Shown in pieces: positions 1 through 64,000 of a stretch of DNA of 64,000 bases. The stretch lies in NCBI GenBank assembly GCA_035353815.1, contig DAOQAG010000002.1, positions 18,130 to 82,129 on the forward strand, read 5' to 3'. The notes beneath the pieces are model-generated. The model ran no database searches and was not told the DNA's origin. It saw only the letters and a program-made list of their open reading frames with translations. The number at the start of each line of letters is the position of its first letter. Positions within the stretch are counted from its first letter, which is position 1. A program made the position numbers and the translations under genes. This stretch comes from a bacterium (GTDB lineage Bacteria > Zhuqueibacterota > Zhuqueibacteria > Residuimicrobiales > Residuimicrobiaceae).

Positions 1-40
1 AAATCCGTGCGCGCCCAGTCCATTTTTTTACGTGCTTCGA

Positions 41-1126
41 TCATCTTATTTTGAAAGTGGTTAGAGTCAACAGTGCCAGAATAATGCCCACGATCCAGAA
101 GCGGGTGACCACCTTGGGTTCGGCCCAGCCGCTGAGTTCGAAGTGGTGGTGGATCGGAGCCATTCGGAAGATCCTCCGGCCGGTCCGTTTGTAATGGCCG
201 ACCTGGAGGATCACCGAAAGGCTCTCGATCACGAAAATGGCGCAGATCAGCAGGAGGAGGAGCTCCTTTTTGACCAGCACCGCTACAGTACCGATAGCGC
301 CGCCCAGCGCGAGGGCGCCCGTATCGCCCATAAAGACCTGCGCCGGATAGGCGTTGTACCAAAGAAAGCCGAGAGAGGCACCGAAAAGCGCCGCGCAAAA
401 GACCGCCAGCTCGCCGGCCTCAGGGAGGTAAATGATATTGAGATAATCGCTGAAATCGACGCGGCCGGTGACGTAGGCGATGAGGCCAAAGGCAGTCGCG
501 GCGATGGCGATCAGGCCGATAAGAAGCCCATCCAATCCGTCCGTCAAATTGGAGCCATTGGACATGGCGGTGATGACAAAGGCGACAATGAAGATATAGA
601 AAATGCCGAACTCCAGCTCAAAGTTCTTGAGAAAGGGGATGGTGGTCGAGGAGCGTTCGGCGGCTACCGTCGGCAGAAAATAGACGACCAGGCCGACGAA
701 CAGACCGATCGTGACCTGACCGGCCAGCTTGTAGCGTCCGATCAGCCCCTTGGGCATTTTTTTGACGATCTTGAGGTAATCGTCCAGCAAACCCAGCATG
801 CCCAGCCACAGGGTGACGATCATGACGACCCAGACACAGGTTTCGCCGACCTTGGCCAGAAGCAGGGTGGGCAGCAGGGTGCTGACCAGGATCAGTATGC
901 CACCCATACTTGGCGTCCCACGCTTGCTGAGATGCGTTTGTGGTCCGTCCGCGCGCACCTCTTCGCCGATCTGCATTTCGCGCAACTTGCGGATCAGGGC
1001 CGGCCCGATGAGCAGACTCAGAAGCAGGGCCAGGAGCGCTGCGCTCGCCGCACGAAAAGAGATATAGCGGAAGAGATTGAAAATGATGAAATCTTCCTTC
1101 AAGGGCGCCAGCAAGTAGTACAGCAT
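41..1126 (-). CDS. mraY: Phospho-N-acetylmuramoyl-pentapeptide transferase MraY
   Basis: The 361-aa polytopic membrane protein has an N-terminus 'MLYYLLAPLKEDF..FRYISFRAA' and a D-rich cytoplasmic loop typical of MraY. It sits in a dcw cluster immediately downstream of murF on the minus strand. Confidence 0.88.
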   Translation of the reverse strand: MLYYLLAPLKEDFIIFNLFRYISFRAASAALLALLLSLLIGPALIRKLREMQIGEEVRADGPQTHLSKRGTPSMGGILILVSTLLPTLLLAKVGETCVWVVMIVTLWLGMLGLLDDYLKIVKKMPKGLIGRYKLAGQVTIGLFVGLVVYFLPTVAAERSSTTIPFLKNFELEFGIFYIFIVAFVITAMSNGSNLTDGLDGLLIGLIAIAATAFGLIAYVTGRVDFSDYLNIIYLPEAGELAVFCAALFGASLGFLWYNAYPAQVFMGDTGALALGGAIGTVAVLVKKELLLLLICAIFVIESLSVILQVGHYKRTGRRIFRMAPIHHHFELSGWAEPKVVTRFWIVGIILALLTLTTFKIR

Positions 1127-1137
1127 GAGTCCATCCG

Positions 1138-2541
1138 CTATTTAGAATGATTCGTCAGATGACGCTGAGCCGCCGCCACCAGGGTCTCCATGCGCATGCC
1201 CCGGGAGCCTTTAAAGAGGAGGACATCGCCGGGCTGGATCGCCGCATGGAGGGCCTCTTCCAGCTCCGGTTTGGCGGCGAAATGGCGCGCCGCCAGGCCG
1301 ACTTCTCCGGCCCGCTCGAGGGTGGCGATGGTTTCATGCCCGTAAAGCCAGAGAGCGTCGATATGGAGCCCGGCCGCCAGATCGGCGAGCTTGCGATGTT
1401 CGTCGGTGGAATAGCTGCCAAGTTCGAGCATGTCGCCCAGGATCGCAAAACGCCGGCCCTGGCCTGGCAGGGCGAAATCGGCCAGGGTCTGGAGGGCGGC
1501 GGCGCAGCTGCCGGGATTGGCATTATAGGTGTCGTTCATCAGTACGACGCCGCCGCAGCGCAGGAGCGCCATGCGCTGGTCCACGGCGGTCAACGCCGCC
1601 AGGCCCGCAGCGATTTCCTCAGGCTTCAGCGCGAACTGCACGCCCACCGCCGCTGCCGCCAGGCTGTTGCCGACATGATGGCGTCCGCTTACCGGCAGCT
1701 TGATCTCCTGCCCGAGCAGGCGCAGGCTGTAGCAGGCCTCCTCATCGCAGCCGAGGATTTCGGCGCGGAGATCGGCGGGGTGTTCGAGCCCGTACGAGAA
1801 GGTCCGCGTCAGCGGGTAGTTGCGGTTGCGCAGGATCGGGTCGTCGGCGTTATAGAGGGCGAGGCCGTCCGGCTGGCAGTGATTAAAGATCTCGAACTTG
1901 GCGCGGGCGACGCCGGCCAGGTCGTTGAAAAACTCGAGATGGGCGAAGCCGATATTGGTGATCATCGCCATGGCGGGCTTGACCAGGCTGCCGAGCAGAT
2001 CGAGTTCGCCATAATGATTGGTACCCAGTTCGGTGACGAGAATCTCGTGCTCATCGCGCAGGGCCAGAAGCGTCAGGGGAACGCCGATATGGTTGTTGTA
2101 GGATTTGGCGTTGCGCAGGACGCGAAAGCGCTGGGACAGGACGGCATGGATCGCCTCCTTGGTGGAGGTCTTGCCGACGCTGCCGGTCACGGCGATCACC
2201 GGCAATGAAAAGGTGTCGCGGTAGTGTGCTGCGGCGCTCTGGAGGCCCTTGAGGGGATCCGGGAGGACGATGAGGCGCGCCGTGTCAAGATCTCTACTCT
2301 GGGCTTCGCGCCAGGATTCAGCGACCATCGCCGCCGCGCCGCCGGCGGCGAGGAAGGGGCGGACATAGTCATGGCCGTCGAACCGCTCGCCCTTGAGGGC
2401 GACAAAGAGATCGTCGCTCCCGGCCGTGCGCGAGTCCGTGGAGACGCCGCCGAGGCGGCGCGGCAGCTGCTCCGGAGTCCCGGTCCAGCGGCCGCCGGTC
2501 CAGCGCGCGATGTTGGCCAATATCAAGTCCGCGTACGCCAT
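1138..2541 (-). CDS. murF: UDP-N-acetylmuramoyl-tripeptide--D-alanyl-D-alanine ligase MurF
   Basis: Mur ligase P-loop 'VTGSVGKTSTKE', 'NNHIGVPLTLL', 'ELGTNHYGE', 'NDTYNANPGS' and a C-terminal 'FKGSRGMRMETL' match MurF rather than MurE (no DNPR motif). The gene overlaps the ftsI stop. Confidence 0.88.
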   Translation of the reverse strand: MAYADLILANIARWTGGRWTGTPEQLPRRLGGVSTDSRTAGSDDLFVALKGERFDGHDYVRPFLAAGGAAAMVAESWREAQSRDLDTARLIVLPDPLKGLQSAAAHYRDTFSLPVIAVTGSVGKTSTKEAIHAVLSQRFRVLRNAKSYNNHIGVPLTLLALRDEHEILVTELGTNHYGELDLLGSLVKPAMAMITNIGFAHLEFFNDLAGVARAKFEIFNHCQPDGLALYNADDPILRNRNYPLTRTFSYGLEHPADLRAEILGCDEEACYSLRLLGQEIKLPVSGRHHVGNSLAAAAVGVQFALKPEEIAAGLAALTAVDQRMALLRCGGVVLMNDTYNANPGSCAAALQTLADFALPGQGRRFAILGDMLELGSYSTDEHRKLADLAAGLHIDALWLYGHETIATLERAGEVGLAARHFAAKPELEEALHAAIQPGDVLLFKGSRGMRMETLVAAAQRHLTNHSK

Positions 2542-2548
2542 GGTCTAC

Positions 2549-4699
2549 TCAGAATATCAAAAGTTTTCTCAGATCGATGGAGGATTCGCAAACCAGCAGC
2601 ACCTGATCGCCGGGGTGCGCCTGACGTCCCGCCGGCGGCTGCTGCGAAACCACCTTGCCGCTGCCGCTGACCACCGCGGTGATGCCCTCAGCCGCGAGGA
2701 CATTGACCGCGTTGCGGATGGGCAAGCCGGTCACGCGCGGCACCAGGCGCCGGGCCGTTTCGCCGGAATTTTCCCGGCAAACCAGGCGGATGGTGGCGGG
2801 AATTTCGATCTCCACGCCGGCCTTGGGCTGTTGCTCGACGACCACCCCCTGGCGGCCGGCAATATCCAGCTCGAGGTTAAGATCCCCCGCCATTTGCACC
2901 GCGGCAGCCCGATTGAAACCGATAAAGTTGGGCACGATCCTGCGGTCCTGTTTGACAAATTTCAGATCCAACTCTTGACCCTCCTCCGCCTCCACATCAA
3001 CCCCTCTCTGGAACAGGATCTGCTGTGAAATACGCTTGAAGCACGGCGCAGCAACATCTCCTCCCAGATAGCTCCCTTTGGGATTGTCAATCATCACGTA
3101 GATCACCACTTCCGGCTGCTCCTTCGGGAAAAAACCCCCAAAGTTGGCAATATACTGCCCCATGATATAGCCGCCGCCGCCGCTGCGCACCATGCGCGCC
3201 GTCCCGGTCTTGCCGCACACCGTGAGGCCTTCGAGCTGGGCCTTTTTGGCCGTGCCCTCTTTCACCACATCCGCCATCATCTCCTTGAGCATCGCCGCGG
3301 TCTCGACGGAAATAACCCGGCGGATCGCTTTGGGACGGTTCCGCTCCTGTACATGCCCCCGGGCATCCTGGATCTCGCGGATCGCATAGGGGGCGAGCAG
3401 GGTGCCGCCGTTGGCAATCGTACAGAAGAGATTGGCCATCTGCAGGGGCGTCACCGCGATCTCATGCCCGAAGGACATGGCATAAGGCGTGTATCCCGAC
3501 CATTGCGACATATCGCGCAGCTGACCGCCGGCCTCCCCTTCCAGCCCGACCCCGGTCCGTGCCCCAAATCCAAAATCACGCGCATAGCGGTAGACGATGC
3601 TCTTGTCCTGGTCCCGGATCGATTTGGCCATGCCGATATTGGAGGACTTGACGATCACATCGTGCATCGTCAGCATGCCGTAGGGATGAACATCATGGAT
3701 CGTCTCCCCCATCACCTTCCACTCGCCGTTTTCGCAAAAGATCTTGTCCGTGGGGCGATAGATCCCCTCGTTGAGCAGCCCGGCCATGGTCACCAGCTTG
3801 AAGGTGGAACCCGCCTCAAACTGGTCGGTGATAGCGCGCAGCCGGTACGAGGAGGGGGAGTATTTGCCATAGGCGTTGGGATTGAACCCCGGCTCCGACG
3901 CCATGGCCAGAATCTCGGCCGTCCGGGGATCCATGATGATGACGACGCCACTATCGGCGTTGGTCTCCTGCAGGGTGCGGCGCAACTCCCGGTGGGCAAT
4001 GCTCTGATAGGCGGCGTCGATCGTCAGAACGACATGGCCGCCGGCTTCGGCCTGCTGCATCGGGTAATCGGGATGATAAAAAGTGTATTGATTGCCCACG
4101 GCCGTCTTTTGCTTGACGGCATAGCCCGGCACCCCGTACAGCACCGACTCGAAGCGTTTCTCGACACCGCTGATGCCATGTCCGTCCGCATCCATAAAAC
4201 CGAGAATCTGGCTGCCGACCTCGCCCATCGGATACTGACGCGCGTACTCCTTGATGATGCTGACGCCCTGCAGCCCCAGAGACTCCACGGCAAGACCGGT
4301 CTGTCGCGACTCGCGCCGCGCGAGGTAACCGAAGGAGCGATCCTTGCGCAGCTTGGCCTGCAGCGTCGCAGAGGAGATTCCGAGCACACGGCTCAGCTTG
4401 CGCGCCGTTGTACCGGGATGGACGATGCGCAGCGGGTATGCACCGATCGAAACCGAGGGGACATTGATCGCCAGCGGCCGCATGCGGCGGTCATAGATGG
4501 TGCCGCGAACCGGATCGAGCCGGACCTCCTGCAGATACTGCTTCTCAGCGAGCAATTCGAATTTCTCCCGCATAAAGACTTCGATATAGAGCAGGCGCGC
4601 GATCAGAATCAGGATAAAAAAATAGAGCAGCCGGTAGTACAGATGCAGCCGCGACTGATCCTGACGCTGCTGTTGGGTGCGGTTATGGGTATAGTTCAT
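2549..4699 (-). CDS. ftsI: Peptidoglycan D,D-transpeptidase FtsI / PBP with two C-terminal PASTA domains
   Basis: The protein has an N-terminal TM anchor and dimerisation region, then a transpeptidase domain with 'STFK', 'SSN' and 'KTGTA' motifs. Two PASTA-like repeats follow ('VPNFIGFNRAAAV...', 'VPRVTGLPIRNAVNVL...'). The position between ftsL and murF fits a dcw cluster. Confidence 0.85.
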   Translation of the reverse strand: MNYTHNRTQQQRQDQSRLHLYYRLLYFFILILIARLLYIEVFMREKFELLAEKQYLQEVRLDPVRGTIYDRRMRPLAINVPSVSIGAYPLRIVHPGTTARKLSRVLGISSATLQAKLRKDRSFGYLARRESRQTGLAVESLGLQGVSIIKEYARQYPMGEVGSQILGFMDADGHGISGVEKRFESVLYGVPGYAVKQKTAVGNQYTFYHPDYPMQQAEAGGHVVLTIDAAYQSIAHRELRRTLQETNADSGVVIIMDPRTAEILAMASEPGFNPNAYGKYSPSSYRLRAITDQFEAGSTFKLVTMAGLLNEGIYRPTDKIFCENGEWKVMGETIHDVHPYGMLTMHDVIVKSSNIGMAKSIRDQDKSIVYRYARDFGFGARTGVGLEGEAGGQLRDMSQWSGYTPYAMSFGHEIAVTPLQMANLFCTIANGGTLLAPYAIREIQDARGHVQERNRPKAIRRVISVETAAMLKEMMADVVKEGTAKKAQLEGLTVCGKTGTARMVRSGGGGYIMGQYIANFGGFFPKEQPEVVIYVMIDNPKGSYLGGDVAAPCFKRISQQILFQRGVDVEAEEGQELDLKFVKQDRRIVPNFIGFNRAAAVQMAGDLNLELDIAGRQGVVVEQQPKAGVEIEIPATIRLVCRENSGETARRLVPRVTGLPIRNAVNVLAAEGITAVVSGSGKVVSQQPPAGRQAHPGDQVLLVCESSIDLRKLLIF

Positions 4700-4741
4700 G
4701 GCAAGTCAGCACTTCCGCGTCTTACGCCCCGGCCCGGCCGG

Positions 4742-5098
4742 TCAGCGCTGCCAATCATCCAGAATATCCACGATTTTATCGATGATGTTTTTCTCTTTGA
4801 GCCGGAGCGTGGGCACAGGTACCAAACGGAGATCGCGCCGGGCCAATTCGTCCATACGCTGCATCGAGCGCAGCTCGTCGATGTGCACTTCCAACAGCGC
4901 ATTCTCTCCCTGCAGGGTGAGCAGTTGCTGCTGCAGCTCGCCGTTGCGCCGCAGTTGATGATCCACATTCACCTTCTGCCACACCTTCATAAAAACCAGC
5001 AAGGCGATGATCCCGAGAACGATAAATACCTGCTCGCGGTTGCGCAGGTATTGGCTCTTGTGCGGCCGGGAATGATATCGGGTGCTGGCCATACGCAT
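4742..5098 (-). CDS. ftsL: Cell division protein FtsL-like
   Basis: This small protein has a single TM helix ('VFIVLGIIALLVFM') followed by a coiled-coil/leucine-zipper region. It lies between rsmH and ftsI, the canonical FtsL position. Confidence 0.6.
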   Translation of the reverse strand: MRMASTRYHSRPHKSQYLRNREQVFIVLGIIALLVFMKVWQKVNVDHQLRRNGELQQQLLTLQGENALLEVHIDELRSMQRMDELARRDLRLVPVPTLRLKEKNIIDKIVDILDDWQR

Positions 5099-5102
5099 GG
5101 GA

Positions 5103-6035
5103 TCAGGCCTTCTGCAGTTTTTCAGCCACGCGCAGCTTGGCGGAACGCGCGCTCGGGTTCAGGGCCACTTCCGCCGCGGTGGGCACCACCATTTTGCCGA
5201 TTATCTTCAGGGCCGGCACCGCACCACAGACACACATCGGCAACTTCGGGGGACAAATGCAGGGATTGGCCTGCTCGCGCAAGTACTCCTTGACGATCCG
5301 GTCTTCGAGAGAATGGAAAGAGATCACCGCGAGCCGGCCTCCCGGGCGCAGGGCTGCCAGCGCCTGCGGCAGAAACGCCTTGAGATTGTTCAATTCATCG
5401 TTGACAAAGATGCGCAAGCTTTGGAACATACGGGCGCAGCTTTTGATGCCGAAGGGTCCCGGCACGATCGCGCGAACGATCGCGGCCAGCTGCCCGGTGC
5501 GCTCGATCGGGCTTTTGCTGCGCGCGCGCACGATGGCCCTGGCGATCCGCTGCCAGGCGCGTTCCTCGCCCAGGGTACGGATGATCTCGCCGAGCCTGCG
5601 CTCGTCAAATTCATTGACGACCGTGGCGGCGCTGATTCCGCTTTGCGGATCCATTTGCATGGATAGCGGCCCATCGGCGGAAAACATAAATCCCTTCTCC
5701 GGATCAGTGATTTGCAGGGTGGAAATACCCAGGTCGGCGAGAATGGCATCCACATGGCCCCGATCGGAATCAGCCAGAAGGGTCTCGAGATCGCGAAAAT
5801 TCCCGTGCACAACCTGGAATCGATCTGTGTAACTGGCCAGCCGCTGCCGCAGCCTCCGCAAGGCCTCAGGATCTCTGTCGATGCCCACAACCCGTCCCGC
5901 GGACGGCATCGTCTGCAGAAACGCCTGCAGATGACCGCCGTCGCCGGCCGTTACATCATAGACCAGCCCGGCCTGGTGGATCCGGAGCAGCTCCAGGATC
6001 TCCCGGACCATGATCGACTGGTGATACCCTTCCAT
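5103..6035 (-). CDS. rsmH: 16S rRNA (cytosine1402-N4)-methyltransferase RsmH (MraW)
   Basis: The N-terminus 'MEGYHQSIMVREILELL..VYDVTAGDGGHLQAF' carries a SAM-binding motif and there is a 'DLGISTLQ' motif. The ORF track shows a 64-codon upstream extension that is probably not translated; ATG 6035 was chosen. Confidence 0.85.
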   Translation of the reverse strand: MEGYHQSIMVREILELLRIHQAGLVYDVTAGDGGHLQAFLQTMPSAGRVVGIDRDPEALRRLRQRLASYTDRFQVVHGNFRDLETLLADSDRGHVDAILADLGISTLQITDPEKGFMFSADGPLSMQMDPQSGISAATVVNEFDERRLGEIIRTLGEERAWQRIARAIVRARSKSPIERTGQLAAIVRAIVPGPFGIKSCARMFQSLRIFVNDELNNLKAFLPQALAALRPGGRLAVISFHSLEDRIVKEYLREQANPCICPPKLPMCVCGAVPALKIIGKMVVPTAAEVALNPSARSAKLRVAEKLQKA

Positions 6036-6051
6036 GGCACCTCCCCGCAGC

Positions 6052-6531
6052 TCAATTGGACTCCGGGGAGGATGAACCCGACGCGCCGAGTGATATCCGG
6101 CTGAAAATGGCCTGGATGGTCTCCTCGCTCGCCCGGGCATCTTCCTGATAGAGCGCCGGGTTCCAGATCTCAAAGACCTCTCCACACCCCACCACCAGAA
6201 CCTCGCCATCAGCAGGCAGCTCGGCATATGCTACCAGATTCTCCGGAAGGATCAGCCGCCGCTGCTTGTCGAGTTCGCAATCCGATGCAGCACCGATGAT
6301 ATGGCGCTTCATTATTTGCTTGGATTTCTCATCTACATTTAATTTATTTAAGGAGGAAACCAGGGCCTTCCATTCGTCCCGGTAGTACCCGGTCAGGCAT
6401 TTGCCGATGCCGCGGGTGATCTTGATCCGATCGCGCAGGAGGTCTTCCTGCGAATAATAGAGCTTCGCCGGCAGCGCAAAGCGCCGGTTGGCATCCAGCG
6501 TGATCGTATAGGAACCGGAAAGTTCGGCCAT
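6052..6531 (-). CDS. mraZ: Transcriptional regulator MraZ
   Basis: The duplicated MraZ/SpoVT-AbrB fold shows two 'DxxxR'-type repeats ('LDANRRFALP', 'LDKQRRLILP'). It is the first gene of the dcw cluster and is preceded by an AT-rich promoter region. Confidence 0.85.
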   Translation of the reverse strand: MAELSGSYTITLDANRRFALPAKLYYSQEDLLRDRIKITRGIGKCLTGYYRDEWKALVSSLNKLNVDEKSKQIMKRHIIGAASDCELDKQRRLILPENLVAYAELPADGEVLVVGCGEVFEIWNPALYQEDARASEETIQAIFSRISLGASGSSSPESN

Positions 6532-6785
6532 GGTTCGTTGCCACCCCAAACAGAAAGGGATGATCTCCTAAAAAAGCCTAAAAGTAGCAGTAAATCTCCA
6601 AAAACAACCATTTCTTACCATAAGATAGCTTATTAGCTGTTAAAAATCAAGCAAAAAAAGCATATTCGTGCTTTTTTTTGCCCCCCGGGGGATGCTCCAT
6701 CCGGCCATCCGCATGGCGGTTATCTCGTATATTCTCAAAAGCCTATCGTAACGGCAGCTTTTCTGCCAGACCAGGGAGTCCTTTC

Positions 6786-9644
6786 ATGCCCTCTCGTCGT
6801 CAGTCCCTGACGCTCCTCCTGCTTTTCACCGCTGCCGCCGCTGCAACACCCTTGCGTCTGCCCTGCGAGCGCTACCAGCTCGGCAACGGCCTGGAGGTGA
6901 TCCTGCATCAGGACCATTCCGATCCGGTGGTTGCGGTGGCCCTCCAGTATCACGTCGGCTCCAATCGCGAGGTTGCCGGCCGCACCGGTTTCGCCCATCT
7001 CTTCGAGCACATGATGTTTCAGGAGTCGGAGCATGTCGGGCAGGACCAGTTTTTCAAAAAGATCCAGGGCGCCGGGGGGGAGCTCAACGGCGGCACCAAT
7101 GCCGACGGCACGGTCTACTTTGAAACGGTGCCGCGCAACGCCCTGGAGATGGTCCTCTGGCTCGAATCCGACCGTATGGGGTGGCTGTTGAGCACAGTCA
7201 CCGCGGCGGCCCTGGCCAACCAGCAAGGCGTTGTCCAGAATGAAAAACGGCAGAACTATGACAACCGCCCCTACGGGCAAACCAGCTATATCATCGGCAA
7301 GCTGCTCTACCCTGCCGGGCATCCCTACAGCCGCGAGGTGATCGGCGAGATGGCGGATCTGCGCAACGCCACCCTGGCCGATGTGCACGACTTTTATAAA
7401 CATTGGTACGGGCCGGGCAACGCCACGCTGGTCGTAGCCGGGGATTTCGAGCCCAGCCAGACCCGCACCTGGATCGAAACGTATTTCGCGGAAATTCCGG
7501 CCCGGCCGGAGGTGCAGCCGCTCCCGCCGATGGCGGTCCGGCTGGAGAGCAGCCACCGTGCCAAGTATGAGGATGGCTTTATCCGCTCCCCCGAGCTGAC
7601 GATGGTTTTCCCCACCGTCCAGCGCCTCACCCGGGAGGGGCATGCCCTGGATTTTCTCGCGGAACTGCTCGCCGGAAACAAGAAATCGCCGCTGTACCAG
7701 GTACTGGTCGAAGAGGAAAAACTGGCCCCATCGGTGCGGGCCTGGCAGTCGAGCCAGGAAATCGCCGGGACCTTTTCCATCCGGGTGCGCGCGTTTCCGG
7801 AGGTCGAACTCGGACGCGTCGAAGCGGCGATCCAGCGCGCCCTGGCACGGTTCGAAGCCCGCGGTTTCACCGCCCGCGATCTGGAGCGCTGCAAGGCCGG
7901 CCTGACTACCAGCTGGTACACCCGCATTTCAAGTGTCCTGGGCAAATCGATGCAGCTGGCCTGGTATAATGAATATGCCGGTTCGCCCGACTATATGGCC
8001 ACCGACCTGGAGCAGGCCCAATCGATCACAGCGGCGGAGATCTGGCAGGTCTACACCACCTATATCAAGACGAGACCCTTTGTCCTGACGAGTTTCGTGC
8101 CCAAAGGCCGCAGCGATCTCGCCGCCCCGGCCTCCCTCCCCTTCACGATTCCGGAGGATCCCGGCGCTGCTGCCGCCGCAGCCTCCCTCCCTGTGGCGAT
8201 CCCGCAGGACCCCGCCGCCTCTGCCAGCGCCACCACAGCTGCTGCAGCCAAGCCCGCCGACAGCCCCGCGCCATCCCGCTTCGATCGCGCCCTTGAGCCT
8301 GCTCCCGGCCCCGAGCCCTCGCTCCATGCGCTCCCGGTCTGGCGGCAGCAACTCGACAACGGCATGACCCTCTCCGGCATTACCCAGCGTGAGCTGCCGC
8401 TGCTCCAGGCGGCGCTGACACTCAAGGGCGGCGCGCTTCTGGACGCCGCGGGCAAGGAGGGTACGGCCTCTCTCCTCGCCCGCCTGATGATGGAGGGGAC
8501 GCGGACGAAAACGCCCGTCGAGCTCGAAGAGGCGATCGCCGATCTGGGCGCGACGATCTCAGTGGCCGCCTCCGCCGAAGCCATCACCATCAGCGCCACT
8601 TCGCTCTCCGCCCGCTGGCCGGCGGTGATGGCGCTGATGGCCGAGATCCTCCTCGAACCGCGCTGGGATGAAAAGGAATTGGCCCGCCTCCGCCAAGAGG
8701 CTGCGGAAAATATCCAGCGCAGCCAAAGCAATCCTGCCACGGTCGCCAACCAGGTCATCAACCGCCTCCTCTACGGGGAGAGTCATCCTCTCTCACGGCC
8801 GGTGGAGGGCACCGCCGCGAGTGTGCACGCCTTGAGCCTGAGCGATCTGCAGGCCTACTATCGGGACCATGTCAGCCCGTGGCAGGCCCATCTGGCGATC
8901 GCCGGCGACATCGATGCGCACCAGGTTGACAAAACCCTGCGCACCCTCGAGAAACGCTGGAAGGGCGAAGAATCCGAACCGCCGCTGCCGCCTGCGCCAG
9001 CACCCGGCCAGCAAGCCCGCCTCTATTTCATTGATTTCCCGGGAGCGAAGCAATCCGAGGTACGCGTTGGGCATCTTGCCCTTTCCGCGCGGGACGCGGA
9101 TTATTTTCCGGCCACGGTAATGAACTACAGGCTCGGGGGATCGTTCAACGGCCTCCTCAACCTGATTCTGCGCGAAGAGAAGGGTTTCACCTATGGGGCG
9201 CGGTCGCGTTTCAGCGGCGGGATGGGCCCCGGGACCTTTATGGTCACGACGAGCGTCCAGTCCGGCGCGACGCTCGAGACCCTCCGGATCATCCGGGAAG
9301 AGATTCAGCGCTACCGCCAGGGCATCCCCGATGAGGATCTGCGCTTCAGCAAGAGCGCCCAGCTCAAGGCGCATGCACGCAGCTACGAGACGCTGCGGGC
9401 CCAGGTCGGTCTGCTCGAACAGATGGCCTTGTACCATCTGCCGGGGGACTGCATCGAACAGCAGGAGGCCTTTCTCCGCAGCCTCAGTAATTTCCGGCAC
9501 ACGGCCCTGGCACAAAAATATCTCCATCCGGAACAGTTGATCTATCTGGTGGTGGGTGACGCGAACTCCCAGCTGGCATCGCTGCGGGAGCTGGGACTTG
9601 GAGAACCGGTGCGGCTCGACAAGGAGGGTCAGCCGATCCGCTAA
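6786..9644 (+). CDS. M16 family zinc peptidase (two pitrilysin-like halves, secreted)
   Basis: A signal peptide is followed by the inverted zincin motif 'HLFEHMMFQ' (HxxEH) with a downstream Glu. A second, inactive M16-like half follows an Ala/Pro-rich linker. The start was chosen at ATG 6786; the ORF-track start 6678 lacks signal-peptide character. Confidence 0.8.
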   Translation: MPSRRQSLTLLLLFTAAAAATPLRLPCERYQLGNGLEVILHQDHSDPVVAVALQYHVGSNREVAGRTGFAHLFEHMMFQESEHVGQDQFFKKIQGAGGELNGGTNADGTVYFETVPRNALEMVLWLESDRMGWLLSTVTAAALANQQGVVQNEKRQNYDNRPYGQTSYIIGKLLYPAGHPYSREVIGEMADLRNATLADVHDFYKHWYGPGNATLVVAGDFEPSQTRTWIETYFAEIPARPEVQPLPPMAVRLESSHRAKYEDGFIRSPELTMVFPTVQRLTREGHALDFLAELLAGNKKSPLYQVLVEEEKLAPSVRAWQSSQEIAGTFSIRVRAFPEVELGRVEAAIQRALARFEARGFTARDLERCKAGLTTSWYTRISSVLGKSMQLAWYNEYAGSPDYMATDLEQAQSITAAEIWQVYTTYIKTRPFVLTSFVPKGRSDLAAPASLPFTIPEDPGAAAAAASLPVAIPQDPAASASATTAAAAKPADSPAPSRFDRALEPAPGPEPSLHALPVWRQQLDNGMTLSGITQRELPLLQAALTLKGGALLDAAGKEGTASLLARLMMEGTRTKTPVELEEAIADLGATISVAASAEAITISATSLSARWPAVMALMAEILLEPRWDEKELARLRQEAAENIQRSQSNPATVANQVINRLLYGESHPLSRPVEGTAASVHALSLSDLQAYYRDHVSPWQAHLAIAGDIDAHQVDKTLRTLEKRWKGEESEPPLPPAPAPGQQARLYFIDFPGAKQSEVRVGHLALSARDADYFPATVMNYRLGGSFNGLLNLILREEKGFTYGARSRFSGGMGPGTFMVTTSVQSGATLETLRIIREEIQRYRQGIPDEDLRFSKSAQLKAHARSYETLRAQVGLLEQMALYHLPGDCIEQQEAFLRSLSNFRHTALAQKYLHPEQLIYLVVGDANSQLASLRELGLGEPVRLDKEGQPIR

Positions 9645-9794
9645 AAAAAGATCCGCCCTGAAGGCGACTTCAGGTCATCACGCGTGGCCGCGTGCCGGCA
9701 GGAGGATCAGCCGATCCTCCCTCAGATAGAGCCGCCCATGGAGGCGACTCCAGGTCTGCATGTACGGCCGCGTCCAGCAAGAGATCTATGCACC

Positions 9795-9833
9795 AAAAAA
9801 AAGAGCTGTCCATTCGGGCAGCTCTTTTTTTTG
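9795..9833. terminator. Bidirectional intrinsic terminator hairpin (A-run, stem aagagctg/cagctctt, T-run)
   Basis: An 8-bp GC-containing stem with a 10-nt loop is flanked by A8 upstream and T9 downstream. It lies between the convergent M16 peptidase (+) and DUF192-ICMT (-) genes. Confidence 0.7.
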
Positions 9834-9851
9834 GTGCTGTGAGGAGGAGAA

Positions 9852-10829
9852 TCAGCAGATATAGGGGATAAAACGGCAACGAACGCGCGCGAGATAGCGT
9901 TGGTACTCGGGATCGCCGGTAAGCAGCCGTTCTTCAGCGAGCGCGCGGTAGATTTGTCCGGCGACGATCAAGGCGCCCTTGACCAGGTTGCCCCGTCCCG
10001 GATTGCCGAGTAAAAAAGCCGCCAGGAAAAGCAATTCCGCGGCGTAGAGGGGGTGCCGGACGAAGCGGTAGGCGCCGCCGGTCTTGATCCGGCGGTTGGC
10101 CGGCACAATGCCAAAGCTTTTGCCGAGGCTGGCCAGCGCCAGCAGGATGGCGAGGATAGCCGCCAACTGCAGCAGCAGGCTCAATGCTTGCCACGCCCCG
10201 GTGACAGACGCCGCAGGCCGCAGCAGCAAGGAAAGCACCACTGTGACGATGGCTGCGCTCCAGTCCAGGGGATTGCGTGAGATCTGAGCGCTGGAGCGGC
10301 GCGTGAAAAAGAGATAGACCAGCAAGGTGTTATAGCACAACAGCCCCCAACCCGCCGGCGTGTGCCAGCCGAGCCCGCTTTTAAGGCGGACGAGCAGGAA
10401 TCCCAGCCAGAGGAGACCGAGGAAGAGGTTGATGGGGGTATGAAGAAACTGGATCCAGGCGCTCCGTTCCGCAGCGGGCACTGCATCGCTGCTCACCTGC
10501 AGCTGGTCGCCGGCATGTAACTCGCACAGCGGCTCCTCTTCTGCAGGCCATTCCAGGACATCCAGCGCGCCCTTGACCCAGGGGATGATCCGCCCCGGCG
10601 GCAGGGCCCGGTCGACGCGGAGGACGATGCCCCGGGCATCGAGAAAGGCAACGCCCAGGGGATAGGGCATAGAAAAGGTATGGATGCCATTGCAGCGGCG
10701 GATGAGCAAGGCCTTGGGGCACGGTGCCGTGAGCAGGGCCAGAAAACCGAGCAGGCGTTGACTCCACGTCCCGGCGCTGAACAGCCGGTGCTGCGGATGC
10801 TGCCCCGTGGAGAGATTAACGATCGGCAT
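9852..10829 (-). CDS. DUF192 domain fused to an Ste14/ICMT-like (isoprenylcysteine carboxyl methyltransferase family) membrane methyltransferase
   Basis: The N-terminal third carries a DUF192-type motif ('CNGIHTFSMPYPLGVAFLDARGIV'). The C-terminal part has about 5 TM helices and the ICMT/PEMT signature 'GGAYRFVRHPLYAAELLF...EERLLTGDPEYQRYLARVRCRFIP'. Confidence 0.6.
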   Translation of the reverse strand: MPIVNLSTGQHPQHRLFSAGTWSQRLLGFLALLTAPCPKALLIRRCNGIHTFSMPYPLGVAFLDARGIVLRVDRALPPGRIIPWVKGALDVLEWPAEEEPLCELHAGDQLQVSSDAVPAAERSAWIQFLHTPINLFLGLLWLGFLLVRLKSGLGWHTPAGWGLLCYNTLLVYLFFTRRSSAQISRNPLDWSAAIVTVVLSLLLRPAASVTGAWQALSLLLQLAAILAILLALASLGKSFGIVPANRRIKTGGAYRFVRHPLYAAELLFLAAFLLGNPGRGNLVKGALIVAGQIYRALAEERLLTGDPEYQRYLARVRCRFIPYIC

Positions 10830-10832
10830 GAA

Positions 10833-11177
10833 TCACCAGATCTTCAGGATGAGGATATCCTGCTTGGCCAGGCTGACGCGGAGATCGACCTTCTCGCTGG
10901 CGCCTGCGATCGTCTTGAACTGATAGCCGGGGCTGATCTCGACCTGTTCGGCGTCGAAGGAGAGAAATTTGCCGCAGATTTTTCTGCCGTCGCGGAGGTG
11001 GACCTCGGCGCGGCTGGCCGGCATCGGCAGGTTGCTGCGCAGGTCGTAGACCTGGTCTGCGATCAGCACCAGGGAAGGCATCGAGGTCGGTGCCGGATAC
11101 CGGTGCAGCGGCGCGGCGCAGCCGAGGATCTGAAGAAGAATGAGGGTGGAGAGGAGGATGAACAGCCTTGTTTTCAT
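10833..11177 (-). CDS. Small lipoprotein (hypothetical), last gene of the tad operon
   Basis: The signal peptide ends in the lipobox 'LQILGCAAP'. It lies 22 bp downstream of tadC on the same strand and has no recognisable domain. Confidence 0.4.
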   Translation of the reverse strand: MKTRLFILLSTLILLQILGCAAPLHRYPAPTSMPSLVLIADQVYDLRSNLPMPASRAEVHLRDGRKICGKFLSFDAEQVEISPGYQFKTIAGASEKVDLRVSLAKQDILILKIW

Positions 11178-11199
11178 GGGCGATACTCCGTGAATGGAC

Positions 11200-12150
11200 T
11201 CAATTGCCGGCGAATGTCGAGAAGGTCTTCATGATGCTCATAAAGCCGGGGCCGAGAAGCACGATAAAGAGCGCCGGAAAGATAAAGAGGACCAGGGGAA
11301 AGAGCATCTTGATGCCCGCCTTGGCCGCCTGTTCTTCGGCGGACTGGCGCAAACGGGTGCGCAGGGAGTCGGCCTGGGCGCGCAGCGTATCGCCCACGCT
11401 GGTGCCGAGCTTGTCGGCCAGGATCAGGGCGCCCACGAGGATGCGCAGGTTTTCGACCTTGTTGCGTTCGCACAGGTTGCGCAAGGCCTTTTCGCGCGCC
11501 AGGCCGGTACGCATCTCCTGGGTGACCTGCAGCAGTTCCTGGCTGAGGACCGGCGTGCGCATGCCGAGTTCCTGCGCCACTCGCAGCAGCGCGGCGTTGA
11601 GGCCAAGTCCCGCCTCCATGCAGATCACCAGCAAATCGAGGGCGTCGGCCAGACTCTCCCCAATCTCCTGCCGCCGCTGAGTGATACGGTAGCGCAGCAC
11701 CAGGTCGGGCAGCCGGAAACTGAACAGAGCAATGGCCAGGGGAGCGGCCAGCATGAGCATGGGCTGGGCGATCAAGCGGTGAATGAAGAGAAAGTAGCCG
11801 AGCAGGAAGAGCAGCAGGCTGGCGGTGCGCATCCCCATGAGCATGACCGGGGCCATCTCGTGCTGGATGCCAGCCTCGAGCAGCAGCTGCCGCGAACGGG
11901 AGTGCTCCTTTTCGTTGGAGCGGCCGATACGGCCGAGGCTCAGGAGCAGTTTTTCCAGGCCGGCGGGCAGGTCGCTCTGGCGCAGCGCATCGTGGATGGC
12001 GATATTGTCCGCAGCAGGGGCGGATGGGCTCATCAGCTGCCTGACGCGTCGATGGGTCGGATCCAGCCGGCTGCGCAACCGGCGCAGCAGCAGGAGGGCA
12101 AGCAGGAAAAAGGCGAGAAATATTCCGCCCAAAGTGATATAGAGAGGCAT
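11200..12150 (-). CDS. tadC: Flp pilus assembly inner-membrane protein TadC (T2SS-F domain)
   Basis: The GspF/T2SSF-like domain has TM helices and the position after tadB is syntenic. The start was moved to ATG 12150 ('MPLYITLGG'); the track ORF start at 12336 would overlap tadB by about 180 nt. Confidence 0.75.
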   Translation of the reverse strand: MPLYITLGGIFLAFFLLALLLLRRLRSRLDPTHRRVRQLMSPSAPAADNIAIHDALRQSDLPAGLEKLLLSLGRIGRSNEKEHSRSRQLLLEAGIQHEMAPVMLMGMRTASLLLFLLGYFLFIHRLIAQPMLMLAAPLAIALFSFRLPDLVLRYRITQRRQEIGESLADALDLLVICMEAGLGLNAALLRVAQELGMRTPVLSQELLQVTQEMRTGLAREKALRNLCERNKVENLRILVGALILADKLGTSVGDTLRAQADSLRTRLRQSAEEQAAKAGIKMLFPLVLFIFPALFIVLLGPGFMSIMKTFSTFAGN

Positions 12151-12158
12151 ATCTCCCC

Positions 12159-13123
12159 CTATTGGAATTTGATACGAATGATCCGGCGGATAACCATAAA
12201 GCCGACGAGCTGCAGGCAAAAACCGACCGCCAGCAAGGTACGGCCGAAGCGTTCCTGCAGCATCGGGGCGATGTAGTCGGGATTGATCATCTCCAGCGCC
12301 AGCAAGGCGACCAGGGGCAGGCTGCCGAGAACCCACAGCGTCATCCGGCCTTGCGCCGTGAAGGTGCGGATCTGTCCCATCAGTTTGAAGCGTTCGCGAA
12401 TGGTATAACTGATCTTCTCGAGAATCTCCGCCAGATTGCCGCCGGTTTCGCGCTGGAGCAGCACGGCGGTAACGAAGAGCTTGAGATCCAGGCTCTTGAC
12501 CCGCTGCGTCAGATGCAGCAGGGCATCGCGCAGGGGCAATCCCAGGTTATTCTCCTCGAAGGTCTTGCGGAATTCCACACAGACCGGATCGGGGGCTTCG
12601 ATGGCGACCATTTGCAGCGCCTTGTTCAGGGCATGGCCGGCGCGGAGTGAGCTGGTCATCATATCCAGGGCATCCGGGAAAGCGCGGACAAAGGCGCGCA
12701 GCCGGCGGCCGCGGCGGTAGAGGATGTAGAGCAAGGGCAGGGCCGCCAGGGCCACACCAAGGATGATGCGTGGCAGCAGCTCCTGCAGGTTCCTCGTCGC
12801 CAGCAAGCCGAGGGCCGCAAGTGTGATGGTCAACAAGACCACGGTCCCGACCGTCAGCGAGCTGTCGGCTTGCTCGAGGAGATGACGCAGTTTCTCCGCA
12901 AAGTTGAGGCGGTGCAGCACCCGGTTGAGGGCCGAGATATCGCTCAGGCGTTCATCGCGCAGCACAAAGGGCATCTTTTCGGCATTCAGCCCCAGGTCCG
13001 CGGCATAGCTGTTCAGACGCCGGTCGATCTTGCGCTTGCTGTTGAAGCGACGGTCATAGACCAGGGCCAGGAGCACCAGCATCGCCATCAGGAAGAAGAA
13101 AAAGAAAGCAAAAATGAGCAGGG

Positions 13124-13127
<4 letters not shown>
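12159..13127 (-). CDS. tadB: Flp pilus assembly inner-membrane protein TadB (T2SS-F domain)
   Basis: T2SSF-domain membrane protein. Its start overlaps the cpaF stop (ATGA-type coupling). Confidence 0.75.
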
Positions 13128-14539
<1,412 letters not shown>

Positions 14540-14542
14540 ACT

Positions 14543-15736
14543 TCACTCCTTTCGCCTGGTCCAGCGTTTGATCAATCCCGGGCCGCTTCTGGACGCCGCC
14601 GTAGTTTCCACCGGTTGATCCGGCAAAACGAGTTTTGCCAGCTGCATCACCTGCTGGCTGAAGGGGTGGCGCGGCCGGCTGAGGACGATGGGTTCGCCGA
14701 CATTGATGCTCTCGATCAGGACGCCGTTTTCCTGGAAGGGGAGGCGGCATGCGATGGGGCGGTTGATCGATTTTTCAATGCTGGCCAATTCATCAGTCAT
14801 CTTTTGCGGATAGCGGTTAAGGATGACGGCCACCTTGTCCTCCTCATAGCCCATGCGGCGGAAAAGGGCGAGCGTGCGTTTGAGGTTATAGACCGTCGAG
14901 ACATCGAGCTGGGCGATCGCATAAATGGTATCCGCCTCGTCGAGGGCGCGGATGGTCACCTCATCAAAGTGGTCGTCGCTGTCGATAAAAATGAGATCGA
15001 ACTCCAGCCGCAGCAGTTCAATGATTTGGCCCAGCGCCTCGGCGGTGATCATATCCGCCTCTTCCATATTTTCAGGGCCGGCGATGAAATAGAGACCGCT
15101 GCTGTGCCGGGCGAGGGTGGAGTGCAGCCGTGCGGAATCCAGGGTAGCGAGATTTTCGAGGATTTGCAGCAAGGTGATGCGCGGCTGCAGGTCGAGGAAA
15201 AGGGCGGCATTGCCCAGCTGCAATTTGGTATCGAGCAGGAGCACACGCAGGGGGCTGTAGTGGGCGGCAGCGACGGCCAGATTGGCGGCCAGAGTCGTCG
15301 TGCCCATGCCGCCCTTGACGCCGAAACAGCAGACCAGTTTCGCCTTGGCGGGACGCCCCGATCCGCCTTCGAGCCAGCGGCGCGCGGAGGCGATCGCCCG
15401 GTAGATCTCGTCGGCTTCGCCCTCAGGCAGCAGGAATTCGCGCGCGCCGGCGCGCATCGCACGGATGATCAGTTCCGGCCGGGCCGCGCGGGCGGTGCAG
15501 AAGAAGAGGGTGCCGGGAAAAAGGGCGCTCCATTTGGCGAGATGTTTAAGACCCTCCTCCCCTTCGCCGAGGTCAAGCAGGGCGAGCTGCGGGTGCAGGG
15601 TGGTGAGCAGCGCCTGCCCCGATTTCCACTCCTCGCTCCGTCCCGCCAAATGGATGGAATCCATCTCCTGCAGTAGATTAAATACCGTGCCGGGATCGTT
15701 CTCGCCGATGTATATCCAGGTACATTCCTTGTCCAT
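14543..15736 (-). CDS. cpaE: CpaE/TadZ pilus localisation protein (receiver-like N-domain + MinD/ParA-like ATPase)
   Basis: An N-terminal degenerate receiver-like domain is followed by a deviant Walker A 'FGVKGGMGTTTLAANLA'. The gene sits immediately upstream of cpaF. Confidence 0.7.
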   Translation of the reverse strand: MDKECTWIYIGENDPGTVFNLLQEMDSIHLAGRSEEWKSGQALLTTLHPQLALLDLGEGEEGLKHLAKWSALFPGTLFFCTARAARPELIIRAMRAGAREFLLPEGEADEIYRAIASARRWLEGGSGRPAKAKLVCCFGVKGGMGTTTLAANLAVAAAHYSPLRVLLLDTKLQLGNAALFLDLQPRITLLQILENLATLDSARLHSTLARHSSGLYFIAGPENMEEADMITAEALGQIIELLRLEFDLIFIDSDDHFDEVTIRALDEADTIYAIAQLDVSTVYNLKRTLALFRRMGYEEDKVAVILNRYPQKMTDELASIEKSINRPIACRLPFQENGVLIESINVGEPIVLSRPRHPFSQQVMQLAKLVLPDQPVETTAASRSGPGLIKRWTRRKE

Positions 15737-15754
15737 AGTGCTCTTTTCTGCTGT

Positions 15755-16735
15755 TCATTCTACCAGGTGCACGCCATAGAGATAGGTATTGCCGCTGCCC
15801 CAGATCCCGTGTGTGAGCATCTCGATGAAGCGGCCATAGACATTTTTCCCCTGCATGTCTTCGACGAAAAAGACCGCCAGACCGGTGACGGTGATGGTGT
15901 TGCGCCCGGAGTCCGGTGGATATCGCTCATCATATAGCGGCACGATGCAGATGCGCGGGCTGGTATACCCCGGATAATCGGAGCCGACAACCGAGCTGCT
16001 GCTGTTGTCCCAGTACGCGCCGGAATCCCAGCGGATAATGGCGTCGACCCCCTGTTTGGTGGGGCCCACCATATTCCCCGGCTCGATCTGCAGGACATCG
16101 CCGATCTCCACCGTGCCGTCACACCCGTTCTCGATATTCGACCGGTATTCGCTGGCGCCGGAGATGGGCCGGCCGCGATTGACCGGCGGAAAATCGGAGG
16201 GGTAGAAAAAGCCGGGATTGGTGCCGGGCGCGCCGAGCTGGCCCGACTTGATCATCACGCGGTCGCCGAGGCTGAAGCCCATATCGGGAATTGCCCAGGG
16301 GCGGAGATGATCCGTACCGATGATCGAACCGAGTTCGGCCGTAGCGGCGGCCGAGATGTTGACGGTATTCATGCCCAAAGCCGAGGCAAAAAAGAGCGGC
16401 AGGGTTTGGTTTGAGGTGACCCGGATCCGGCTTGAACTGGGAAAGGTGATATCGCTATTCCCGACAGCAACCGGCTGCTGAATGCAGGTGTTCCGGCTGG
16501 CGAAGTCCATGGCATTCTGCGTGGCCTGGGTGCGGCTGGTCATCAATCCCGCCGCACCGGCCAGAGCAGAGGCATCTACACCGGCCTGCAGCTGATTGCG
16601 CGCCGTGAGCATATAGCCCACATCAATGGCCAGGGCGGCCAGGGCGAGAATGGCCAGCATGGAGGCGGCCGCCAGGACCATCGTGGCGCCTCTCTCCTGC
16701 CGGATGAAGCGGATACCCCTCATTTTGCTTCTCAT
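15755..16735 (-). CDS. tadG: TadE/TadG-like pseudopilin / pilus assembly protein
   Basis: The N-terminal TadE-like hydrophobic segment 'ATMVLAAASMLAILALAALAIDVGYMLTARNQLQ' is followed by a secreted region. It lies between cpaC and cpaE. Confidence 0.55.
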   Translation of the reverse strand: MRSKMRGIRFIRQERGATMVLAAASMLAILALAALAIDVGYMLTARNQLQAGVDASALAGAAGLMTSRTQATQNAMDFASRNTCIQQPVAVGNSDITFPSSSRIRVTSNQTLPLFFASALGMNTVNISAAATAELGSIIGTDHLRPWAIPDMGFSLGDRVMIKSGQLGAPGTNPGFFYPSDFPPVNRGRPISGASEYRSNIENGCDGTVEIGDVLQIEPGNMVGPTKQGVDAIIRWDSGAYWDNSSSSVVGSDYPGYTSPRICIVPLYDERYPPDSGRNTITVTGLAVFFVEDMQGKNVYGRFIEMLTHGIWGSGNTYLYGVHLVE

Positions 16736-17808
16736 GGATTCACACCTTCTGATGGCAATTGTGCGACCCCCGCGGTGATCCTGGGTGAAACCAGGATCAT
16801 CAACTCACTCTCCTTTTTACTGAAATGCTCACTGCTGAAGAGCCGGCCGAGAACGGGCACCTTGCCGAGCAGCGGGACCCGGGAGAGTGTCCGGGCCTGT
16901 TCCTCGGAAAAGAGTCCGCCGATGATCAGGTAGTGGTTCTCCTTGAGATCGACATTGGTCTCGGTCTTGCGGGTGGAGAGCGCGGGAATGACAAAACCGG
17001 AGAGGGTGATGCCGTTCTCAAAATCAAGGCTGCTCACCTCGGCGGCCACCTTGAGATTGATCATGCTGGAGTCCAGCACCAGGGGTGTGAATTTCAGCTT
17101 GATGCCGAATTCCTTGAACTGGATGGTCACGGTTTGCATGCCCGCGGAGCCGGAGACGATCGGTATCGGGAACTCTCCGCCGGCCAAAAAGCTCGCCTCG
17201 GACCCTTCGCGCGCACTGAGGTTGGGTTTGGCCAGAACCGTGATGAGGTTGTTCTCTTCCAGGGCCTTGAACATGGCGGTCAGGTTCTGGGTCGGCAAGG
17301 CGATCAGCAGATCGACGGTCTCGGAGAGGCCGAGCGGGTCGCTCACGGTTGCGGCCTGGCCCGCAAAACTGCCCACGCTGATCCTTTCGTTGCCGAGCTT
17401 GCGGTCTTTGATGAGAAAATCGAGGCCGAGATCACGGATCGCCGTGCGGTCAATCTCGATAAAGCGTACCTGCAGCATCACCTGATGCAAGGCCAGGGGC
17501 TTGCGCACCAGGACGCGCCGCTGTTCATATCCCCCCTGGGCGTCCCAGACGATCAGGCTGGTGGAGCCTTCCGCCTTGCCGATGAGGACCAGTTGGGAGG
17601 CCGAAATCACATTGGCATCCGCCACCGCCGGATCGGCGATGGAAACACGGGTGATGCCGCGGCTGTATTCCAAAACCTGGGAATGCCCCGGCTCCACGGT
17701 CAGCAGCTCAGATTCCGCAGCCGCCAGGGAACTGACTCCTGCGACAAGAATGATGGCGCCCAGTAGTCGGGCCCCGATGAGTGCCAGAATGCGCAGCTTG
17801 CACAGCAT
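16732..17808 (-). CDS. cpaC: Outer-membrane secretin CpaC/RcpA
   Basis: A signal peptide and N-terminal BON/secretin-N domains precede a C-terminal secretin domain ('LIIGGLFSEEQARTLSRVPLLGKVPVLGRLF'). The protein is shorter than typical CpaC (358 aa). Confidence 0.8.
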   Translation of the reverse strand: MLCKLRILALIGARLLGAIILVAGVSSLAAAESELLTVEPGHSQVLEYSRGITRVSIADPAVADANVISASQLVLIGKAEGSTSLIVWDAQGGYEQRRVLVRKPLALHQVMLQVRFIEIDRTAIRDLGLDFLIKDRKLGNERISVGSFAGQAATVSDPLGLSETVDLLIALPTQNLTAMFKALEENNLITVLAKPNLSAREGSEASFLAGGEFPIPIVSGSAGMQTVTIQFKEFGIKLKFTPLVLDSSMINLKVAAEVSSLDFENGITLSGFVIPALSTRKTETNVDLKENHYLIIGGLFSEEQARTLSRVPLLGKVPVLGRLFSSEHFSKKESELMILVSPRITAGVAQLPSEGVNP

Positions 17809-17840
17809 CTTGCGGTGCTCCTTTCCGGTCCGGTTGTTCC

Positions 17841-18728
17841 TTACTTCTGCGGGTTGCTTTCTTTGGCCTGGCCTTCATCCAGCACGACCTCGGAACGGGT
17901 GCTGGAGCGATAGACTTCAATGACCTGTTTGGGGGGGTCTTTGGGTGGTGCCTCTTTGGCCACGACCGGTGCTGGAGGGGCCGGAGCGCGCCGCACTGGT
18001 GCGGGTGCCGGCTGATTTTTGCCGATAATCTCTTTCAGACGCACGCCGGAGGTCGCCGCTGCTTGCTGGTCGGTGGCATTGCGCAGCACCAACTGCAGTT
18101 TGCCTTCGGAGCTGGCCAAAGCCAGTTTTTCGGCCTGCGACGGGTCGACCAGCAGGGTGACCGACTTGACGGTGATCGGCTCGTCGTCCTTGGAATTGAT
18201 GGTCTGGTCGACGGCAAGGACCTCGATATTCTCGAGAATCGTCGTCGTCGTCGATTCTTCCTTGTCGGTATTCGAGGAGACCGTCGCCAGGACATCGACG
18301 CGCGCGTGCGGCAGGATAAACCCGCTGACGCCGCTGACGACATTAACGGCCACGGTCATCGCCCGCATGCCGTCCGGGATGACGGCAGCCACCCCGCCGC
18401 CTGATCCCTTGGGGGCCAGGCGGGATTCCAGCACCACCTCTCCCGCGAAGAGATCGGCCTTGGTGACGCGGTCGGTCAGGTCCGCGAGATGCGAAAAGCT
18501 GCCCTCTGGAGCGAGGTTGGCGGGGAACTCCCGGCTTTGCAGGAGGGTTTCCGCCAGCTTGGTTCCCGCGGGCACATCCATCCGGGCCACCATGACCTGC
18601 CGGGTGGCGCTGCTTTTCTGTTCAAGCGCAGCTTTTTGATTCTGGAGAAAGGAGTAGGCGCCGAAGGTCGCCAGCACGGCGGCGATGAGGGCGAGGGGGA
18701 TGATGAATTTGAGCTTGAGCAGAAACAT
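17841..18728 (-). CDS. cpaB: Flp pilus assembly protein CpaB/RcpC (SAF domain)
   Basis: An N-terminal TM anchor is followed by a SAF-like domain ('VMVARMDVPAGTKL') and a Pro/Ala-rich C-terminal tail. The start was chosen at ATG 18728 (MFLLKLKF). Confidence 0.7.
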   Translation of the reverse strand: MFLLKLKFIIPLALIAAVLATFGAYSFLQNQKAALEQKSSATRQVMVARMDVPAGTKLAETLLQSREFPANLAPEGSFSHLADLTDRVTKADLFAGEVVLESRLAPKGSGGGVAAVIPDGMRAMTVAVNVVSGVSGFILPHARVDVLATVSSNTDKEESTTTTILENIEVLAVDQTINSKDDEPITVKSVTLLVDPSQAEKLALASSEGKLQLVLRNATDQQAAATSGVRLKEIIGKNQPAPAPVRRAPAPPAPVVAKEAPPKDPPKQVIEVYRSSTRSEVVLDEGQAKESNPQK

Positions 18729-18742
18729 TGCGGGTCTCCGTA

Positions 18743-19129
18743 TTAACCTTCCCAATGCATGGTCGTGCTGCGGGTGAGGGCGATGGGACCGACCAGTCCG
18801 GGTATAAAGGCATTGGTCAACGGGGTATAGGTCCCGCTGACCGTCACGGTCACTTCGTTCGAACCGCCGGGGCCGCTGACCGTGACGGTGAGCCCCGACA
18901 GGGTGACGCTGCCCAGGAGGTTCAGGGCGGTGGCGCGTGCACGGCCCACGTCGGGTGCCGTCACCGCGGCGATGCGCGCACCTTCGCGTGCGGCTCCGGT
19001 CATGACATTCATCGTCTCCCAGAGCCGGCCGAATTCAATGATCCCGAACAGGACCAGGAGAAAGATCGGAATGACCAGGGCGAATTCGACCAGGGATTGT
19101 CCCTCCGGCCTTTTAAGCAGCCTCCTCAT
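18743..19129 (-). CDS. tadE: TadE-like pseudopilin
   Basis: 'RPEGQSLVEFALVIPIFLLVLFGIIEFGRL' is the TadE-family N-terminal motif, including the G-x-x-x-x-E-F prepilin-peptidase site context. Confidence 0.65.
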   Translation of the reverse strand: MRRLLKRPEGQSLVEFALVIPIFLLVLFGIIEFGRLWETMNVMTGAAREGARIAAVTAPDVGRARATALNLLGSVTLSGLTVTVSGPGGSNEVTVTVSGTYTPLTNAFIPGLVGPIALTRSTTMHWEG

Positions 19130-19605
19130 GGCAACACTCCTCTGACAATGATCCACACGGTTCCTGCGGCGATGGCCACACCATAGGGCAGCCGGACCTT
19201 GAGCAGGGATGATCCCGCCCGGTTAGCTCCCTCCCGGGCCGTGATCCATTGGCGGATCATCAGTCCCAGGGCGAGCACGCTGCCGGCAATGGCGGTACAA
19301 AAAATGGCGGCTAGAGCCAGCGGCCAGCCCAGTAGAGCCCCCACAGCGGCCATGAGCTTGACATCGCCCGCCCCCATGCCGCCCATGAAATAGAACAGAC
19401 CCAATACCAGAAATCCGGCGGCAGCGCCGGCCAAGGCATGGCCCAGGCCGGACAGACCATGGACCAGCGCATGCCCCGCCAATCCTGCCAGCAGCGCGGG
19501 CACGGTGACCGCGTTGGGAATGCGGTAGGACTTGAGATCGTACCAGGCTGCGGCTATACTCAGGACGATCAGCGCGGTTATTTGCAGCGGATGCAGCGGA
19601 GCCAT
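19126..19605 (-). CDS. cpaA: Prepilin peptidase CpaA/TadV (A24 family)
   Basis: Polytopic membrane protein with 'AWYDLKSYRIPN' (first catalytic Asp) and 'GGMGAGDVKLMAAVGALLG' (second catalytic Asp). The start was chosen at ATG 19605. Confidence 0.75.
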   Translation of the reverse strand: MAPLHPLQITALIVLSIAAAWYDLKSYRIPNAVTVPALLAGLAGHALVHGLSGLGHALAGAAAGFLVLGLFYFMGGMGAGDVKLMAAVGALLGWPLALAAIFCTAIAGSVLALGLMIRQWITAREGANRAGSSLLKVRLPYGVAIAAGTVWIIVRGVLP

Positions 19606-19723
19606 CTCCTCGTCCTTCCGGAAAGAGCGGGGACCAGGATCTCTGCAGGTGCTGGAGCCGGTCCCCCCGGTAGAATGGATAGCCAAACCAACCAGGCGGG
19701 CTAGAGCGCGCCGGCGATTCTGG

Positions 19724-19870
19724 TCAGAATACCGCCGATGTTCGTGCCCAACAGGGTGAGCATCGCAATAACGGCGATGGCGATCAGCACCAGGATCAGG
19801 GCGTACTCCGCCAGGGTCTGGCCTTCCTCACGATTGAAAAGCGCACGAAAGAATTGGATGACAGCTTGCA
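19724..19870 (-). CDS. flp: Flp family type IVb pilin (second copy, 48 aa; not in ORF track)
   Basis: Hand-translated minus strand gives MQAVIQFFRALFNREEGQTLAEYALILVLIAIAVIAMLTLLGTTSAVF. It has the Flp motif 'G-x-T-x-x-E-Y' followed by a hydrophobic helix. An RBS 'aaaggagag' lies 7 nt upstream. Confidence 0.6.
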
Positions 19871-20119
19871 TGGTACTCTCCTTTGCTAGGTGAAAAGTGC
19901 TGGTGGTTACTCATTGAGGTGCTGCAAGGATGCCTTTTTGTCCCCCTTTCTCCTGAGAGAATTACTCCCGGTTCGGATAACATCAAGATGCTGGCCAGGT
20001 GGCGGCAAACAGGTGTAATCGCCTCCCGGGGCCGTTGCAGAGCCAAAGGGTTCATCGCTTCTGGCGGATAAGTCTGGCGGGGGTGCAAACCGGGGTATCC
20101 CGGACCTGCGCACAACGGG

Positions 20120-20293
20120 TCAAGGCAAGCCCGCCACGATCTGATTATATAAAGCCGTCAGTTGTGTTCCGAATAGAGTGACCGCAGCGACTGCAGCCAC
20201 GGCGATGAGCAGCAGGATGAGCGCATACTCCCCCAGTGTTTGCCCATCCTCCTCAATCAATAGCGCATGGAATGGCAGAAGTACACGATGCAT
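20120..20293 (-). CDS. flp: Flp family type IVb pilin (first copy, 57 aa)
   Basis: This is the C-terminal 57 codons of the 191-aa track ORF: MHRVLLPFHALLIEEDGQTLGEYALILLLIAVAAVAAVTLFGTQLTALYNQIVAGLP. It carries the Flp motif GQTLGEY. The upstream 134 codons have no coding character. Confidence 0.7.
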   Translation of the reverse strand: MHRVLLPFHALLIEEDGQTLGEYALILLLIAVAAVAAVTLFGTQLTALYNQIVAGLP

Positions 20294-21022
20294 GATCAAT
20301 TCCCCGAAGCCATACAATGTGCAGGAAGAAAGGATCCCCAGGAAAACAGAATTCCCCCGGTTGGAGGGGAAGATAAAAAGTGAGAAAGGGGCCGGCTGAA
20401 AATGCCTTTTTAACTGCCGCCAAAATGAAGCATCAATTTGGGAGAACGCTTTCCGGGGAGAAAGGCGGATTCTCCAGGGCGATCCGGGCTCGTAAGCCGC
20501 TGATGCCTGCGTGCAACCCCCACGTGCCGGTCCCTTTCTGCACACCTGAAGCATGAAAGAGACGTCAACCTGAAACAGGAAAACTGAACCCTGTCTGGCG
20601 TATTTGTCAGAAGACATTGTTCTTGCAGAAGACTTGCAGAGTGGTAGAGGGTCGCAGGAGGAGTGGTAGAATGCCGGATGTCTACGCAAACGCAAGAACA
20701 GGCCAAACTACCCGAACCGGTTCGGATATCCCCCGCCCTTGAGAGCGGGCCCATGTCGTGCGTAGTAACAGTATCAGGCCCCACGCCTGTACTATATAGT
20801 ATACTCAGCCGGGATGAAAAAGTCAACAAAAATTTGCACTTTTTTAAATATTTTTTTCATTTTCGCCATATGTCCTCATTTTCAGGGAAATCATCTTGAA
20901 ATCAGCTAGCACTGATCTTGCCACCGGCACCCCGGCGGGAGAGTGAAGCGGGCGGGATCGGCAAAATATCCCTTGAAATATGGCTTAAAAAGTGTAAATT
21001 ATTCCGCTGAAAATTCATTTAA

Positions 21023-22276
21023 TTGAGGGAGTGTATGATCAAGATCAGACCACTGCGCGGCCTGAGGCCGCGCGACGAAATCGCTGACCAGGTTGCCGCG
21101 CCCCCCTATGATGTGATCTCTTCCGAAGAGGCGCGCACCATGGCGAAGGGCCATCCGATTTCCTTTCTGCACGTGAACAAGCCGGAAATCGATCTGCCGC
21201 CGACGGTGGACCTCTACTCGGAAGAGGTCTATGCCAAGGGGGCGGAGAACCTGCGCCGCTTCATAGCGGAAGGCATCCTGCAACAGGATCCGGTGCCCGC
21301 CATTTATGTCTATCAGCAAAAATGGCAGGGCCGCGTTCAGACCGGCTATTTCTGTCTGGCCGCGGTCGCGGATTACGATGCCAATCGCATCCGCAAACAT
21401 GAGCTGACGCGGGCGAGCAAGGAGAAGGATCGCACCACACTGATGGACCGCCAGAATGCGCAGATCGGCCCGGTCTTTTTGATGTACGCCGCCGAACCCG
21501 TCCTCGATGGACAGCTGATGGCCGCCACGGCCGGCACCCCCCTGGTCCATTTCACCACCCCCGATCAGGTCCGCCACACCCTCTGGCGCATCGACGCCCC
21601 GGAGCGTATCGCCGGCATCGAGGAGGGATTCGCCCATCTGGACTACCTCTACGTGGCCGACGGCCATCACCGCTCGGCCGCGGCGAGCAATCTCTGCCGC
21701 GAACGTCGCGCCGCCAATCCGCACCACACCGGGGAGGAGCCCTACAATTACTTCCTCGCCGTGATCTTTCCCCACAACCATCTGCGGATTCTCCCCTACA
21801 ACCGGGTGGTAGCCGATCTCAACGGCCTGAGCACAGTGGAATTCCTGCACCGGGTGGAGGAAAAATTCGTCATCGCACCGGCCGGAGCGGCTGCGCCGGA
21901 GGTGGCGGAACACACCATCGGGATGTACCTCGATGGCCAATGGTCCCTGCTCACTCCCAAGCCGGGCATCTGGAATCCGGACGATGTCCTCGAAAGTCTT
22001 GATGTCAACATCCTGATGAACCATATCCTCGCGCCACTGCTGGCCATTGGGGATCCCCGTACCGACCAGCGCATCGATTTTGTCGGCGGTATCCGCGGCA
22101 CCACTGAGCTGGTCCGGCTCGTTGACTCCGGCAAGTTCAGGATCGCCTTCTCGATGCATCCCACCTCGATCGAACAATTGATGGCGGTGGCGGATGCGGG
22201 CCAGATCATGCCGCCCAAATCGACCTGGTTTGAACCCAAATTGCGCAGTGGACTGGTCGTCCATTTGCTGGACTGA
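21023..22276 (+). CDS. DUF1015 family protein
   Basis: The conserved 'YVADGHHRSAAA' motif and overall length match DUF1015. It is followed by serA and serC, an arrangement recurrent in Bacteroidota and relatives. Confidence 0.72.
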   Translation: MRECMIKIRPLRGLRPRDEIADQVAAPPYDVISSEEARTMAKGHPISFLHVNKPEIDLPPTVDLYSEEVYAKGAENLRRFIAEGILQQDPVPAIYVYQQKWQGRVQTGYFCLAAVADYDANRIRKHELTRASKEKDRTTLMDRQNAQIGPVFLMYAAEPVLDGQLMAATAGTPLVHFTTPDQVRHTLWRIDAPERIAGIEEGFAHLDYLYVADGHHRSAAASNLCRERRAANPHHTGEEPYNYFLAVIFPHNHLRILPYNRVVADLNGLSTVEFLHRVEEKFVIAPAGAAAPEVAEHTIGMYLDGQWSLLTPKPGIWNPDDVLESLDVNILMNHILAPLLAIGDPRTDQRIDFVGGIRGTTELVRLVDSGKFRIAFSMHPTSIEQLMAVADAGQIMPPKSTWFEPKLRSGLVVHLLD

Positions 22277-22296
22277 ATCGAGCACAGGAGCTGACC

Positions 22297-23181
22297 ATGA
22301 AGATCATTTTAAGCGATAAATTCGACGCTTCCCTGCCGGGCCGCCTCGCCCGTTTCGGCGAAGTAAGTGACAATAAAGAGCTGATTCCCGAAGCCGAGGT
22401 CCTGCTCATCCGCAGCAAGACCAAGTGCACCCGTGAGCTCATTGACGGCGCTCCCCGCCTCAAGCTGATCATCCGCGGCGGTGTCGGCATGGACAATGTC
22501 GACCGCGACTATGCCAAAAGCAAAGGGATCAAGGTCTACAACACCCCCAACGCTTCAAGCGTGGCCGTTGCCGAGCTGGCCTTTGCCCTGATGATAGCTC
22601 TGCCCAACCATCTGATCACGGCGCACAACAGCACCGCCTCCGGCCAGTATCTCAAGAACGAGCTGAAACGGACCGAATTGCTCAACAAGACCCTGGGCAT
22701 TATCGGCTGCGGCCGCATCGGCCTCGAAGTGGCCAAACGCGCCCGCGCCTTCGGCATGACCGTTTATGCCTATGATGTCGTGCCGGTCCGGAGCGAATAC
22801 ATCCACGGCCAGAAATCGCTGGCGGAGCTGCTGCCGCTCTGCAATTATTTTTCACTGCACCTGCCGCTGACCCCTGAAACCACGGGCCTGATCAACCGGG
22901 AGCGGATTGCGCTGATGAAGCCGGGGGCCCGAATCGTCAATACCGGCCGCGGCAAAACCGTCGTGGAGGCGGATATCGTCGCCGCCCTCGAGAGCGGCCA
23001 GCTCGCCGGCTATGGCACCGATGTCTTCTTCGCCGAACCGCCGGAGGGCTCGCCCCTGCTCACCGCCTCTCATGTCATCATGACCCCGCACTTGGGCGCC
23101 TCGACGGCTGAAAACCTCTTGCGTATCGCTGACGAGGTGGTGCTGCTGATCGAGCAGTACTCCCGCGGGGAGCTGGCCTGA
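22297..23181 (+). CDS. serA: D-3-phosphoglycerate dehydrogenase-like 2-hydroxyacid dehydrogenase (short form)
   Basis: A D-isomer 2-hydroxyacid dehydrogenase with Rossmann 'GIIGCGRIGLEVAKRA' and catalytic His in 'MTPHLGAST'. Adjacency to serC supports a SerA role. Confidence 0.7.
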   Translation: MKIILSDKFDASLPGRLARFGEVSDNKELIPEAEVLLIRSKTKCTRELIDGAPRLKLIIRGGVGMDNVDRDYAKSKGIKVYNTPNASSVAVAELAFALMIALPNHLITAHNSTASGQYLKNELKRTELLNKTLGIIGCGRIGLEVAKRARAFGMTVYAYDVVPVRSEYIHGQKSLAELLPLCNYFSLHLPLTPETTGLINRERIALMKPGARIVNTGRGKTVVEADIVAALESGQLAGYGTDVFFAEPPEGSPLLTASHVIMTPHLGASTAENLLRIADEVVLLIEQYSRGELA

Positions 23182-23225
23182 TCCACCGGAACGTGTACAG
23201 CTTACTTGAATACAAGGAGATCATT

Positions 23226-24308
23226 ATGGGACGCGTCTATAATTTCAATCCAGGGCCCAGCACCCTGCCCCTCTCCGCTCTGGAAAAGGCCCAGGCGGAA
23301 TTCACCGATTACAAAGGTACAGGCATGTCGGTCCTCGAAATGTCGCACCGCTCCAAGGATTTCGAGGCGATCCTCGCCGATACCCAGAGCCTGCTCAAGG
23401 AAATGATCGGCATCCCGGACAACTACAAGATTCTTTTTCTCGGCGGCGGCGCCAGCTTGCAGTTTGCCATGCTGCCGATGAATTTCATCCCGCAAGGTGG
23501 TTCGGCCGATTATGTTGTCACCGGCGAGTGGGCGAAACGGGCCATCAAGGAGGCCAACATCATCGCCCGGGGACATGCGGCCGCTTCCTCTGAGGACAAG
23601 AACTTTTCCTATCTCCCCAAGCCGGAGAGCTGGGATCTCGATCCCCAGGCCGCCTATTTGCACCTCACCTCCAACAATACGATCTTCGGCACGCAGTACC
23701 GGAGCTTTCCCGATCACAAGGGTAAATTCCTGGTGTGCGACATGTCCTCGGATATCCTCTCGCATCGGTTTGACATCAGCCCATTCGCCATGATCTATGC
23801 CGGCGCGCAAAAGAACCTCGGCCCGGCCGGGGTTACCCTGGTCATCGTGCGCGATGATTTCGCCGCCACGGCGCGCGAGGGGCTGCCGACGATGCTCTCC
23901 TATGCCACGCATATCAAGAACAACTCGCTCTACAATACGCCGCCCTGCTTTCCCATCTACATCATGCAATTGACCCTGCAGTGGGTCAAGGAGCTCGGAG
24001 GACTGGCGGCCATCGAAAAGATCAACAGCGACAAGGCTGATCTGCTCTACGCGACGATCGACGGCAGCAACGGCTTTTATCGCGGCACGGTTGAGACCGG
24101 CTCACGTTCGTGGATGAACGTGCCGATCCGCCTGGCCACGGAAGAGCTCGAAGCGGCCTTTATCGTCGAGGCCAAAAGCCAGGGCCTGGTCGGCCTCAAG
24201 GGGCACCGCTCGGTGGGCGGCCTGCGGGTGTCGATGTACAATGCGATGCCGCTGGCCGGGATCGAAAAGCTGGTCGATTTCATGAAGGCCTTCAAGTCCC
24301 GCCATTGA
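23226..24308 (+). CDS. serC: Phosphoserine aminotransferase SerC
   Basis: 'MGRVYNFNPGPSTLP' is the class-V aminotransferase SerC N-terminus, and the PLP-lysine region 'AGAQKNLGPAGVT' is present. The start was chosen at ATG 23226. Confidence 0.85.
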   Translation: MGRVYNFNPGPSTLPLSALEKAQAEFTDYKGTGMSVLEMSHRSKDFEAILADTQSLLKEMIGIPDNYKILFLGGGASLQFAMLPMNFIPQGGSADYVVTGEWAKRAIKEANIIARGHAAASSEDKNFSYLPKPESWDLDPQAAYLHLTSNNTIFGTQYRSFPDHKGKFLVCDMSSDILSHRFDISPFAMIYAGAQKNLGPAGVTLVIVRDDFAATAREGLPTMLSYATHIKNNSLYNTPPCFPIYIMQLTLQWVKELGGLAAIEKINSDKADLLYATIDGSNGFYRGTVETGSRSWMNVPIRLATEELEAAFIVEAKSQGLVGLKGHRSVGGLRVSMYNAMPLAGIEKLVDFMKAFKSRH

Positions 24309-24323
24309 TCACCGCAAAAACGC

Positions 24324-24359
24324 AAAAAAAAAGGCGCTGGGTTCAGCGCCTTTTTTTTT
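24324..24359. terminator. Bidirectional intrinsic terminator (A9, stem aaggcgctg/cagcgcctt, T9)
   Basis: A perfect 9-bp stem with a 5-nt loop is flanked by A- and T-runs. It lies between convergent serC (+) and the secreted hypothetical gene (-). Confidence 0.75.
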
Positions 24360-24392
24360 GCCCGATCGCGATCGCGGGGGCACAGGGTAAGG

Positions 24393-24485
24393 GTGGATCT
24401 GCCCGGCTGCGATCAGGTAAGCAGGGCAAAAGTGGATCTGACCGGCTGCGATCAGGGAAGCAGCGTCAGGGTGGATTTGGTCGAC
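24393..24485. repeat. 39-bp tandem repeat x2.3 (gtggatctgNccggctgcgatcaggNaagcag)
   Basis: Copies start at 24393 and 24432 (2 mismatches), with a partial third copy at 24471. Copies 2 and 3 overlap the last 10 codons and stop of the minus-strand gene 24452..25288. Confidence 0.6.
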
Positions 24486-25288
24486 ACCGCTTGCGGAAAG
24501 GTCATATTGGCGGGGCCGGTGACCGCGATGGTCATGTCCTGGTCGCCGCTGGTCTCTGAACCGACGAGCAGCCCCGTGGCCGGCGCGAAGTAGATCACGC
24601 CTTCCTGTTTGCCATCACCGTCGACGGTTACATTGGCGCCCATCTGGCTGCCGCTGCCGTTGAGCTTCATCGTCCCGGTGAAGGCGATCTTTTGGCAGGG
24701 CACTCCGGCATGCTCCTCCTCGCCTATCAAAGTGAAGGTCAGGGCCGGGGTGATGACGACGGCAATGCCACCCTGATGCACCGTATCCACCTGGGCATCG
24801 GTCCAGCTGCCGCCGGTGGCGATACTGGCTTCCGGCAGGGTGACCAGCAAGCGTTTGAAGAGGGTCGCGGGTTCGATGCCCATCTGGCCCATCATCGGAT
24901 CGGCCTGGAGGGTATCGATCATCATGGACGAGAGCACCTTGCCCAGGGGTGAATGGACGATCTCGGCGCGTTTGTTGAGCAGCCCGCTCATCACCAGGGT
25001 GGTGTCCATGCGGAAATTCTTGATCTTGACACTGAGTTCGGGAAAGGAGACCCAGCATTTAAAGTTGCCCTGCTCGGTCACCCCTTGCGGCTGGATGGTC
25101 AATTTGGCATTCTGGCCCATCTCGGTGATCATCTCCTGCCCGTTCATCTCCATGGTTACCGTGGTTTGGGCGGTCAGGGCATAGGTATAGGTTTTTCCCG
25201 TTTCGTAGGCGTAACGCAATGTCGCCGGAGATTGCGCAAAAGCAAGAACGGCGCTGCAGAGCAAAACGGCCAAAACGACTCTTTTCAT
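24452..25288 (-). CDS. Secreted hypothetical protein (beta-rich, LolA/DUF4412-like?)
   Basis: Signal peptide 'MKRVVLAVLLCSAVLAFAQ', no catalytic motifs. The gene lies 17 bp downstream of the M28 peptidase gene on the same strand. Confidence 0.4.
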   Translation of the reverse strand: MKRVVLAVLLCSAVLAFAQSPATLRYAYETGKTYTYALTAQTTVTMEMNGQEMITEMGQNAKLTIQPQGVTEQGNFKCWVSFPELSVKIKNFRMDTTLVMSGLLNKRAEIVHSPLGKVLSSMMIDTLQADPMMGQMGIEPATLFKRLLVTLPEASIATGGSWTDAQVDTVHQGGIAVVITPALTFTLIGEEEHAGVPCQKIAFTGTMKLNGSGSQMGANVTVDGDGKQEGVIYFAPATGLLVGSETSGDQDMTIAVTGPANMTFPQAVSTKSTLTLLP

Positions 25289-25304
25289 GGAATCCTCCAT
25301 AAGA

Positions 25305-26891
25305 TTATTTGCCCGGTTTTGCTGGCGGGACAAAAACCGGCTTTTGTTTGGCATTGGCGACCTGCCAGGCGACCCGGCTGCACAACTCCGCCACCCGGGC
25401 TATTTTATAGACGTTGCACTTGTCGGCCTCATCGCTCACCTTGTGGTAATCGGGATGCATCCCCGAGTTGAAGAAGAGGACGGGAATCTCCTTGCGCACA
25501 AAGGGGGCATGATCGCTGCCGCCGCGCAGGTACTTGTCACTGCTGAGATCAAGCAGGAATCCGGTCTTTTTATTCGCCGCGATCAAGGATTGCTGCAGCT
25601 CGCGGCTCGTCCGGGCACCGGTGACCGAAAGGGAGTCGAGCCGGTTCCGGCTGATCATGTCGAGATTGAGCATGGCAGCGGTCCTGGCGAGCGGCCAGAG
25701 AGGTTCGGCCACATAGTGGGTTGAGCCGAAGAGGCCTTCCTCCTCGCCGGCGAAGGCGATGCAGAGGATGGAGCGTTCCGGCTTTTTGCCGGCCCTCGCC
25801 AGGGCGCGGGCAACGGTCAGCATCCCCACGGTCCCGGAGGCGTTGTCGTCCGCGCCGTTGTAAATACTGTCCTGGCCCGCGGCGGCGTGATGAACATAGC
25901 CGGTATGGTCGTAGTGCGCCCCGATGATGACCACCTCCCCCTTGTGCCGCTTGTCACGGCCCGGAATCAGGCCGGCGACGTTATGGGCCTTCCGGATGAT
26001 CTGGCGGGTGGAGGTGGAGATCTCCGCCCGGCAGCCGTCCAGCGCGTGCGAGTGCGGGGACATGGTGCTGTCGATGGCGGCCTGCTCGGCCTTCAGGGCG
26101 GCGATGCTGCCGAAGAGCTGGTTGATGCCCTCCTCCCCCACCTGGATGGCCGGAATCTTGTCGCCCTCGATCTGACCCAGGGTGACCGGCACTGCCTCGG
26201 CCGGGAATCCCGGAAAGAGGCTCGGCCAGGGAAAGCCGCGCGGCGTGAGCATGCGGTTGTGGAGGGGATCGGTTGCCAGCAGGATGCCGGCAGCGCCGTG
26301 CTCGATCGCGGTCTTGATCTTTTCATTGATGCGCGTGAAACTGACATCCTTGTGGATGAAAAAGGGACTGGCCGGATCGGTCTGGCGCGGCCCCCGCTTG
26401 AGGACAAAGACGATTTTGCCCCGGACATCGAGGCCGGCATAGTCATCATAGCCCAGCTCCGGTGTCGAGAGGCCATACCCGGCGAAGACGACCTCGCCGC
26501 TGCAGCCCTTGTTGGCGGTCATTTCGAAGGGCATGAACTCCTTCTTGATGCGATAATCGCGCCCGGTGCCATCGCGGCCGGTGATACGGCATGCATTACT
26601 GTCGCCAAGAAAAATCTGATGAAGCGTGATCTCCTGGAACCACCCGCCTGGCGGCGGCTGCAGGCCGTCGGCTTGAAAAGTTCTGGCGATAAAGGCCGCC
26701 GCGGTGTCGAGGCCGGGGCTGGGGGTACTGCGGCCGCGCAGGGAATCGGCGGCCAGAAAGAAGAGCTCTTGCCGGATGGCCTCCGGCTGAATGGCGGCAC
26801 GGGAAGGAGCCGGCAGATCGGCGGCGCTGCAAGGGAGGAGCGCGCCGGCAGCAAGCGTCGTCAGGAGGACCAATGCAGATCGCATGCGCAT
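25305..26891 (-). CDS. M28 family peptidase with PA domain (secreted aminopeptidase-like)
   Basis: M28 metal ligands are present ('HYDHTGY', 'GADDNASG', 'AFAGEEEGLFGS', C-terminal His). A PA-domain insert follows. Signal peptide 'MRMRSALVLLTTLAAGALLPCSA'; the track ORF has a 68-codon upstream extension. Confidence 0.75.
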   Translation of the reverse strand: MRMRSALVLLTTLAAGALLPCSAADLPAPSRAAIQPEAIRQELFFLAADSLRGRSTPSPGLDTAAAFIARTFQADGLQPPPGGWFQEITLHQIFLGDSNACRITGRDGTGRDYRIKKEFMPFEMTANKGCSGEVVFAGYGLSTPELGYDDYAGLDVRGKIVFVLKRGPRQTDPASPFFIHKDVSFTRINEKIKTAIEHGAAGILLATDPLHNRMLTPRGFPWPSLFPGFPAEAVPVTLGQIEGDKIPAIQVGEEGINQLFGSIAALKAEQAAIDSTMSPHSHALDGCRAEISTSTRQIIRKAHNVAGLIPGRDKRHKGEVVIIGAHYDHTGYVHHAAAGQDSIYNGADDNASGTVGMLTVARALARAGKKPERSILCIAFAGEEEGLFGSTHYVAEPLWPLARTAAMLNLDMISRNRLDSLSVTGARTSRELQQSLIAANKKTGFLLDLSSDKYLRGGSDHAPFVRKEIPVLFFNSGMHPDYHKVSDEADKCNVYKIARVAELCSRVAWQVANAKQKPVFVPPAKPGK

Positions 26892-27152
26892 GAGAGAGAG
26901 TTTCCTTGTCTGGCGGAATCGGGATTCGCCGGTGAGGTTCGCTTCGCTGAACAATATACTGCGCGCCGCGGACAAAAGCAATACTTCTGCAACAGCCGGC
27001 TGCGGGTGCGTAGGCCGGGCCGGCGCGGTAATTACTTGTGATTCAGCCACAGATTTGCTATATTCCATGCACCTCTTCCGGCATCCCATCAGCATACGCA
27101 GGCGCGGTCGGGAGGTTTCAGCGGCCTGCAGAATTGCAGCAAGATTGTCCTA

Positions 27153-28994
27153 TTGCAGAGAATGGATCGCTCCCCTATGCCTCCTGCTGACCAGACGCGG
27201 CGTTTTATCTTGTATTACCTGGGCAGGCACAAATGGACCCTGGTCCTGGGGGGAATTCTCACCCTCCTGACGACGGGATTCCAGCTGGTCATCCCCCTGG
27301 TGCTCCGCTTTGCGATCGAGTATGCAGAGTGGCGCCTGGGCAGCGCCGATGCCGCACTGCCGGGATGGCTGCAAACCCTTATGAGCGGATACACTCCCCT
27401 CGTCGCCCTCGGGATCTTTGCCTTCACCATGGTGGGCATGACCGTCCTGCAGGGCCTCTTCCGTTATTTTCTGCGCATGGAATTGATTGGCATGTCGCGC
27501 CGGGTCGAATATCACCTGCGCAACGACTACCTCCGTCATTTGCAGAACCTCCCCGCCTCATTTTTTCAGCGTCACAAGACCGGCGACCTCATGGCCCGGG
27601 CGACCAACGACATGGAAGCGGTCCGCTCCATGCTCGGACCGGGGATCATGTACTTCGCCACAACCATCATTGTCGCGATCATCTCGATCGTGCTGATGGC
27701 CGGGATCTCCTGGCGGACCACTCTGTGGTCGCTGGCGCTGATGCCTGTTGTCGCGTTCATCGTCTACAACCAGGCCCGGCAGATCGCCCGCCTCTTCGAC
27801 AAGATCCAGGAACAGTTCTCCAGCCTCACCGCCAAGGTCCAGGAGAATCTCTCCGGAATTCGCGTGGTCAAGTCCTACGTCCAGGAAGGGCACGAAGTCG
27901 AGGATTTTCGCAGCCAGAGTGAGGAGTATATCCAGCGTAATCTTAAACTGGTCAAGGTCCGGGCCGGGATGTGGACCTCCATCGACTTTCTTCTCGGCCT
28001 GACCACCCTGGCCGCACTGGTGGCCGGCGGACGCGAGGTGATGAACGGGCAGCTCAGCATCGGCGGCCTGGTGGCTTTCCTCTCCTATCTGGCGATGCTC
28101 GCCTGGCCGATGATCGCGCTGGGCTGGACTCTGAACATGTGGCAGGAGGGGCTGGCCTCCACGGCCCGCATCATGGAGATCTTTCGCGAGGAACCCGAGA
28201 TTCTCGACGGCCCGGAAACCGACCTCAGCATCACCTCGCTTCACGGTGAGATCGAATTCCGCAACCTCTCCTTCGCCTACTCCGCAGCCGGACCTGCGAT
28301 CCTGAGCAACATCTCGCTGCACATTCCCGCCGGCCGCACGGTGGCCATCGTCGGCGCCACCGGCAGCGGCAAATCGAGCCTGGTCAATCTCATCCCCCGG
28401 CTTTACCAGGCCGGCCCGGGACAGCTCCTGATCGACGGCCATCCCGTCGAGCGCATTCCCCTCGCCCTGCTGCGGCGCAGCATCGGCATGGTGCCGCAGG
28501 AGACCTTCCTCTTCTCGGAGACCCTCCAGGAAAACATCGCTTTCGGCGTGGAGGAGCTGCGCATGGCGGAGATCGAAGCGGCGGCCGAGACCTCGCAGAT
28601 CCGCAGCGACTTTGACCAGTTTCCCGATGGCTTCGGCACCGTCGTCGGCGAGCGCGGCATCACCCTCTCCGGCGGGCAGAAACAGCGCACGGCCATCTCA
28701 CGCGCCATCATCCGTCAGCCACGCATCCTGATTCTTGACGATGCCCTCTCCGCCGTCGATACCTACACCGAGGAAGAGATTCTCAAACGGCTGCGAACGA
28801 TCATGGCGGAGCGGACGACCATCCTCGTTTCGCACCGCATTTCGACGGTCCGCGACGCCGACCTGATCGTCGTCCTCAAAGGCGGGTCGATCATCGAGCA
28901 GGGCCAGCACGAGGAACTGCTGGCGCAAAAGGGAGCCTATTGGGAATTGTACCAGCGGCAGATGCTGGAAGAATCATTGGCCGAGATCAGCTGA
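27153..28994 (+). CDS. ABC exporter, fused permease-ATPase (half transporter 1 of a heterodimer)
   Basis: Six TM helices are followed by an NBD with Walker A 'GATGSGKSSL', signature 'LSGGQKQR', Walker B 'ILILDDALSAVD' and an H-loop. Confidence 0.85.
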   Translation: MQRMDRSPMPPADQTRRFILYYLGRHKWTLVLGGILTLLTTGFQLVIPLVLRFAIEYAEWRLGSADAALPGWLQTLMSGYTPLVALGIFAFTMVGMTVLQGLFRYFLRMELIGMSRRVEYHLRNDYLRHLQNLPASFFQRHKTGDLMARATNDMEAVRSMLGPGIMYFATTIIVAIISIVLMAGISWRTTLWSLALMPVVAFIVYNQARQIARLFDKIQEQFSSLTAKVQENLSGIRVVKSYVQEGHEVEDFRSQSEEYIQRNLKLVKVRAGMWTSIDFLLGLTTLAALVAGGREVMNGQLSIGGLVAFLSYLAMLAWPMIALGWTLNMWQEGLASTARIMEIFREEPEILDGPETDLSITSLHGEIEFRNLSFAYSAAGPAILSNISLHIPAGRTVAIVGATGSGKSSLVNLIPRLYQAGPGQLLIDGHPVERIPLALLRRSIGMVPQETFLFSETLQENIAFGVEELRMAEIEAAAETSQIRSDFDQFPDGFGTVVGERGITLSGGQKQRTAISRAIIRQPRILILDDALSAVDTYTEEEILKRLRTIMAERTTILVSHRISTVRDADLIVVLKGGSIIEQGQHEELLAQKGAYWELYQRQMLEESLAEIS

Positions 28995-29002
28995 GGCATA
29001 CG

Positions 29003-30766
29003 GTGACACTGCACGAAGAAGAGGTAATCGGCAAGGCCTACGACAGCCGCCTGATGCGGCGGCTGCTGACCTATCTCCACCCCTACCGCGGGCAGGTGGT
29101 CCTGGCCGTAGTCATCCTGATTTTCGGATCGCTGGCCGAGCTGCTCCTGCCCTGGCTGACCAAGGTCGCCATCGACCGCTACATCACCCCCAAACAGTTC
29201 CATGGCCTGCTGGGGCTGGCGGCGGTCTACTTTGCGGTGCTGCTTGTGCAGATGATCTTCATCTTTTTCCAGACCTTTATGACCCAAAAGATCGGGCAGA
29301 AGGTCATGTACGACATGCGCAACGAGATCTTTGCGCATCTGCAGCGCCTGCCCCTCTCCTTTTTCGACCGCAATCCGGTCGGGCGTCTGGTCACGCGCGC
29401 GACCAATGACGTCGAAACCCTCAACAGCATGCTTTCCAGCGGTGTCGTGAGCCTCTTCGGAGATCTCTTTGTTCTTTTCGGCATCATCGTCGTCATGCTG
29501 ATCTTTAACTGGCAGCTGGCTCTGCTCTGTTTCGCCGTGCTGCCCCTGATCTTCGCCGCCAGCTCATGGTTCAGGGTGCATGTGCGCGAATCCTTCCGCA
29601 AGGTGCGCCTGCGCATTGCCCGCATCAACAGCTATCTTCAGGAAAACATCATGGGCATGGCGGTCGTGCAGATGTTCAACCGTGAGAAGAAGAACTATCG
29701 CCGTTTCGATGAGTTGAACAACGATTATCTCCAGGCTTATCTCGAGACCATCTATTACTATTCGGTCTTCTACCCCCTGGTCGAGCTGATCAGTTCACTG
29801 GCCCTGGCGATCATCCTCTGGTACGGCGGCATCCGGGTCATCAACGGCGCCCTGACCATCGGCGTGGTGGTCGCTTTTGTCCAATACACCCAGCGCTTTT
29901 TTCAGCCGATCCGCGATCTCTCGGAGAAATACAACCTGTTGCAGTCGGCCATGGCCTCCAGCGAGCGCATCTTCAAACTCCTGGACGAGCCCGAACAGCC
30001 CCCGGTGCCCGATCACCCGGCGGAAATGCCGCCGCCCTGCGGCGCGATCGAATTCCGCGAGGTCTCGTTCGCCTACAACACCAACGAGCCGGTCCTGAAA
30101 AAGGTCAACTTAAGCATCAGCTGCGGCCAGAAGGTCGCGATCGTCGGCGCCACCGGCGCCGGCAAAACCACCCTCATCAACCTCATCGACCGCCTCTACG
30201 AGCCGACCAGCGGCCAGATCCTCCTCAACGGCATCGACACCGCGCGCTATCCGCTCGCAGAACTGCGGCGGCGGGTGCGCATGGTGCTCCAGGATGTCTT
30301 TATCTTTTCCGGGACGGTGGAGTACAACATCCGCCTCGGGGACCAGTCGATTCCGATGGAGCGGGTCATCCAGGCGGCCAAGGATGTGCGCGCCCATGAA
30401 TTCATCGAGAAACTGCCGAACGGCTATCAGACCGAGCTGAGCGAACGCGGCAGCAACCTCTCGGTCGGGCAGAAGCAGCTGCTCTCCTTCGCCCGCGCCC
30501 TGGTCTTCGATCCCGAAGTGCTGATCATGGATGAGGCTACTTCCTCGGTCGATACCGAGACCGAACTGCTGCTGCGCGAGGCCACCACCCGGCTGATGTC
30601 GGGCCGCACCTCGGTCATCATCGCCCACCGCCTCTCGACTATCCAGTATGTTGACTGGATTCTGGTGCTGCACAAGGGCGAGGTGCGCGAGATGGGCACC
30701 CACGCCGAGCTGCTGGCCAGAAAGGGAATCTATTATCGTCTCTACCAGCTGCAATATCAGAACTAG
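29003..30766 (+). CDS. ABC exporter, fused permease-ATPase (half transporter 2)
   Basis: TMD plus NBD with 'GATGAGKTTL', 'LSVGQKQLLSFARAL' and 'LIMDEATSSVD'. The probable GTG start at 29003 lies just after the upstream stop; the track ORF start 28940 overlaps gene 1. Confidence 0.85.
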   Translation: MTLHEEEVIGKAYDSRLMRRLLTYLHPYRGQVVLAVVILIFGSLAELLLPWLTKVAIDRYITPKQFHGLLGLAAVYFAVLLVQMIFIFFQTFMTQKIGQKVMYDMRNEIFAHLQRLPLSFFDRNPVGRLVTRATNDVETLNSMLSSGVVSLFGDLFVLFGIIVVMLIFNWQLALLCFAVLPLIFAASSWFRVHVRESFRKVRLRIARINSYLQENIMGMAVVQMFNREKKNYRRFDELNNDYLQAYLETIYYYSVFYPLVELISSLALAIILWYGGIRVINGALTIGVVVAFVQYTQRFFQPIRDLSEKYNLLQSAMASSERIFKLLDEPEQPPVPDHPAEMPPPCGAIEFREVSFAYNTNEPVLKKVNLSISCGQKVAIVGATGAGKTTLINLIDRLYEPTSGQILLNGIDTARYPLAELRRRVRMVLQDVFIFSGTVEYNIRLGDQSIPMERVIQAAKDVRAHEFIEKLPNGYQTELSERGSNLSVGQKQLLSFARALVFDPEVLIMDEATSSVDTETELLLREATTRLMSGRTSVIIAHRLSTIQYVDWILVLHKGEVREMGTHAELLARKGIYYRLYQLQYQN

Positions 30767-32702
30767 CACGCTCCGGGCCGGCCTCTTTGCCGGCGTTGCC
30801 GCCCTGCTCCTCTACTTCGCCGCTCCGGCCGGGGCCGAGGATCTCGGGCCGGTCTGGAAACCGCATATCACCCTGGACCGTTCGCCGCACCCCCGGCGGG
30901 CGGTCGACTGGTCGCGCGAGAGCATCTATCTGGTCCTGATCGATCGCTTCTGCAACGGCGACTCCATCAACGATGCCGGGTCTGCGCCAGCCAGCCTGTG
31001 CCGCTTCGACAGTGCCCGCGGCAATTGGGAAGCGCTCAAGTGTTACCAGGGGGGCGATCTCCAGGGCGTAATCGACAAGCTCGACTACCTGCAACAGCTC
31101 GGCATCACCACAATCTGGCTCTCCCCCGTCTTTGATAACAGCAACAGCGACTTTTCCGGCTGGTGGCCCTACCACGGCTATCACCCCATCGATTTTTTCA
31201 AGGTAGACGAGCATTTCGGCGGGATTGCGACGCTGCAGCGCCTCATCGCCCTTGCCCACAAACGCGGCATGAAAGTGCTGCTCGACATGATATTCAATCA
31301 TGTCGCGCCGGACCACCCCTGGGTAAAGGAGAGGGAGCTATGGGAGGGCGCGGGCTACCGCCACTGGTTCCACCCCCACAGCGGCAGGGACGCCTCCACC
31401 AGCATCCAGAACTGGCAGGACCAGAACCAACTGGAGACGCGCGAGCTGAACGGGCTGCCCGACCTCGCCCAGGAGAATCCCCATGTCTACGACTTTCTCC
31501 TCGATGTCGCCAAATACTGGATCGTCGAGAGCAATTGCGATGGCTTCCGTCTTGATGCGGTCAAGCACATCCCGCCCGCATTCTGGGCCCGCATCTGCCG
31601 GGATCTCCATGCCTTTGCCGGCCCCGATTTTCTCCTGCTCGGCGAGGTCTTCGCCGGCGAGACGCCTTATGTGGCCGGCTATCAGGATCTCGGTTTCAAT
31701 GCTCTCTTCGATATTCCCCTCTATTACACCCTCAACCGCGTCTTCGCCCAGGGCGGCAGCCTGCAGCTGCTCAGCCGCCAGATAACGTTCAATCGCCAGG
31801 ACTATCATGGCCTGCTGCTCTCGCCGGTCATCGACAATCATGACGTCGCCCGGTTCAGCTATTGGGCCGCCGACCATCCGCGCGAGAAAATGGCCGCCGC
31901 CCTGACCTTCGTCCTGACGCAGCACGGCCTGCCCATGCTCTATTACGGCAATGAGGTCGCCCTCGAGGGCGCCGCCCCGGTCAATGAACAGACCGGGGCG
32001 GGTCAGGATTACCTAAACCGCCTGCCCATGCCCTGGGGGCGTGTGACGGGCGCGGACCGGGCGCTCGTCGCCCATACCCGCCGCCTCCTCGACCTGCGCG
32101 CGCACCTGGCCGCCCTGCGCAGCAGCCACCTGATCGAGATCTATCAGGATTACGGGATCTATGCCTATCTCAAGTATCAGGAGCGTGAGGCGGTGCTGGT
32201 GGTGATCTCCAATTCCGCGGCAGTGGAGAGCCGCAAGATCCCCCTGCCCCGCGGTCTCTTCTCCGCACGCACGCGTTTTGCGGACCTGCTCTCGTCGCAG
32301 CGGCTCGCGACCGCCGGCGACAGCCTCGACCTGCGCCTGCAGCCCTGGGCGTCCCACCTCTTCCGCATCAAGGGGCGATGGCATCCCCGCGCGCTCGCGG
32401 GAATGGCGTGGGCCTGCCGTTTTACGCCGCGGCTGAGCGCCGATATGGCCTGGGTGAGCTTTCGCTATCAGGGCCTGGCGCGTTCTGTCGCTGTGGCCGG
32501 TGACTTTAACGGCTGGAGCGCCGCTGCGGATACCCTGGCGGCTGCAGGCCCGGATTCATGGCTCCTCCGCCTGCCGCTCAAGCGGGGCCGCTACCGCTAC
32601 AAGCTGGTCATTGATGGCAGCCGCTGGATGGCCGATCCGTCTGCAGCCGCATCGGAATTGGATCCCTACGGGGACCGGAATTCGCTGCTCACGGTGCCAT
32701 AA
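30648..32702 (+). CDS. GH13 alpha-amylase family glycoside hydrolase with C-terminal CBM48/E-set-like domain
   Basis: The GH13 conserved regions are 'DFFKVDEHFGG', 'GFRLDAVKHI', 'LLGEVF' and 'VIDNHDVARF'. A C-terminal glycogen-binding-like domain 'VAGDFNGWS...YRYKLVIDGSRWMADP' follows. The true start is unresolved (see findings). Confidence 0.78.
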   Translation: MLTGFWCCTRARCARWAPTPSCWPERESIIVSTSCNIRTSTLRAGLFAGVAALLLYFAAPAGAEDLGPVWKPHITLDRSPHPRRAVDWSRESIYLVLIDRFCNGDSINDAGSAPASLCRFDSARGNWEALKCYQGGDLQGVIDKLDYLQQLGITTIWLSPVFDNSNSDFSGWWPYHGYHPIDFFKVDEHFGGIATLQRLIALAHKRGMKVLLDMIFNHVAPDHPWVKERELWEGAGYRHWFHPHSGRDASTSIQNWQDQNQLETRELNGLPDLAQENPHVYDFLLDVAKYWIVESNCDGFRLDAVKHIPPAFWARICRDLHAFAGPDFLLLGEVFAGETPYVAGYQDLGFNALFDIPLYYTLNRVFAQGGSLQLLSRQITFNRQDYHGLLLSPVIDNHDVARFSYWAADHPREKMAAALTFVLTQHGLPMLYYGNEVALEGAAPVNEQTGAGQDYLNRLPMPWGRVTGADRALVAHTRRLLDLRAHLAALRSSHLIEIYQDYGIYAYLKYQEREAVLVVISNSAAVESRKIPLPRGLFSARTRFADLLSSQRLATAGDSLDLRLQPWASHLFRIKGRWHPRALAGMAWACRFTPRLSADMAWVSFRYQGLARSVAVAGDFNGWSAAADTLAAAGPDSWLLRLPLKRGRYRYKLVIDGSRWMADPSAAASELDPYGDRNSLLTVP

Positions 32703-32812
32703 AAAAAGGCCGGGTATCCCACCCGGCCTTTTGGCCTTTCGTTCTAAACTCCAATACTCCTGACACACAGGCCTGAAAAAGGCCAGGGCAGCCCGCAGCG
32801 GGGGCAGACAGG

Positions 32813-34531
32813 CTACCGCGCGGGAATCGTCTCCCCTGCAGTGCGTGTAAAGATCACCCTGCCATTCAAAATGGTAAAATCGACCTGTACCTCGGGAAGC
32901 CGCTCCGGGGGGATGGCAAAGATGTCCTCGGAGAGAACAATCAGATCGGCCAGATAGCCCTCCTTGAGACGTCCCTTGCTGGTTTCGTCAAAGGAGGCCC
33001 AGGCGCTGTTGCTGGTATAGCAGGCGACGGCTTCGGCGAGGCTGATCTTCTGCTCCGGGATCCAACCCTCGGGGTGCTGGCCGTCCAGGGTGCGGCGGGT
33101 GACCGCGGCATAGAGGCCCAGCAGCGGATTGAGGGGCGCGACGGACCAGTCGGTGCCGAAGCAGAGATGCACGCCCTGATCGAGCAGAGAGCGAAAGGGA
33201 TAGGCCTCATGGCTGCGCTCCTCGCCGATGCGCTTCCAGGCCCAGCGTCCGTCATCGATGGCATGGTAGGGCTGCATCGACGCGACGACGCCGAGGCGGG
33301 CAAAGCGCAGCAGGTCCTTGCGGGCGATGTGCTGGGCATGTTCGATGCGGAAGCGGCGGTCCCAGGCCGGATTTTCGCGGACGCAGCGTTCAAAGATGTC
33401 GAGCATGCGGCTGTTGGCGCTGTCGCCGATGGCGTGCACCGAGAGCTGCAGCTGCGCCTTGTCGGCTTCGAGGGCCCATTTTTCCAGCCTGCCGTCGAGG
33501 AGAATATCCATGGGCAGGCCGTGGTTGTTGGTGCCTTCATAGGGTGCAAAAAAGAGGGCGGTGGTCGAGCCGAGCGAGCCATCGGCAAAGGCCTTGAGGC
33601 TGCCGATGCGCAGCATGTCATTGCCGAAATGGGCGCGGAGGCCGGAGCCGGCGAGGAGCGGGTACTGGCTGATAGGCAGGCGGCCGTCGATGCGGAGGGT
33701 CAATTCGCCCGCCGCGAGCAGGGCCTGATAGGTGCGCAAATCCGCAGCGGAGCTGACATCCTGGATGCTGGTGACGCCACAGCGGCGTGCCAGATCCATC
33801 GCCGCGCGTGCGCCTTCGCGGCGTTCCGCCTCGCTGGTCTCCGGGATCACCGCATACACCGGGGTCATCGCCTCGTCCTTGAGCAGGCCGGTGGGTTCGC
33901 CTGTCGCCGGATCGCGGACGATCTCGCCGCCGGGAGGATCGGGAGTAGTGCGGTCGATGCCAGCCAGGCGCAGGGCGAGGGAATTGGCCAGCGCCATGTG
34001 GCCATCGAGGCGGTTGACGAAGACCGGGGTGTTCGGAGTTACGGCATCGATCAGGCTGCGGCGGGGTTCCCGGGCGCCGGGCCAGCTCTCGTGATCCCAG
34101 TCGCCGCCGGTGATCCAGCGGCCGGGATAGCGTTCCGCGTACGCCTTGATCCGCGCCACAAATTCCGCCTCGCTCCGGGCGGTGCGCAGCTCGATGCCGA
34201 GCAGCTGCAGGCCGCTGCTGAGGAAGTGGACGTGGTTGTCGATGAATCCCGGCAGGAGCACTCTGCCCGCAAGATCGATCACGCGGGTGTCCGGGCCGAT
34301 CAGGGCATCGATCTCCCGTCGGCTGCCCAGGGCGAGGATGCGGCCGTCACGGACCGCCAGCGCTTCCACCTCCGGTCGCTGCGCATCAACCGTCCAGATC
34401 CGGCCATTGCGGAAAACGAGATCAGCCGCTCCCGGCGTCTGCGCGCGGACGACTGCGGCTGCAAAACAGCATACCAGCGACAGGAGCAACAGGCAGCGGC
34501 TTCCATGCACGGCACAGTCCTGCAGAATCAT
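32813..34531 (-). CDS. Amidohydrolase family metallo-dependent hydrolase (Amidohydro_3-like), secreted
   Basis: Signal peptide 'MILQDCAVHGSRCLLLLSLVCCFAAAVVRAQ', 'GFIDNHVHF' metal-binding HxH motif, and TIM-barrel amidohydrolase length. Confidence 0.72.
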   Translation of the reverse strand: MILQDCAVHGSRCLLLLSLVCCFAAAVVRAQTPGAADLVFRNGRIWTVDAQRPEVEALAVRDGRILALGSRREIDALIGPDTRVIDLAGRVLLPGFIDNHVHFLSSGLQLLGIELRTARSEAEFVARIKAYAERYPGRWITGGDWDHESWPGAREPRRSLIDAVTPNTPVFVNRLDGHMALANSLALRLAGIDRTTPDPPGGEIVRDPATGEPTGLLKDEAMTPVYAVIPETSEAERREGARAAMDLARRCGVTSIQDVSSAADLRTYQALLAAGELTLRIDGRLPISQYPLLAGSGLRAHFGNDMLRIGSLKAFADGSLGSTTALFFAPYEGTNNHGLPMDILLDGRLEKWALEADKAQLQLSVHAIGDSANSRMLDIFERCVRENPAWDRRFRIEHAQHIARKDLLRFARLGVVASMQPYHAIDDGRWAWKRIGEERSHEAYPFRSLLDQGVHLCFGTDWSVAPLNPLLGLYAAVTRRTLDGQHPEGWIPEQKISLAEAVACYTSNSAWASFDETSKGRLKEGYLADLIVLSEDIFAIPPERLPEVQVDFTILNGRVIFTRTAGETIPAR

Positions 34532-34648
34532 GATTCCACCTCCGTAGGCTCGCATCCGGCCGCAGCGCCGGACCGGCCGGGTGAAATAAAAAAAGGGCGG
34601 ATCCAAAGGAACCGGCCCTTTCGTGTTAAAATAGGGAGAGCGGGAGGC

Positions 34649-34834
34649 CTACTCGACGCTGATCGCACCGGCAGGGCAATTATCCGCAGCATCCCGGGCG
34701 GCCGCTTCCAGATTGGCAGGCACATCTTCGACAATGGCAGCAGCCACATCGCCCTTCATTTCGTACAATTCAGGATGATCACCTGTACACAGTTCGCAGC
34801 TGGTGCAGAGATCGGGATCGACTTTGGTCTTCAT
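34649..34834 (-). CDS. Small single-cluster ferredoxin
   Basis: 'MKTKVDPDLCTSCELCTG...CPAGAI' has a CxxCxxC...CP ligand pattern and is about 61 aa from the internal ATG. Confidence 0.6.
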   Translation of the reverse strand: MKTKVDPDLCTSCELCTGDHPELYEMKGDVAAAIVEDVPANLEAAARDAADNCPAGAISVE

Positions 34835-35121
34835 TACATCCTCCATGGCATTTGTTTTCGCTGTCATCTACGGTACGCGCAAATGATCGGCGTAAATATA
34901 CAAACTCTGCCCAAACGAAACAAGCGTTTTATTTGGCCGCAGGGCCACACCCGGTGCGGAGGGCTTTTAACGGCGCAGACTTGCGGATGCGGCGCGCAGA
35001 ACCAACCGGAACAGGGCGCGTGGCACCCCCGAGAATCGCTACTGCGATATTTTGCTTGTTTCCTAATCCAAAAGGTGTAATTTAGGTAGGACAGAACGGA
35101 CCTCGCCGAGGAAACAGCGCC

Positions 35122-36369
35122 ATGATGAATTACGTCTGGTTTGCACTGGTAGCGATAGCCTTCGTAGTCGGAGCCGTCCAGGGGAATATTGAAGCGGTCA
35201 CTAAAGGCGCACTGGACTCCGCCAGCACCGCGGTGAATATCGCCATAGGTCTGATCGGCATCATGACCATGTGGTTGGGGATCATGAAGATCGCCGAGGA
35301 AGCGGGACTTGTGCGCATTCTCTCCCGGGCGATTAAACCTGTCAGCAAGCGGCTCTTCCCGGATATCCCCTCCGACCATCCGGCCATCGGCGCAATTGTG
35401 CTCAACATCTCCGCCAACTGGCTCGGCCTCAGCAACGCAGCGACGCCGATGGGACTCAAGGCTATGGAACAGCTGCAGAGCCTCAATCCCAAAAAGGAGT
35501 CCGCCAGCGATGCCATGATCACCTTTCTCGCCCTGAACACCGGCAGCATCACCCTCATCCCCATGACGGTGATTGCGGTTCGCGCCGGCCTGGGCTCGAC
35601 CAATCCGACCGAGATCATCGGTTCGACCATCTTTGCCTCCTGCCTGGCCACCCTCACCGGGGTGCTGGCCGCCAAGACCTTTATCACCCTCGATGCCGGC
35701 CGGAACCATTTCAAGGCCACCCTGCGCCGCTCCTGGCGGCCGCTGCTGATCATGGCCCTGGCCGTCGCCGCCGCAGCCGCCCTCGCCGCCGGCGGCGTCT
35801 TCTCCGCGCTCGCCGCCATCCTGCCTGCCAATGGCTTCCGTACCCTGGTCACCTTCATTTCCACCTGGGCCATTCCCTTTCTCCTCTTTTTCATTCCGCT
35901 CTTCGCCTTTATTAAAAAGATCAAGGTCTACGAGGTCTTTATCGATGGCGCCAAGGAGGGATTCCAGGTAGCCGTCCGCATCATCCCTTTCCTGGTCGCC
36001 ATTCTCGTGGCGATCGGCATGTTCCGCGCTTCCGGCGCCATGCAAACCTTTATCTACCTCCTGACCCCCTTGACCAATCTCATCGGCATGCCCGCGGAGG
36101 TCCTGCCCGCAGCGTTGATGCGCCCGTTGTCGGGGAGCGGCTCGCTCGGCATCATCACCGAACTGCTTAAAAATCATGGTCCGGACTCGCTCATCGGGCG
36201 CATGGCCTCGACCATCTATGGCTGCTCGGAGACCACCTTTTATGTGGTGGCGGTCTATTTCGGCTCCGTTCAGATCAAGAACATTCGCAGCTCGATCTGG
36301 GTGGGCCTGATTGCGGATCTCGCCGGGATTCTTGGTACCGTGTTCATCTGCCGCTATCTCTTTCTCTAG
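35122..36369 (+). CDS. Nucleoside-recognition (Gate) domain membrane protein, SpmA/SpmB-like fusion
   Basis: The polytopic membrane protein has two Gate-like halves ('ISANWLGLSNAATPMGLKAMEQL', 'SGSGSLGIITELL'). Confidence 0.55.
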   Translation: MMNYVWFALVAIAFVVGAVQGNIEAVTKGALDSASTAVNIAIGLIGIMTMWLGIMKIAEEAGLVRILSRAIKPVSKRLFPDIPSDHPAIGAIVLNISANWLGLSNAATPMGLKAMEQLQSLNPKKESASDAMITFLALNTGSITLIPMTVIAVRAGLGSTNPTEIIGSTIFASCLATLTGVLAAKTFITLDAGRNHFKATLRRSWRPLLIMALAVAAAAALAAGGVFSALAAILPANGFRTLVTFISTWAIPFLLFFIPLFAFIKKIKVYEVFIDGAKEGFQVAVRIIPFLVAILVAIGMFRASGAMQTFIYLLTPLTNLIGMPAEVLPAALMRPLSGSGSLGIITELLKNHGPDSLIGRMASTIYGCSETTFYVVAVYFGSVQIKNIRSSIWVGLIADLAGILGTVFICRYLFL

Positions 36370-36550
36370 TTGGGCCCGGCAGGCATCGGCCGCTGTCGTT
36401 TCGGCAGCGGGGGCATGACCAGCTACGGCCGCTCCCGCTTGCTGTGAAAAATGCTTTGCATTTTCACGTACAGGTTGTAACTTGCTACTGGTACACGACA
36501 GGGGGATCGTGCAAGAGATTTTTAAAGGGGTTTAGGGAAAACAGCATCTT

Positions 36551-37174
36551 ATGTATATTGTCATTGCGGTCATCATAGGCTTCATCGCCGCCATTCCTAT
36601 CGGTCCTATCAACGTTTACGCCATCACCCAGACCATGAAACGGGGCTTTTCGCATGGATTTCTGGCAGGCGTCACTTCCGCCGTGCTCGATGTTGTTTTT
36701 TGCTTCGTGGCCATCGCCGGCACCCACCATCTGACCACCCGGATTACCGAATTGCTTCCCTACATCAAGCTCTTCGGTGTGATCATCATCTTTTCCATTG
36801 CCGCCCGGCTTCTGCATCAGTCGCGGCATTTCACCCCTCTCAAGGCCAGTGACCAATCCAGGGTGACCACGGCGCCGCGCCCGATCATCGGCGCCCTGCT
36901 GCTCTACCTGACCAATCCCAGCCTGTATATGTTCTGGCTCGCGGTGGGTGGCACGATCACTGCCCACCACCTGGCCTCCCCCAGGGAGTGGAGCGGCCTG
37001 ATCTTCGCGGTCATGGCGGGTGTCGGCACAACGATCTGGTACCTTCTCCTTTGCCGCTACGTCGCCAAATATCATCACCAGTTCTCCTCTCGTACCTTCG
37101 CCAATATCCTGCGCATCACCGCCGGAATCCTCATCCTTCTTGCCCTCTATACCGCCATTACCCTGGTCGTCTGA
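36551..37174 (+). CDS. LysE/RhtB family amino-acid exporter
   Basis: About 200 aa with 6 TM helices; the N-terminal 'IGFIAAIPIGPINVYAI' motif is typical of the LysE superfamily. Confidence 0.62.
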   Translation: MYIVIAVIIGFIAAIPIGPINVYAITQTMKRGFSHGFLAGVTSAVLDVVFCFVAIAGTHHLTTRITELLPYIKLFGVIIIFSIAARLLHQSRHFTPLKASDQSRVTTAPRPIIGALLLYLTNPSLYMFWLAVGGTITAHHLASPREWSGLIFAVMAGVGTTIWYLLLCRYVAKYHHQFSSRTFANILRITAGILILLALYTAITLVV

Positions 37175-37372
37175 CCCTCCGGCGGGTGCAGCGCCGCGAT
37201 TTCTCAGGAACTGCAGGAGTGCATCCGCTCCGGCTTGAGCTCTTTGGGAGTGTTCATGGAGCCGTGCCACTTTTTTTTCAGGAATCATTTGACACCTTGA
37301 CCTGCATGGTGTATATTGAAGATGAAGGACAATTCCGACCAGGGTTTCATACTTGCGAAAGGAGGCCTCTTC

Positions 37373-38245
37373 ATGGCTGCCATAAAGCATTCCATGGGCT
37401 GGCTGCCCGATTATCCCGATTTCCGCGATTATACGACGGACCATGCCATCATCCACCCCATGCTGAAAAAGATCGGTTTGACGGGCAAGCGTAAGAAGAG
37501 TCTGCCCGCGGCCGTGGACCTGCGCGCCTGGTGTTCTCAGATCGAGGACCAGGGCGAACTGGGCTCCTGTACCGCCCAGGCCGGTGCGAGCATGGTGGAG
37601 TATTTTGCCCGCCGCACAATGGAACGCTACACCGATGTCTCCCGGCTCTTCCTCTACAAGGTCACCCGCAATCTCATGCGGCAAAAAGGCGACACCGGGG
37701 CCTTTATCCGCTCCACCATGGGCGCCCTGGTGCTTTTTGGCGTCCCGCCCGAGCTCTACTGGCCCTACAAAGAGAAGGATTTCGACAAGGAGCCCCCCGC
37801 CTTTTGCTATGCCTTTGCCCAGAATTATCAGGCGATCAGCTATTACCGCCTCGATGCAGCGGGCGCCAGCAAAGAGGAGGCGCTCGAGGCGATCAAAACC
37901 AACCTGGCGGCCGGCCTGCCGGCCATGTTTGGCTTCACCGTATTCAGCTCGATCTCTCAGGCCGGCGAGACCGGATTGATCCCCTATCCAACCGAGGGCG
38001 AAAGGATATTGGGAGGCCATGCCATTATGACGGTCGGTTACGACGACAAGCTTGAAATAGCTAACACCAATCCGGATGGACCCAAGTGCAAGGGGGCCTT
38101 CCTCATCCGCAACTCCTGGGGATCCGAATGGGGCGAGAAGGGCTACGGGTGGCTGCCCTACGATTATCTGCTCAAGGGGCTGGCGGTCGACTGGTGGTCG
38201 ATCCTGAAGAATGAGTGGGTTGAAACAGGACAATTCGAACCCTGA
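37373..38245 (+). CDS. Papain-like cysteine peptidase (C1 family), no signal peptide
   Basis: Catalytic Cys is in 'QGELGSCTAQAGASMVEYF', His in 'GGHAIMTVGYDD', and Asn in 'NSWGSEWGEKGYGWLPYDY'. An RBS 'aaggagg' precedes ATG 37373. Confidence 0.75.
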   Translation: MAAIKHSMGWLPDYPDFRDYTTDHAIIHPMLKKIGLTGKRKKSLPAAVDLRAWCSQIEDQGELGSCTAQAGASMVEYFARRTMERYTDVSRLFLYKVTRNLMRQKGDTGAFIRSTMGALVLFGVPPELYWPYKEKDFDKEPPAFCYAFAQNYQAISYYRLDAAGASKEEALEAIKTNLAAGLPAMFGFTVFSSISQAGETGLIPYPTEGERILGGHAIMTVGYDDKLEIANTNPDGPKCKGAFLIRNSWGSEWGEKGYGWLPYDYLLKGLAVDWWSILKNEWVETGQFEP

Positions 38246-38779
38246 ACCCGTGGTACCTGACCCGACGTGCCCTGTTAACAGCGGCACGGGCCGAAGGGGC
38301 CCGCAGCGGCTGGATGCACACCGGATGCAGGGCCACGCTCTTTGTTCTCCGGGAAAATTTTACTTGTATCGGTCTTTTTGTTTTTGTATACTAAAACGTT
38401 TTAAAAGGCCCTGCTGATAAACGATTGTGAAGATGCGCCGCGCCGCGGAACGGACCGGTCTGCATTCCTGGAACCCTCCTGTCCGCCGCGCCTCTCTTGC
38501 CTGCCCGAGCTTGAAGAATCATCCAAAAGAGAACCGCATTATTCGCAAGGCACCAGCCCGCAGGGCCGCACCGTACATTCCCATAGACCATCTGCAGCCT
38601 ATCGGCCGCAATCCGAATGGGCCACTCATCCGCATGCAGGGAAGGAGGTGACCGCCAAGCTCAAGGAGCGCACGGCAATGCAGGAATTTTCACCGGATAA
38701 CGCCATCCGTTATAGTGATGAGTCCTGGCATGTGTACGTTAACAATCCCTGAATGGTCTCACTAACAAGGAGAGTAAAA

Positions 38780-40609
38780 ATGCGCATCAGAGCACTTGTT
38801 ACGATTCTGGCCCTTGTGTTGCTCAGCACCTGGGCATTCGCCCAGGAGTATTCGGCCAGGGAATCCTTCGATTATCCCATCGGCGCCACCATCGATACCC
38901 TCATGGGTGCAGCAGCCAACGGCTGGCAGGGCGGTTGGTACAAGATCGTCGCCGCCGCGCCCAATGCCGCCATCGCTTCGGATGCCGGTCTGCCCTACGA
39001 TGATCTTAACTATGCTGTGCCCCATGCCGGCAACCACCTGGAGAGTGTCGGCATGGCCGCCGCCACAGAGCAACGCTGGGGCCGCCGTCTCGACAAGACC
39101 TGGCCATGCGTGGCTGGCAATGTCTACTGGATCAGTGTCATCATGGATATCAAGAATGCCGATGACAACGCCACCTGGATCGGTGTCAAATACTACGATG
39201 GCGACACCGGCGAACTGGGTATGTTCGGGAAGGGCCACGGCCTGGATAAATACACGGTCGGCAGCGGCTGGCATGGCAGCGCCGGCCCCGAGGTCTCCAA
39301 TGTCGCCTGGAATGCCGGTCCGGTCTGGCTGCTGGGCAAGACGGTCATGAAAGGTGTTGGCAATGCCGATTATGACACCACCTACATGTGGATCAATCCC
39401 GATCCGACCGCTGGCGAGCCGAGCACGACGACGGCCGATGCCGTCGCCAACACCAGCATGGAGAACGGCTTCAACACCATCCGTATCGAATTCGGCGGCA
39501 CGGTGGGCAATGGTTTGCAGGTGAGCTTTGACGAACTGCGCCTCGGCACCTCCTATGCGGCTGTTTCATCCGACATTTATCTGGTCCGCGAATCCTTTGA
39601 ATATCCCGTGGGTACCTCCATTGATGCGGGGATGGGCGCGGCGGGGAATGGCTGGCAGGATGCCTGGTATACCATTGTCGCTGCAGCGCCCAACGCTGCC
39701 CTGATCGCGGACACGGGCCTGCCCTACGATGATCTCAATTACATCATTCCCAACGTCGGCAATCATCTCGAAAGCGTGCCGACAGCCACCGCTACGGAAC
39801 AGCGCTGGGGCCGCCGCCTCGACAAAACCTGGCCGAATGTCGCCGGCACCGACTATTGGATCAGCTTTATCATGGATGTCAAGAACGCCACCGACAATGC
39901 CACCTGGCTCGGCATCAAGTATTATGATGGTGATACCGGTGAGCTGGGCATGTTCGGCAAAGGCCACGGCATGGACAAATACACCGTGGGCAGCGGCTGG
40001 CATGGCAGCGCCGGACCTGAGGTCTCGAGTGTCTCCTGGGATGCCGGCCCGGTCTGGATCGTGGGCAAAACCGTCATGAAGGGTGTCGGCAATGCCGACT
40101 ATGACACCACCTACATGTGGATCAATCCCGATCCGTCCGCCGGACAGCCGGCGGTCGCCACCGCCGACGCTGTTGCCAATACCAGCATGGAAGCCGGTTT
40201 CAATACGGTCCGCATCGAGTTCGGCGGCACCGTGGGTGATGGCCTCCAGACAGGTTTTGACGAACTGCGCATGGGCACCAGCTGGGGTGATGTCGCCACG
40301 CCGCTGCTCGCCACGGCCGTGGAATCGCGGCCTGAAGCTGCTCCGGAAACCTACAGACTCTCCCAGAATTATCCCAATCCCTTCAACCCGAGCACCTCGA
40401 TCAACTATACGCTCCGGGCCAGCGGCAAGATTCATCTCGCCGTCTATGACCGGACCGGCCGTGAGGTAGCGGTCCTCGTCGACCAGTATCAGAATGCCGG
40501 CGAGCATGTCGCCCGCTTCACGCCGAACAACCTGCCCAGCGGAGTCTATATCTACAAGCTCCAAACGGCAGACCAGATCTTCAGCAACAAGATGGTATTG
40601 GTCAAGTAA
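38780..40609 (+). CDS. T9SS cargo protein: two tandem ~255-aa jelly-roll/LamG-like repeats + Por_Secre_tail C-terminal sorting domain
   Basis: Signal peptide, then two about 80%-identical repeats (approx. aa 30-285 and 285-540). The C-terminus 'LSQNYPNPFNPSTSINYTL...GVYIYKL' is a type-A T9SS CTD. Confidence 0.7.
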   Translation: MRIRALVTILALVLLSTWAFAQEYSARESFDYPIGATIDTLMGAAANGWQGGWYKIVAAAPNAAIASDAGLPYDDLNYAVPHAGNHLESVGMAAATEQRWGRRLDKTWPCVAGNVYWISVIMDIKNADDNATWIGVKYYDGDTGELGMFGKGHGLDKYTVGSGWHGSAGPEVSNVAWNAGPVWLLGKTVMKGVGNADYDTTYMWINPDPTAGEPSTTTADAVANTSMENGFNTIRIEFGGTVGNGLQVSFDELRLGTSYAAVSSDIYLVRESFEYPVGTSIDAGMGAAGNGWQDAWYTIVAAAPNAALIADTGLPYDDLNYIIPNVGNHLESVPTATATEQRWGRRLDKTWPNVAGTDYWISFIMDVKNATDNATWLGIKYYDGDTGELGMFGKGHGMDKYTVGSGWHGSAGPEVSSVSWDAGPVWIVGKTVMKGVGNADYDTTYMWINPDPSAGQPAVATADAVANTSMEAGFNTVRIEFGGTVGDGLQTGFDELRMGTSWGDVATPLLATAVESRPEAAPETYRLSQNYPNPFNPSTSINYTLRASGKIHLAVYDRTGREVAVLVDQYQNAGEHVARFTPNNLPSGVYIYKLQTADQIFSNKMVLVK

Positions 40610-40718
40610 ACGCTTTAAAAACAAGCCGGCAGTAGTTGACTGCCGGCTTGTTTTTTGTTGGCCGGATCGCCGGGCATTCCGCTGCACGTCTCCTCCGGCT
40701 TGTTCATTGACAGTGGTA

Positions 40719-42743
40719 TTACCGTAAAGTCTTGCCAGCCTGCTTTTGGACGCGCGCCAGCAATGCCCGGGCGGGCTCATAAGCGGGGAAACGCCGGCTG
40801 GTCCGTTCCAGCAATTCCACGGCGGCCTCCGGCTTGCCGGAGGCCAGATAGGCGAGGGCCAGCATGTAGGCGTTATCGGCCGCCGTGGCGGGATCTTCCG
40901 GAAAGCGGGCCAGAGCCTCATAATAGCGTATCGCATCGGCAATCCGGCGTTCTTTGAGGCAAATATCTCCGAGCACCCGGGTTGCAACGCGGGTGGGCTC
41001 CACTTGCAGTGATGCCAGGAGCACGGTCTCTGCCTTGGAAAAATTACCGTCGTCATAGTGAATTTTTGCAAGATTGAGATAGGGCACAACCTGGTGTGGC
41101 AGCTGGTTGATGACGGATGCGTACTCCCGCGCTGCCTCTGGCCGCTCGCCGCGCTGCAGATAATAGGCGGCCGCGCGCTCGTGCACCGTGACCCAGCCGA
41201 TCTGGTTATGCACCGCCTGGTCGGCGAGCATGCGCAGGGTGTCTGTGGCGGGCACAGGAGTGACCCTTAATGGTTGGGTGTGGAAAGGCCAGCGCGCGGT
41301 CAGAAATTCGATCTTGCGCGCTGCCATGTACTCATCGACCGGTGTCAGCGGCCGGTTCTGCCAGAGCAGACTGTCGACCCCCGCGTCATCGCGGCCCCAG
41401 CGGCCGGCCGGGGCGAGGAGGCCCTGCCGCTGCATGATGCGGGCGTACTCCCTGGCCATGAGAAACTGCCCGAAAGCCGTGGGATGGAGATGTTCGCTGA
41501 TGAGATTCCGGCCGATCAGGGAATCGGGCGAAGCCGCCCGGAGGAACGCCTCGATATCCGCCATCAGGCACCCCTCCCGTCCGGCCATGGCGCGGATCGC
41601 AGCGTTGAAGCGGCTGTCGGTCCGGAACCGCAGAGCATCCAGATCCCGGGCGCGGCGATACTCGGACTCGGCCTCCCGCGCCCTCCCGGCGCCGTCCAGA
41701 CAGGCCGCGATGCGAAAATGGAGGTCGGCATAGCCGGAATCAAGCGCCGCTGCTGCATGAAATCGCACCAGGGCGGAATCGGCCTGACCCCGGGCCTGCA
41801 AATCACAGCCGCTCTGGTACAGACTCTGAAATGACCGCAGCATCTCCGGCGCCATGCCCGCTGCATGCTCCGAGACAAAGGGTGCCTGCTGGCGCAGGTT
41901 GCAGGCCTGGGTGGAAAAGATGACCGGTATATGCCGGGGCCGGCATGCCGCGGCGAGATCCTCCATGTTCTGTTGAAAAATATCCAGGGCCTGCCGATAC
42001 AGGCGGCTTCCCTGCACCACGGTCCGCCTCCCGGCGACCTGTTCCATCAGCGTGGCCTGGTTGAGTTCCGTTGCGGCCGGCTGGCCGGCCAGGCCGCGCA
42101 GGCGATGAATGACCTCCCGGACCAGTTGAAAGGTGCGCCAATGGACCAGGCGCAGATAGAGGAGGTTAAGGCTGCGCGAGGGCGCCAGGCGCGCGCGCGA
42201 GGCGACCCCGAGCGCGCCATAAAATTCATTGTGCCCGTCATAGACAATGAGGAGATCGGGCTGGTAGCGGAACAGCTCCCGGCCGATATCGAGCACCGTA
42301 TAGCTGTTGGTAGCCGTCATGCCGAGGTTGATCACCTCCACCGGGCGGTCCGGGCAGAGTGCCTTGAGACGGTCGCGCAGAAAAGCCGGAAAGGCTCCGT
42401 TGTACCAGTACGGATAGCCGACGGTCGTCGAGCCGCCGAGGCAAAAGATGCGAAAGGTTCCAGCCGGTTTTTCGGCAGCCAGATACTCCGGTGAAGGATC
42501 CGGGGTAAACGAGGTGCGGCTGAAATAGCGGTCCTTGCAGCCGGGATTAAGGGTATACCAGTCGCGGCCGGCCCAATGTTCCCGGGCAAAGAGGGCCAGG
42601 TCAGGGCCGAAATCGATCGTGCGCAGGAAAAGCTCGATCAAGCCCAGGAAGAGAAAGGGCAAGGCAACGAGCAGCAAGGTGAAGAGCCGTTTTCGCCGGG
42701 GATCGATGGCCCGGAGGGCGGCCTGGCGCTCTTTTTTTTTCAT
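40719..42743 (-). CDS. Membrane-anchored SGNH/GDSL-like hydrolase domain protein with C-terminal TPR repeats
   Basis: An N-terminal TM helix is followed by 'FRIFCLGGSTTVGYPY' (SGNH block I-like) and 'DGHNEFYG' (block III/V-like). The C-terminal about 200 aa are TPR-like helical repeats. Confidence 0.5.
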   Translation of the reverse strand: MKKKERQAALRAIDPRRKRLFTLLLVALPFLFLGLIELFLRTIDFGPDLALFAREHWAGRDWYTLNPGCKDRYFSRTSFTPDPSPEYLAAEKPAGTFRIFCLGGSTTVGYPYWYNGAFPAFLRDRLKALCPDRPVEVINLGMTATNSYTVLDIGRELFRYQPDLLIVYDGHNEFYGALGVASRARLAPSRSLNLLYLRLVHWRTFQLVREVIHRLRGLAGQPAATELNQATLMEQVAGRRTVVQGSRLYRQALDIFQQNMEDLAAACRPRHIPVIFSTQACNLRQQAPFVSEHAAGMAPEMLRSFQSLYQSGCDLQARGQADSALVRFHAAAALDSGYADLHFRIAACLDGAGRAREAESEYRRARDLDALRFRTDSRFNAAIRAMAGREGCLMADIEAFLRAASPDSLIGRNLISEHLHPTAFGQFLMAREYARIMQRQGLLAPAGRWGRDDAGVDSLLWQNRPLTPVDEYMAARKIEFLTARWPFHTQPLRVTPVPATDTLRMLADQAVHNQIGWVTVHERAAAYYLQRGERPEAAREYASVINQLPHQVVPYLNLAKIHYDDGNFSKAETVLLASLQVEPTRVATRVLGDICLKERRIADAIRYYEALARFPEDPATAADNAYMLALAYLASGKPEAAVELLERTSRRFPAYEPARALLARVQKQAGKTLR

Positions 42744-42845
42744 CGTATTCTCCATGAAGGGGATCCGTGCCGGATGCACGGGAAAATATAACGCAATAAA
42801 CCATTCGATTCAATTCCTATTTATCATTTCCTGGAGGTAAGGAAC

Positions 42846-45800
42846 ATGAAACTACCGAACAACCTGCTGGGATGGATTTTGCTGTTGTCGCTCATGCTGG
42901 CGGGTACGCTCTTTTCGGGTACGACCGGCAAGATCGCCGGTACCGTGACCGAAAAGGCGACGGGAGAAACCCTGCCCGGGGCCAACATTCTCGTCAACGG
43001 CACACGCCTGGGTGCAGTGACCGATCTCAGCGGACGGTACACCATTCTTGAGGTCCCGCCCGGGACCTACTCCCTGCAAGTGACCTTCCTGGGGCATCAG
43101 AAGACGATCGTCCATGACGTCCGGGTTTATATTGACCAGACCGCACGCATCGATGTCGCCATGGTCCAGGAAGCGATCGAGATCGGCGATGTGGTAGTGG
43201 TCGCCGAACGGCCGCTGATCAAGCCGGACGTGGCGACCAGTGTCGTGGCGGTTTCCGGCGCGGAGCTCAAGAGCCTGCCGGTCGCCAATGTCACCGACGT
43301 CATGGGCATGCAGGCCGGTATCGACGGCACCAATATCCGCGGGGTCGGCCTCGATGAAGCCCTCTTTATGGTCGATGGTGTGACCATGCGCGATCCACGC
43401 AACAACCAGGCGCTGACCAAGGTCGCTCTGAGCACGGTGCGCGAGATTTCCGTCGAACGCGGCGGATTTAATGCGGAATACGGCCAGGTGCAGTCCGGTA
43501 TCGTCAACGTCGTCACCAATGAAGGCAAGGCCAAGGGTTATTCAGGCAGCCTTAATCTGCGTCTGACACCGCCGACGCGCAAGTATTTCCACGGATCAGA
43601 CATGCCCGATGTCAATTCGACGCAATCCTACTGGCTGCGCCCCTTCTATGACGACGCCGTCTGCTGGACCGGCACTACCAGTGGCGCCTGGGACACCTAC
43701 ACGCAGTCCAAGTATCTCGAGTTCGAGGGCTGGAACGCGGTGTCGCAGCAGCTCTGCACCGACAACGATCCCAGCAACGATCTGACGCCGTTGGCGGCGC
43801 AACGGGTTTTCCAGTATTATACCCGCAAGCGCCAGATCAATGATGAGCCGGATTATGAGATCGATGGCGGCGTCGGCGGTCCGGTGCCGCTGGTTTCGAA
43901 AATGCTGGGCAACCTGCGCTTTTTCGCCTCCTATCGCGGCCAGAAGAGTCTGCTGATCTGGCCGAGCACCCGGCCGGATTATCGGGATTATGATGCCCGC
44001 ATCGTCGTCAATTCCGATATCAGCGATGCCCTCAAGCTGCGCATCTCCGGCCTCTCCGGAAAAATCAGCACCATGGCCGGCAACCGCGCCTCGGAGACCA
44101 CCTACAAGCAGTGGCCTTACGAGCTCGCCGGCACTACCCTCGGCACGGGCGGCTATGCCCTCTTCAATATGTACAGCGACTGGACCTACGGCCTTGCCGA
44201 CCGCACCCACCATGCTCTCTCCGCCAAACTGACCCACATGCTGAACAAATCGACCTATTATGAGGTATCGGCGGAGTATTTCCAGCGCAATTATGATACC
44301 CATTCGCCCTCGATGCGGGATACCTCCAAAACCACCGAGATCATCCCGGGCTACTTTTCCACCGCCACCCCCTATGGCGTGTTTTACGGCATCGACGGCA
44401 TCGTCAGCGGCATCAATGAAGGCAACCAGAACGCTCTCGCCCGCGACAAATCCGATGTCAGCGCGACCACGCTTAAGGCGGACCTGACCAGCCAGGTCAA
44501 TTTCAACAATCTGGTCAAGAGCGGCGTCGAATTCGTCTACAACGACCTCAACCTCAACTATGGCTATATCCGCATGCAAAGCGGCGGCTTGCAATACGAC
44601 AACCAGATCAAGATGCGCGATTTCCCGATCCGGGCTGCCTTTTATCTCCAGGACAAGCTTGAGACCAAGGGCTTCATCCTGAATGCCGGCCTGCGGCTCG
44701 ACTATAGCAACTCGCGCACCGACTGGTGGGCGCTGGATCCCTTCAACGCCCTGTTCTACTCCTATAAATATACGGAAACCGCAGAATTGCCCCTGACCAA
44801 GGCCAAAGGCCAGTGGCAGCTCAGTCCGCGTCTGGGCATCTCCCATCCCATCACCGACCGTTCCAAGCTCTACTTCAACTATGGTCATTTCAAGCAGATG
44901 CCGACCTACGAGTCCCAGTACCGCTTCGACCGTTCTTCCGACAATACCCTGGTTCGTTTTGGCGATCCCAATTTGACCCTGGCCAAGACTATCGCCTACG
45001 AGCTGGGGTACGATCACGATCTCTTTGACGGCCAGATCCTGCTGCAGTTGGCGGCCTTTTACCGCGACATCAGCGACCAGCAGAACACCACCTCCTACCG
45101 CCCGGCCTATGGTACCGCCTACACAGTGACGACGAGCACGGCCTACTCGGATATTCGCGGCTTCGAGTTGACCCTGCGCAAATCGGCGGGACGGTGGTTC
45201 TATGGATTCCTGAATTACACCTACCAGGCGACCTCCAACGGCGCCTTTGGTGAGAATTATGTTTTCGAGGATCCCAAGTCGCAGCAGGATTATGATGAAA
45301 ACACCGTCAATATTTATCAGACGCGCTCGGTGCCCTCTCCGTTCGCGCGCGCCAATCTGACCTTTGCGACCCCGCGGCAGTTTGGGCCGGCCGTGTTCAA
45401 CCATGCGATCTTTGGCGATGTGCTCGCCAACATCCTGCTGCGCTGGAACCAGGGCGGCTGGACGACCTACAATCCCAACAATGCCGGCACGACCAGCTTT
45501 AACAACAACACCAACAACAAGATCCAGAATAATATCCAGTACCTGGATTACTTTGACGCCACGCTGCGGTTGAGCAAGGCCATCCAGATCAACAAGATCA
45601 ATCTGCAGGTTTTTGCTGACATCAACAACCTCTTCAACACCCGGCGCCTCAATAACACCGGTGATCTGAACTACCGCAAGTCCCTGCATCTACCCAAAAG
45701 CGATGCCTATAACAATATTCCCGGTGATGACAAATTCGGCGATTACCGCAAGCCCGGGGTAGCCTGGCAGCCGATGGAGAACGGAGTCGACTTTAACTCG

Positions 45801-46037
45801 ATCCCCTCCTCCAACCGCGCCTGGTATTTCGACAAGTCCTCGGATGCCTACTGGTATTACACCGACAACATCTCGATCCCCGAGATCAAGGATCGCTGGG
45901 CCAAGGTCGAGCAGACCAAGGTGGACCAGGCCATCGAGGACAGGGCCTACATTGATATGCCCAATCCCTCCACTTACTGGTTCCTGAATCCGCGGACCAT
46001 CACCTTCGGCGTTCGTCTCGCCTTCGATATCGATTGA
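42846..46037 (+). CDS. SusC/TonB-dependent-receptor-like outer-membrane protein (CarboxypepD_reg-like N-domain + plug + large beta-barrel)
   Basis: A signal peptide is followed by 'GKIAGTVTEKATGETLPGANILVNGTRLGAVTDLSGRYTILEVPPGTYSLQVTFLGH' (CarboxypepD_reg-like). A plug-like segment ('DGTNIRGVGLDEALFMVDGVTMRD') precedes about 800 aa of alternating beta-strand character. Confidence 0.7.
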   Translation: MKLPNNLLGWILLLSLMLAGTLFSGTTGKIAGTVTEKATGETLPGANILVNGTRLGAVTDLSGRYTILEVPPGTYSLQVTFLGHQKTIVHDVRVYIDQTARIDVAMVQEAIEIGDVVVVAERPLIKPDVATSVVAVSGAELKSLPVANVTDVMGMQAGIDGTNIRGVGLDEALFMVDGVTMRDPRNNQALTKVALSTVREISVERGGFNAEYGQVQSGIVNVVTNEGKAKGYSGSLNLRLTPPTRKYFHGSDMPDVNSTQSYWLRPFYDDAVCWTGTTSGAWDTYTQSKYLEFEGWNAVSQQLCTDNDPSNDLTPLAAQRVFQYYTRKRQINDEPDYEIDGGVGGPVPLVSKMLGNLRFFASYRGQKSLLIWPSTRPDYRDYDARIVVNSDISDALKLRISGLSGKISTMAGNRASETTYKQWPYELAGTTLGTGGYALFNMYSDWTYGLADRTHHALSAKLTHMLNKSTYYEVSAEYFQRNYDTHSPSMRDTSKTTEIIPGYFSTATPYGVFYGIDGIVSGINEGNQNALARDKSDVSATTLKADLTSQVNFNNLVKSGVEFVYNDLNLNYGYIRMQSGGLQYDNQIKMRDFPIRAAFYLQDKLETKGFILNAGLRLDYSNSRTDWWALDPFNALFYSYKYTETAELPLTKAKGQWQLSPRLGISHPITDRSKLYFNYGHFKQMPTYESQYRFDRSSDNTLVRFGDPNLTLAKTIAYELGYDHDLFDGQILLQLAAFYRDISDQQNTTSYRPAYGTAYTVTTSTAYSDIRGFELTLRKSAGRWFYGFLNYTYQATSNGAFGENYVFEDPKSQQDYDENTVNIYQTRSVPSPFARANLTFATPRQFGPAVFNHAIFGDVLANILLRWNQGGWTTYNPNNAGTTSFNNNTNNKIQNNIQYLDYFDATLRLSKAIQINKINLQVFADINNLFNTRRLNNTGDLNYRKSLHLPKSDAYNNIPGDDKFGDYRKPGVAWQPMENGVDFNSIPSSNRAWYFDKSSDAYWYYTDNISIPEIKDRWAKVEQTKVDQAIEDRAYIDMPNPSTYWFLNPRTITFGVRLAFDID

Positions 46038-46072
46038 TGGCCGGCCACCAACCTAACGAATGGGAATGCACG

Positions 46073-48346
46073 ATGAATAAAAAGAAAACCAGACTTTTGC
46101 CCCTGCTGCTGGCATTCTGCGCCCTGCTGCTGGCCGGCAGCCTGAATACGACCGCTGCCCAGGATCTCGAGTGGATCCGCGTGGGCCAGCTCCAGTGCTT
46201 TTTTATGGATTTCGGCAACGAGTGCGAACTCTATCCCTTCACGACGACCAATTTTCTCGCCTGGCCCGCCCAGTACGGCGACGACCAGTACGCCACCCGC
46301 GCCAAGTCGGTCTGGATGGGGGCCACTGATTTTTACGATCCGGTCGAGAAAAAAACCAAATCGGTCAAGGTCATCGGCTCCGGGCCGCGCTACGATACCG
46401 ACAACCAGGCGTCGATGATCTTTTCAACCAGCATCAAACTGATCGGCCGCGAGGAACCTCCCAAGGTGATCGTCGACAACCAGAGCGGCTCCTCCAACAG
46501 CCTTTATGATGTCCTGGATGAGGTTGATCCCAACCTCCCCAGCGACCGCATGGTCGTCATCCGCTATAATACCTCCATGGGCGTCTCGGTCACCAAAAAG
46601 GTGCTCGGCTTCGTCCAGCAAAACCACGACAGCTATTTCATCCACGACTATATATTCAAGAATACCGGCATCTATAATACCAAGGGTGAGATCAACACCC
46701 AGACGCTCAAGAACTTTTGGGTCTATTTCGGTTACCGCTATGCTATGAACGGGGTCTGCTCGAACGGCTACAGCTCGGCCTGGGGCGATTTCGGCATGGA
46801 ATGGGGCTCCAGCACGGTGGCCCACGACTTCGGTCCCCCCTATCGCTCCCGCCCTGACAGCCTGCGCGGCTTCTATGCCTTTTACAGCCCCCTCAAGGGA
46901 AGCTATGGCACGCGCAACGCCGTCACCAGCCTCGGTTACGACTATGATTGGGGTTGCCCGAAGCAGACCGGAGGCGGCCCGAATCTCGATGGGCTGCTGG
47001 GCGCGGCCAAATTCGCCGGCTGCGTCACCTTGCTCGCCTCCAAGGGTCCCGGCGCCCTGTTCAACGTCGACGATTACGGTCAGCCCGCCACGGTGAACTA
47101 TTTCAACGCGGATGGCTCCACAACGACCAATCCGCAGAGCCAGTATGATGAAACGGCGATGAAATTGCGCTGGACCGTTATGACCGAGGGCCATCTGCAA
47201 AAATCGCTTTGGGAAGCCGTCGGCGACGGCCGCTATTATGCGGACTGGCTGAACACCGATCCGCTCCATCCCTCGGGCGGCATGTACGGCCAGGGCTATG
47301 GCCCCTATACCCTCGCCCCCGGCGACAGCATCCACATCATTTTTGCTGAGGGCATGAACGGCCTGAGCTGGGAGAAATGCCGCGAGGTGGGCGCCAACTG
47401 GTATCAGTACTTCGCCGGTACCGGCACCCCCACCCTGGTCAAACCGAACGGCGCAACCACCTCGAGCGTCTCGGAATACCAGAAGGCCTGGGTCTTTTCG
47501 GGTGTCGATTCCACCCTGCAGACCTACAAAAACGCCCGCGCCAATTTCCGTTCCGGCTATAACATCCCCCAGCCGCCGCCGGCGCCGGCCGCTTTCACCG
47601 TCGCCTCGGGTGGCGACGCCATCAGCCTGACCTGGGCCGACAACGCCGACAAGACCCCGCATTTCAACGGCTATGTGATCTACCGTTCGGAAGGGCTGGT
47701 CAAGGATTACCGCGCGGTGTATGAAAAGATCTTTGAATGCAGTGCCGCTGACGTCGTGCACAGCTATGATGACACCTCGGCAACGCGCGGATTTAACTAT
47801 TATTACTATATCCAGTCCAAGGATGACGGGACGCAGAACGACGTCAAACCGGGCGTTCCCCTCTACAGCAGCCGCTTTCTGACGATGACCTCGGTGGCGG
47901 CCAACCTCCTCCGCCCCGCTGGCGATCTGCTCGCTGAAGTACGCGTCGTCCCGAATCCCTACGATATCCGCTCCCGCAAGTGGCAGTTCGGCGAAGTCGG
48001 CCCTTATGACCGGATCATGTTCTATGGCATACCGCCCAAATGCAAGCTGAAAATCTTCACCGACGATGGCACCCTGATCTGGGAGACCCAGCACACCAAT
48101 GGCTCCGGCGACGAGCCCTGGGACTCCAAGACCTCCTCGAACCAGATCGTCGTCAGCGGCATTTATATTCTCTATGTCGAGGTGACCGAGGATATTTACG
48201 CAACCGACGACCGCGTCGCGCGCTATGACATCACCGATGAAAACCTCAAGACGATCTACAAGCAGGGCGACGTGATCTACCAGAAGGGGGACAAGATCTT
48301 CAGCGCCGGGCAATCGACCTTCCGCAAGTTCGTCATTATTCGATAA
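46073..48346 (+). CDS. Secreted hypothetical protein (757 aa) with FN3-like segment and internal T9SS-CTD/FlgD-Ig-like module
   Basis: Signal peptide 'MNKKKTRLLPLLLAFCALLLAGSLNTTAAQ', no catalytic motifs. The start overlaps the upstream stop region. Confidence 0.45.
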   Translation: MNKKKTRLLPLLLAFCALLLAGSLNTTAAQDLEWIRVGQLQCFFMDFGNECELYPFTTTNFLAWPAQYGDDQYATRAKSVWMGATDFYDPVEKKTKSVKVIGSGPRYDTDNQASMIFSTSIKLIGREEPPKVIVDNQSGSSNSLYDVLDEVDPNLPSDRMVVIRYNTSMGVSVTKKVLGFVQQNHDSYFIHDYIFKNTGIYNTKGEINTQTLKNFWVYFGYRYAMNGVCSNGYSSAWGDFGMEWGSSTVAHDFGPPYRSRPDSLRGFYAFYSPLKGSYGTRNAVTSLGYDYDWGCPKQTGGGPNLDGLLGAAKFAGCVTLLASKGPGALFNVDDYGQPATVNYFNADGSTTTNPQSQYDETAMKLRWTVMTEGHLQKSLWEAVGDGRYYADWLNTDPLHPSGGMYGQGYGPYTLAPGDSIHIIFAEGMNGLSWEKCREVGANWYQYFAGTGTPTLVKPNGATTSSVSEYQKAWVFSGVDSTLQTYKNARANFRSGYNIPQPPPAPAAFTVASGGDAISLTWADNADKTPHFNGYVIYRSEGLVKDYRAVYEKIFECSAADVVHSYDDTSATRGFNYYYYIQSKDDGTQNDVKPGVPLYSSRFLTMTSVAANLLRPAGDLLAEVRVVPNPYDIRSRKWQFGEVGPYDRIMFYGIPPKCKLKIFTDDGTLIWETQHTNGSGDEPWDSKTSSNQIVVSGIYILYVEVTEDIYATDDRVARYDITDENLKTIYKQGDVIYQKGDKIFSAGQSTFRKFVIIR

Positions 48347-48359
48347 AGGGAGCAGATAG

Positions 48360-49424
48360 ATGAAGAAAATAACCGCACTCCTCCTGTTCGGGATTTCCCT
48401 GGTCCTGCTCTCCTCCACCGGTGGAAATGCCCAGGACAATCAGAAACTGGCGCAAACCAGTTTCAAATTCCTGAGTGTCGTCTCCGACGCCCAGGGAGCC
48501 GCCATGGCCGGGGCGATGACCAGCCTGCCCATGAACTCCAGTGCTCTCTTTTTCAACCCGGCGGGGATGGCGAACATGGAAAAACGCGCCGACCTCTCGC
48601 TCAGCAATAACGAATGGATCGCCGACATCCGGCATTATACCGTGGGCCTGGCCCTCAATCCCGCCCAGGGCAAATACGGCGTCTTTGGCATGAGCCTGCA
48701 ATATGCCGATTTCGGCAGCTTCATCGGCACCATCGTCAGCAAGGACCCGGGCAATCTCAAGGGATACGAGGAAACGGGCCTCTTTGATCTCAACGCCTAT
48801 GCCGTGGGCATCGGCTACGCCAAGGCCCTGACCGACCGTTTCAGCGTCGGCGGGCAGGTGCGGCTGGCCCATCAGGATCTGGGCGACAGCAGGATCCCCA
48901 ATGAATCGAAAAATATCCCGATTTACAATGATTCGACCCATGCCATCATCGGCTATGAGGATTCGACAGCCACCGGCACCAATCGCCTCAATCCCCTGGT
49001 CTTTGACTTTGGCACCCAGTTCAAGACGGGCGTCAAGAGCCTGGTCTTCGGCATGTCGGTGCGCAACTTCTCCAAGGAAATCCAGTACGTCTATGAGCAG
49101 TTCCAGCTGCCCCTGGTCTTCACCATTGGCATCTCGATGAACCTCATGGATCTTTTCAGGGAGGTCCCCTATCATCAGACCCTGGTGATGAGCGTTGACG
49201 CCAGCCACTATCGCGACCATCCCGAGCAGGTGAAGGTGGGCCTGGATTACCGGATCATGAATACATTCGCCTTGCGCGGCGGATATGTCTCCGCCAGCGA
49301 TGAGAACAGCGGCTTTTCGTTCGGACTCGGCGTCTACAAGGCCGGCTTTGCCTTCGATTACGCCTATACCCCCTACGGGGTCTTCGATAAAGTCCAGCGC
49401 ATGACCGCCCGGATCTCACTGTAA
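48360..49424 (+). CDS. FadL/OMPP1- or PorV-like outer-membrane beta-barrel protein
   Basis: A signal peptide is followed by the N-terminal hatch motif 'DAQGAAMAGAMTSLPMNSSALFFNPAGMA' (G...A...NPAG), characteristic of the FadL/PorV superfamily. Strand periodicity is alternating, and the C-terminus 'TARISL' is aromatic-poor. Confidence 0.5.
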   Translation: MKKITALLLFGISLVLLSSTGGNAQDNQKLAQTSFKFLSVVSDAQGAAMAGAMTSLPMNSSALFFNPAGMANMEKRADLSLSNNEWIADIRHYTVGLALNPAQGKYGVFGMSLQYADFGSFIGTIVSKDPGNLKGYEETGLFDLNAYAVGIGYAKALTDRFSVGGQVRLAHQDLGDSRIPNESKNIPIYNDSTHAIIGYEDSTATGTNRLNPLVFDFGTQFKTGVKSLVFGMSVRNFSKEIQYVYEQFQLPLVFTIGISMNLMDLFREVPYHQTLVMSVDASHYRDHPEQVKVGLDYRIMNTFALRGGYVSASDENSGFSFGLGVYKAGFAFDYAYTPYGVFDKVQRMTARISL

Positions 49425-49444
49425 ACAAGGCCAAGGAGATTACC

Positions 49445-50701
49445 ATGATGAAACCTCGCACCATTTTGCATTTTGTGACCCTCCTGCTGGCGGCAACAGG
49501 GCTGTTCATGGCCGGATGCGAATTCGATGTGGCCGAACCCAAGTGGGAGGAACCGGCGCCCAGCACGGCTGCCGTCACGATCTCCGCCATCGACCCGGCC
49601 GCCGCTGTCGCGGGCGTGAACTATATCACCATCCATGGCGCCAACTTCACCGGGGCGATCGACACCCTGACCATCCAAAGCTCGGACAAGGACACCAGCT
49701 ACCGCTATCTTTATAATGGCGTCTTCTTTGACGATGTCAAGGCCGATGTCGTAGAATACTCGGATACCTTCATCAAGGTGCGCCGGCCCAAACTGGCCAC
49801 CGAGGCCTGTCAGGTCAAGGTCGTCTCCAACAAGGCCCTGCTGACCGCCCAATATGCCCAGCCCTACCGCATCGACGGGGTGGTCGGCCGCGTCGGCATG
49901 TTTAACGAAGACCTGCCCCTGGCCGTGACCGCGGTCGACGCCAATGAAAATCTCTACGTCGTCGAGACCAACACCCGCTACATCCAGAAAATCACCCCGG
50001 GCGGCGACAAGAGCAATACCGGCACCGCCCTGCGCGTGCCGTACGATGCCAGCATCGGCCCGGATGGCAACCTCTATCTGGCTGGCAACAACCGTGCGAT
50101 CGACCGTCTGGATGTAGCCACCGGCACGGTCGCCCGCTGGGTCAACCTCCCCTCAGGAAAAGTCGTCAGGTTTCTCGATTTCGACGCCAGCGGCTATTGC
50201 TTCTCAGGCGGCACCCGTACCGACCTGGTGGTGACTCCCTTCGATCTGGCCACCACGTCGATCTCGGCCGGCTTTTATGCCACCCAGGAGATTCTCGCCA
50301 TCCGCTGCTATAATGGCGCTGTATACGTCGCCGTCCGCGCGACGGCCGCAGATCCGGTCAAGATCTTCCGCCATGCCATCGGCGACAAGGGCAGCGTCGG
50401 CGTGCAGGAACTGGTGGTCGATCTCTCCACCGCCAGCGCATCTGCTGGCCGTACCCTCAAGGCGATCTCTTTCGCCGCGGACGGCACCCTGCTGCTGGCA
50501 ACGGATGCCGTTGACCCGCTGCTGAGCTACTCTCCGGCTACGGGCAAGATGGACTTTTACTATAAAGGGATTCTCAATCCCTACTGCAAGCACCTGGCGT
50601 GGGGCACCGGAAACTACCTCTATATGATTTGCGGGGATGATACCGCGGGGGAGGAGTGGACGGTGTACAAGGTTGATATGGGGATGGCCGCCGGCCGGTG
50701 A
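49445..50701 (+). CDS. Lipoprotein with IPT/TIG domain and NHL-type beta-propeller repeats
   Basis: Lipobox 'LFMAGC'. An IPT/TIG-like segment 'AVTISAIDPAAAVAGVNYITIHGANFTG' is followed by repeated 'NLYVVETN'/'GPDGNLYLAGNN' propeller-like blades. Confidence 0.5.
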   Translation: MMKPRTILHFVTLLLAATGLFMAGCEFDVAEPKWEEPAPSTAAVTISAIDPAAAVAGVNYITIHGANFTGAIDTLTIQSSDKDTSYRYLYNGVFFDDVKADVVEYSDTFIKVRRPKLATEACQVKVVSNKALLTAQYAQPYRIDGVVGRVGMFNEDLPLAVTAVDANENLYVVETNTRYIQKITPGGDKSNTGTALRVPYDASIGPDGNLYLAGNNRAIDRLDVATGTVARWVNLPSGKVVRFLDFDASGYCFSGGTRTDLVVTPFDLATTSISAGFYATQEILAIRCYNGAVYVAVRATAADPVKIFRHAIGDKGSVGVQELVVDLSTASASAGRTLKAISFAADGTLLLATDAVDPLLSYSPATGKMDFYYKGILNPYCKHLAWGTGNYLYMICGDDTAGEEWTVYKVDMGMAAGR

Positions 50702-50781
50702 GCCTCCCGCTACAACCCAGCCAAGGCCTGTGGTTCCCCCACAGGCCTTTTTGTTGAACATCGACTTTATGAGGATCATGC

Positions 50782-52713
50782 ATGCATGTTCAGATCTCCA
50801 GGGCGGTGACTCTCCTTGTGCTCGCAGGCGGCACGATGCTCGGTGCGCAGACGGCGGGCAATTGTTTTCTCGAGGATTTTCTGCCGCGAACCGCGATGCT
50901 ACCGCCGTCCCAAACCGCGGTAAAAACTGCGGTATCTCCGGGGGTGACCATTACCATCTCCACCCGCGACACCCTCGCCCGGGTTTCGCCCTATATCTTC
51001 GGCAATGCCCTGGCCGCCTGGGTCGGCAATGATGTGATGAACAAGGTGCTCATCGGCCATATGCAAAAGCTCGCCCCCACCCTGATCCGCTATCCGGGCG
51101 GCAGCTGGGGCGATATCTTTTTCTGGAATGGCGATCCGGGCCACTTGCCCTCCACCATCCCCGATGGCGCCAACAACGGCGCGCCGATTGCCCTCTCGCC
51201 GCAATACGGCGTGAATAGCTGGACGACCACGGTGGCCAACTACTATTCGCTGCGCGATCAGGTCAACGCCACTCAGGGACTGATCACCATCAATTATGGC
51301 TATGCCCGCTATGGCCTCGGCGACAAACCAGCGGAAGAAGCCGCCCATCTCGCCGCCGAATGGGTCCGTCATGATGCCGGCCGCACCCGATTCTGGGAAA
51401 TCGGCAACGAGAACGCCGGTCCGTGGGAGGCGGGCTGGCAAATCGATACCACGCGCAACAAGGACGGCCAACCCAAAATCATCACCGGGGCCTTATATGG
51501 ACGTCACTTCAGGATCTTCGCCGATTCCATGCGCGCTGCCGCGGCTGAACTGGACGAAACCATTTACATCGGCGGACAGATCCTGCACTATGATGGCACA
51601 ACGAGCTGGAATATCGCGGACCGGACCTGGAATGAGGGATTCTTGCGGGAGGTTGGAGATGCCGCTGATTTTTATGTGATGCATAACTATTTCGGCAGCA
51701 CGGGCGTGAGCATGGCCAAAAGCCAGATCGACCTGGCGCGCAATGAGATCAAGAAAAACATCACCTTTATCCGTCAGGATATCGCCCGTCAACAAGCCTT
51801 CAGCAAACCTGTCGCACTGACGGAATGGAACATGGTCGATCACCCCCAGGCCGCAACCTCCATCGCCAACGGCATGCAAGCCGTCGTGCTGACCTGCGAA
51901 ATGATCCAGAACAACTTTGGCATGTCCGCCCGTTGGCTGCTCGTCCACTGGGAGTCGGGCGGGATGTTCTATAAAGGCGCCAATGCCGCCATCCCGGCCT
52001 GGAGTCCGCGCCCCGACTTTTTTTATCTCTACTACCTGCAGCATTTCACCGGGGACCACAGCGTCAAATCGTCGGTCAGCGGCAGCAGCGATATCCTCTC
52101 CTATGCCACCACCTTTGCCTCCGGCGAGCTGGCGGTCGTGATCGTCAACAAGGGCGCCACGGAACAAACCCTGGAGCTGTCGCCGCAAGAGTTCCAGCCG
52201 GGCGACCGCTATTATCTTTATTCGCTCACAGGAACAAGCAACGAACAGTGGGCCCAAAAGGTCACGGTCAATGGCACCGGACCATCCGGAGCAGCCTGGG
52301 GACCGGTCGAGGGACTGGCTCATTTGCCGGCTCTGGCCTATGAAACGGGCGGCGGCATCCGCTTTTCCTCACCGCCGCTCTCGGTGCAATATGTGCTCAT
52401 CAGCAGCCCTGCCGCCGGCGTGACCTCCGCGCCGGCCGGCGCCCCCGAGCACTTTGATCTCGGCCAGAATTATCCCAATCCCTTCAACGCCCGGACGATG
52501 ATCTCGTACGCACTACCCCGTGAGAGTCCGGTGCACCTGCGCGTCCTCGACCTGAACGGCCGTGAGGTCGCGCTTTTGCTCGATGGCAGTGTACAGCAAG
52601 CGGGCGTGCATCGCATCGCCTTCGACGCCAGCCGGCTCAGCAGCGGCCTCTACCTCTGCCGGCTCGAGGCGGGCAGCCGGGCCGCGACGCGCAAGATGCT
52701 GCTGGTCCGGTAA
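50782..52713 (+). CDS. Clan GH-A glycoside hydrolase (GH51-like, possible alpha-L-arabinofuranosidase) with T9SS C-terminal sorting domain
   Basis: Signal peptide; 'IRYPGGSWGD', 'WEIGNENAGPWEAGWQ' (acid/base NE) and 'LTEWNMVDH' (nucleophile E) resemble GH51/clan GH-A. C-terminal 'LGQNYPNPFNARTMISYAL...GLYLCRL' is a T9SS CTD. Confidence 0.6.
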   Translation: MHVQISRAVTLLVLAGGTMLGAQTAGNCFLEDFLPRTAMLPPSQTAVKTAVSPGVTITISTRDTLARVSPYIFGNALAAWVGNDVMNKVLIGHMQKLAPTLIRYPGGSWGDIFFWNGDPGHLPSTIPDGANNGAPIALSPQYGVNSWTTTVANYYSLRDQVNATQGLITINYGYARYGLGDKPAEEAAHLAAEWVRHDAGRTRFWEIGNENAGPWEAGWQIDTTRNKDGQPKIITGALYGRHFRIFADSMRAAAAELDETIYIGGQILHYDGTTSWNIADRTWNEGFLREVGDAADFYVMHNYFGSTGVSMAKSQIDLARNEIKKNITFIRQDIARQQAFSKPVALTEWNMVDHPQAATSIANGMQAVVLTCEMIQNNFGMSARWLLVHWESGGMFYKGANAAIPAWSPRPDFFYLYYLQHFTGDHSVKSSVSGSSDILSYATTFASGELAVVIVNKGATEQTLELSPQEFQPGDRYYLYSLTGTSNEQWAQKVTVNGTGPSGAAWGPVEGLAHLPALAYETGGGIRFSSPPLSVQYVLISSPAAGVTSAPAGAPEHFDLGQNYPNPFNARTMISYALPRESPVHLRVLDLNGREVALLLDGSVQQAGVHRIAFDASRLSSGLYLCRLEAGSRAATRKMLLVR

Positions 52714-52727
52714 GGCCCTAAACGCGT

Positions 52728-52864
52728 GCGCCCACCCGGGTAATTCGGGTGGGCGCCAGATGAACAGGGGCTGCGGCTTGCGGAGCTGCAGTCAAAGGTT
52801 GCATTTGCGCCTGCCAGCATAATCCGGGTGGGCGCCAGATGAATAGGGGCTGTGGCTTCCGCAG
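52728..52864. repeat. Pair of ~45-bp direct repeats, each adjacent to a GC-rich hairpin (REP-like)
   Basis: Copy 1 is at 52741-52785 and copy 2 at 52820-52864 (about 87% identical). A perfect 11-bp hairpin gcgcccacccg/cgggtgggcgc spans 52728-52756. Both lie in the convergent intergenic region without a T-run. Confidence 0.6.
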
Positions 52865-52880
52865 GTACGGCCCGCACAAC

Positions 52881-55334
52881 CTACTCGCTGCGAATCTCCA
52901 CAACTCCCTCCTGCAATCCCTCCGCACGGGCGGTCAGCACGATCGTGCCCGCCTGCTCGTTCGCCCGGACCACACAAAGACACTTGCCGTTGAAGGCCTT
53001 GCGCTGGTCGGCCTTGAAGGACTCCATGCTGGTTTGCAGACCATTGTCAACGCCGGCAATGGTTGCCGGTCCCTGCAGCGAGAACTTGACCAGAGTATCC
53101 GCACGCGGTACCAGCACGCCGTTGGCATCGACAATATCGATGGTGACAAAAGAGAGATCGCGGCCGTCGGCCTTGATGCGGGCGCGGTCGGCCGTCAGCA
53201 CGATCCTGGCCGCAGCGCCGGCCGTCTGCACGCGTTCCTCGAGCACCGGGACTCCGCCCTTGTAGGCCACGGCCTTGAGCGTGCCCGCCGTCCACGGCAC
53301 CCGCCAGACCAGCTGGAAGGTAGCGGCGGTCTTGACCTTTTTGCCCAGGGAGGTTCCGTTCAGGAAAAGCTCCACCTCTTCCTGGTTGGTATAGGCCCAG
53401 ACATCGATGAGTTCACCAGGCTTCCAGTTCCAGTGCGGAAAGAGGTGCAGCATCGGAGCTTTGGTCCATTCCGCCTGGTAAAAGTAATAGCCATCCTTGG
53501 GGAAGCCCGCGAGATCGATCAGGCCGAAATAGGAGCTCCGCGCCGGCCAGGGATAGGGCGTTGGCTCGCCCAGATAGTCAAAGCCGGTCCAGATGAATAT
53601 GCCGGAGACGAAAGGAGAATCCCGTACGATCCGCCAGGTATCAACATGGGTGGAACCCCAGGGAACGTGGCAGTTGTCATAGGCAGAACAGGTCAGATCG
53701 GGATTCATCGGCCCGATTTTGTTCCATTCGATCGGCCAGATCCGCACCGAGTCGGAGGGCATGTCGTAGGATCCCCGCGTGGCGATCGCCGAGTTGGTCT
53801 CGCTGGCGACCAGTTTCAGTCCCGGGTACTGCTTCGGGAAGTTCGGCAGGTCCTTCTCATGATAATTGCGGCCGACAATGTCCAGGGCACCGGAACGGAT
53901 GAGGCGGTTCTGCAAGGAGGGATCATTACAGGCCGAGGTGATCGGCCGCGTCGGATCGAGGCCGCGGACGATGCCGGCCAGCTCCTGCGCCATGGCGGTG
54001 CCGCTGTCGTCCCACTGCTCGGGGATCTCATTGCCAATGCTCCACAACACTACACTCGGGTGGTTGCGGTCGCGCAGGATCAGATCTTCGAGATCGCGGC
54101 GGTGCCATTCATCCCAGTCGAGATGATAGTCGAAGGGATTCTTCTCCATCTTCCACATATCAAAGGCCTCGTCCATCACCAGAAATCCCATCCTGTCGCA
54201 GAGATCGAGCAGCTCGGGGGCCGGAGGATTGTGCGAGGTGCGGATCGCATTGCAGCCCATAGCCTTGAGCAGCTCGAGCTGCCGCTCGAGGGCGCGCTCA
54301 TTGACCGCCGCGCCCAGACAGCCGAGGTCGTGGTGATTGCACACACCAAGCAGTTTCATCGCCACACCGTTGAGGGAAAATCCCTTCTCGAGATCGAAAA
54401 CGAAGCTGCGGATGCCAAAGCTCGTCTCGCAGCGATCCTCTTCCCCGCCCTGCGCCCGGATCCGGGTGACCGCGCGGTAAAGGACCGGGCTGGCCACCGA
54501 CCAGAGCGCAGGCTGTGGTAGTGCCGTTTTCTGCTCGACCGTGGCCGCCGCACCCGGCTGCAGGTTCTTTTCATCGCGCAGGGTCGCCACCCTCTTGCCG
54601 GCAGGATCGACGATATCGGTCTCCACCGTCACCTGCTGCGCCTGTTCCGTGGCATTGCATACCCGCGTCTGCAGCCGGATCTCCGCCTTTTCCGCCGAAA
54701 CCACCGGCGTGGAGACCCAGGTGCCCCAATGATCGACGTGGATGCGCCCGGTGACGGTCAGCCAGACATTGCGATATATGCCCGAGCCGGAATACCAGCG
54801 GGAATTGGGCTGCTGCGAATTGTCGACGCGCACGGCCACAAGATTGGCACGGGCGCCGAACCGGAGCCACGGGGTGAGCTCGTAACGGAACGAGCTGTAG
54901 CCGTAGGGCCGCTTGCCGAGGTAATGGCCATTGATCCAGACCTCGGCGTTGCGGTAGACGCCGTCGAAATCGATAAAGATGCTGCGGCCCGAGTCGCCTG
55001 ACGCCAGCGCAAAGCTCTTGCGGTACCAGCCGATGCCGCCCGGCAAGGCGCCGCCACCGGTGGTAGCGGGATTATTCTGGTCGAAGCTCCCCTCGATGCT
55101 CCAGTCATGCGGCAGGTCGAGGGTGCGCCATCCGCTGTCGGCGAAACCGGGTTCCTGGGCGCCGGGAAGATCTCCGAGGTTGAATTTCCATGCCTTGGTG
55201 AATCGCTCGATACGGCGCGACGGCGCCGCGGGGCCGGCGCAGCCGCTCGCTAGGGCGGCCAACGCCGCCAGCAGGGCAAATGAGAGAGAGATGGCCATCT
55301 TGCGCGGGATTTTCATGGTGTTCCTCTTCTTCAC
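52881..55334 (-). CDS. GH2 family beta-galactosidase-like glycoside hydrolase (lipoprotein signal)
   Basis: Lipobox 'LASGCAG'. Present are a GH2 sugar-binding N-domain ('WRTLDLPHDWSIEG'), an Ig-like domain, and a TIM barrel with 'NHPSVVLWSIGNE' acid/base and nucleophile regions. 817 aa. Confidence 0.8.
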   Translation of the reverse strand: MKKRNTMKIPRKMAISLSFALLAALAALASGCAGPAAPSRRIERFTKAWKFNLGDLPGAQEPGFADSGWRTLDLPHDWSIEGSFDQNNPATTGGGALPGGIGWYRKSFALASGDSGRSIFIDFDGVYRNAEVWINGHYLGKRPYGYSSFRYELTPWLRFGARANLVAVRVDNSQQPNSRWYSGSGIYRNVWLTVTGRIHVDHWGTWVSTPVVSAEKAEIRLQTRVCNATEQAQQVTVETDIVDPAGKRVATLRDEKNLQPGAAATVEQKTALPQPALWSVASPVLYRAVTRIRAQGGEEDRCETSFGIRSFVFDLEKGFSLNGVAMKLLGVCNHHDLGCLGAAVNERALERQLELLKAMGCNAIRTSHNPPAPELLDLCDRMGFLVMDEAFDMWKMEKNPFDYHLDWDEWHRRDLEDLILRDRNHPSVVLWSIGNEIPEQWDDSGTAMAQELAGIVRGLDPTRPITSACNDPSLQNRLIRSGALDIVGRNYHEKDLPNFPKQYPGLKLVASETNSAIATRGSYDMPSDSVRIWPIEWNKIGPMNPDLTCSAYDNCHVPWGSTHVDTWRIVRDSPFVSGIFIWTGFDYLGEPTPYPWPARSSYFGLIDLAGFPKDGYYFYQAEWTKAPMLHLFPHWNWKPGELIDVWAYTNQEEVELFLNGTSLGKKVKTAATFQLVWRVPWTAGTLKAVAYKGGVPVLEERVQTAGAAARIVLTADRARIKADGRDLSFVTIDIVDANGVLVPRADTLVKFSLQGPATIAGVDNGLQTSMESFKADQRKAFNGKCLCVVRANEQAGTIVLTARAEGLQEGVVEIRSE

Positions 55335-58177
55335 GGGTTCATGGGGACGGTCGTGGCCGCACCGCTATAGCGGACGGTGGCGGAGGGCACCGCCGCGAAA
55401 TCGAGCGGCATCGGATGTTGTTCGCTGACCCAGACGATCTCGAAGGTGCGCTCGCGGAGCATGCCGGGGAATTCGCCCTGACGCGCGCCCAGGGTCAGCT
55501 TGCGCTCCTTCTCCGACCAGGTGATCGGAAGCGTGGCATATTGCCCCTGCTCATAGTTGTAATTGATCCCCTCATCCTCATAGAGGGTGAACGAGCCATC
55601 CCGGCCGGTATAGACATAAAGGCGGATGGGATCGGCGGGTTTTTCCATCACATACTGCAGCTCCGGGCCGAAGGGGAGGATCGCCCCTTCGCGCACGTAC
55701 AACGGGATCTCGCTCAACGGCGCATCCGCGGTAATCTCGCGCCCGCCCGCGATGAATTGCCCCGACTTGAGCGCATACCAGCCGGTGCCGGCCGGGAGAT
55801 AGAGCATGCGGGTGCGCGCCATGTAGGTGGTGACCGGATTGACCAGGATCGACGGACCGAACATGTATTGATCGCCGATCGCGCGGACCTTCAGGTCCCC
55901 GGGGAAATCCATGACCAGGGCGCGCATGAAGGTATAGTCGTGCAGGGTCACCTGTGCGGCCAGGGAGTAAATGTAGGGCAGCATGCGGTAGCGCAGCTGA
56001 TCGTAGGCGAGCATGGCCTGGTAGGCCGGGTGCCCGGCCGGAGCAATGTTAAACATTTCGCGATAGGGATACTCGCCATGGACGCGCAGCAGCGGCACAA
56101 AGGTTCCGAACTGGAACCAGCGGGCATTGAGCTCGCGCCATTCCTCGAGGTCCTCGGGCTTGACATTGCGTTCAAAGCGCGGCTCGACCGAGAAACCGCC
56201 GATATCCATGGTCCACCAGGGCACACCGGAGAGGTTGAAATTGAGCCCGGCGGAGATCTGCGCCTTGAGATCATACCACCGTGTGACGATATCGCCGCTC
56301 CAGGTGGCGGCAGCATAGCGCTGCTGGCCGGCGAAGACCGAGCGCGTGAGGATGAAGACCCGCTGGTCCGGCCGGGTCTCGCGCTGATGCTCGTAAATGC
56401 CGCCCGAATGGACCAGGGTGTAGCTGTTGAGGTAACGCGAAGAGGAGCCCAGTCCGGTCGGGCCAATACGCCGCCGGGTCTCCTCGAGCGAGAGGTTGCT
56501 GTGGATGTCCGGTTCGGTGGCGTCGAGCCACCAGGCATCGAAGCCCTTGCTGAAGAGATGGGTATTGATCTGATCCCAGTAGAGCTGGCGCGCCTCAGGG
56601 CGATAGGGGTCATAGAAGGAGCTGGTGTAGCCCGGGCCCACCCAGTCGCGTTCTTTCACCTGGACGTTGCGGGGATAGAGCCAGCCGCGGTCCGCGAAGG
56701 CCTGATAGTTGGCCGTGCCGATGTAGAATTTGGGCCAGACCGAGATCATGATCTGGGTGTGCAGATCCCGGTGGAGCTGGTCGACCATGCCTTTGGGATC
56801 GGGGAAACGGGCGGGATCGAATTCATGGCTGCCCCACTGGTCTTCCTTCCAGTAGAACCAGTCGAGGACGATATTGTCGAAGGGGATCTTGCGGGCGCGG
56901 AACTCCCGGACGACCGAGAGAATCTCCTCCTGCGAGGTGTAGCGCTGGCGGCTTTGCCACAAGCCGAGGGCCCATTTGGGCATCATCGGCGCATGTCCGG
57001 TGAGGGTGCGATAGCCATGGATCACCTCATCGAGGTTGCGGCCATGGACGAAATAATAGTCGATCTGATCGCCGATCTGGGACCACAGCGAGAGGCTGTT
57101 CGGCGGCGTGATCCGGTCGGGGGGCAGATAGGTGAGGCCGATATAGCCGCCCATGTGAATCCATTCGATGCGGAGATCATAGCGTTTGCCGGCGATCATC
57201 TGCAGGCGCGGCAGGGTGGTCCAGGGCAGCCAGTTCTGGCGGTAGCCGTCGGCGACCAGTTTGCCGTCCAGCCACATCCGGTAAAAACCGGAGGCATAGA
57301 GGCGGAACTTGAACTCGCCGCTCTCCGGCGCTTCGATCAGCCCGGAGTAGCGCACGCTGCCGACCTGCTCCTTGAACCCGTCGGGATAGGAATCGTTGAC
57401 ATCGATGAATTCGTGGGCGATGCGCGGTTCGGTGCGCTCGGTGAAGAGGTTGGTGAAATCGGTGTTGCGGAAATACTCGGCGCTGAGGCCGCCGGCAAGC
57501 CCCTTCCGGTCATAGAGTTTGAGTCCGGAGAGCTGCTGAAAATCGCGGGTATCACCGAACCGGGTCTGCGAGGTATTGTCCCAGAGCAGCCCGTAATTCC
57601 TGCTCGAAACCAGAAAGGGATTGACGTCGAGGATGTTGAGCTGAAAAAGATCGACATCCTGTCCTTTGTAGTTCATCATCTCATTCTGCTGCTCGCCGAG
57701 GCCGTAAAAGGCCTCATCGGCCGGCGAATGGAAGAGCTGCTGGATGTGGTCGGCCTGCTCTTCCATGACCACCGCCGGGGTGAAGATGCGACCGTTGGCG
57801 CGCTCGGCCAGGATCAGCTTGCCGGTGCGGTCATAAAAAGAGACGGCCCCGGTGGTCTTGTGGACCCGGACGCGGAGTTTGGCGGTGGTCACTTCGAGGT
57901 AGAGGCCCCGCTCTTTGACGCGCCAGGCCGGGACGGCTTCGCGCAGCGGCACGCGCATCAGGCTGGGCCGGGCCGAAAAGGTATCAGCCGGTGAGGCGAC
58001 GACGCGGATGAGTTCGTCGCCGCAGACCTCGATCTTGAGACGGGCGGTCCCGGAAGCCAGCTTTTTGTCGAGATGGAGGAGCAGGCCGTCGGGGAGTGTT
58101 TCATAGCTGAAGGCGGCAGACGCCAAAGAAAAAAGCAGGGCGGCCGCGAGCAGGATCAGGGTGGGAGCGCGACGCAT
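55331..58177 (-). CDS. GH31 family alpha-glucosidase/alpha-xylosidase with PA14 insert
   Basis: Signal peptide 'MRRAPTLILLAAALLFSLASAA'. PA14-like segment 'GGLSAEYFRNTDF...FKFRLYASGFYRMWLDGKLV'. GH31 catalytic region 'DIVLDWFYWKEDQWGSHEFD' and 'WSGDI'. Confidence 0.8.
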   Translation of the reverse strand: MRRAPTLILLAAALLFSLASAAFSYETLPDGLLLHLDKKLASGTARLKIEVCGDELIRVVASPADTFSARPSLMRVPLREAVPAWRVKERGLYLEVTTAKLRVRVHKTTGAVSFYDRTGKLILAERANGRIFTPAVVMEEQADHIQQLFHSPADEAFYGLGEQQNEMMNYKGQDVDLFQLNILDVNPFLVSSRNYGLLWDNTSQTRFGDTRDFQQLSGLKLYDRKGLAGGLSAEYFRNTDFTNLFTERTEPRIAHEFIDVNDSYPDGFKEQVGSVRYSGLIEAPESGEFKFRLYASGFYRMWLDGKLVADGYRQNWLPWTTLPRLQMIAGKRYDLRIEWIHMGGYIGLTYLPPDRITPPNSLSLWSQIGDQIDYYFVHGRNLDEVIHGYRTLTGHAPMMPKWALGLWQSRQRYTSQEEILSVVREFRARKIPFDNIVLDWFYWKEDQWGSHEFDPARFPDPKGMVDQLHRDLHTQIMISVWPKFYIGTANYQAFADRGWLYPRNVQVKERDWVGPGYTSSFYDPYRPEARQLYWDQINTHLFSKGFDAWWLDATEPDIHSNLSLEETRRRIGPTGLGSSSRYLNSYTLVHSGGIYEHQRETRPDQRVFILTRSVFAGQQRYAAATWSGDIVTRWYDLKAQISAGLNFNLSGVPWWTMDIGGFSVEPRFERNVKPEDLEEWRELNARWFQFGTFVPLLRVHGEYPYREMFNIAPAGHPAYQAMLAYDQLRYRMLPYIYSLAAQVTLHDYTFMRALVMDFPGDLKVRAIGDQYMFGPSILVNPVTTYMARTRMLYLPAGTGWYALKSGQFIAGGREITADAPLSEIPLYVREGAILPFGPELQYVMEKPADPIRLYVYTGRDGSFTLYEDEGINYNYEQGQYATLPITWSEKERKLTLGARQGEFPGMLRERTFEIVWVSEQHPMPLDFAAVPSATVRYSGAATTVPMNP

Positions 58178-58344
58178 GAATTCTTCCTTTCCTCGATTGG
58201 TAAATACAGCAGGAGGCCCGGCGCGGGCCGGCTGTTCAATATACAAACAAGAAGTTAAAAAAGCCAAGAATAATCCTTTGATTTGGCCCCGAATTGTCGT
58301 ATATTGACAAATGATTCATTATTCACAATACTGAGAACCACTGC

Positions 58345-58950
58345 ATGCGCACCAAAGAAGGCAACAAGGAGCAGGATATCCTCCAGGCGGCCATCCTGCT
58401 TTTCTCCGAAAACGGGTATCACAAAACCAGGATGTCCACCATCGCCGATCAGGCGGGCGTGGCCACTGGCAGCGTCTATCTCTACTTCGCCAGCAAAGAG
58501 GAGATCCTCGACCGCATCTTCCACGATCTCTGGAAGCGCCTCGCCGCGGAGATCGAGACCCTGACACTGCGCCTGGATCTCGAGCCCGCGCAAAAACTGG
58601 ACCGGCTCTTCGATTCCATCTTTGGCCTCTTTATCAACAAGCCGGCCCTGGCCCTGGTTTTTGTCAACGAGCAGAACCACCTCCTGCTCCATCAGGACAA
58701 CGCCTTTATGCCCTATTATGAACGCTTCCTCGCCATCGCCCAGGAGATCCTGATCGAAGGCACGGAGCAGGGCATCTTCCGCCAGGATATCGACTTCCGG
58801 ATCACCCGGCTCTTTTTCTTTGGCGGCATCCGTTACCTGATCCACCAATGGGCCCAGAATCCCGAACAGATCTCCCTCACTGGCATCTGCCAGGAAGTAA
58901 AAACCATCGTGCACAAGGGCATCCAGGTGCGCGATAGCGACGGTACCTGA
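58345..58950 (+). CDS. TetR/AcrR family transcriptional regulator
   Basis: N-terminal HTH 'ILQAAILLFSENGYHKTRMSTIADQAGVATGSVYLYFASKEEIL' is followed by a helical ligand-binding domain. It sits upstream of the efflux operon. Confidence 0.8.
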   Translation: MRTKEGNKEQDILQAAILLFSENGYHKTRMSTIADQAGVATGSVYLYFASKEEILDRIFHDLWKRLAAEIETLTLRLDLEPAQKLDRLFDSIFGLFINKPALALVFVNEQNHLLLHQDNAFMPYYERFLAIAQEILIEGTEQGIFRQDIDFRITRLFFFGGIRYLIHQWAQNPEQISLTGICQEVKTIVHKGIQVRDSDGT

Positions 58951-59095
58951 CCTCGCCTGCGCTGCCCCGTGCGCACATGGCCCCGACCACTCAAATCCGC
59001 AACCGTTCGCACGCACCAGCACCGGCCCGGCGGGGGCCGAACAGCGTCACTTTATTAATGTAGAAATATTCATTATTAATCCGGAGTCCACTCCC

Positions 59096-60559
59096 ATGTC
59101 GTTGATCAAACCAAGTATCGTCACTCTTCTGGCGGCTCTGCTCCTGCCGTCGCTGCTTCCCGCGCAATCGCTGACTCTCGAGGAGGCGATCCAGGCGGCG
59201 CTGCGCGGCAATGAGCGCATCCGCCAGTACGAAGAGCGCCTCCAGCAAAAGCGACAGGCCAACAAGTCCGCCTGGGGTAACTTTCTCCCCAGCGCCAGGG
59301 TGCAGGCGAGCTACAATCACCTCGACGAGCCGCTCGCCATCGACCTCGATCCCATTCGTGAGGCCATCATCACCATCCAGGCCGGAAACCAGACCGAGAT
59401 GGCCAACATCTATACGCTGCTCCAGGGCCAGGCCCCTCTCGGCGCCGCGCAGCGCCAGGCCCTGAACCAAAAGTATACGGCAACGCTGGATGGCCTGCTG
59501 CCGCCCTTCTCGGAGACTCTCAAAAAGCAGGACTATCCCAGCGCCGCCCTGGTCGGGGTGCAGCCGCTTTTCATGGGCGGCAAATTGATCGCCGCCAAAA
59601 AATATGCCTCTGCGGAGGAGGAGGCCGCGTCCGCCGAGCTCGTCCAGACGCGCCATCAGGTTCTCCGGCAGGCGGCGAGCGCCTATTTCACCGTGGCCCT
59701 GCTGCAGCAGGTCGTTGCCACGCGCACCGACGTGCTGGCGGGAATGCAACGCCATCGCCAGGATGCCCAGCGTCTCTTTGACGAAGGCCTCATCGCCCGC
59801 TACCATCTGCTGCGGGCGGAAGTGGCCGTGGCCGATGCCGAGCGCAATCTCCTCGATGACCAGAACAAACTCGAGCTGGCGCGCATATCGCTGGCCAATA
59901 CCCTCGGGATGGAGTCCACCTCCCCGCTGGTGGCTGCCGACAGTCTGGTGTTCAACGCCGCCGCCGATTCACTCGTCGGGATGAAGCGCTCGGCCCAGGA
60001 GAACCAGCCGCTGCTGCAAATGGTTGCGATGAAAAAACGAGCGGCACGGCAGAAATCTGCGGTAGCTCGAGCCGAATTGCTGCCGGAGGTGGCCGGTTTC
60101 GGCAAATATGAGATGTATCCGGAGTATCTCTCGGCCCTGGAGCCGCGCTGGGTCGTGGGCGTGCAGGCCAACTGGACGCTGTTCAACGGTTTCAAGCGGA
60201 TGCATGCTCTCCAGGAGTCGGCGCATCTCGAACGCGAGGTCGAGCATATCCAGAAGGATGCGCAGCAGCAGGTCGATCTGTGGGTGAACAAGGCATGGCG
60301 GGATGCGGCCAATGCCCGCGCGCGCTATGACAAGCTGGCGGCCACGTTGGCGCTGGCGGATGAAAATCTCCGGCTCAACGACAAGCGTTTCCAGTCGGGC
60401 CTGGGCACCTCGTTGGAGGTGGTGGATGCCCGTCTGGCCCAGGAGCGCATCCTTCTGGAGCGCCTGAGCTCGTTGCACGCCTATTATTCGGCTCTGGCGG
60501 ATCTCTATGTCGCCGCCGGCAAGCCCGACCAGTTGCTGGCCGTATGGAACCGGCATTAA
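59096..60559 (+). CDS. TolC family outer-membrane efflux protein
   Basis: Signal peptide; duplicated OEP repeats begin with 'LTLEEAIQAALRGNERIRQYEE'; 487 aa. Confidence 0.8.
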   Translation: MSLIKPSIVTLLAALLLPSLLPAQSLTLEEAIQAALRGNERIRQYEERLQQKRQANKSAWGNFLPSARVQASYNHLDEPLAIDLDPIREAIITIQAGNQTEMANIYTLLQGQAPLGAAQRQALNQKYTATLDGLLPPFSETLKKQDYPSAALVGVQPLFMGGKLIAAKKYASAEEEAASAELVQTRHQVLRQAASAYFTVALLQQVVATRTDVLAGMQRHRQDAQRLFDEGLIARYHLLRAEVAVADAERNLLDDQNKLELARISLANTLGMESTSPLVAADSLVFNAAADSLVGMKRSAQENQPLLQMVAMKKRAARQKSAVARAELLPEVAGFGKYEMYPEYLSALEPRWVVGVQANWTLFNGFKRMHALQESAHLEREVEHIQKDAQQQVDLWVNKAWRDAANARARYDKLAATLALADENLRLNDKRFQSGLGTSLEVVDARLAQERILLERLSSLHAYYSALADLYVAAGKPDQLLAVWNRH

Positions 60560-60611
60560 GTTGCGAATCCCTGCTTTATCAACCGCCGGCATACCGGCTG
60601 GAGGAAATCCG

Positions 60612-61589
60612 ATGAAATCAAGCGCCAAATCCATTTTACTGATCCCGGCCGCCCTGGCCCTGATCGCGCTGTTGACCCTGACGATTCGCGCCTTCACCGC
60701 AAGCAAGGTCGTCCTGACGGGCTTGATCGAGTGTACCGAGGTGGATGTCGCCTGCAAACTTCCCGGACGGATCGACAGCGTATTTGTCCAGGAGGGCACG
60801 CAGGTTCAGCGTGGCCAAGTCCTGGCGCGGCTGCAGAGCCGCGAGATCGACGCCAAGGTCGAGCAGGCGCGCGCCTTGATGACCGCCGCCCAGGCCAAAT
60901 GGGAGATGGCCCGTCATGGCGCCCGTCCCGAAGAAAAGGAACAGGCCGCCAAGGGCTACGAAACGGCAAAGCACCAGTTCGAGCTGGCGGAAAAGACCTG
61001 GAATCGCATCAGCTCGGTCTACCGCGACAGCGTCATTTCAACACAGGAGCACGACCAGGTCGAGTTCCAGTACAAGGCGGCCAGGGAACAGCTCGATGCC
61101 GCGCATGCCAGATATCAGATGGTGCTCAAGGGGGCGCGCAGTGAGGAGATAGAGGCGGCCGAAGCGCTCTACCATCAGGCCGAACAGGGGCTGGCCGAGG
61201 CGCGGGCCTACCAGGACGAGGTCCAGATCAAGAGCCCGGTGGAGGGTGAGGTCTACAAGCGCATTGTCGATCCCGGCGAGATGGTCGCTGCGGGGTATCC
61301 GGTATTTACGCTGGTTGATGCGAAGGATGCCTGGGTGGTTCTGCAAGTGCGTGAAGACCAGATGGCCTCGATCCGGAAGGATCAAGTCATGGAGGTCGTT
61401 ATCCCGGCGCTGGGCACGGGAAGTTACCCCTTCAAAGTGACCTATATTGCGGCGATGGCGGACTTTGCGACCTGGCGCGCCACCAATCAAAAGGGCGATT
61501 TCGATCTCAAGACGCTTGAGATCCATCTGCGCCCGCAGCAACCCATCGCCGGACTTGTGCCGGGTATGACCGCACGGGTGACACTTTAG
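60612..61589 (+). CDS. HlyD family periplasmic adaptor (membrane fusion protein)
   Basis: An N-terminal TM helix is followed by a biotinyl/lipoyl-like segment, a long coiled coil, and a beta-barrel domain. An RBS 'ggagg' precedes ATG 60612. Confidence 0.75.
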   Translation: MKSSAKSILLIPAALALIALLTLTIRAFTASKVVLTGLIECTEVDVACKLPGRIDSVFVQEGTQVQRGQVLARLQSREIDAKVEQARALMTAAQAKWEMARHGARPEEKEQAAKGYETAKHQFELAEKTWNRISSVYRDSVISTQEHDQVEFQYKAAREQLDAAHARYQMVLKGARSEEIEAAEALYHQAEQGLAEARAYQDEVQIKSPVEGEVYKRIVDPGEMVAAGYPVFTLVDAKDAWVVLQVREDQMASIRKDQVMEVVIPALGTGSYPFKVTYIAAMADFATWRATNQKGDFDLKTLEIHLRPQQPIAGLVPGMTARVTL

Positions 61590-61612
61590 CCAAGCAGATC
61601 GGGCACATCCCT

Positions 61613-62821
61613 ATGAACGAATATATCCAGGCTGTGGCGCGTATCATGGCACGCGAATGGCGCCGGATCGCCAGCCGTAAAAGCCTCTACCTGTTGATGA
61701 TTGTCCTGCCGGTCATTCTTTTTCTCGCGGTGGCCGCCATCTACCGGAGCGAGGTGGTCAAGGACTTGCCGGTGGCAGTTCTCGATGGCGATCACTCGGA
61801 GATCTCGCGCACCATCGTGCGCGCTGTCGCCTCGGACCGGCTGTTCAAAATCGTGGCCGAGGTCCAGTCGGTCTCCGCGATCGAGGAGGGCATCCGCGCC
61901 GGGCGGATCCAGGGGGCCTTTTACCTGCCGAAGGGCATGGAGCGGAATATCAAGAGAGGAGAACCGGCGCGGATGGTGGTGTACCGTAACCATATCAATC
62001 TGCTCTCCGGAAATATGATTTACAAGGAGGGGGTGACCATCAGTCGCACCATCTCCGCGGGCATCCTGATGAAAAAGCTGGGTTCTCGCGGTCTCGGAGC
62101 CGGGCAGGCCATAGCCTTGGCCAATCCGGTCAGTGTCGATGCGCAGCCGCTGTTCAATCCGGCCTACAACTATGCCAATTATCTGGTGCCGGGGCTGCTT
62201 CCGGCCTTGATGCAAATGCTGATCATGCTGGTGGCCGTGCTGGTGATCTCGGCCGAGTATCATGAGGGCACCCTTCCCGGGCTTTTCCGGATGGCCCATG
62301 GGCGCGCCGGGGCGGTGCTCCTCGGCAAATCGCTGCCGCATCTGCTGCTGCACGGCGCCACAGCCCTCGGATTGATCGGGATCATCTTTCCGCTCTTTCA
62401 CATCCCCGTGGCCGGCTCCATCGGCCAGCTCTTCGCCCTGATGCTGCTCTTTATCGCCGCATCGTTCTTCCTGGGGCTGATGATCTCCACTCTGGTGCAT
62501 AACCAGATGCTGGCAACCGAGGCTGCGGTATTCATCAACACCCCGGCCTTCATGTTCAGCGGCTATACCTATCCCCTCTGGGGGATGCCGGGCATCCATC
62601 AACTCTTCGCGCAGATCATGCCCTTCACCCACTTTCTCACCGCATTCATCAAGGTGTACCAGATGGGGGCACCGCTGCGGGCCTTGCGCCACGAGATCGA
62701 GATTCTGGCCTCCTTTGTCCTCATCACCGTTCTGGTCAGCTGGGCGGTGCTGCACTACCGCGGCCGTCATTTGCCGGCGCCGGGGCCGATCGCTTCTGAC
62801 CGGGAAGGAGGCGCGCGATGA
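61613..62821 (+). CDS. ABC-2 family transporter permease
   Basis: An N-terminal TM helix and large periplasmic loop precede 5 C-terminal TM helices (YhhJ/YbhS-like). The stop overlaps the next ATG (ATGA). Confidence 0.65.
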   Translation: MNEYIQAVARIMAREWRRIASRKSLYLLMIVLPVILFLAVAAIYRSEVVKDLPVAVLDGDHSEISRTIVRAVASDRLFKIVAEVQSVSAIEEGIRAGRIQGAFYLPKGMERNIKRGEPARMVVYRNHINLLSGNMIYKEGVTISRTISAGILMKKLGSRGLGAGQAIALANPVSVDAQPLFNPAYNYANYLVPGLLPALMQMLIMLVAVLVISAEYHEGTLPGLFRMAHGRAGAVLLGKSLPHLLLHGATALGLIGIIFPLFHIPVAGSIGQLFALMLLFIAASFFLGLMISTLVHNQMLATEAAVFINTPAFMFSGYTYPLWGMPGIHQLFAQIMPFTHFLTAFIKVYQMGAPLRALRHEIEILASFVLITVLVSWAVLHYRGRHLPAPGPIASDREGGAR

Positions 62822-64000
62822 TCCGCAGCAAAATCAGCGGCTGGTGGGCGGTCGTGCGCCGGGAAGTCCGCCGCATCCATGCGGACACCAATGTATTTCT
62901 CGTGATCCTGGTTGCCCCGCTTTTTTACGCCTTTTTCTATGGCTCGATTTACAGCCCCAAGAGTGAACGGGATGTGCCGGTCGCCGTTGTCGACCAGGAT
63001 CATTCCCAGGTCGCGCGCGATTTCATCCGCTATCTCGACAGCCACCAGCTGGTCCGCGTGGCCGAACCGGTGGCCGATTTTGCCGCGGCCCGCGAAGCCT
63101 TGATGCAGATGCGCGTCCACGGCATTATTTACATTCCCGAGGATTTCAGCCGGAACCTCAAGAGCGGCCGCACCGCTCATCTCCCGGTCTATCTCAATAC
63201 CAGCCGCTTCCTCATCGCCAACGACATTAGCAAGGCGGTCAATGAGGTGAGCGGTACAATGGGCGGCGCCATCCGCCTGCGCTACTTTGAGAGCGCCGGG
63301 TACAACCCGGAGCAGGCGCGCGAGATCGTCGAACCCCTCGTGGCCGAACAAAAGGCGCTCTTTAATCCCACCGACAGCTATGGCGACTTTCTCATCCCCG
63401 GATTGCTGGTGATGATCCTGCAGCAGACCTTGCTGATCGGCCTGGCTGAAAGTATGGCCCGCGAACGCGAAGATAACACCCTGAAGGATCTGTACCGGCT
63501 CTCCGGCAAGAGCACCTGGGCGGTGATGAGCGGCAAGGGATTCTTTTACTTCATGCTCTTTCTGGCCTATGCCCTCTTTTTCTACACCGTCCTCTTTGCC
63601 CTCTTCCGGATCCCGTTCCGCGGCAGCATCACGGCTTTGGCGGCTCTGACTGCGCTCTTCCTGCTGGCCGTGATCTATCTCAGCCTGTTCCTTTCTTCCT
63701 TTTTCAGCAAGAAAATGGTCGCCATGCAGTTTCTGGTTTTCACCTCCTACCCCCTCTTCCTGCTCTCGGGCTACAGCTGGCCGCTGGACGCCATGCCCGG
63801 GGTGGTGCGTGGCTTCAGCGCGCTCATGCCATGCACGCCTTATCTGCAGGCGTTTGTGCGCATCACGCAAATGGGGGCTGAGTGGCGGCATGTCGGTGGC
63901 GAACTCCTGCACCTGGCCATTCTGGCGCTGATCGGGCTGGGCATGACCCGCTGGCGGCTGCGGCGGCTGCTGCATGCCGCGGTCAGTGAAGACAAAAGAT
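62818..64000 (+). CDS. ABC-2 family transporter permease (second copy; 3' end beyond window)
   Basis: Hand-translated from ATG 62818 gives 'MIRSKISGWWAVVRREVRRIHADTNVFLVILVAPLFYAFFYG...'. The architecture matches the upstream gene. The ORF is open to the window end, so it is absent from the track. Confidence 0.55.
   Translation, partial: MIRSKISGWWAVVRREVRRIHADTNVFLVILVAPLFYAFFYGSIYSPKSERDVPVAVVDQDHSQVARDFIRYLDSHQLVRVAEPVADFAAAREALMQMRVHGIIYIPEDFSRNLKSGRTAHLPVYLNTSRFLIANDISKAVNEVSGTMGGAIRLRYFESAGYNPEQAREIVEPLVAEQKALFNPTDSYGDFLIPGLLVMILQQTLLIGLAESMAREREDNTLKDLYRLSGKSTWAVMSGKGFFYFMLFLAYALFFYTVLFALFRIPFRGSITALAALTALFLLAVIYLSLFLSSFFSKKMVAMQFLVFTSYPLFLLSGYSWPLDAMPGVVRGFSALMPCTPYLQAFVRITQMGAEWRHVGGELLHLAILALIGLGMTRWRLRRLLHAAVSEDKR

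Follow-up and report, generated by a model that had tools for sequence, protein, structure and literature searches.

A recurrent four-gene outer-membrane cassette, probably the core of a SusD-less glycan-import system with a surface partner related to type IX secretion cargo

The window, a 64,000-nucleotide stretch of bacterial DNA, contains four co-directional genes (g1 to g4) for proteins of outer-membrane type, followed by a strong terminator-like hairpin (Table 1); the ORF positions bear out this arrangement, which had been proposed from the sequence alone. An SD-like GGAGG motif lies about 8 nt 5' of the g1 ATG. The gaps of 14 and 21 nt given earlier are each too large by one, as 13 nt separate g2 from g3 and 20 nt separate g3 from g4. 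The 4-nt overlap claimed for g1 and g2 exists only for the TTG start (770 aa) and is absent for the 757-aa product, whose ATG lies 35 nt past the g1 stop and agrees with the N-termini of homologues; public gene calls start at the ATG in between (769 aa). Signal peptides of the four products were judged by eye only.

Table 1. Features of the cassette and its surroundings (positions in the window; aa, residues of the product; CTD, C-terminal domain; T9SS, type IX secretion system)
Feature	Position	Strand	Description
g0 (accessory)	38753..40609	+	T9SS type A CTD protein (Por_Secre_tail), internally duplicated domain of unknown function
Esterase gene (accessory), divergent from g1	40719..42779	-	GDSL/SGNH esterase-TPR fusion (Pfam)
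g1	42846..46037	+	TonB-dependent outer-membrane transporter, 1063 aa
g1 domains			signal peptide; CarboxypepD_reg-like aa 30-118; plug aa 128-217; beta-barrel Pfam match aa 433-929
g2	46073..48346	+	secreted protein, unnamed family, 757 aa; alternative starts 46034 TTG, 46037 ATG
g2 domains			signal peptide aa 1-30; super-sandwich aa 31-432; helical hairpin aa 433-495; FN3 aa 496-612
g2 CTD	47909..48343	+	divergent T9SS-type, aa 613-757
g3	48360..49424	+	PorV/PorQ-family (FadL-like) outer-membrane beta-barrel, 354 aa, N-terminal NPA motif
g4	49445..50701	+	lipoprotein (Cys25), IPT/TIG + six-bladed SMP30/NHL-type beta-propeller, 418 aa
Terminator-like hairpin closing the g1-g4 unit	50723..50749	+	11-bp stem, 7 GC pairs, then TTTGTTG (T-run)
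g5 (accessory)	50782..52713	+	T9SS type A CTD protein, clan GH-A-like catalytic region (WEIGNE, TEWN motifs)
GH2 gene (accessory)	52881..55334	-	GH2 glycoside hydrolase (Pfam)
GH31 gene (accessory)	55331..58267	-	GH31 glycoside hydrolase with PA14 insert (Pfam)

The g1 protein matches CarbopepD_reg_2 (63.8 bits), Plug (33.5 bits) and TonB_dep_Rec_b-barrel (64.3 bits) above the curated Pfam cut-offs. The CarboxypepD_reg-like N-terminal domain is as previously described, and the plug and barrel, whose absence had been set beforehand as a possible refutation, are both predicted by these matches. The assignment of a TonB-box-like segment (DVVVVA) rests on inspection of the sequence alone. On the SusC/RagA model TIGR04056 the protein reaches only 73 bits, the cut-off being 368, and that over the N-terminal part alone. 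The product indeed lacks a terminal aromatic residue (it ends ...RLAFDID), but the Phe of the terminal strand is conserved; as many homologues stop exactly at this residue (...LSF), the supposed peculiarity is a mere extension of 3-4 residues.

At E <= 0.1 the g2 protein matches no Pfam family, SusD families included, and no lipobox is apparent in it. The sequence-only reading, for which SusD homology would have been a possible refutation, is upheld in this respect. It had described nothing beyond an FN3-like stretch and a CTD-like module; both are confirmed, but a super-sandwich domain of about 400 aa had been overlooked. The best fold matches of this domain are the non-catalytic N-domains of GH15, GH94 and GH65, and 2 of 48 aligned g2 homologues additionally match CBM5/12. 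The g2 module also occurs fused to BNR/Sortilin propellers, to beta-helix repeats and, in P0431, to a GH5 cellulase. It is quite unlikely that g2 instead represents a new family of glycoside hydrolases or lyases, an enzyme anchored at the surface that cuts before import in the manner of SusG rather than binding: its top fold matches are non-catalytic, being joined to a genuine GH5 catalytic domain is what one expects of an accessory module, and the module remains 36-57% identical across loci with different CAZyme sets. Glycan binding by g2 is nevertheless an inference, because the super-sandwich of solved enzymes is a non-catalytic accessory domain and not a proven lectin. Cassettes differ less in g2 than in g4, which suits a role of g2 as a structural part or lid better than one as a substrate-specific binder.

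The best-conserved region of g2 is its C-terminal tail (74-80% identity versus 57% for the N-domain), which in cassette-type proteins ends in a near-invariant RKF[VI][VI]IR. The tail of the window protein matches neither the type A nor the type B CTD models, and the PorZ CTD model is the only one that it does match (E 7e-6). Weak matches to CHU_C (type B) are seen in 12 of 48 homologues, and the alignment between a profile of the window tail and a local type A CTD is no more than weak (hhalign probability 9%). Long g2 paralogues terminate in a canonical Por_Secre_tail.

The g3 barrel covers 324 of the 326 positions of the PorV/PorQ family profile NF033709 (167.9 bits, cut-off 90). Its scores on the individual PorQ (81.9 bits) and PorV (61.7 bits) models are below the equivalog cut-offs, and PorP/SprF models are absent among its matches. 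The sole match among PDB sequences is Flavobacterium johnsoniae PorV (6h3i), with whose WNPAKYA the FFNPAGMA of g3 aligns; the FadL/PorV hatch motif (NPAG) reported earlier is present.

The proposal for the g2-g3 pair, a C-terminal beta-sandwich of T9SS type that stays on the protein and docks on a FadL-like, 14-stranded barrel of the PorV family to hold it at the cell surface, invites comparison with the PorZ-PorQ and PorU-PorV pairs of Porphyromonas gingivalis. The CTD of PorZ stays on and binds PorQ (PMC10202324). The g2 tail resembles the PorZ CTD most closely, g3 scores best on PorQ among the T9SS equivalog models, and PorZ (5m11) is among the fold matches for g2. Taken literally, these resemblances would make g2 and g3 the PorZ and PorQ of this lineage, general parts of the T9SS attachment complex that merely adjoin a transporter gene. 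This is hardly tenable, as both fall far short of the equivalog cut-offs (PorZ 21-25 versus 260, PorQ 82 versus 220), and the passenger of g2 is a super-sandwich plus FN3 rather than two beta-propellers. Unlike single-copy core secretion machinery, moreover, the pair occurs several times per genome, always with a TonB-dependent transporter and each time with a different CAZyme set.

The g4 protein was previously described as an IPT/TIG plus NHL-propeller lipoprotein, which is sustained by its lipobox (FMAGC) and by the six-bladed SMP30/NHL-type propeller of its AF2 model (pLDDT 89). Its TIG score is just below the cut-off (20.5 versus 20.9), but most g4 homologues carry PF01833. The protein matches IPT-propeller proteins of Bacteroides thetaiotaomicron, one of which has been deposited under the name of an auxiliary nutrient binding protein. 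Sequence identity to these proteins (PDB 3tc9, BT_3476, and 3hrp) is only 8-11%, and g4 itself has no known ligand. It is a candidate surface glycan-binding protein.

The order g1-g2-g3-g4 is found in about 40 loci, several per genome, labelled Ignavibacteriota, KSB1, Kryptoniota, Melioribacter, Calditrichota and Marinimicrobia. The cassette is therefore conserved across several FCB-group lineages outside the Bacteroidia, and the loss of synteny that had been named in advance as a refutation is not seen; such recurrence makes the arrangement more than chance. All homologues derive from metagenome-assembled genomes, with no cultured isolate identified among them, and we found no published description of the cassette. 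The g1 gene lies directly upstream of g2 in 39 of 39 places, and g4 is downstream in 31 of 35 (tblastn). The special g2 tail is accompanied by a downstream g3 in 36 of 37 places, whereas among g2-module proteins with other, canonical T9SS tails none of 4 has a g3 and none of 3 a g1. The co-occurrence of tail and barrel is strict, although the contrast of 36/37 with 0/4 overstates the statistics as the loci are not phylogenetically independent. In one locus (L017) g1 and g2 have no g3 in their vicinity, and another (L042, KSB1) has two cassettes in tandem.

This pattern bears on whether g3 is a private anchor of g2 or a PorV paralogue dedicated to all local T9SS cargo (g0, g5, CBM9-CTD proteins and g2), which it would shuttle or keep near the transporter. 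PorV is known to shuttle cargo with type A CTDs (PMC10202324), and at least one canonical Por_Secre_tail protein adjoins nearly every cassette examined. However, it is the special g2 tail, rather than type A cargo, that g3 accompanies; L045 and L050 contain such cargo, g2-module proteins included, without an adjacent g3. Given also that g3 scores higher as PorQ than as PorV and that the strongly conserved tail points to a one-to-one partner, the general role is unlikely.

The window encodes further type A CTD proteins, a link to the T9SS. One of these, g5, has matches to Por_Secre_tail (35 bits) and TIGR04183 and weak ones to GH51 arabinofuranosidases; an orthologue (51% identical) lies 3' of g4 in the Marinimicrobia-labelled L040. 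Orthologues of g0 are near the cassette in L002, L003, L006, L040, L043 and L044, the GDSL/SGNH esterase-TPR gene adjoins cassettes in many other loci, and the GH31-PA14 architecture recurs in L043 and L044. Each cassette adjoins a different set of CAZymes and regulators. On a single 3.0-Mb contig, for instance, a clade-A cassette lies next to GH31-PA14, GH13 and GH2 (L043), and a clade-B cassette is accompanied by a sigma-54 two-component system, an SSF symporter, a CBM9-CTD protein and GH94 (L047); L046 and L048 have the same surroundings as the latter, with GH5 in addition in L046. HTCS regulators are found beside L040 and L044. Overall, the related loci contain HTCS or sigma-54 regulators, GH13, GH5, GH94, CBM9 and sugar symporters, and together with the GH2, GH31-PA14 and GH-A-like enzymes of the window these support the previously suspected link to adjacent hydrolases. 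Membership of g3 in the FadL superfamily, the frequent esterase gene and the peptidase genes also present in the window leave room for a non-carbohydrate nutrient, such as peptides, a metal chelate, or a lipid passing through g3 after esterase action. We regard this as highly improbable, since the genes around the cassettes consistently encode CAZymes, CBM proteins, sugar symporters, sugar kinases, epimerases and HTCS-type regulators, and the folds of g4 and of the g2 N-domain are carbohydrate-associated. Xyloglucan is a plausible substrate, but this has not been shown.

Taken together, we infer from genomics and predicted structure, with a probability of roughly 0.6, that g1-g4 form the outer-membrane core of a SusD-less polysaccharide-utilisation locus in which g2 is anchored by its tail on g3. 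A SusD-less glycan importer and a T9SS-linked surface complex had been offered as alternatives; the two seem to describe a single cassette for glycan import, in which components of T9SS type apparently deliver the surface partner and hold it in place. In this cassette g1 would be the TonB-energised channel for oligosaccharides, and g2 would be exported by the T9SS, a route that is itself inferred. The CTD of g2 may then remain uncleaved and dock on its dedicated barrel; retention and specific contact are inferred because the tail is the best-conserved region, has a near-invariant terminus and co-occurs with g3. Docking would present the carbohydrate-binding-type super-sandwich at the cell surface beside g1, a presumed contact, where it might capture or hand over glycan chains, binding and substrate being equally conjectural. 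The surface lipoprotein g4 would supply substrate-specific binding, and cleavage would fall to the T9SS-secreted g5 and g0 and to the putatively periplasmic GH2 and GH31 enzymes.

The cassette probably fulfils, with different parts, the role that the SusC/SusD pair has in sugar import by Bacteroides. As in SusC/SusD (RagA/RagB) loci, the first gene encodes a large TonB-dependent transporter with a CarboxypepD_reg-like N-terminal domain, that of the surface partner is directly next, genes for lipoproteins of surface glycan-binding type follow, and several copies per genome lie among CAZymes and HTCS-type regulators. In contrast, g2 has no SusD Pfam match, TPR/alpha-helical fold or lipid anchor, g1 does not reach the SusC/RagA subfamily cut-off, and the cassette has an obligatory third component in its PorV/PorQ-family barrel. 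In Proteobacteria such as Xanthomonas, the carbohydrate utilisation (CUT) loci likewise place a SusD-less TonB-dependent transporter among CAZymes; they are not known to have a PorV-family barrel, T9SS cargo or a g2-type protein. The pairing of a cargo gene with that of a dedicated PorV-like barrel, proposed as a surface anchor, is shared with type B cargo and PorP/SprF (e.g. SprB-SprF of F. johnsoniae). There the cargo and its cognate barrel are co-encoded and the CTDs are probably uncleaved (PMC10202324). Unlike in these systems, g3 fits the PorV/PorQ family model, the proposed function is tied to nutrient import and not to gliding adhesins, and the g2 tail resembles a derived type A tail, with a PNPY start, an SG-Y-I strand and a K-x-x-x-R end.

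The tight packing that the sequence-only reading described for the four co-directional genes of the cassette (g1 to g4) is real, with spacers of 13 nt (g2-g3) and 20 nt (g3-g4) rather than the 14 and 21 nt given there. The 4-nt overlap of g1 and g2 exists only if the TTG start of g2 is used, and the 757-aa product then reported corresponds to the last of the three possible starts, 35 nt past the g1 stop. This last start is preferred by the N-termini of homologues, and public gene calls take the ATG at 46037. A GGAGG lies directly 5' of g1 and a GC-rich hairpin 3' of g4, features compatible with a predicted four-gene transcription unit. A scan for sigma-70 promoters gave no signal above background, by a method that may not suit this lineage, so that of the transcription signals we rely on the terminator-like hairpin alone; Rfam and tRNA scans of the whole window returned no match. 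The window has a GC content of about 60%, and its sequence is identical to metagenome contigs of JGI 3300025858 and ENA ERZ27257449.

Positions of the cassette genes and neighboring features in the window
Feature	Position	Strand	Description
Secretion ATPase	13124-15736	-	T2SSE-type, beside a ParA/MinD-like AAA protein
ORF	36485-38287	-	600 aa, no family match
g0	38753-40609	+	618-aa T9SS type A CTD protein
Esterase	40719-42779	-	686-aa GDSL/SGNH esterase with C-terminal TPR repeats, divergent from g1
g1	42846-46037	+	1063-aa ORF
g1 C-terminus	46010-46037	+	...FGVRLAFDID
g2	TTG 46034, ATG 46037 or ATG 46073 to 48346	+	ORF
g3	48360-49424	+	354-aa ORF
g4	49445-50701	+	418-aa ORF
Hairpin	50723-50749		11 bp, with T-run
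g5	50782-52713	+	643-aa T9SS type A CTD protein

Judged by its profile matches, the g1 product is a TonB-dependent transporter, passing the curated Pfam cut-offs for both the Plug (PF07715, 33.5 bits against 23.9) and the TonB-dependent β-barrel (PF00593, 64.3 bits against 27); its CarboxypepD_reg-like domain also scores above the Pfam cut-off, and a search against PDB sequences found no match. It cannot be assigned to SusC/RagA, as it reaches only 73.4 of the 368 bits required by TIGR04056, with the match confined to aa 29-203, and the gene downstream of it, g2, shows no SusD Pfam match and has a β-rich fold. The terminal aromatic residue at first thought to be missing from g1 is merely followed by a minor C-terminal extension: the last strand retains the conserved Phe with which outer-membrane barrels usually end, many homologues, the deeper ones among them, stop exactly there, and proteins of the window clade are 3-4 residues longer (three in g1).

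The possibility that g2 is a SusD/RagB homolog, which would have reduced the locus to an ordinary polysaccharide-utilization locus (PUL), can be excluded. There is no match to PF07980, PF12771 or PF14322, none of 48 homologues matches a SusD family, SusD is absent from the structure searches, and g2 lacks a lipobox. An AlphaFold2 model built from the 48 homologues (pLDDT 86.3, pTM 0.81) instead predicts a signal peptide, a β super-sandwich of about 400 aa, a helical hairpin, an FN3 domain and a C-terminal β-sandwich. The segment aa 31-432 superposes on solved super-sandwich domains of the galactose-mutarotase-like/glycoside hydrolase (GH) N-terminal fold. A rival reading, in which g2 is a new surface enzyme, we regard as quite unlikely. 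No Pfam domain is detected in g2 at E <= 0.1, and PDB sequences yield weak FN3 matches only. Its close relatives number in the hundreds, every one labeled hypothetical. A g2 profile run against 1.84 billion cluster representatives recovered 5301 at E<=1e-3, of which 400 also reach E<=1e-30; these are 50%-identity clusters of an unnamed family without a Pfam domain. No isolate-named protein occurs among the 120 best matches listed from a search seeded with the g2 of a Melioribacter MAG.

The g2 super-sandwich and FN3 module is also found fused to a GH5 cellulase (P0431, L045:10001-13036), and the g2 module to BNR/Sortilin propellers or Chlam_PMP/pectinesterase-like β-helix repeats (P0303, P0305, P0224, P0238, P0284). 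Those fusion proteins that were scanned finish in a canonical Por_Secre_tail, and the two readable neighborhoods of fused modules (L045 and L050) contain no adjoining transporter or PorV-like gene.

The g4 product meets the description of the IPT/TIG and β-propeller lipoproteins of PULs: it has a lipobox with an invariant cysteine (Cys25), its homologues bear IPT/TIG domains, and its model (pLDDT 89.2) matches six-bladed SMP30/NHL propellers and, across its whole length, two IPT-propeller proteins of B. thetaiotaomicron. One of these is BT_3476 (3tc9), which its PDB entry calls an auxiliary nutrient binding protein. Glycan binding by g4 is inferred, as is its surface exposure, for which the sole support is the acidic stretch that follows the lipidated cysteine (CEFDVAE); the underlying rule was established for Bacteroidota (PMC12578637).

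The gene order recurs in relatives, the absence of which would have counted against the sequence-only reading. The census covers 49 places occupied by g2 relatives, drawn from 37 fetched genome loci and further metagenome loci labeled Ignavibacteriota, KSB1, Kryptoniota, Melioribacter, Calditrichota and Marinimicrobia; automatic labels of some MAGs as Cytophagia or Chitinophagaceae were not trusted. The g2 protein ends in a putative, divergent T9SS-type C-terminal domain (CTD; aa 613-757), hereafter the cassette-type tail, which is unlike the canonical Por_Secre_tail. Where this tail is present, g1 lies directly upstream in 39 of 39 cases, g3 downstream in 36 of 37 and g4 downstream, by tblastn, in 31 of 35; with other tails the corresponding figures are 0/3, 0/4 and 0/3. 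At L048 g4 was missed by tblastn, yet a TIG gene occupies its position. The only complete locus without g3 (L017:3439-17154) has the order g4, g1, g2, with g4 upstream; as its g2 retains the cassette-type tail, the partner barrel must there be encoded elsewhere or be dispensable. In a deeper clade, with g2 about 38% identical, a gene for a lipoprotein of about 240 aa is often inserted between g2 and g3. This insert (e.g. L032:10118-10834, lipobox LISC; also in L021, L022, L026, L028, L034, L037 and L048) is only 22-24% conserved between loci and could be assigned to no family.

The PorV/PorQ family model NF033709 gives g3 a score of 167.9 bits (cut-off 90) in an alignment spanning profile positions 1-324 of 326, which makes g3, as far as sequence alone can tell, a full-length member of that family. 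It is neither PorV proper (NF033710, 61.7 against an equivalog cut-off of 250) nor PorQ proper (NF033711, 81.9 against 220), the latter score still exceeding the former; its sole sequence relative in the PDB is F. johnsoniae PorV. The g2 tail of the window protein matches neither the type A CTD models (PF18962/TIGR04183) nor the type B model, and precomputed PF18962 matches exist for a few g2 homologues. Compared with the type A CTD of g5 by hhalign, its motifs agree with only weak statistical support (probability 9%), BLASTP aligns the PNP motif alone, and a tail profile finds nothing meaningful among PDB sequences. In isolation the tail matches only the C-terminal domain of PorZ (E 7e-6), and PorZ (5m11) is also recovered by fold search with g2. 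That g2 and g3 are simply the general PorZ and PorQ is nevertheless hardly tenable, as g2 scores 21-25 bits against the 260 of NF052228, over the tail only, and its model contains no propeller.

The tail is the most conserved region of g2, with 74-80% identity to the window protein against 57% for the N-domain, and the motifs VPNPY, SG(I/L)YI and a terminal RKF[VI][VI]IR are near-invariant across cassette-type proteins. Such conservation would be unexpected of a generic, cleaved export signal. Neither g3 nor g1 adjoins the proteins that carry the g2 module with a canonical Por_Secre_tail, namely the GH5 fusion and the long variants in which BNR propellers or β-helix repeats are present. The existence of these paralogues argues that the g2 family is T9SS cargo, secretion itself being inferred. 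There are also precedents for retention: the CTD of PorZ stays on and binds the PorQ barrel, type B cargo is encoded with cognate PorP/SprF barrels and is probably uncleaved, and a review has suggested that cognate PorV-like barrels shield CTDs from cleavage (PMC10202324). Likewise, the FadL-like BamG grips a surface lipoprotein via its loops (PMC12578637). Taken together, tail conservation, the canonical-tail proteins lacking g3 and g1, and these precedents point to a specific interaction of g2 with g3 in which the tail is retained, contact and retention alike being inferred. The observed co-occurrence of tail and g3 carries less weight than its counts suggest, because cassette loci are not independent samples. 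Alternatively g3 could be a locus-wide PorV shuttle serving all CTD cargo, including the type A proteins encoded nearby; given that the presence of g3 follows one kind of g2 tail, we think this unlikely.

The cassettes occur in multiple copies, and their linkage to carbohydrate-active enzymes (CAZymes) is directly observed. On a KSB1 contig (L042:1-14694) the complete g1-g2-g3-g4 set occurs twice in a row, and two DUF362 plus FlgD_ig/CTD proteins come next. One 3.0-Mb contig holds both cassette kinds: a clade-A cassette (L043) near GH31-PA14, a CTD protein, GH13 and GH2, and a clade-B cassette (L047) near a sigma-54 two-component system, SSF symporters, a CBM9-CTD protein, an epimerase-fold CTD protein and GH94. 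The clade-B context is repeated in L046, with an additional GH5, and in L048. HTCS regulators are present in L040 and L044, and in L017 g2 is followed by a xylose-isomerase-like gene, an FGGY kinase, an aldose 1-epimerase and an HTCS-like (Reg_prop/Y_Y_Y) sensor. The cassette of the window is accompanied by a pair of type A CTD proteins, of which one is GH-A-like, and by GH2, GH31-PA14 and a GDSL esterase-TPR protein, with GH13-CBM48 about 10 kb upstream. The functional criteria for a PUL, namely a transporter, CAZymes, a dedicated regulator and paralogous loci with different CAZyme sets, are thus met, and the pattern is that of polysaccharide utilization loci, with a conserved import core present in duplicate copies, each of them coupled to another set of enzymes. 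Import of a non-glycan nutrient is, against this background, very improbable. The substrate in the window, which is inferred, could be xyloglucan or an α-glucan, and the choice remains undecided.

We conclude that the cassette is probably a TonB-dependent glycan import locus, and that it contains one unnamed protein family. In its working it resembles the SusCD-based PUL core, but it fails the SusC subfamily model and lacks both the SusD partner and its lipid anchor. Its anchoring logic is like that of PorZ-PorQ and of type B cargo with PorP/SprF, but it meets neither equivalog model. More tentatively, at a probability of roughly 0.4, we read it as a lineage-spanning alternative to SusCD in which a T9SS-secreted partner, not a lipoprotein, is held on a dedicated PorV/PorQ-like barrel by an uncleaved CTD, and the g2 super-sandwich as a new carbohydrate-binding module family. 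In the mechanism that we favor, all four proteins would be exported by Sec, g1 and g3 inserted into the outer membrane by BAM, and g4 lipidated and then flipped to the surface. By an inferred export route, g2 would pass the outer membrane via T9SS and remain docked on g3 through its tail; this and all other physical contacts are inferences. Glycan fragments released by T9SS-secreted enzymes would then be bound by the super-sandwich of g2 and the IPT-propeller of g4, ligand binding being likewise inferred. Powered by TonB, g1 would take in the oligosaccharides, whose degradation would be completed in the periplasm by GH2 and GH31. Between cassettes g4 varies more than g2, so that specificity may reside to a greater extent in g4 and g2 may act as a structural cap or hand-over element.

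If the more tentative reading is correct, this would be the first case of a nutrient-import complex that incorporates T9SS-type anchoring, with the g2 module family in use by Ignavibacteriota, KSB1, Calditrichota, Kryptoniota and Marinimicrobia. It would point to a second general route, with T9SS and a PorV-like barrel in place of a lipid anchor, for putting a binding protein atop a transporter of the outer membrane, and extend the emerging theme of FadL-like barrels (PorV, PorQ, BamG) that hold surface proteins. The unnamed g2 family would also gain an annotation. Environmental bacteria of the FCB group make up abundant populations in sediments and soils, in hot springs and digesters, and in the ocean. 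Prediction of their glycan use depends on susC-susD pairs, the tandem from which PULDB predicts PULs (PMC5753385). Having no SusD, the cassette is not a PUL in that sense and would escape such prediction, yet several are present per genome beside starch-/xyloglucan-type and cellulose-type enzyme sets; recognizing it would alter the counts of polysaccharide loci in these lineages. No published description of the cassette was found in the literature searched, which covered few subscription journals. The 2013 genome paper of Melioribacter roseus named Mros0761-0759, which sit in a GH13/GH31 operon beside endoglucanases, 'SusC, SusD and SusE' (PMC3534657). As Melioribacter MAGs carry the cassette, this annotation may deserve re-examination; the identity of these genes with the cassette is unchecked.

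Several neighbors of the cassette merit separate mention. Homologues of the GDSL/SGNH esterase-TPR protein lie beside cassettes in L001-L003, L006, L007, L022, L023, L027, L035, L042, L046 and L048, and the protein could be an accessory that regularly goes with them, for instance a glycan deacetylase. The g0 protein has no Pfam domain and consists in part of an internally duplicated domain of about 240 aa with the repeated motifs TW(I/L)G(V/I)KYYDGDTGEL and GKTVMKGVGNAD; orthologues are found near clade-A cassettes (L002, L003, L006, L040, L043, L044). The g5 protein, with WEIGNE and TEWN motifs and weak matches to GH51 arabinofuranosidases, probably represents a clan GH-A hydrolase missed by all Pfam models, and an orthologue (51% identical) follows g4 in the Marinimicrobia-labeled L040. 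The 600-aa ORF upstream of g0 is probably a spurious high-GC ORF, public calls (L038) giving LysE and Peptidase_C1 on the + strand. The T2SSE-type ATPase and its ParA/MinD-like neighbor, unrelated to the cassette, seem to belong to a Tad/type IV pilus-like cluster.

Follow-up and report, generated by a model that had tools for sequence, protein, structure and literature searches.

Xyloglucan is a major plant-wall polymer, and its bacterial breakdown is known mainly from the SusC/D loci of Bacteroides and from Cellvibrio and Xanthomonas. The Bacteroides ovatus xyloglucan locus (XyGUL) comprises BoGH31A, BoGH2A, BoGH5A, GH43A/B, GH3A/B, SusC/D, and SGBP-B, and uses GH43, not GH51, for arabinose. 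GH31 enzymes of the clade that bears a PA14 domain remove the non-reducing-end alpha-1,6-xylose from xyloglucan oligosaccharides. The Cellvibrio and Xanthomonas loci include a GH35 beta-galactosidase, a GH95 fucosidase, and GH74 or GH5 endo-enzymes that are secreted by the T2SS. In the xyloglucan loci of Cellvibrio japonicus and Xanthomonas, Xyl31A or XacXyl31 is found with a TonB-dependent transporter and no SusD (PMC8245568, PMC5816542).

In this report, a locus of three glycoside hydrolase genes and an adjacent outer-membrane cassette, from an uncultured sludge bacterium that probably belongs to phylum KSB1, is compared with these systems. The window, i.e. the whole stretch of DNA that was analyzed, is 64,000 nucleotides long. 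We propose, with a probability of roughly 0.65, that the three genes are the enzyme half and the adjacent SusD-less cassette the transport half of a xyloglucan utilization system.

Organization of the locus

The features of the locus are as follows; GHA643 is the name used here for the secreted clan GH-A protein.

38753..40609 (+): T9SS cargo, two ~255-aa concanavalin-A-like/GH16-like beta-jelly-roll modules in tandem
42846..50701 (+): import cassette encoding a TonB-dependent receptor, a 770-aa secreted protein, a PorV/PorQ-family barrel, and a TIG-domain lipoprotein
50723..50749 (+): terminator-like hairpin, 11-bp stem followed by TTTGTT, between the TIG lipoprotein gene and GHA643
50782..52713 (+): GHA643, secreted clan GH-A protein, predicted retaining glycosidase (ORF list, signal peptide, CTD match, model)
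51409..51411 (+): codon of E210, predicted acid/base, in the motif WEIGNE (alignments; aligned to GNE of GH51)
51823..51825 (+): codon of E348, predicted nucleophile, in the motif LTEWN (alignments; aligned to (D)EWN of GH51)
52471..52710 (+): T9SS type-A C-terminal sorting domain (CTD) of GHA643 (PF18962, TIGR04183)
52714..52880: intergenic spacer separating the convergent GHA643 and GH2 genes, with two ~45-bp direct repeats and GC-rich inverted partners (sequence reading)
52881..55334 (-): predicted GH2 beta-galactosidase, GalB-type, with a lipoprotein signal peptide (Pfam, NCBIfam, PDB matches)
55331..58177 (-): predicted GH31 alpha-xylosidase with a type-I signal peptide (PDB matches, full-length alignment)
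57116..57490 (-): PA14 insert in the N-terminal domain of GH31 (PF07691, E=3.5e-15, aa 260-384 of the 978-aa ORF)

A preliminary description of this DNA had located three hydrolase ORFs here, and all three are present where it placed them. It had also put them directly downstream of the outer-membrane operon, which holds for the GHA643 gene and not for GH2 and GH31, as these are encoded on the minus strand. The GH31 stop codon overlaps the GTG start codon of GH2 by 4 nt (GTGA), and the two genes are read as a separate two-gene transcription unit that is convergent with the outer-membrane operon. The gap of 80 bp between the TIG lipoprotein gene and GHA643 contains the hairpin, with T-rich sequence after the stem; this sets GHA643 apart from the import cassette and counts against our proposal. 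The GH31 ORF opens with a TTG codon at 58267 (55331-58267, 978 aa), and its true start is likely the ATG at 58177, which yields the type-I signal peptide. No endo-xyloglucanase (GH5_4, GH74, GH9, GH12, GH16, GH44) was recognized in the locus, and neither a beta-glucosidase nor a regulator is encoded there, which also counts against the proposal. An alpha-amylase gene is located elsewhere in the window (30648-32702).

The import cassette

The preliminary description noted that the locus lacks SusD, and none was found in the genome either: PF07980 had no match in the 94.5%-complete assembly, while B. thetaiotaomicron, the control for this search, was matched. The TonB-dependent receptor scored 73 bits with the SusC/RagA model TIGR04056 (cut-off 368), and the match was confined to its N-terminal part. 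Paralogous import cassettes are found elsewhere in the genome. The suggestion that the hydrolases function together with this operon agrees with the synteny of the two in relatives, described below.

GH31 and GH2

The GH31 protein contains Gal_mutarotas_2 (PF13802), PA14, the TIM barrel (PF01055, E=2e-98), the C-terminal domain (PF21365), and DUF5110 (PF17137). Its best PDB matches are to three biochemically characterized xyloglucan alpha-xylosidases, 5jou (BoGH31A, E=1e-295), 7kmp (2e-283), and 2xvg (4e-260). The bit scores with these alpha-xylosidases are 987, 946, and 869, versus at most 306 with other GH31 proteins; alpha-glucosidases match only at 1e-40 to 1e-58 and at most 202 bits. The protein is collinear with BoGH31A end to end, PA14 included, and the nucleophile motif WWLDATEP aligns to WWMDASEP. 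The Bacteroides alpha-xylosidase architecture that had been recognized in this gene is thus confirmed over its full length, and homology establishes the protein as a predicted alpha-xylosidase of the PA14-bearing Bacteroides/Cellvibrio/Xanthomonas type. An assignment as an alpha-glucosidase, which the preliminary description had also raised, is highly improbable given the gap between these scores.

The neighboring protein, earlier termed beta-galactosidase-like, has all five GH2 domains (PF02837, PF00703, PF02836, PF16355, PF18565) and scores 951 bits with the NCBIfam GalB model NF041463, above the equivalog cut-off of 900. The PDB entries closest to it are without exception beta-galactosidases (7cwd and 4ypj, E<=1e-225), a GNE motif at aa 434-436 fits the acid/base site, and the N-terminus is a lipoprotein-type signal peptide ending in LASGC. 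Homology places GH2 as a predicted beta-galactosidase, which, judged from its gene context, would remove beta-1,2-galactose from the L-type side chains of xyloglucan.

GHA643, an exported clan GH-A protein

GHA643 consists of a signal peptide (aa 1-22), a barrel and beta-sandwich (aa ~25-545), a linker, and a T9SS type-A CTD (aa 564-643). The CTD was matched by Por_Secre_tail (PF18962, aa 564-639, 35 bits versus a cut-off of 27) and TIGR04183 (34 bits, cut-off 23). Export of one enzyme by the T9SS had been proposed and is predicted here from the signal peptide and CTD, the latter above both model cut-offs. The Por_Secre_tail match is the only Pfam match of the protein; no glycosidase family was matched even at E<=10. 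The AlphaFold model (pLDDT 89.5) has a clan GH-A TIM barrel plus a beta-sandwich. E210 is invariant in alignments of 68, 97, and 51 sequences, and E348 is invariant in the first of these and at least 90% conserved in the other two. Homology therefore identifies E210/E348 as the predicted, intact catalytic pair of a retaining clan GH-A enzyme.

The preliminary description called this protein clan GH-A/GH51-like; the clan GH-A fold and the Glu/Glu pair support the first part, and membership in GH51 was not upheld. The best-surviving alternative to our proposal nevertheless starts from GH51: GHA643 would be a GH51-type alpha-L-arabinofuranosidase or a similar exo-glycosidase that strips Araf, Gal, and Xyl together with GH31 and GH2, the backbone being cut by GH5/GH9 enzymes encoded elsewhere. 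We consider this rather unlikely. The GH51 alpha-L-arabinofuranosidases (3ug3, 1pz3, 2c7f) share the barrel and beta-sandwich and rank joint first in the fold comparison (Z 31.1; 403 residues superposed at rmsd 2.8 Å), RYPGG, GNE..GPW, and EWN of GHA643 are GH51-like motifs, with RYPGG, GNE, and EWN aligned, part of the GHA643 family gives a faint PF22848 match, and a GH43 with a C2 domain is found next to, or fused to, close homologues. However, the identity is 12-18%, and neither PF22848 nor PF06964 matched GHA643 at E<=10, whereas true GH51 proteins in the same loci (L055 and L068) matched at 1e-28 to 1e-49. In the HMM alignment, which is remote, GGSW of GHA643 lies opposite GGNF of GH51, so that the GGN Asn would be replaced by Ser, and no counterpart of the beta-1 Glu is seen; we take these two residues to be the arabinofuranose-binding residues of the GH51 -1 subsite. 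GHA643 also differs from GH51 in an extra invariant N-terminal NCFLxDF segment, the CTD, and predicted export, and export by the T9SS would be odd for an enzyme acting on imported oligosaccharides. In addition, the xyloglucan PULs that hold a GHA643 homologue already have GH51, GH43, and GH127.

GH79 ties with GH51 in the fold and profile searches. The GH79 beta-glucuronidase, heparanase, and hyaluronidase structures (5la7, 7eyo, 5l77) gave Z 30.5-30.9, likewise at 12-18% identity, and the best profile match of all was 7eyo (2.5e-7). GH79 includes endo-acting members. Assignment to GH79 was not supported: neither PF03662 nor PF16862 matched and the likeness is limited to the remote profile and the fold; moreover, the nucleophile context EWN is as in GH51 and the gene context implies no uronic-acid polymer. 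GH173, a newly defined family of beta-galactosidases in clan GH-A, is described as having GH30 and GH5 as its nearest relatives and occurs in pectin-type PULs (PMC8810776). It was considered as a possible home for GHA643 on the basis of this published description. By the Pfam, PDB, fold, and profile comparisons, the GHA643 family is best viewed as unclassified and would be equidistant from GH51 and GH79.

A near-length search put the family at about 2,900 homologues, with 612 clusters at 50% identity, and 34 of 51 diverse relatives carry the T9SS CTD. It is large and appears to have no published characterization, and no description of the enzyme family or of the locus was found in the literature searched. 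GHA643 is the only secreted carrier of the N-terminal NxFLxDF motif in the whole genome. Some of the wider relatives carry CBM6, CBM35, CBM2, or CBM64, and fusions to GH10 or GH26 occur in paralogues that are more remote, a point against our proposal. The earlier view that the trio trims the side chains of oligosaccharides was not borne out for GHA643, since its predicted export and the CBMs of its relatives point to polymer at the cell surface.

Gene sets in related genomes

Among 80 loci with a GHA643 homologue from other species, a GH31 homologue was found within 10 kb in 26 and GH2 in 33, and both are present in 17 of the 24 closest loci (L021-L044). These counts argue that the grouping of the three genes is not due to chance. 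The 17 loci include the cultured Rosettibacter primus, Melioribacter sp. OK-6-Me, and sp. Ez-97, as well as a Calditrichaceae MAG. In the clade of the tree that contains the window (n=15), 10 loci have both GH31 and GH2, and 2 of the other 5 are on contigs of 9 kb or less. The three-gene set recurs in KSB1, Ignavibacteriota, and Calditrichota genomes in several gene orders. The order of the window is repeated in two congeners, while the commonest order in relatives, on one strand, is the 770-aa protein, PorV-like barrel, TIG lipoprotein, GH31, GH2, and clan GH-A gene. Single-strand variants are TIG-GH31-GH2-GHA (G007) and GH31-GH2-T9SS618-TIG-GHA (G003). In 5 loci a relative of the T9SS cargo encoded at 38753..40609 adjoins a GHA643 homologue, and in G003 one is part of the operon. 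The model of the jelly-roll module of the window's cargo (pLDDT 87.5) matches the folds of TtX122, GH16, and calreticulin lectin domains at TM about 0.5, and the product is probably an accessory, perhaps glycan-binding, protein of the system.

The slot after GH31-GH2 is occupied by a T9SS-exported GH16 in G019 and by a canonical GH51 in G023, and in L025 a T9SS-GH5 adjoins the GHA gene. The GH51 in G023 counts against our proposal and supports the GH51-type alternative, since it favors a side-chain role; taken together, the two slot replacements point both ways on endo- versus exo-action. Outside the locus, the genome itself has 8 matches to the GH5 model, 7 of which exceed its cut-off, along with a GH9 and many matches to GH3. 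Because GH5 and GH9 genes are present elsewhere, GHA643 need not be the backbone enzyme, as the GH51-type alternative holds. A GH74-like query from Paludibacter had no tblastn match in the genome, and GH44 (PF12891) had no match in the genome or in the control genomes, which makes this last result uninformative.

Xyloglucan had been named as the target, and the GH31 alpha-xylosidase, the recurrent gene set, and the GHA643 homologues in canonical Bacteroidales xyloglucan PULs all support this. The Draconibacterium sediminis homologue is flanked by a protein that bears the xyloglucan-binding domain of SGBP-B, a BACON-containing GH5, acetylesterases, GH29, GH43, GH42, GH51, and GH2, and the Paludibacter homologue by a GH74-like T9SS enzyme, GH43, an esterase, GH31, and GH3. 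In two KSB1-order loci, the set is followed by genes for fucose isomerase. Growth on xyloglucan is documented for Caldithrix abyssi, a member of the Calditrichota (PMC5317091).

A second and improbable alternative is that GHA643 is a general hemicellulase (e.g. for xylan, mannan, or mixed-linkage glucan) whose association with GH31 and GH2 is only a loose one, and that the locus scavenges xyloglucan oligosaccharides that other community members release. Many Prolixibacteraceae homologues adjoin only an AraC regulator, and one is found among GH26 mannanases, GH30, and GH39; the family is therefore not exclusive to xyloglucan. The GH10 and GH26 fusions of paralogues and the CBM6 and CBM35 on wider relatives, both common binders of xylan/mannan, point the same way, as does the result that 6 of the 15 related genomes in which GH31 has a full-length orthologue gave no full-length GHA with the GHA643 query (also evidence against our proposal). 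On the other hand, the GH10- and CBM6-fused forms fall in an outgroup (36-41% identity), a long branch with full support lies between them and the core family, and the link of the core family to GH31/GH2 or to xyloglucan-PUL markers recurs in four phyla and several gene orders. That GH31 is an alpha-glucosidase and the set is directed at alpha-glucans or another alpha-glycoside is highly improbable: GH13 genes adjacent in two related, xyloglucan-type loci (which count against our proposal) and the alpha-amylase gene of the window favor it, but the 987 bits to an alpha-xylosidase versus at most 202 to any alpha-glucosidase, the PA14 insert with full-length collinearity to BoGH31A, and the xyloglucan-specific partner genes of Bacteroidales loci, such as that for the SGBP-B xyloglucan-binding domain, argue against it.

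Proposed mechanism

In the proposed xyloglucan system, GHA643 would be delivered to the cell surface or medium and act on polymeric xyloglucan before import; because it is predicted to be exported, surface polymer is its probable substrate rather than imported oligosaccharides. It may quite possibly cut the beta-1,4-glucan backbone, though this is held tentatively, and removal of a side-chain sugar from the polymer is a possibility held with slightly less confidence. The TonB-dependent receptor, 770-aa protein, PorV-like barrel, and TIG lipoprotein would constitute the import machinery for the products. GH31 and GH2 have Sec signal peptides (type I and lipoprotein, respectively) and no T9SS domain, so they are expected in the periplasm, where they would act on the imported oligosaccharides. 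Beta-glucosidase and further endoglucanase functions would be supplied from elsewhere in the genome. In the genus of the window, GH31-GH2 would be inverted relative to the commonest order, an inversion that would leave the set transcribed from two convergent units. A more speculative and rather doubtful extension is that GHA643 founds a GH family of surface "first-cut" xyloglucan enzymes in several FCB-group phyla, the CTD being more than an export signal and docking onto the PorV/PorQ-like barrel of the locus beside the receptor, as a SusD-free "utilisome" made of T9SS attachment parts.

Comparison with known xyloglucan systems

GHA643 represents a clan GH-A family, predicted to be exported, that neither Pfam nor the PDB assigns and that is recurrent in xyloglucan loci, including canonical Bacteroidales PULs. 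Its characterization could give CAZy a further family and supply a step that is missing from the processing of xyloglucan. As cultured Melioribacter and Rosettibacter strains carry the operon, its role is directly testable.

Like the B. ovatus XyGUL, the locus combines a PA14-bearing GH31 alpha-xylosidase, a GH2 beta-galactosidase, and a TonB-dependent importer beside the enzymes, and one enzyme is displayed outside the cell (here by prediction). Unlike in the XyGUL, no SusD was found in the genome, the receptor is far under the SusC model cut-off, and a 770-aa protein, a PorV-like barrel, and a TIG lipoprotein are the surface proteins instead. Export of GHA643 would be by the T9SS, not by lipidation, and the enzyme is not a GH5_4; GH3, GH43, and HTCS are absent from the locus; and GH31 and GH2 are on the opposite strand. 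The Cellvibrio and Xanthomonas loci are similar in being SusD-less, with a TonB-dependent transporter and a PA14-type GH31, the enzymes matched above as 2xvg and 7kmp. To our knowledge, those loci have no PorV-like or TIG cassette, T9SS cargo, or GHA643-type enzyme. The periplasmic chemistry of GH31 and GH2 would thus be the same as in the known systems and the outer-membrane machinery different, in an arrangement that recurs across KSB1, Ignavibacteriota, and Calditrichota.

Gene Organization

The window has a G+C content of 60% and corresponds to positions 18130-82129 of contig C2 in the source genome, a 4.37 Mb MAG that is 94.5% complete. Its DNA is present over the full length in activated-sludge metagenome runs. 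The three hydrolase genes proposed in the preliminary description are real, and they are arranged with their neighbors as follows.

starts 42846, plus strand, receptor (TBDR), first gene of the operon
starts 46034, plus strand, 770-aa protein (unk770), same operon
starts 48360, plus strand, PorV/PorQ-family barrel (PorV-like), same operon
49445-50701, plus strand, TIG lipoprotein, same operon
50782-52713, plus strand, GHA643, the clan GH-A enzyme predicted to be T9SS-exported, 643 aa
52881-55334, minus strand, GH2 enzyme, 817 aa
55331-58267, minus strand, GH31 enzyme; probable start at the ATG at 58177, giving a type-I signal peptide

The hydrolases had been placed directly downstream of the outer-membrane operon. 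This is accurate for GHA643, which follows the TIG gene on the same strand, but not for GH2 and GH31, which form a minus-strand two-gene unit (4-nt overlap, GTGA) that is convergent with the TBDR-unk770-PorV-like-TIG-GHA643 operon and divergent from a TetR-TolC-HlyD-ABC2 efflux operon. GHA643 is separated from the TIG gene by 80 bp, within which lies a strong hairpin (50723-50749; 11-bp stem followed by the T-rich TTTGTT) that could attenuate read-through into GHA643 or mark a rearrangement joint. In the 167-bp convergent spacer between GHA643 and GH2 there are two ~45-bp direct repeats (52741-52785 and 52820-52864; core gggtgggcgccagatgaa.aggggctg.ggctt). A GC-rich inverted partner matches the first of them perfectly. 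This spacer is the point where the gene order departs from the commonest order in relatives, and the repeats could form a REP-like element that marks the breakpoint of an inversion. Additionally, a gene at 40719-42779 on the minus strand, divergent from the receptor gene, encodes a GDSL/SGNH hydrolase that is membrane-anchored and carries fused TPR repeats. Its position is kept in congeners, and it also occurs at L025, a locus from Ignavibacteriota; the protein is possibly an acetyl-esterase or sensor tied to the system.

GH31 and GH2

The GH31 enzyme matches BoGH31A (5jou, E=1e-295), a Xanthomonas alpha-xylosidase (7kmp, 2e-283), and CjXyl31A (2xvg, 4e-260) over its full length, with alignments that take in its PA14 insert as well as the nucleophile motif. 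All alpha-glucosidases score at least 680 bits lower, which supports the proposed alpha-xylosidase assignment. It is the sole gene of its type in the source genome. In loci L022 (6865-9681) and L025 (12382-15201), a second type of GH31 with PA14 after the catalytic barrel (aa ~643-773), not in the N-terminal domain, is found beside the alpha-xylosidase. The GH2 enzyme has all five GH2 domains and a GNE motif, scores 951 bits against the NCBIfam 'beta-galactosidase GalB' equivalog (cut-off 900), and has beta-galactosidases as its closest solved structures, in agreement with its earlier description as beta-galactosidase-like. Its signal peptide is of the lipoprotein type. Since neither GH2 nor GH31 carries a T9SS domain, we infer that both would work in the periplasm.

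GHA643 Probably Belongs to an Unclassified Family

Searches of Pfam and NCBIfam with GHA643 returned the T9SS type-A sorting domain (CTD) alone, even at E<=10. A structure predicted from a 68-sequence alignment (pLDDT 89.5) consists of a TIM barrel and a beta-sandwich formed by N-terminal and C-terminal strands, followed by a disordered linker and the CTD. Foldseek and an independent all-against-all structural search matched this model to GH51 arabinofuranosidases (Z 31.1), level with GH79 (Z 30.5-30.9) and followed by GH30, GH44, and GH39 (Z 21-25), at 12-18% identity. The family profile also ties when compared with PDB sequences (GH79 2.5e-7, GH51 3.7e-7), and a language-model atlas lists both GH79- and GH51-type clusters. 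A recognized GH catalytic domain was found for this module in none of 51 diverse members; the CTD is present in 34 of them, and CBM6, CBM35, CBM2, or CBM64 in several. Because of this tie and the lack of a recognized domain, the earlier term GH51-like is a fair description of the predicted fold but fails as a family assignment; by Pfam/NCBIfam and fold comparison, GHA643 probably represents an exported, unclassified family of clan GH-A.

The family is large, with 2,899 near-length matches among 8,000 candidates scored, and 446 matching stretches in GTDB species representatives. At 50% identity its members fall into 612 clusters, of which 152 have E<=1e-30. GHA643 should be an active retaining glycosidase because the clan GH-A hallmarks (R103, N209-E210, H301/Y303, E348, and W385) are kept down to 25% identity. 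An invariant NCFLxDF..P segment follows the signal peptide across the family (50860-50880, aa 27-33). The T9SS-exported GH5 beside the GHA643 homologue (GHA) of L025, from an Ignavibacteriota MAG (8726-10273), opens with a similar TNHFLGDF..K.A..PPS, and the segment may be an N-terminal module common to both. In the source genome it was seen in no secreted protein besides GHA643.

Conservation of the Gene Neighborhood

The co-occurrence of GHA643, GH31, and GH2 is meaningful. The window order is repeated in two congeners, while a third has PorV-like-GH31-GH2-T9SS618-TIG-GHA643 and a genome of another genus in the family has TIG-GH31-GH2-GHA643, each on a single strand. In a survey of 80 loci from other species that hold a GHA643 homologue, unk770-PorV-like-TIG-GH31-GH2-GHA643 is the order met most often near the closest homologues and occurs in Ignavibacteriota (such as Rosettibacter primus and Melioribacter spp.) and genomes of candidate division KSB1; a Calditrichaceae MAG has the GH31-GH2-GHA part. 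Both GH31 and GH2 are present in 17 of the 24 closest loci, and the cassette is followed directly by GHA643, as in the window, in three other lineages (L031, L037, and L077). A catalytic-domain tree places the window inside a clade of 15 with good support. Both genes occur in ten of these, and of the other five, two are on contigs no longer than 9 kb. In six related genomes the GH31 orthologue is present but no full-length match to GHA was obtained, so GHA643 is an accessory and not a core part of the system. One genome without GHA643 (G014) has a small GH43-like gene after or within GH31-GH2 (L105, 3957-4943).

Substrate

Bacteroidales homologues of GHA643 (~50% identity, also CTD-bearing) provide independent evidence on the substrate from their gene contexts. 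In Draconibacterium sediminis the homologue lies inside a canonical PUL with an SGBP-B xyloglucan-binding-domain protein, GH5 with BACON, GH97, two SASA esterases, two GH29, GH43, GH42, GH51, and GH2, and in a Paludibacter MAG it lies among a GH74-like T9SS enzyme, GH43, an esterase, GH31, and GH3. Xyloglucan supports growth of Caldithrix abyssi (PMC5317091). In two KSB1-order loci, L-fucose isomerase genes are found just downstream of the hydrolase set (L022, 12334-15759; L102, 2677-4080), with an MFS transporter gene after one of them. Their presence hints that the substrate is a fucosylated xyloglucan, although no fucosidase was found in either locus. The proposal that xyloglucan is the target of the three enzymes is well supported by these PUL contexts and the recurring gene set. 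Evidence against a family exclusive to xyloglucan comes from Prolixibacteraceae, where many GHA copies have an AraC regulator as sole neighbor and one is near GH26, GH30, and GH39, from outgroup paralogues (36-41% identity) fused to GH10 or CBM6, and from GH13 genes in two related loci.

Role of GHA643

The three enzymes had been proposed to trim oligosaccharide side chains together. GH31 and GH2 would fit this role, but GHA643 is predicted to be T9SS-exported and we argue that it would act on the polymer outside the cell, because some relatives also carry CBM fusions and it is the sole exported catalytic enzyme of the minimal conserved set. Our main reading, held tentatively at a probability of about 0.4, is that GHA643 cuts the backbone. 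A T9SS-exported GH16 takes its slot after GH31-GH2 in a genome without GHA643 (G019; L102, 5041-6117), a T9SS-exported GH5 adjoins the GHA gene in L025, and GH43-GHA fusions resemble 'debrancher plus endo' pairs. It is almost as likely that GHA643 strips side chains at the polymer level: its motifs are closest to GH51, a canonical secreted GH51 occupies the slot in G023, which lacks GHA643 (L101, 4388-5941), and a GH43 with a C2 domain is the commonest direct neighbor in Bacteroidales. Some other role is less likely. Elsewhere the source genome has eight GH5-model matches (seven above the cut-off), one GH9, one true GH51, and ~12 GH3 matches.

Surface Machinery and Comparison with Known Systems

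T9SS618, a T9SS cargo protein encoded at 38753-40609, accompanies GHA643 in five loci. It consists of two tandem ~255-aa modules, 75% identical to each other, that are predicted to be concanavalin-A-like/GH16-like jelly rolls (best fold matches Teredinibacter TtX122 domains, GH16 glucanases, and calreticulin lectin domains; TM ~0.5). Homologues have one (~365 aa) or two (~610 aa) modules. No ExDxxE motif was seen in T9SS618, which is a candidate surface glycan-binding partner. The TIG lipoprotein has acidic residues after the lipobox Cys (C-EFDVAEPKWEEP), which calls to mind the signal that directs lipoproteins to the surface in Bacteroidota; in the GH2 lipoprotein no acidic stretch is present there (C-AGPAAPSRR).

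As the preliminary description held, the locus is without SusD: none was found in the source genome, a 94.5%-complete MAG, and the receptor scores far under the SusC model cut-off. Several paralogous cassettes occur elsewhere in this genome, with at least three tandem TBDR-unk770 pairs at 44-66 kb of contig C1 (one with PorV-like and TIG genes) and additional TBDR-unk770-PorV-like cassettes on contigs C46, C20, C10, C12, and C111. Because of these copies, the TBDR-unk770 cassette is a PUL-like paradigm in the source genome. The most useful outcome is that one exported clan GH-A family, as yet unclassified, is found repeatedly in xyloglucan loci and is testable in cultured Ignavibacteriota. Xyloglucan loci without SusD are already known from Proteobacteria, and the system described here is a probable XyGUL on non-SusC/D machinery.
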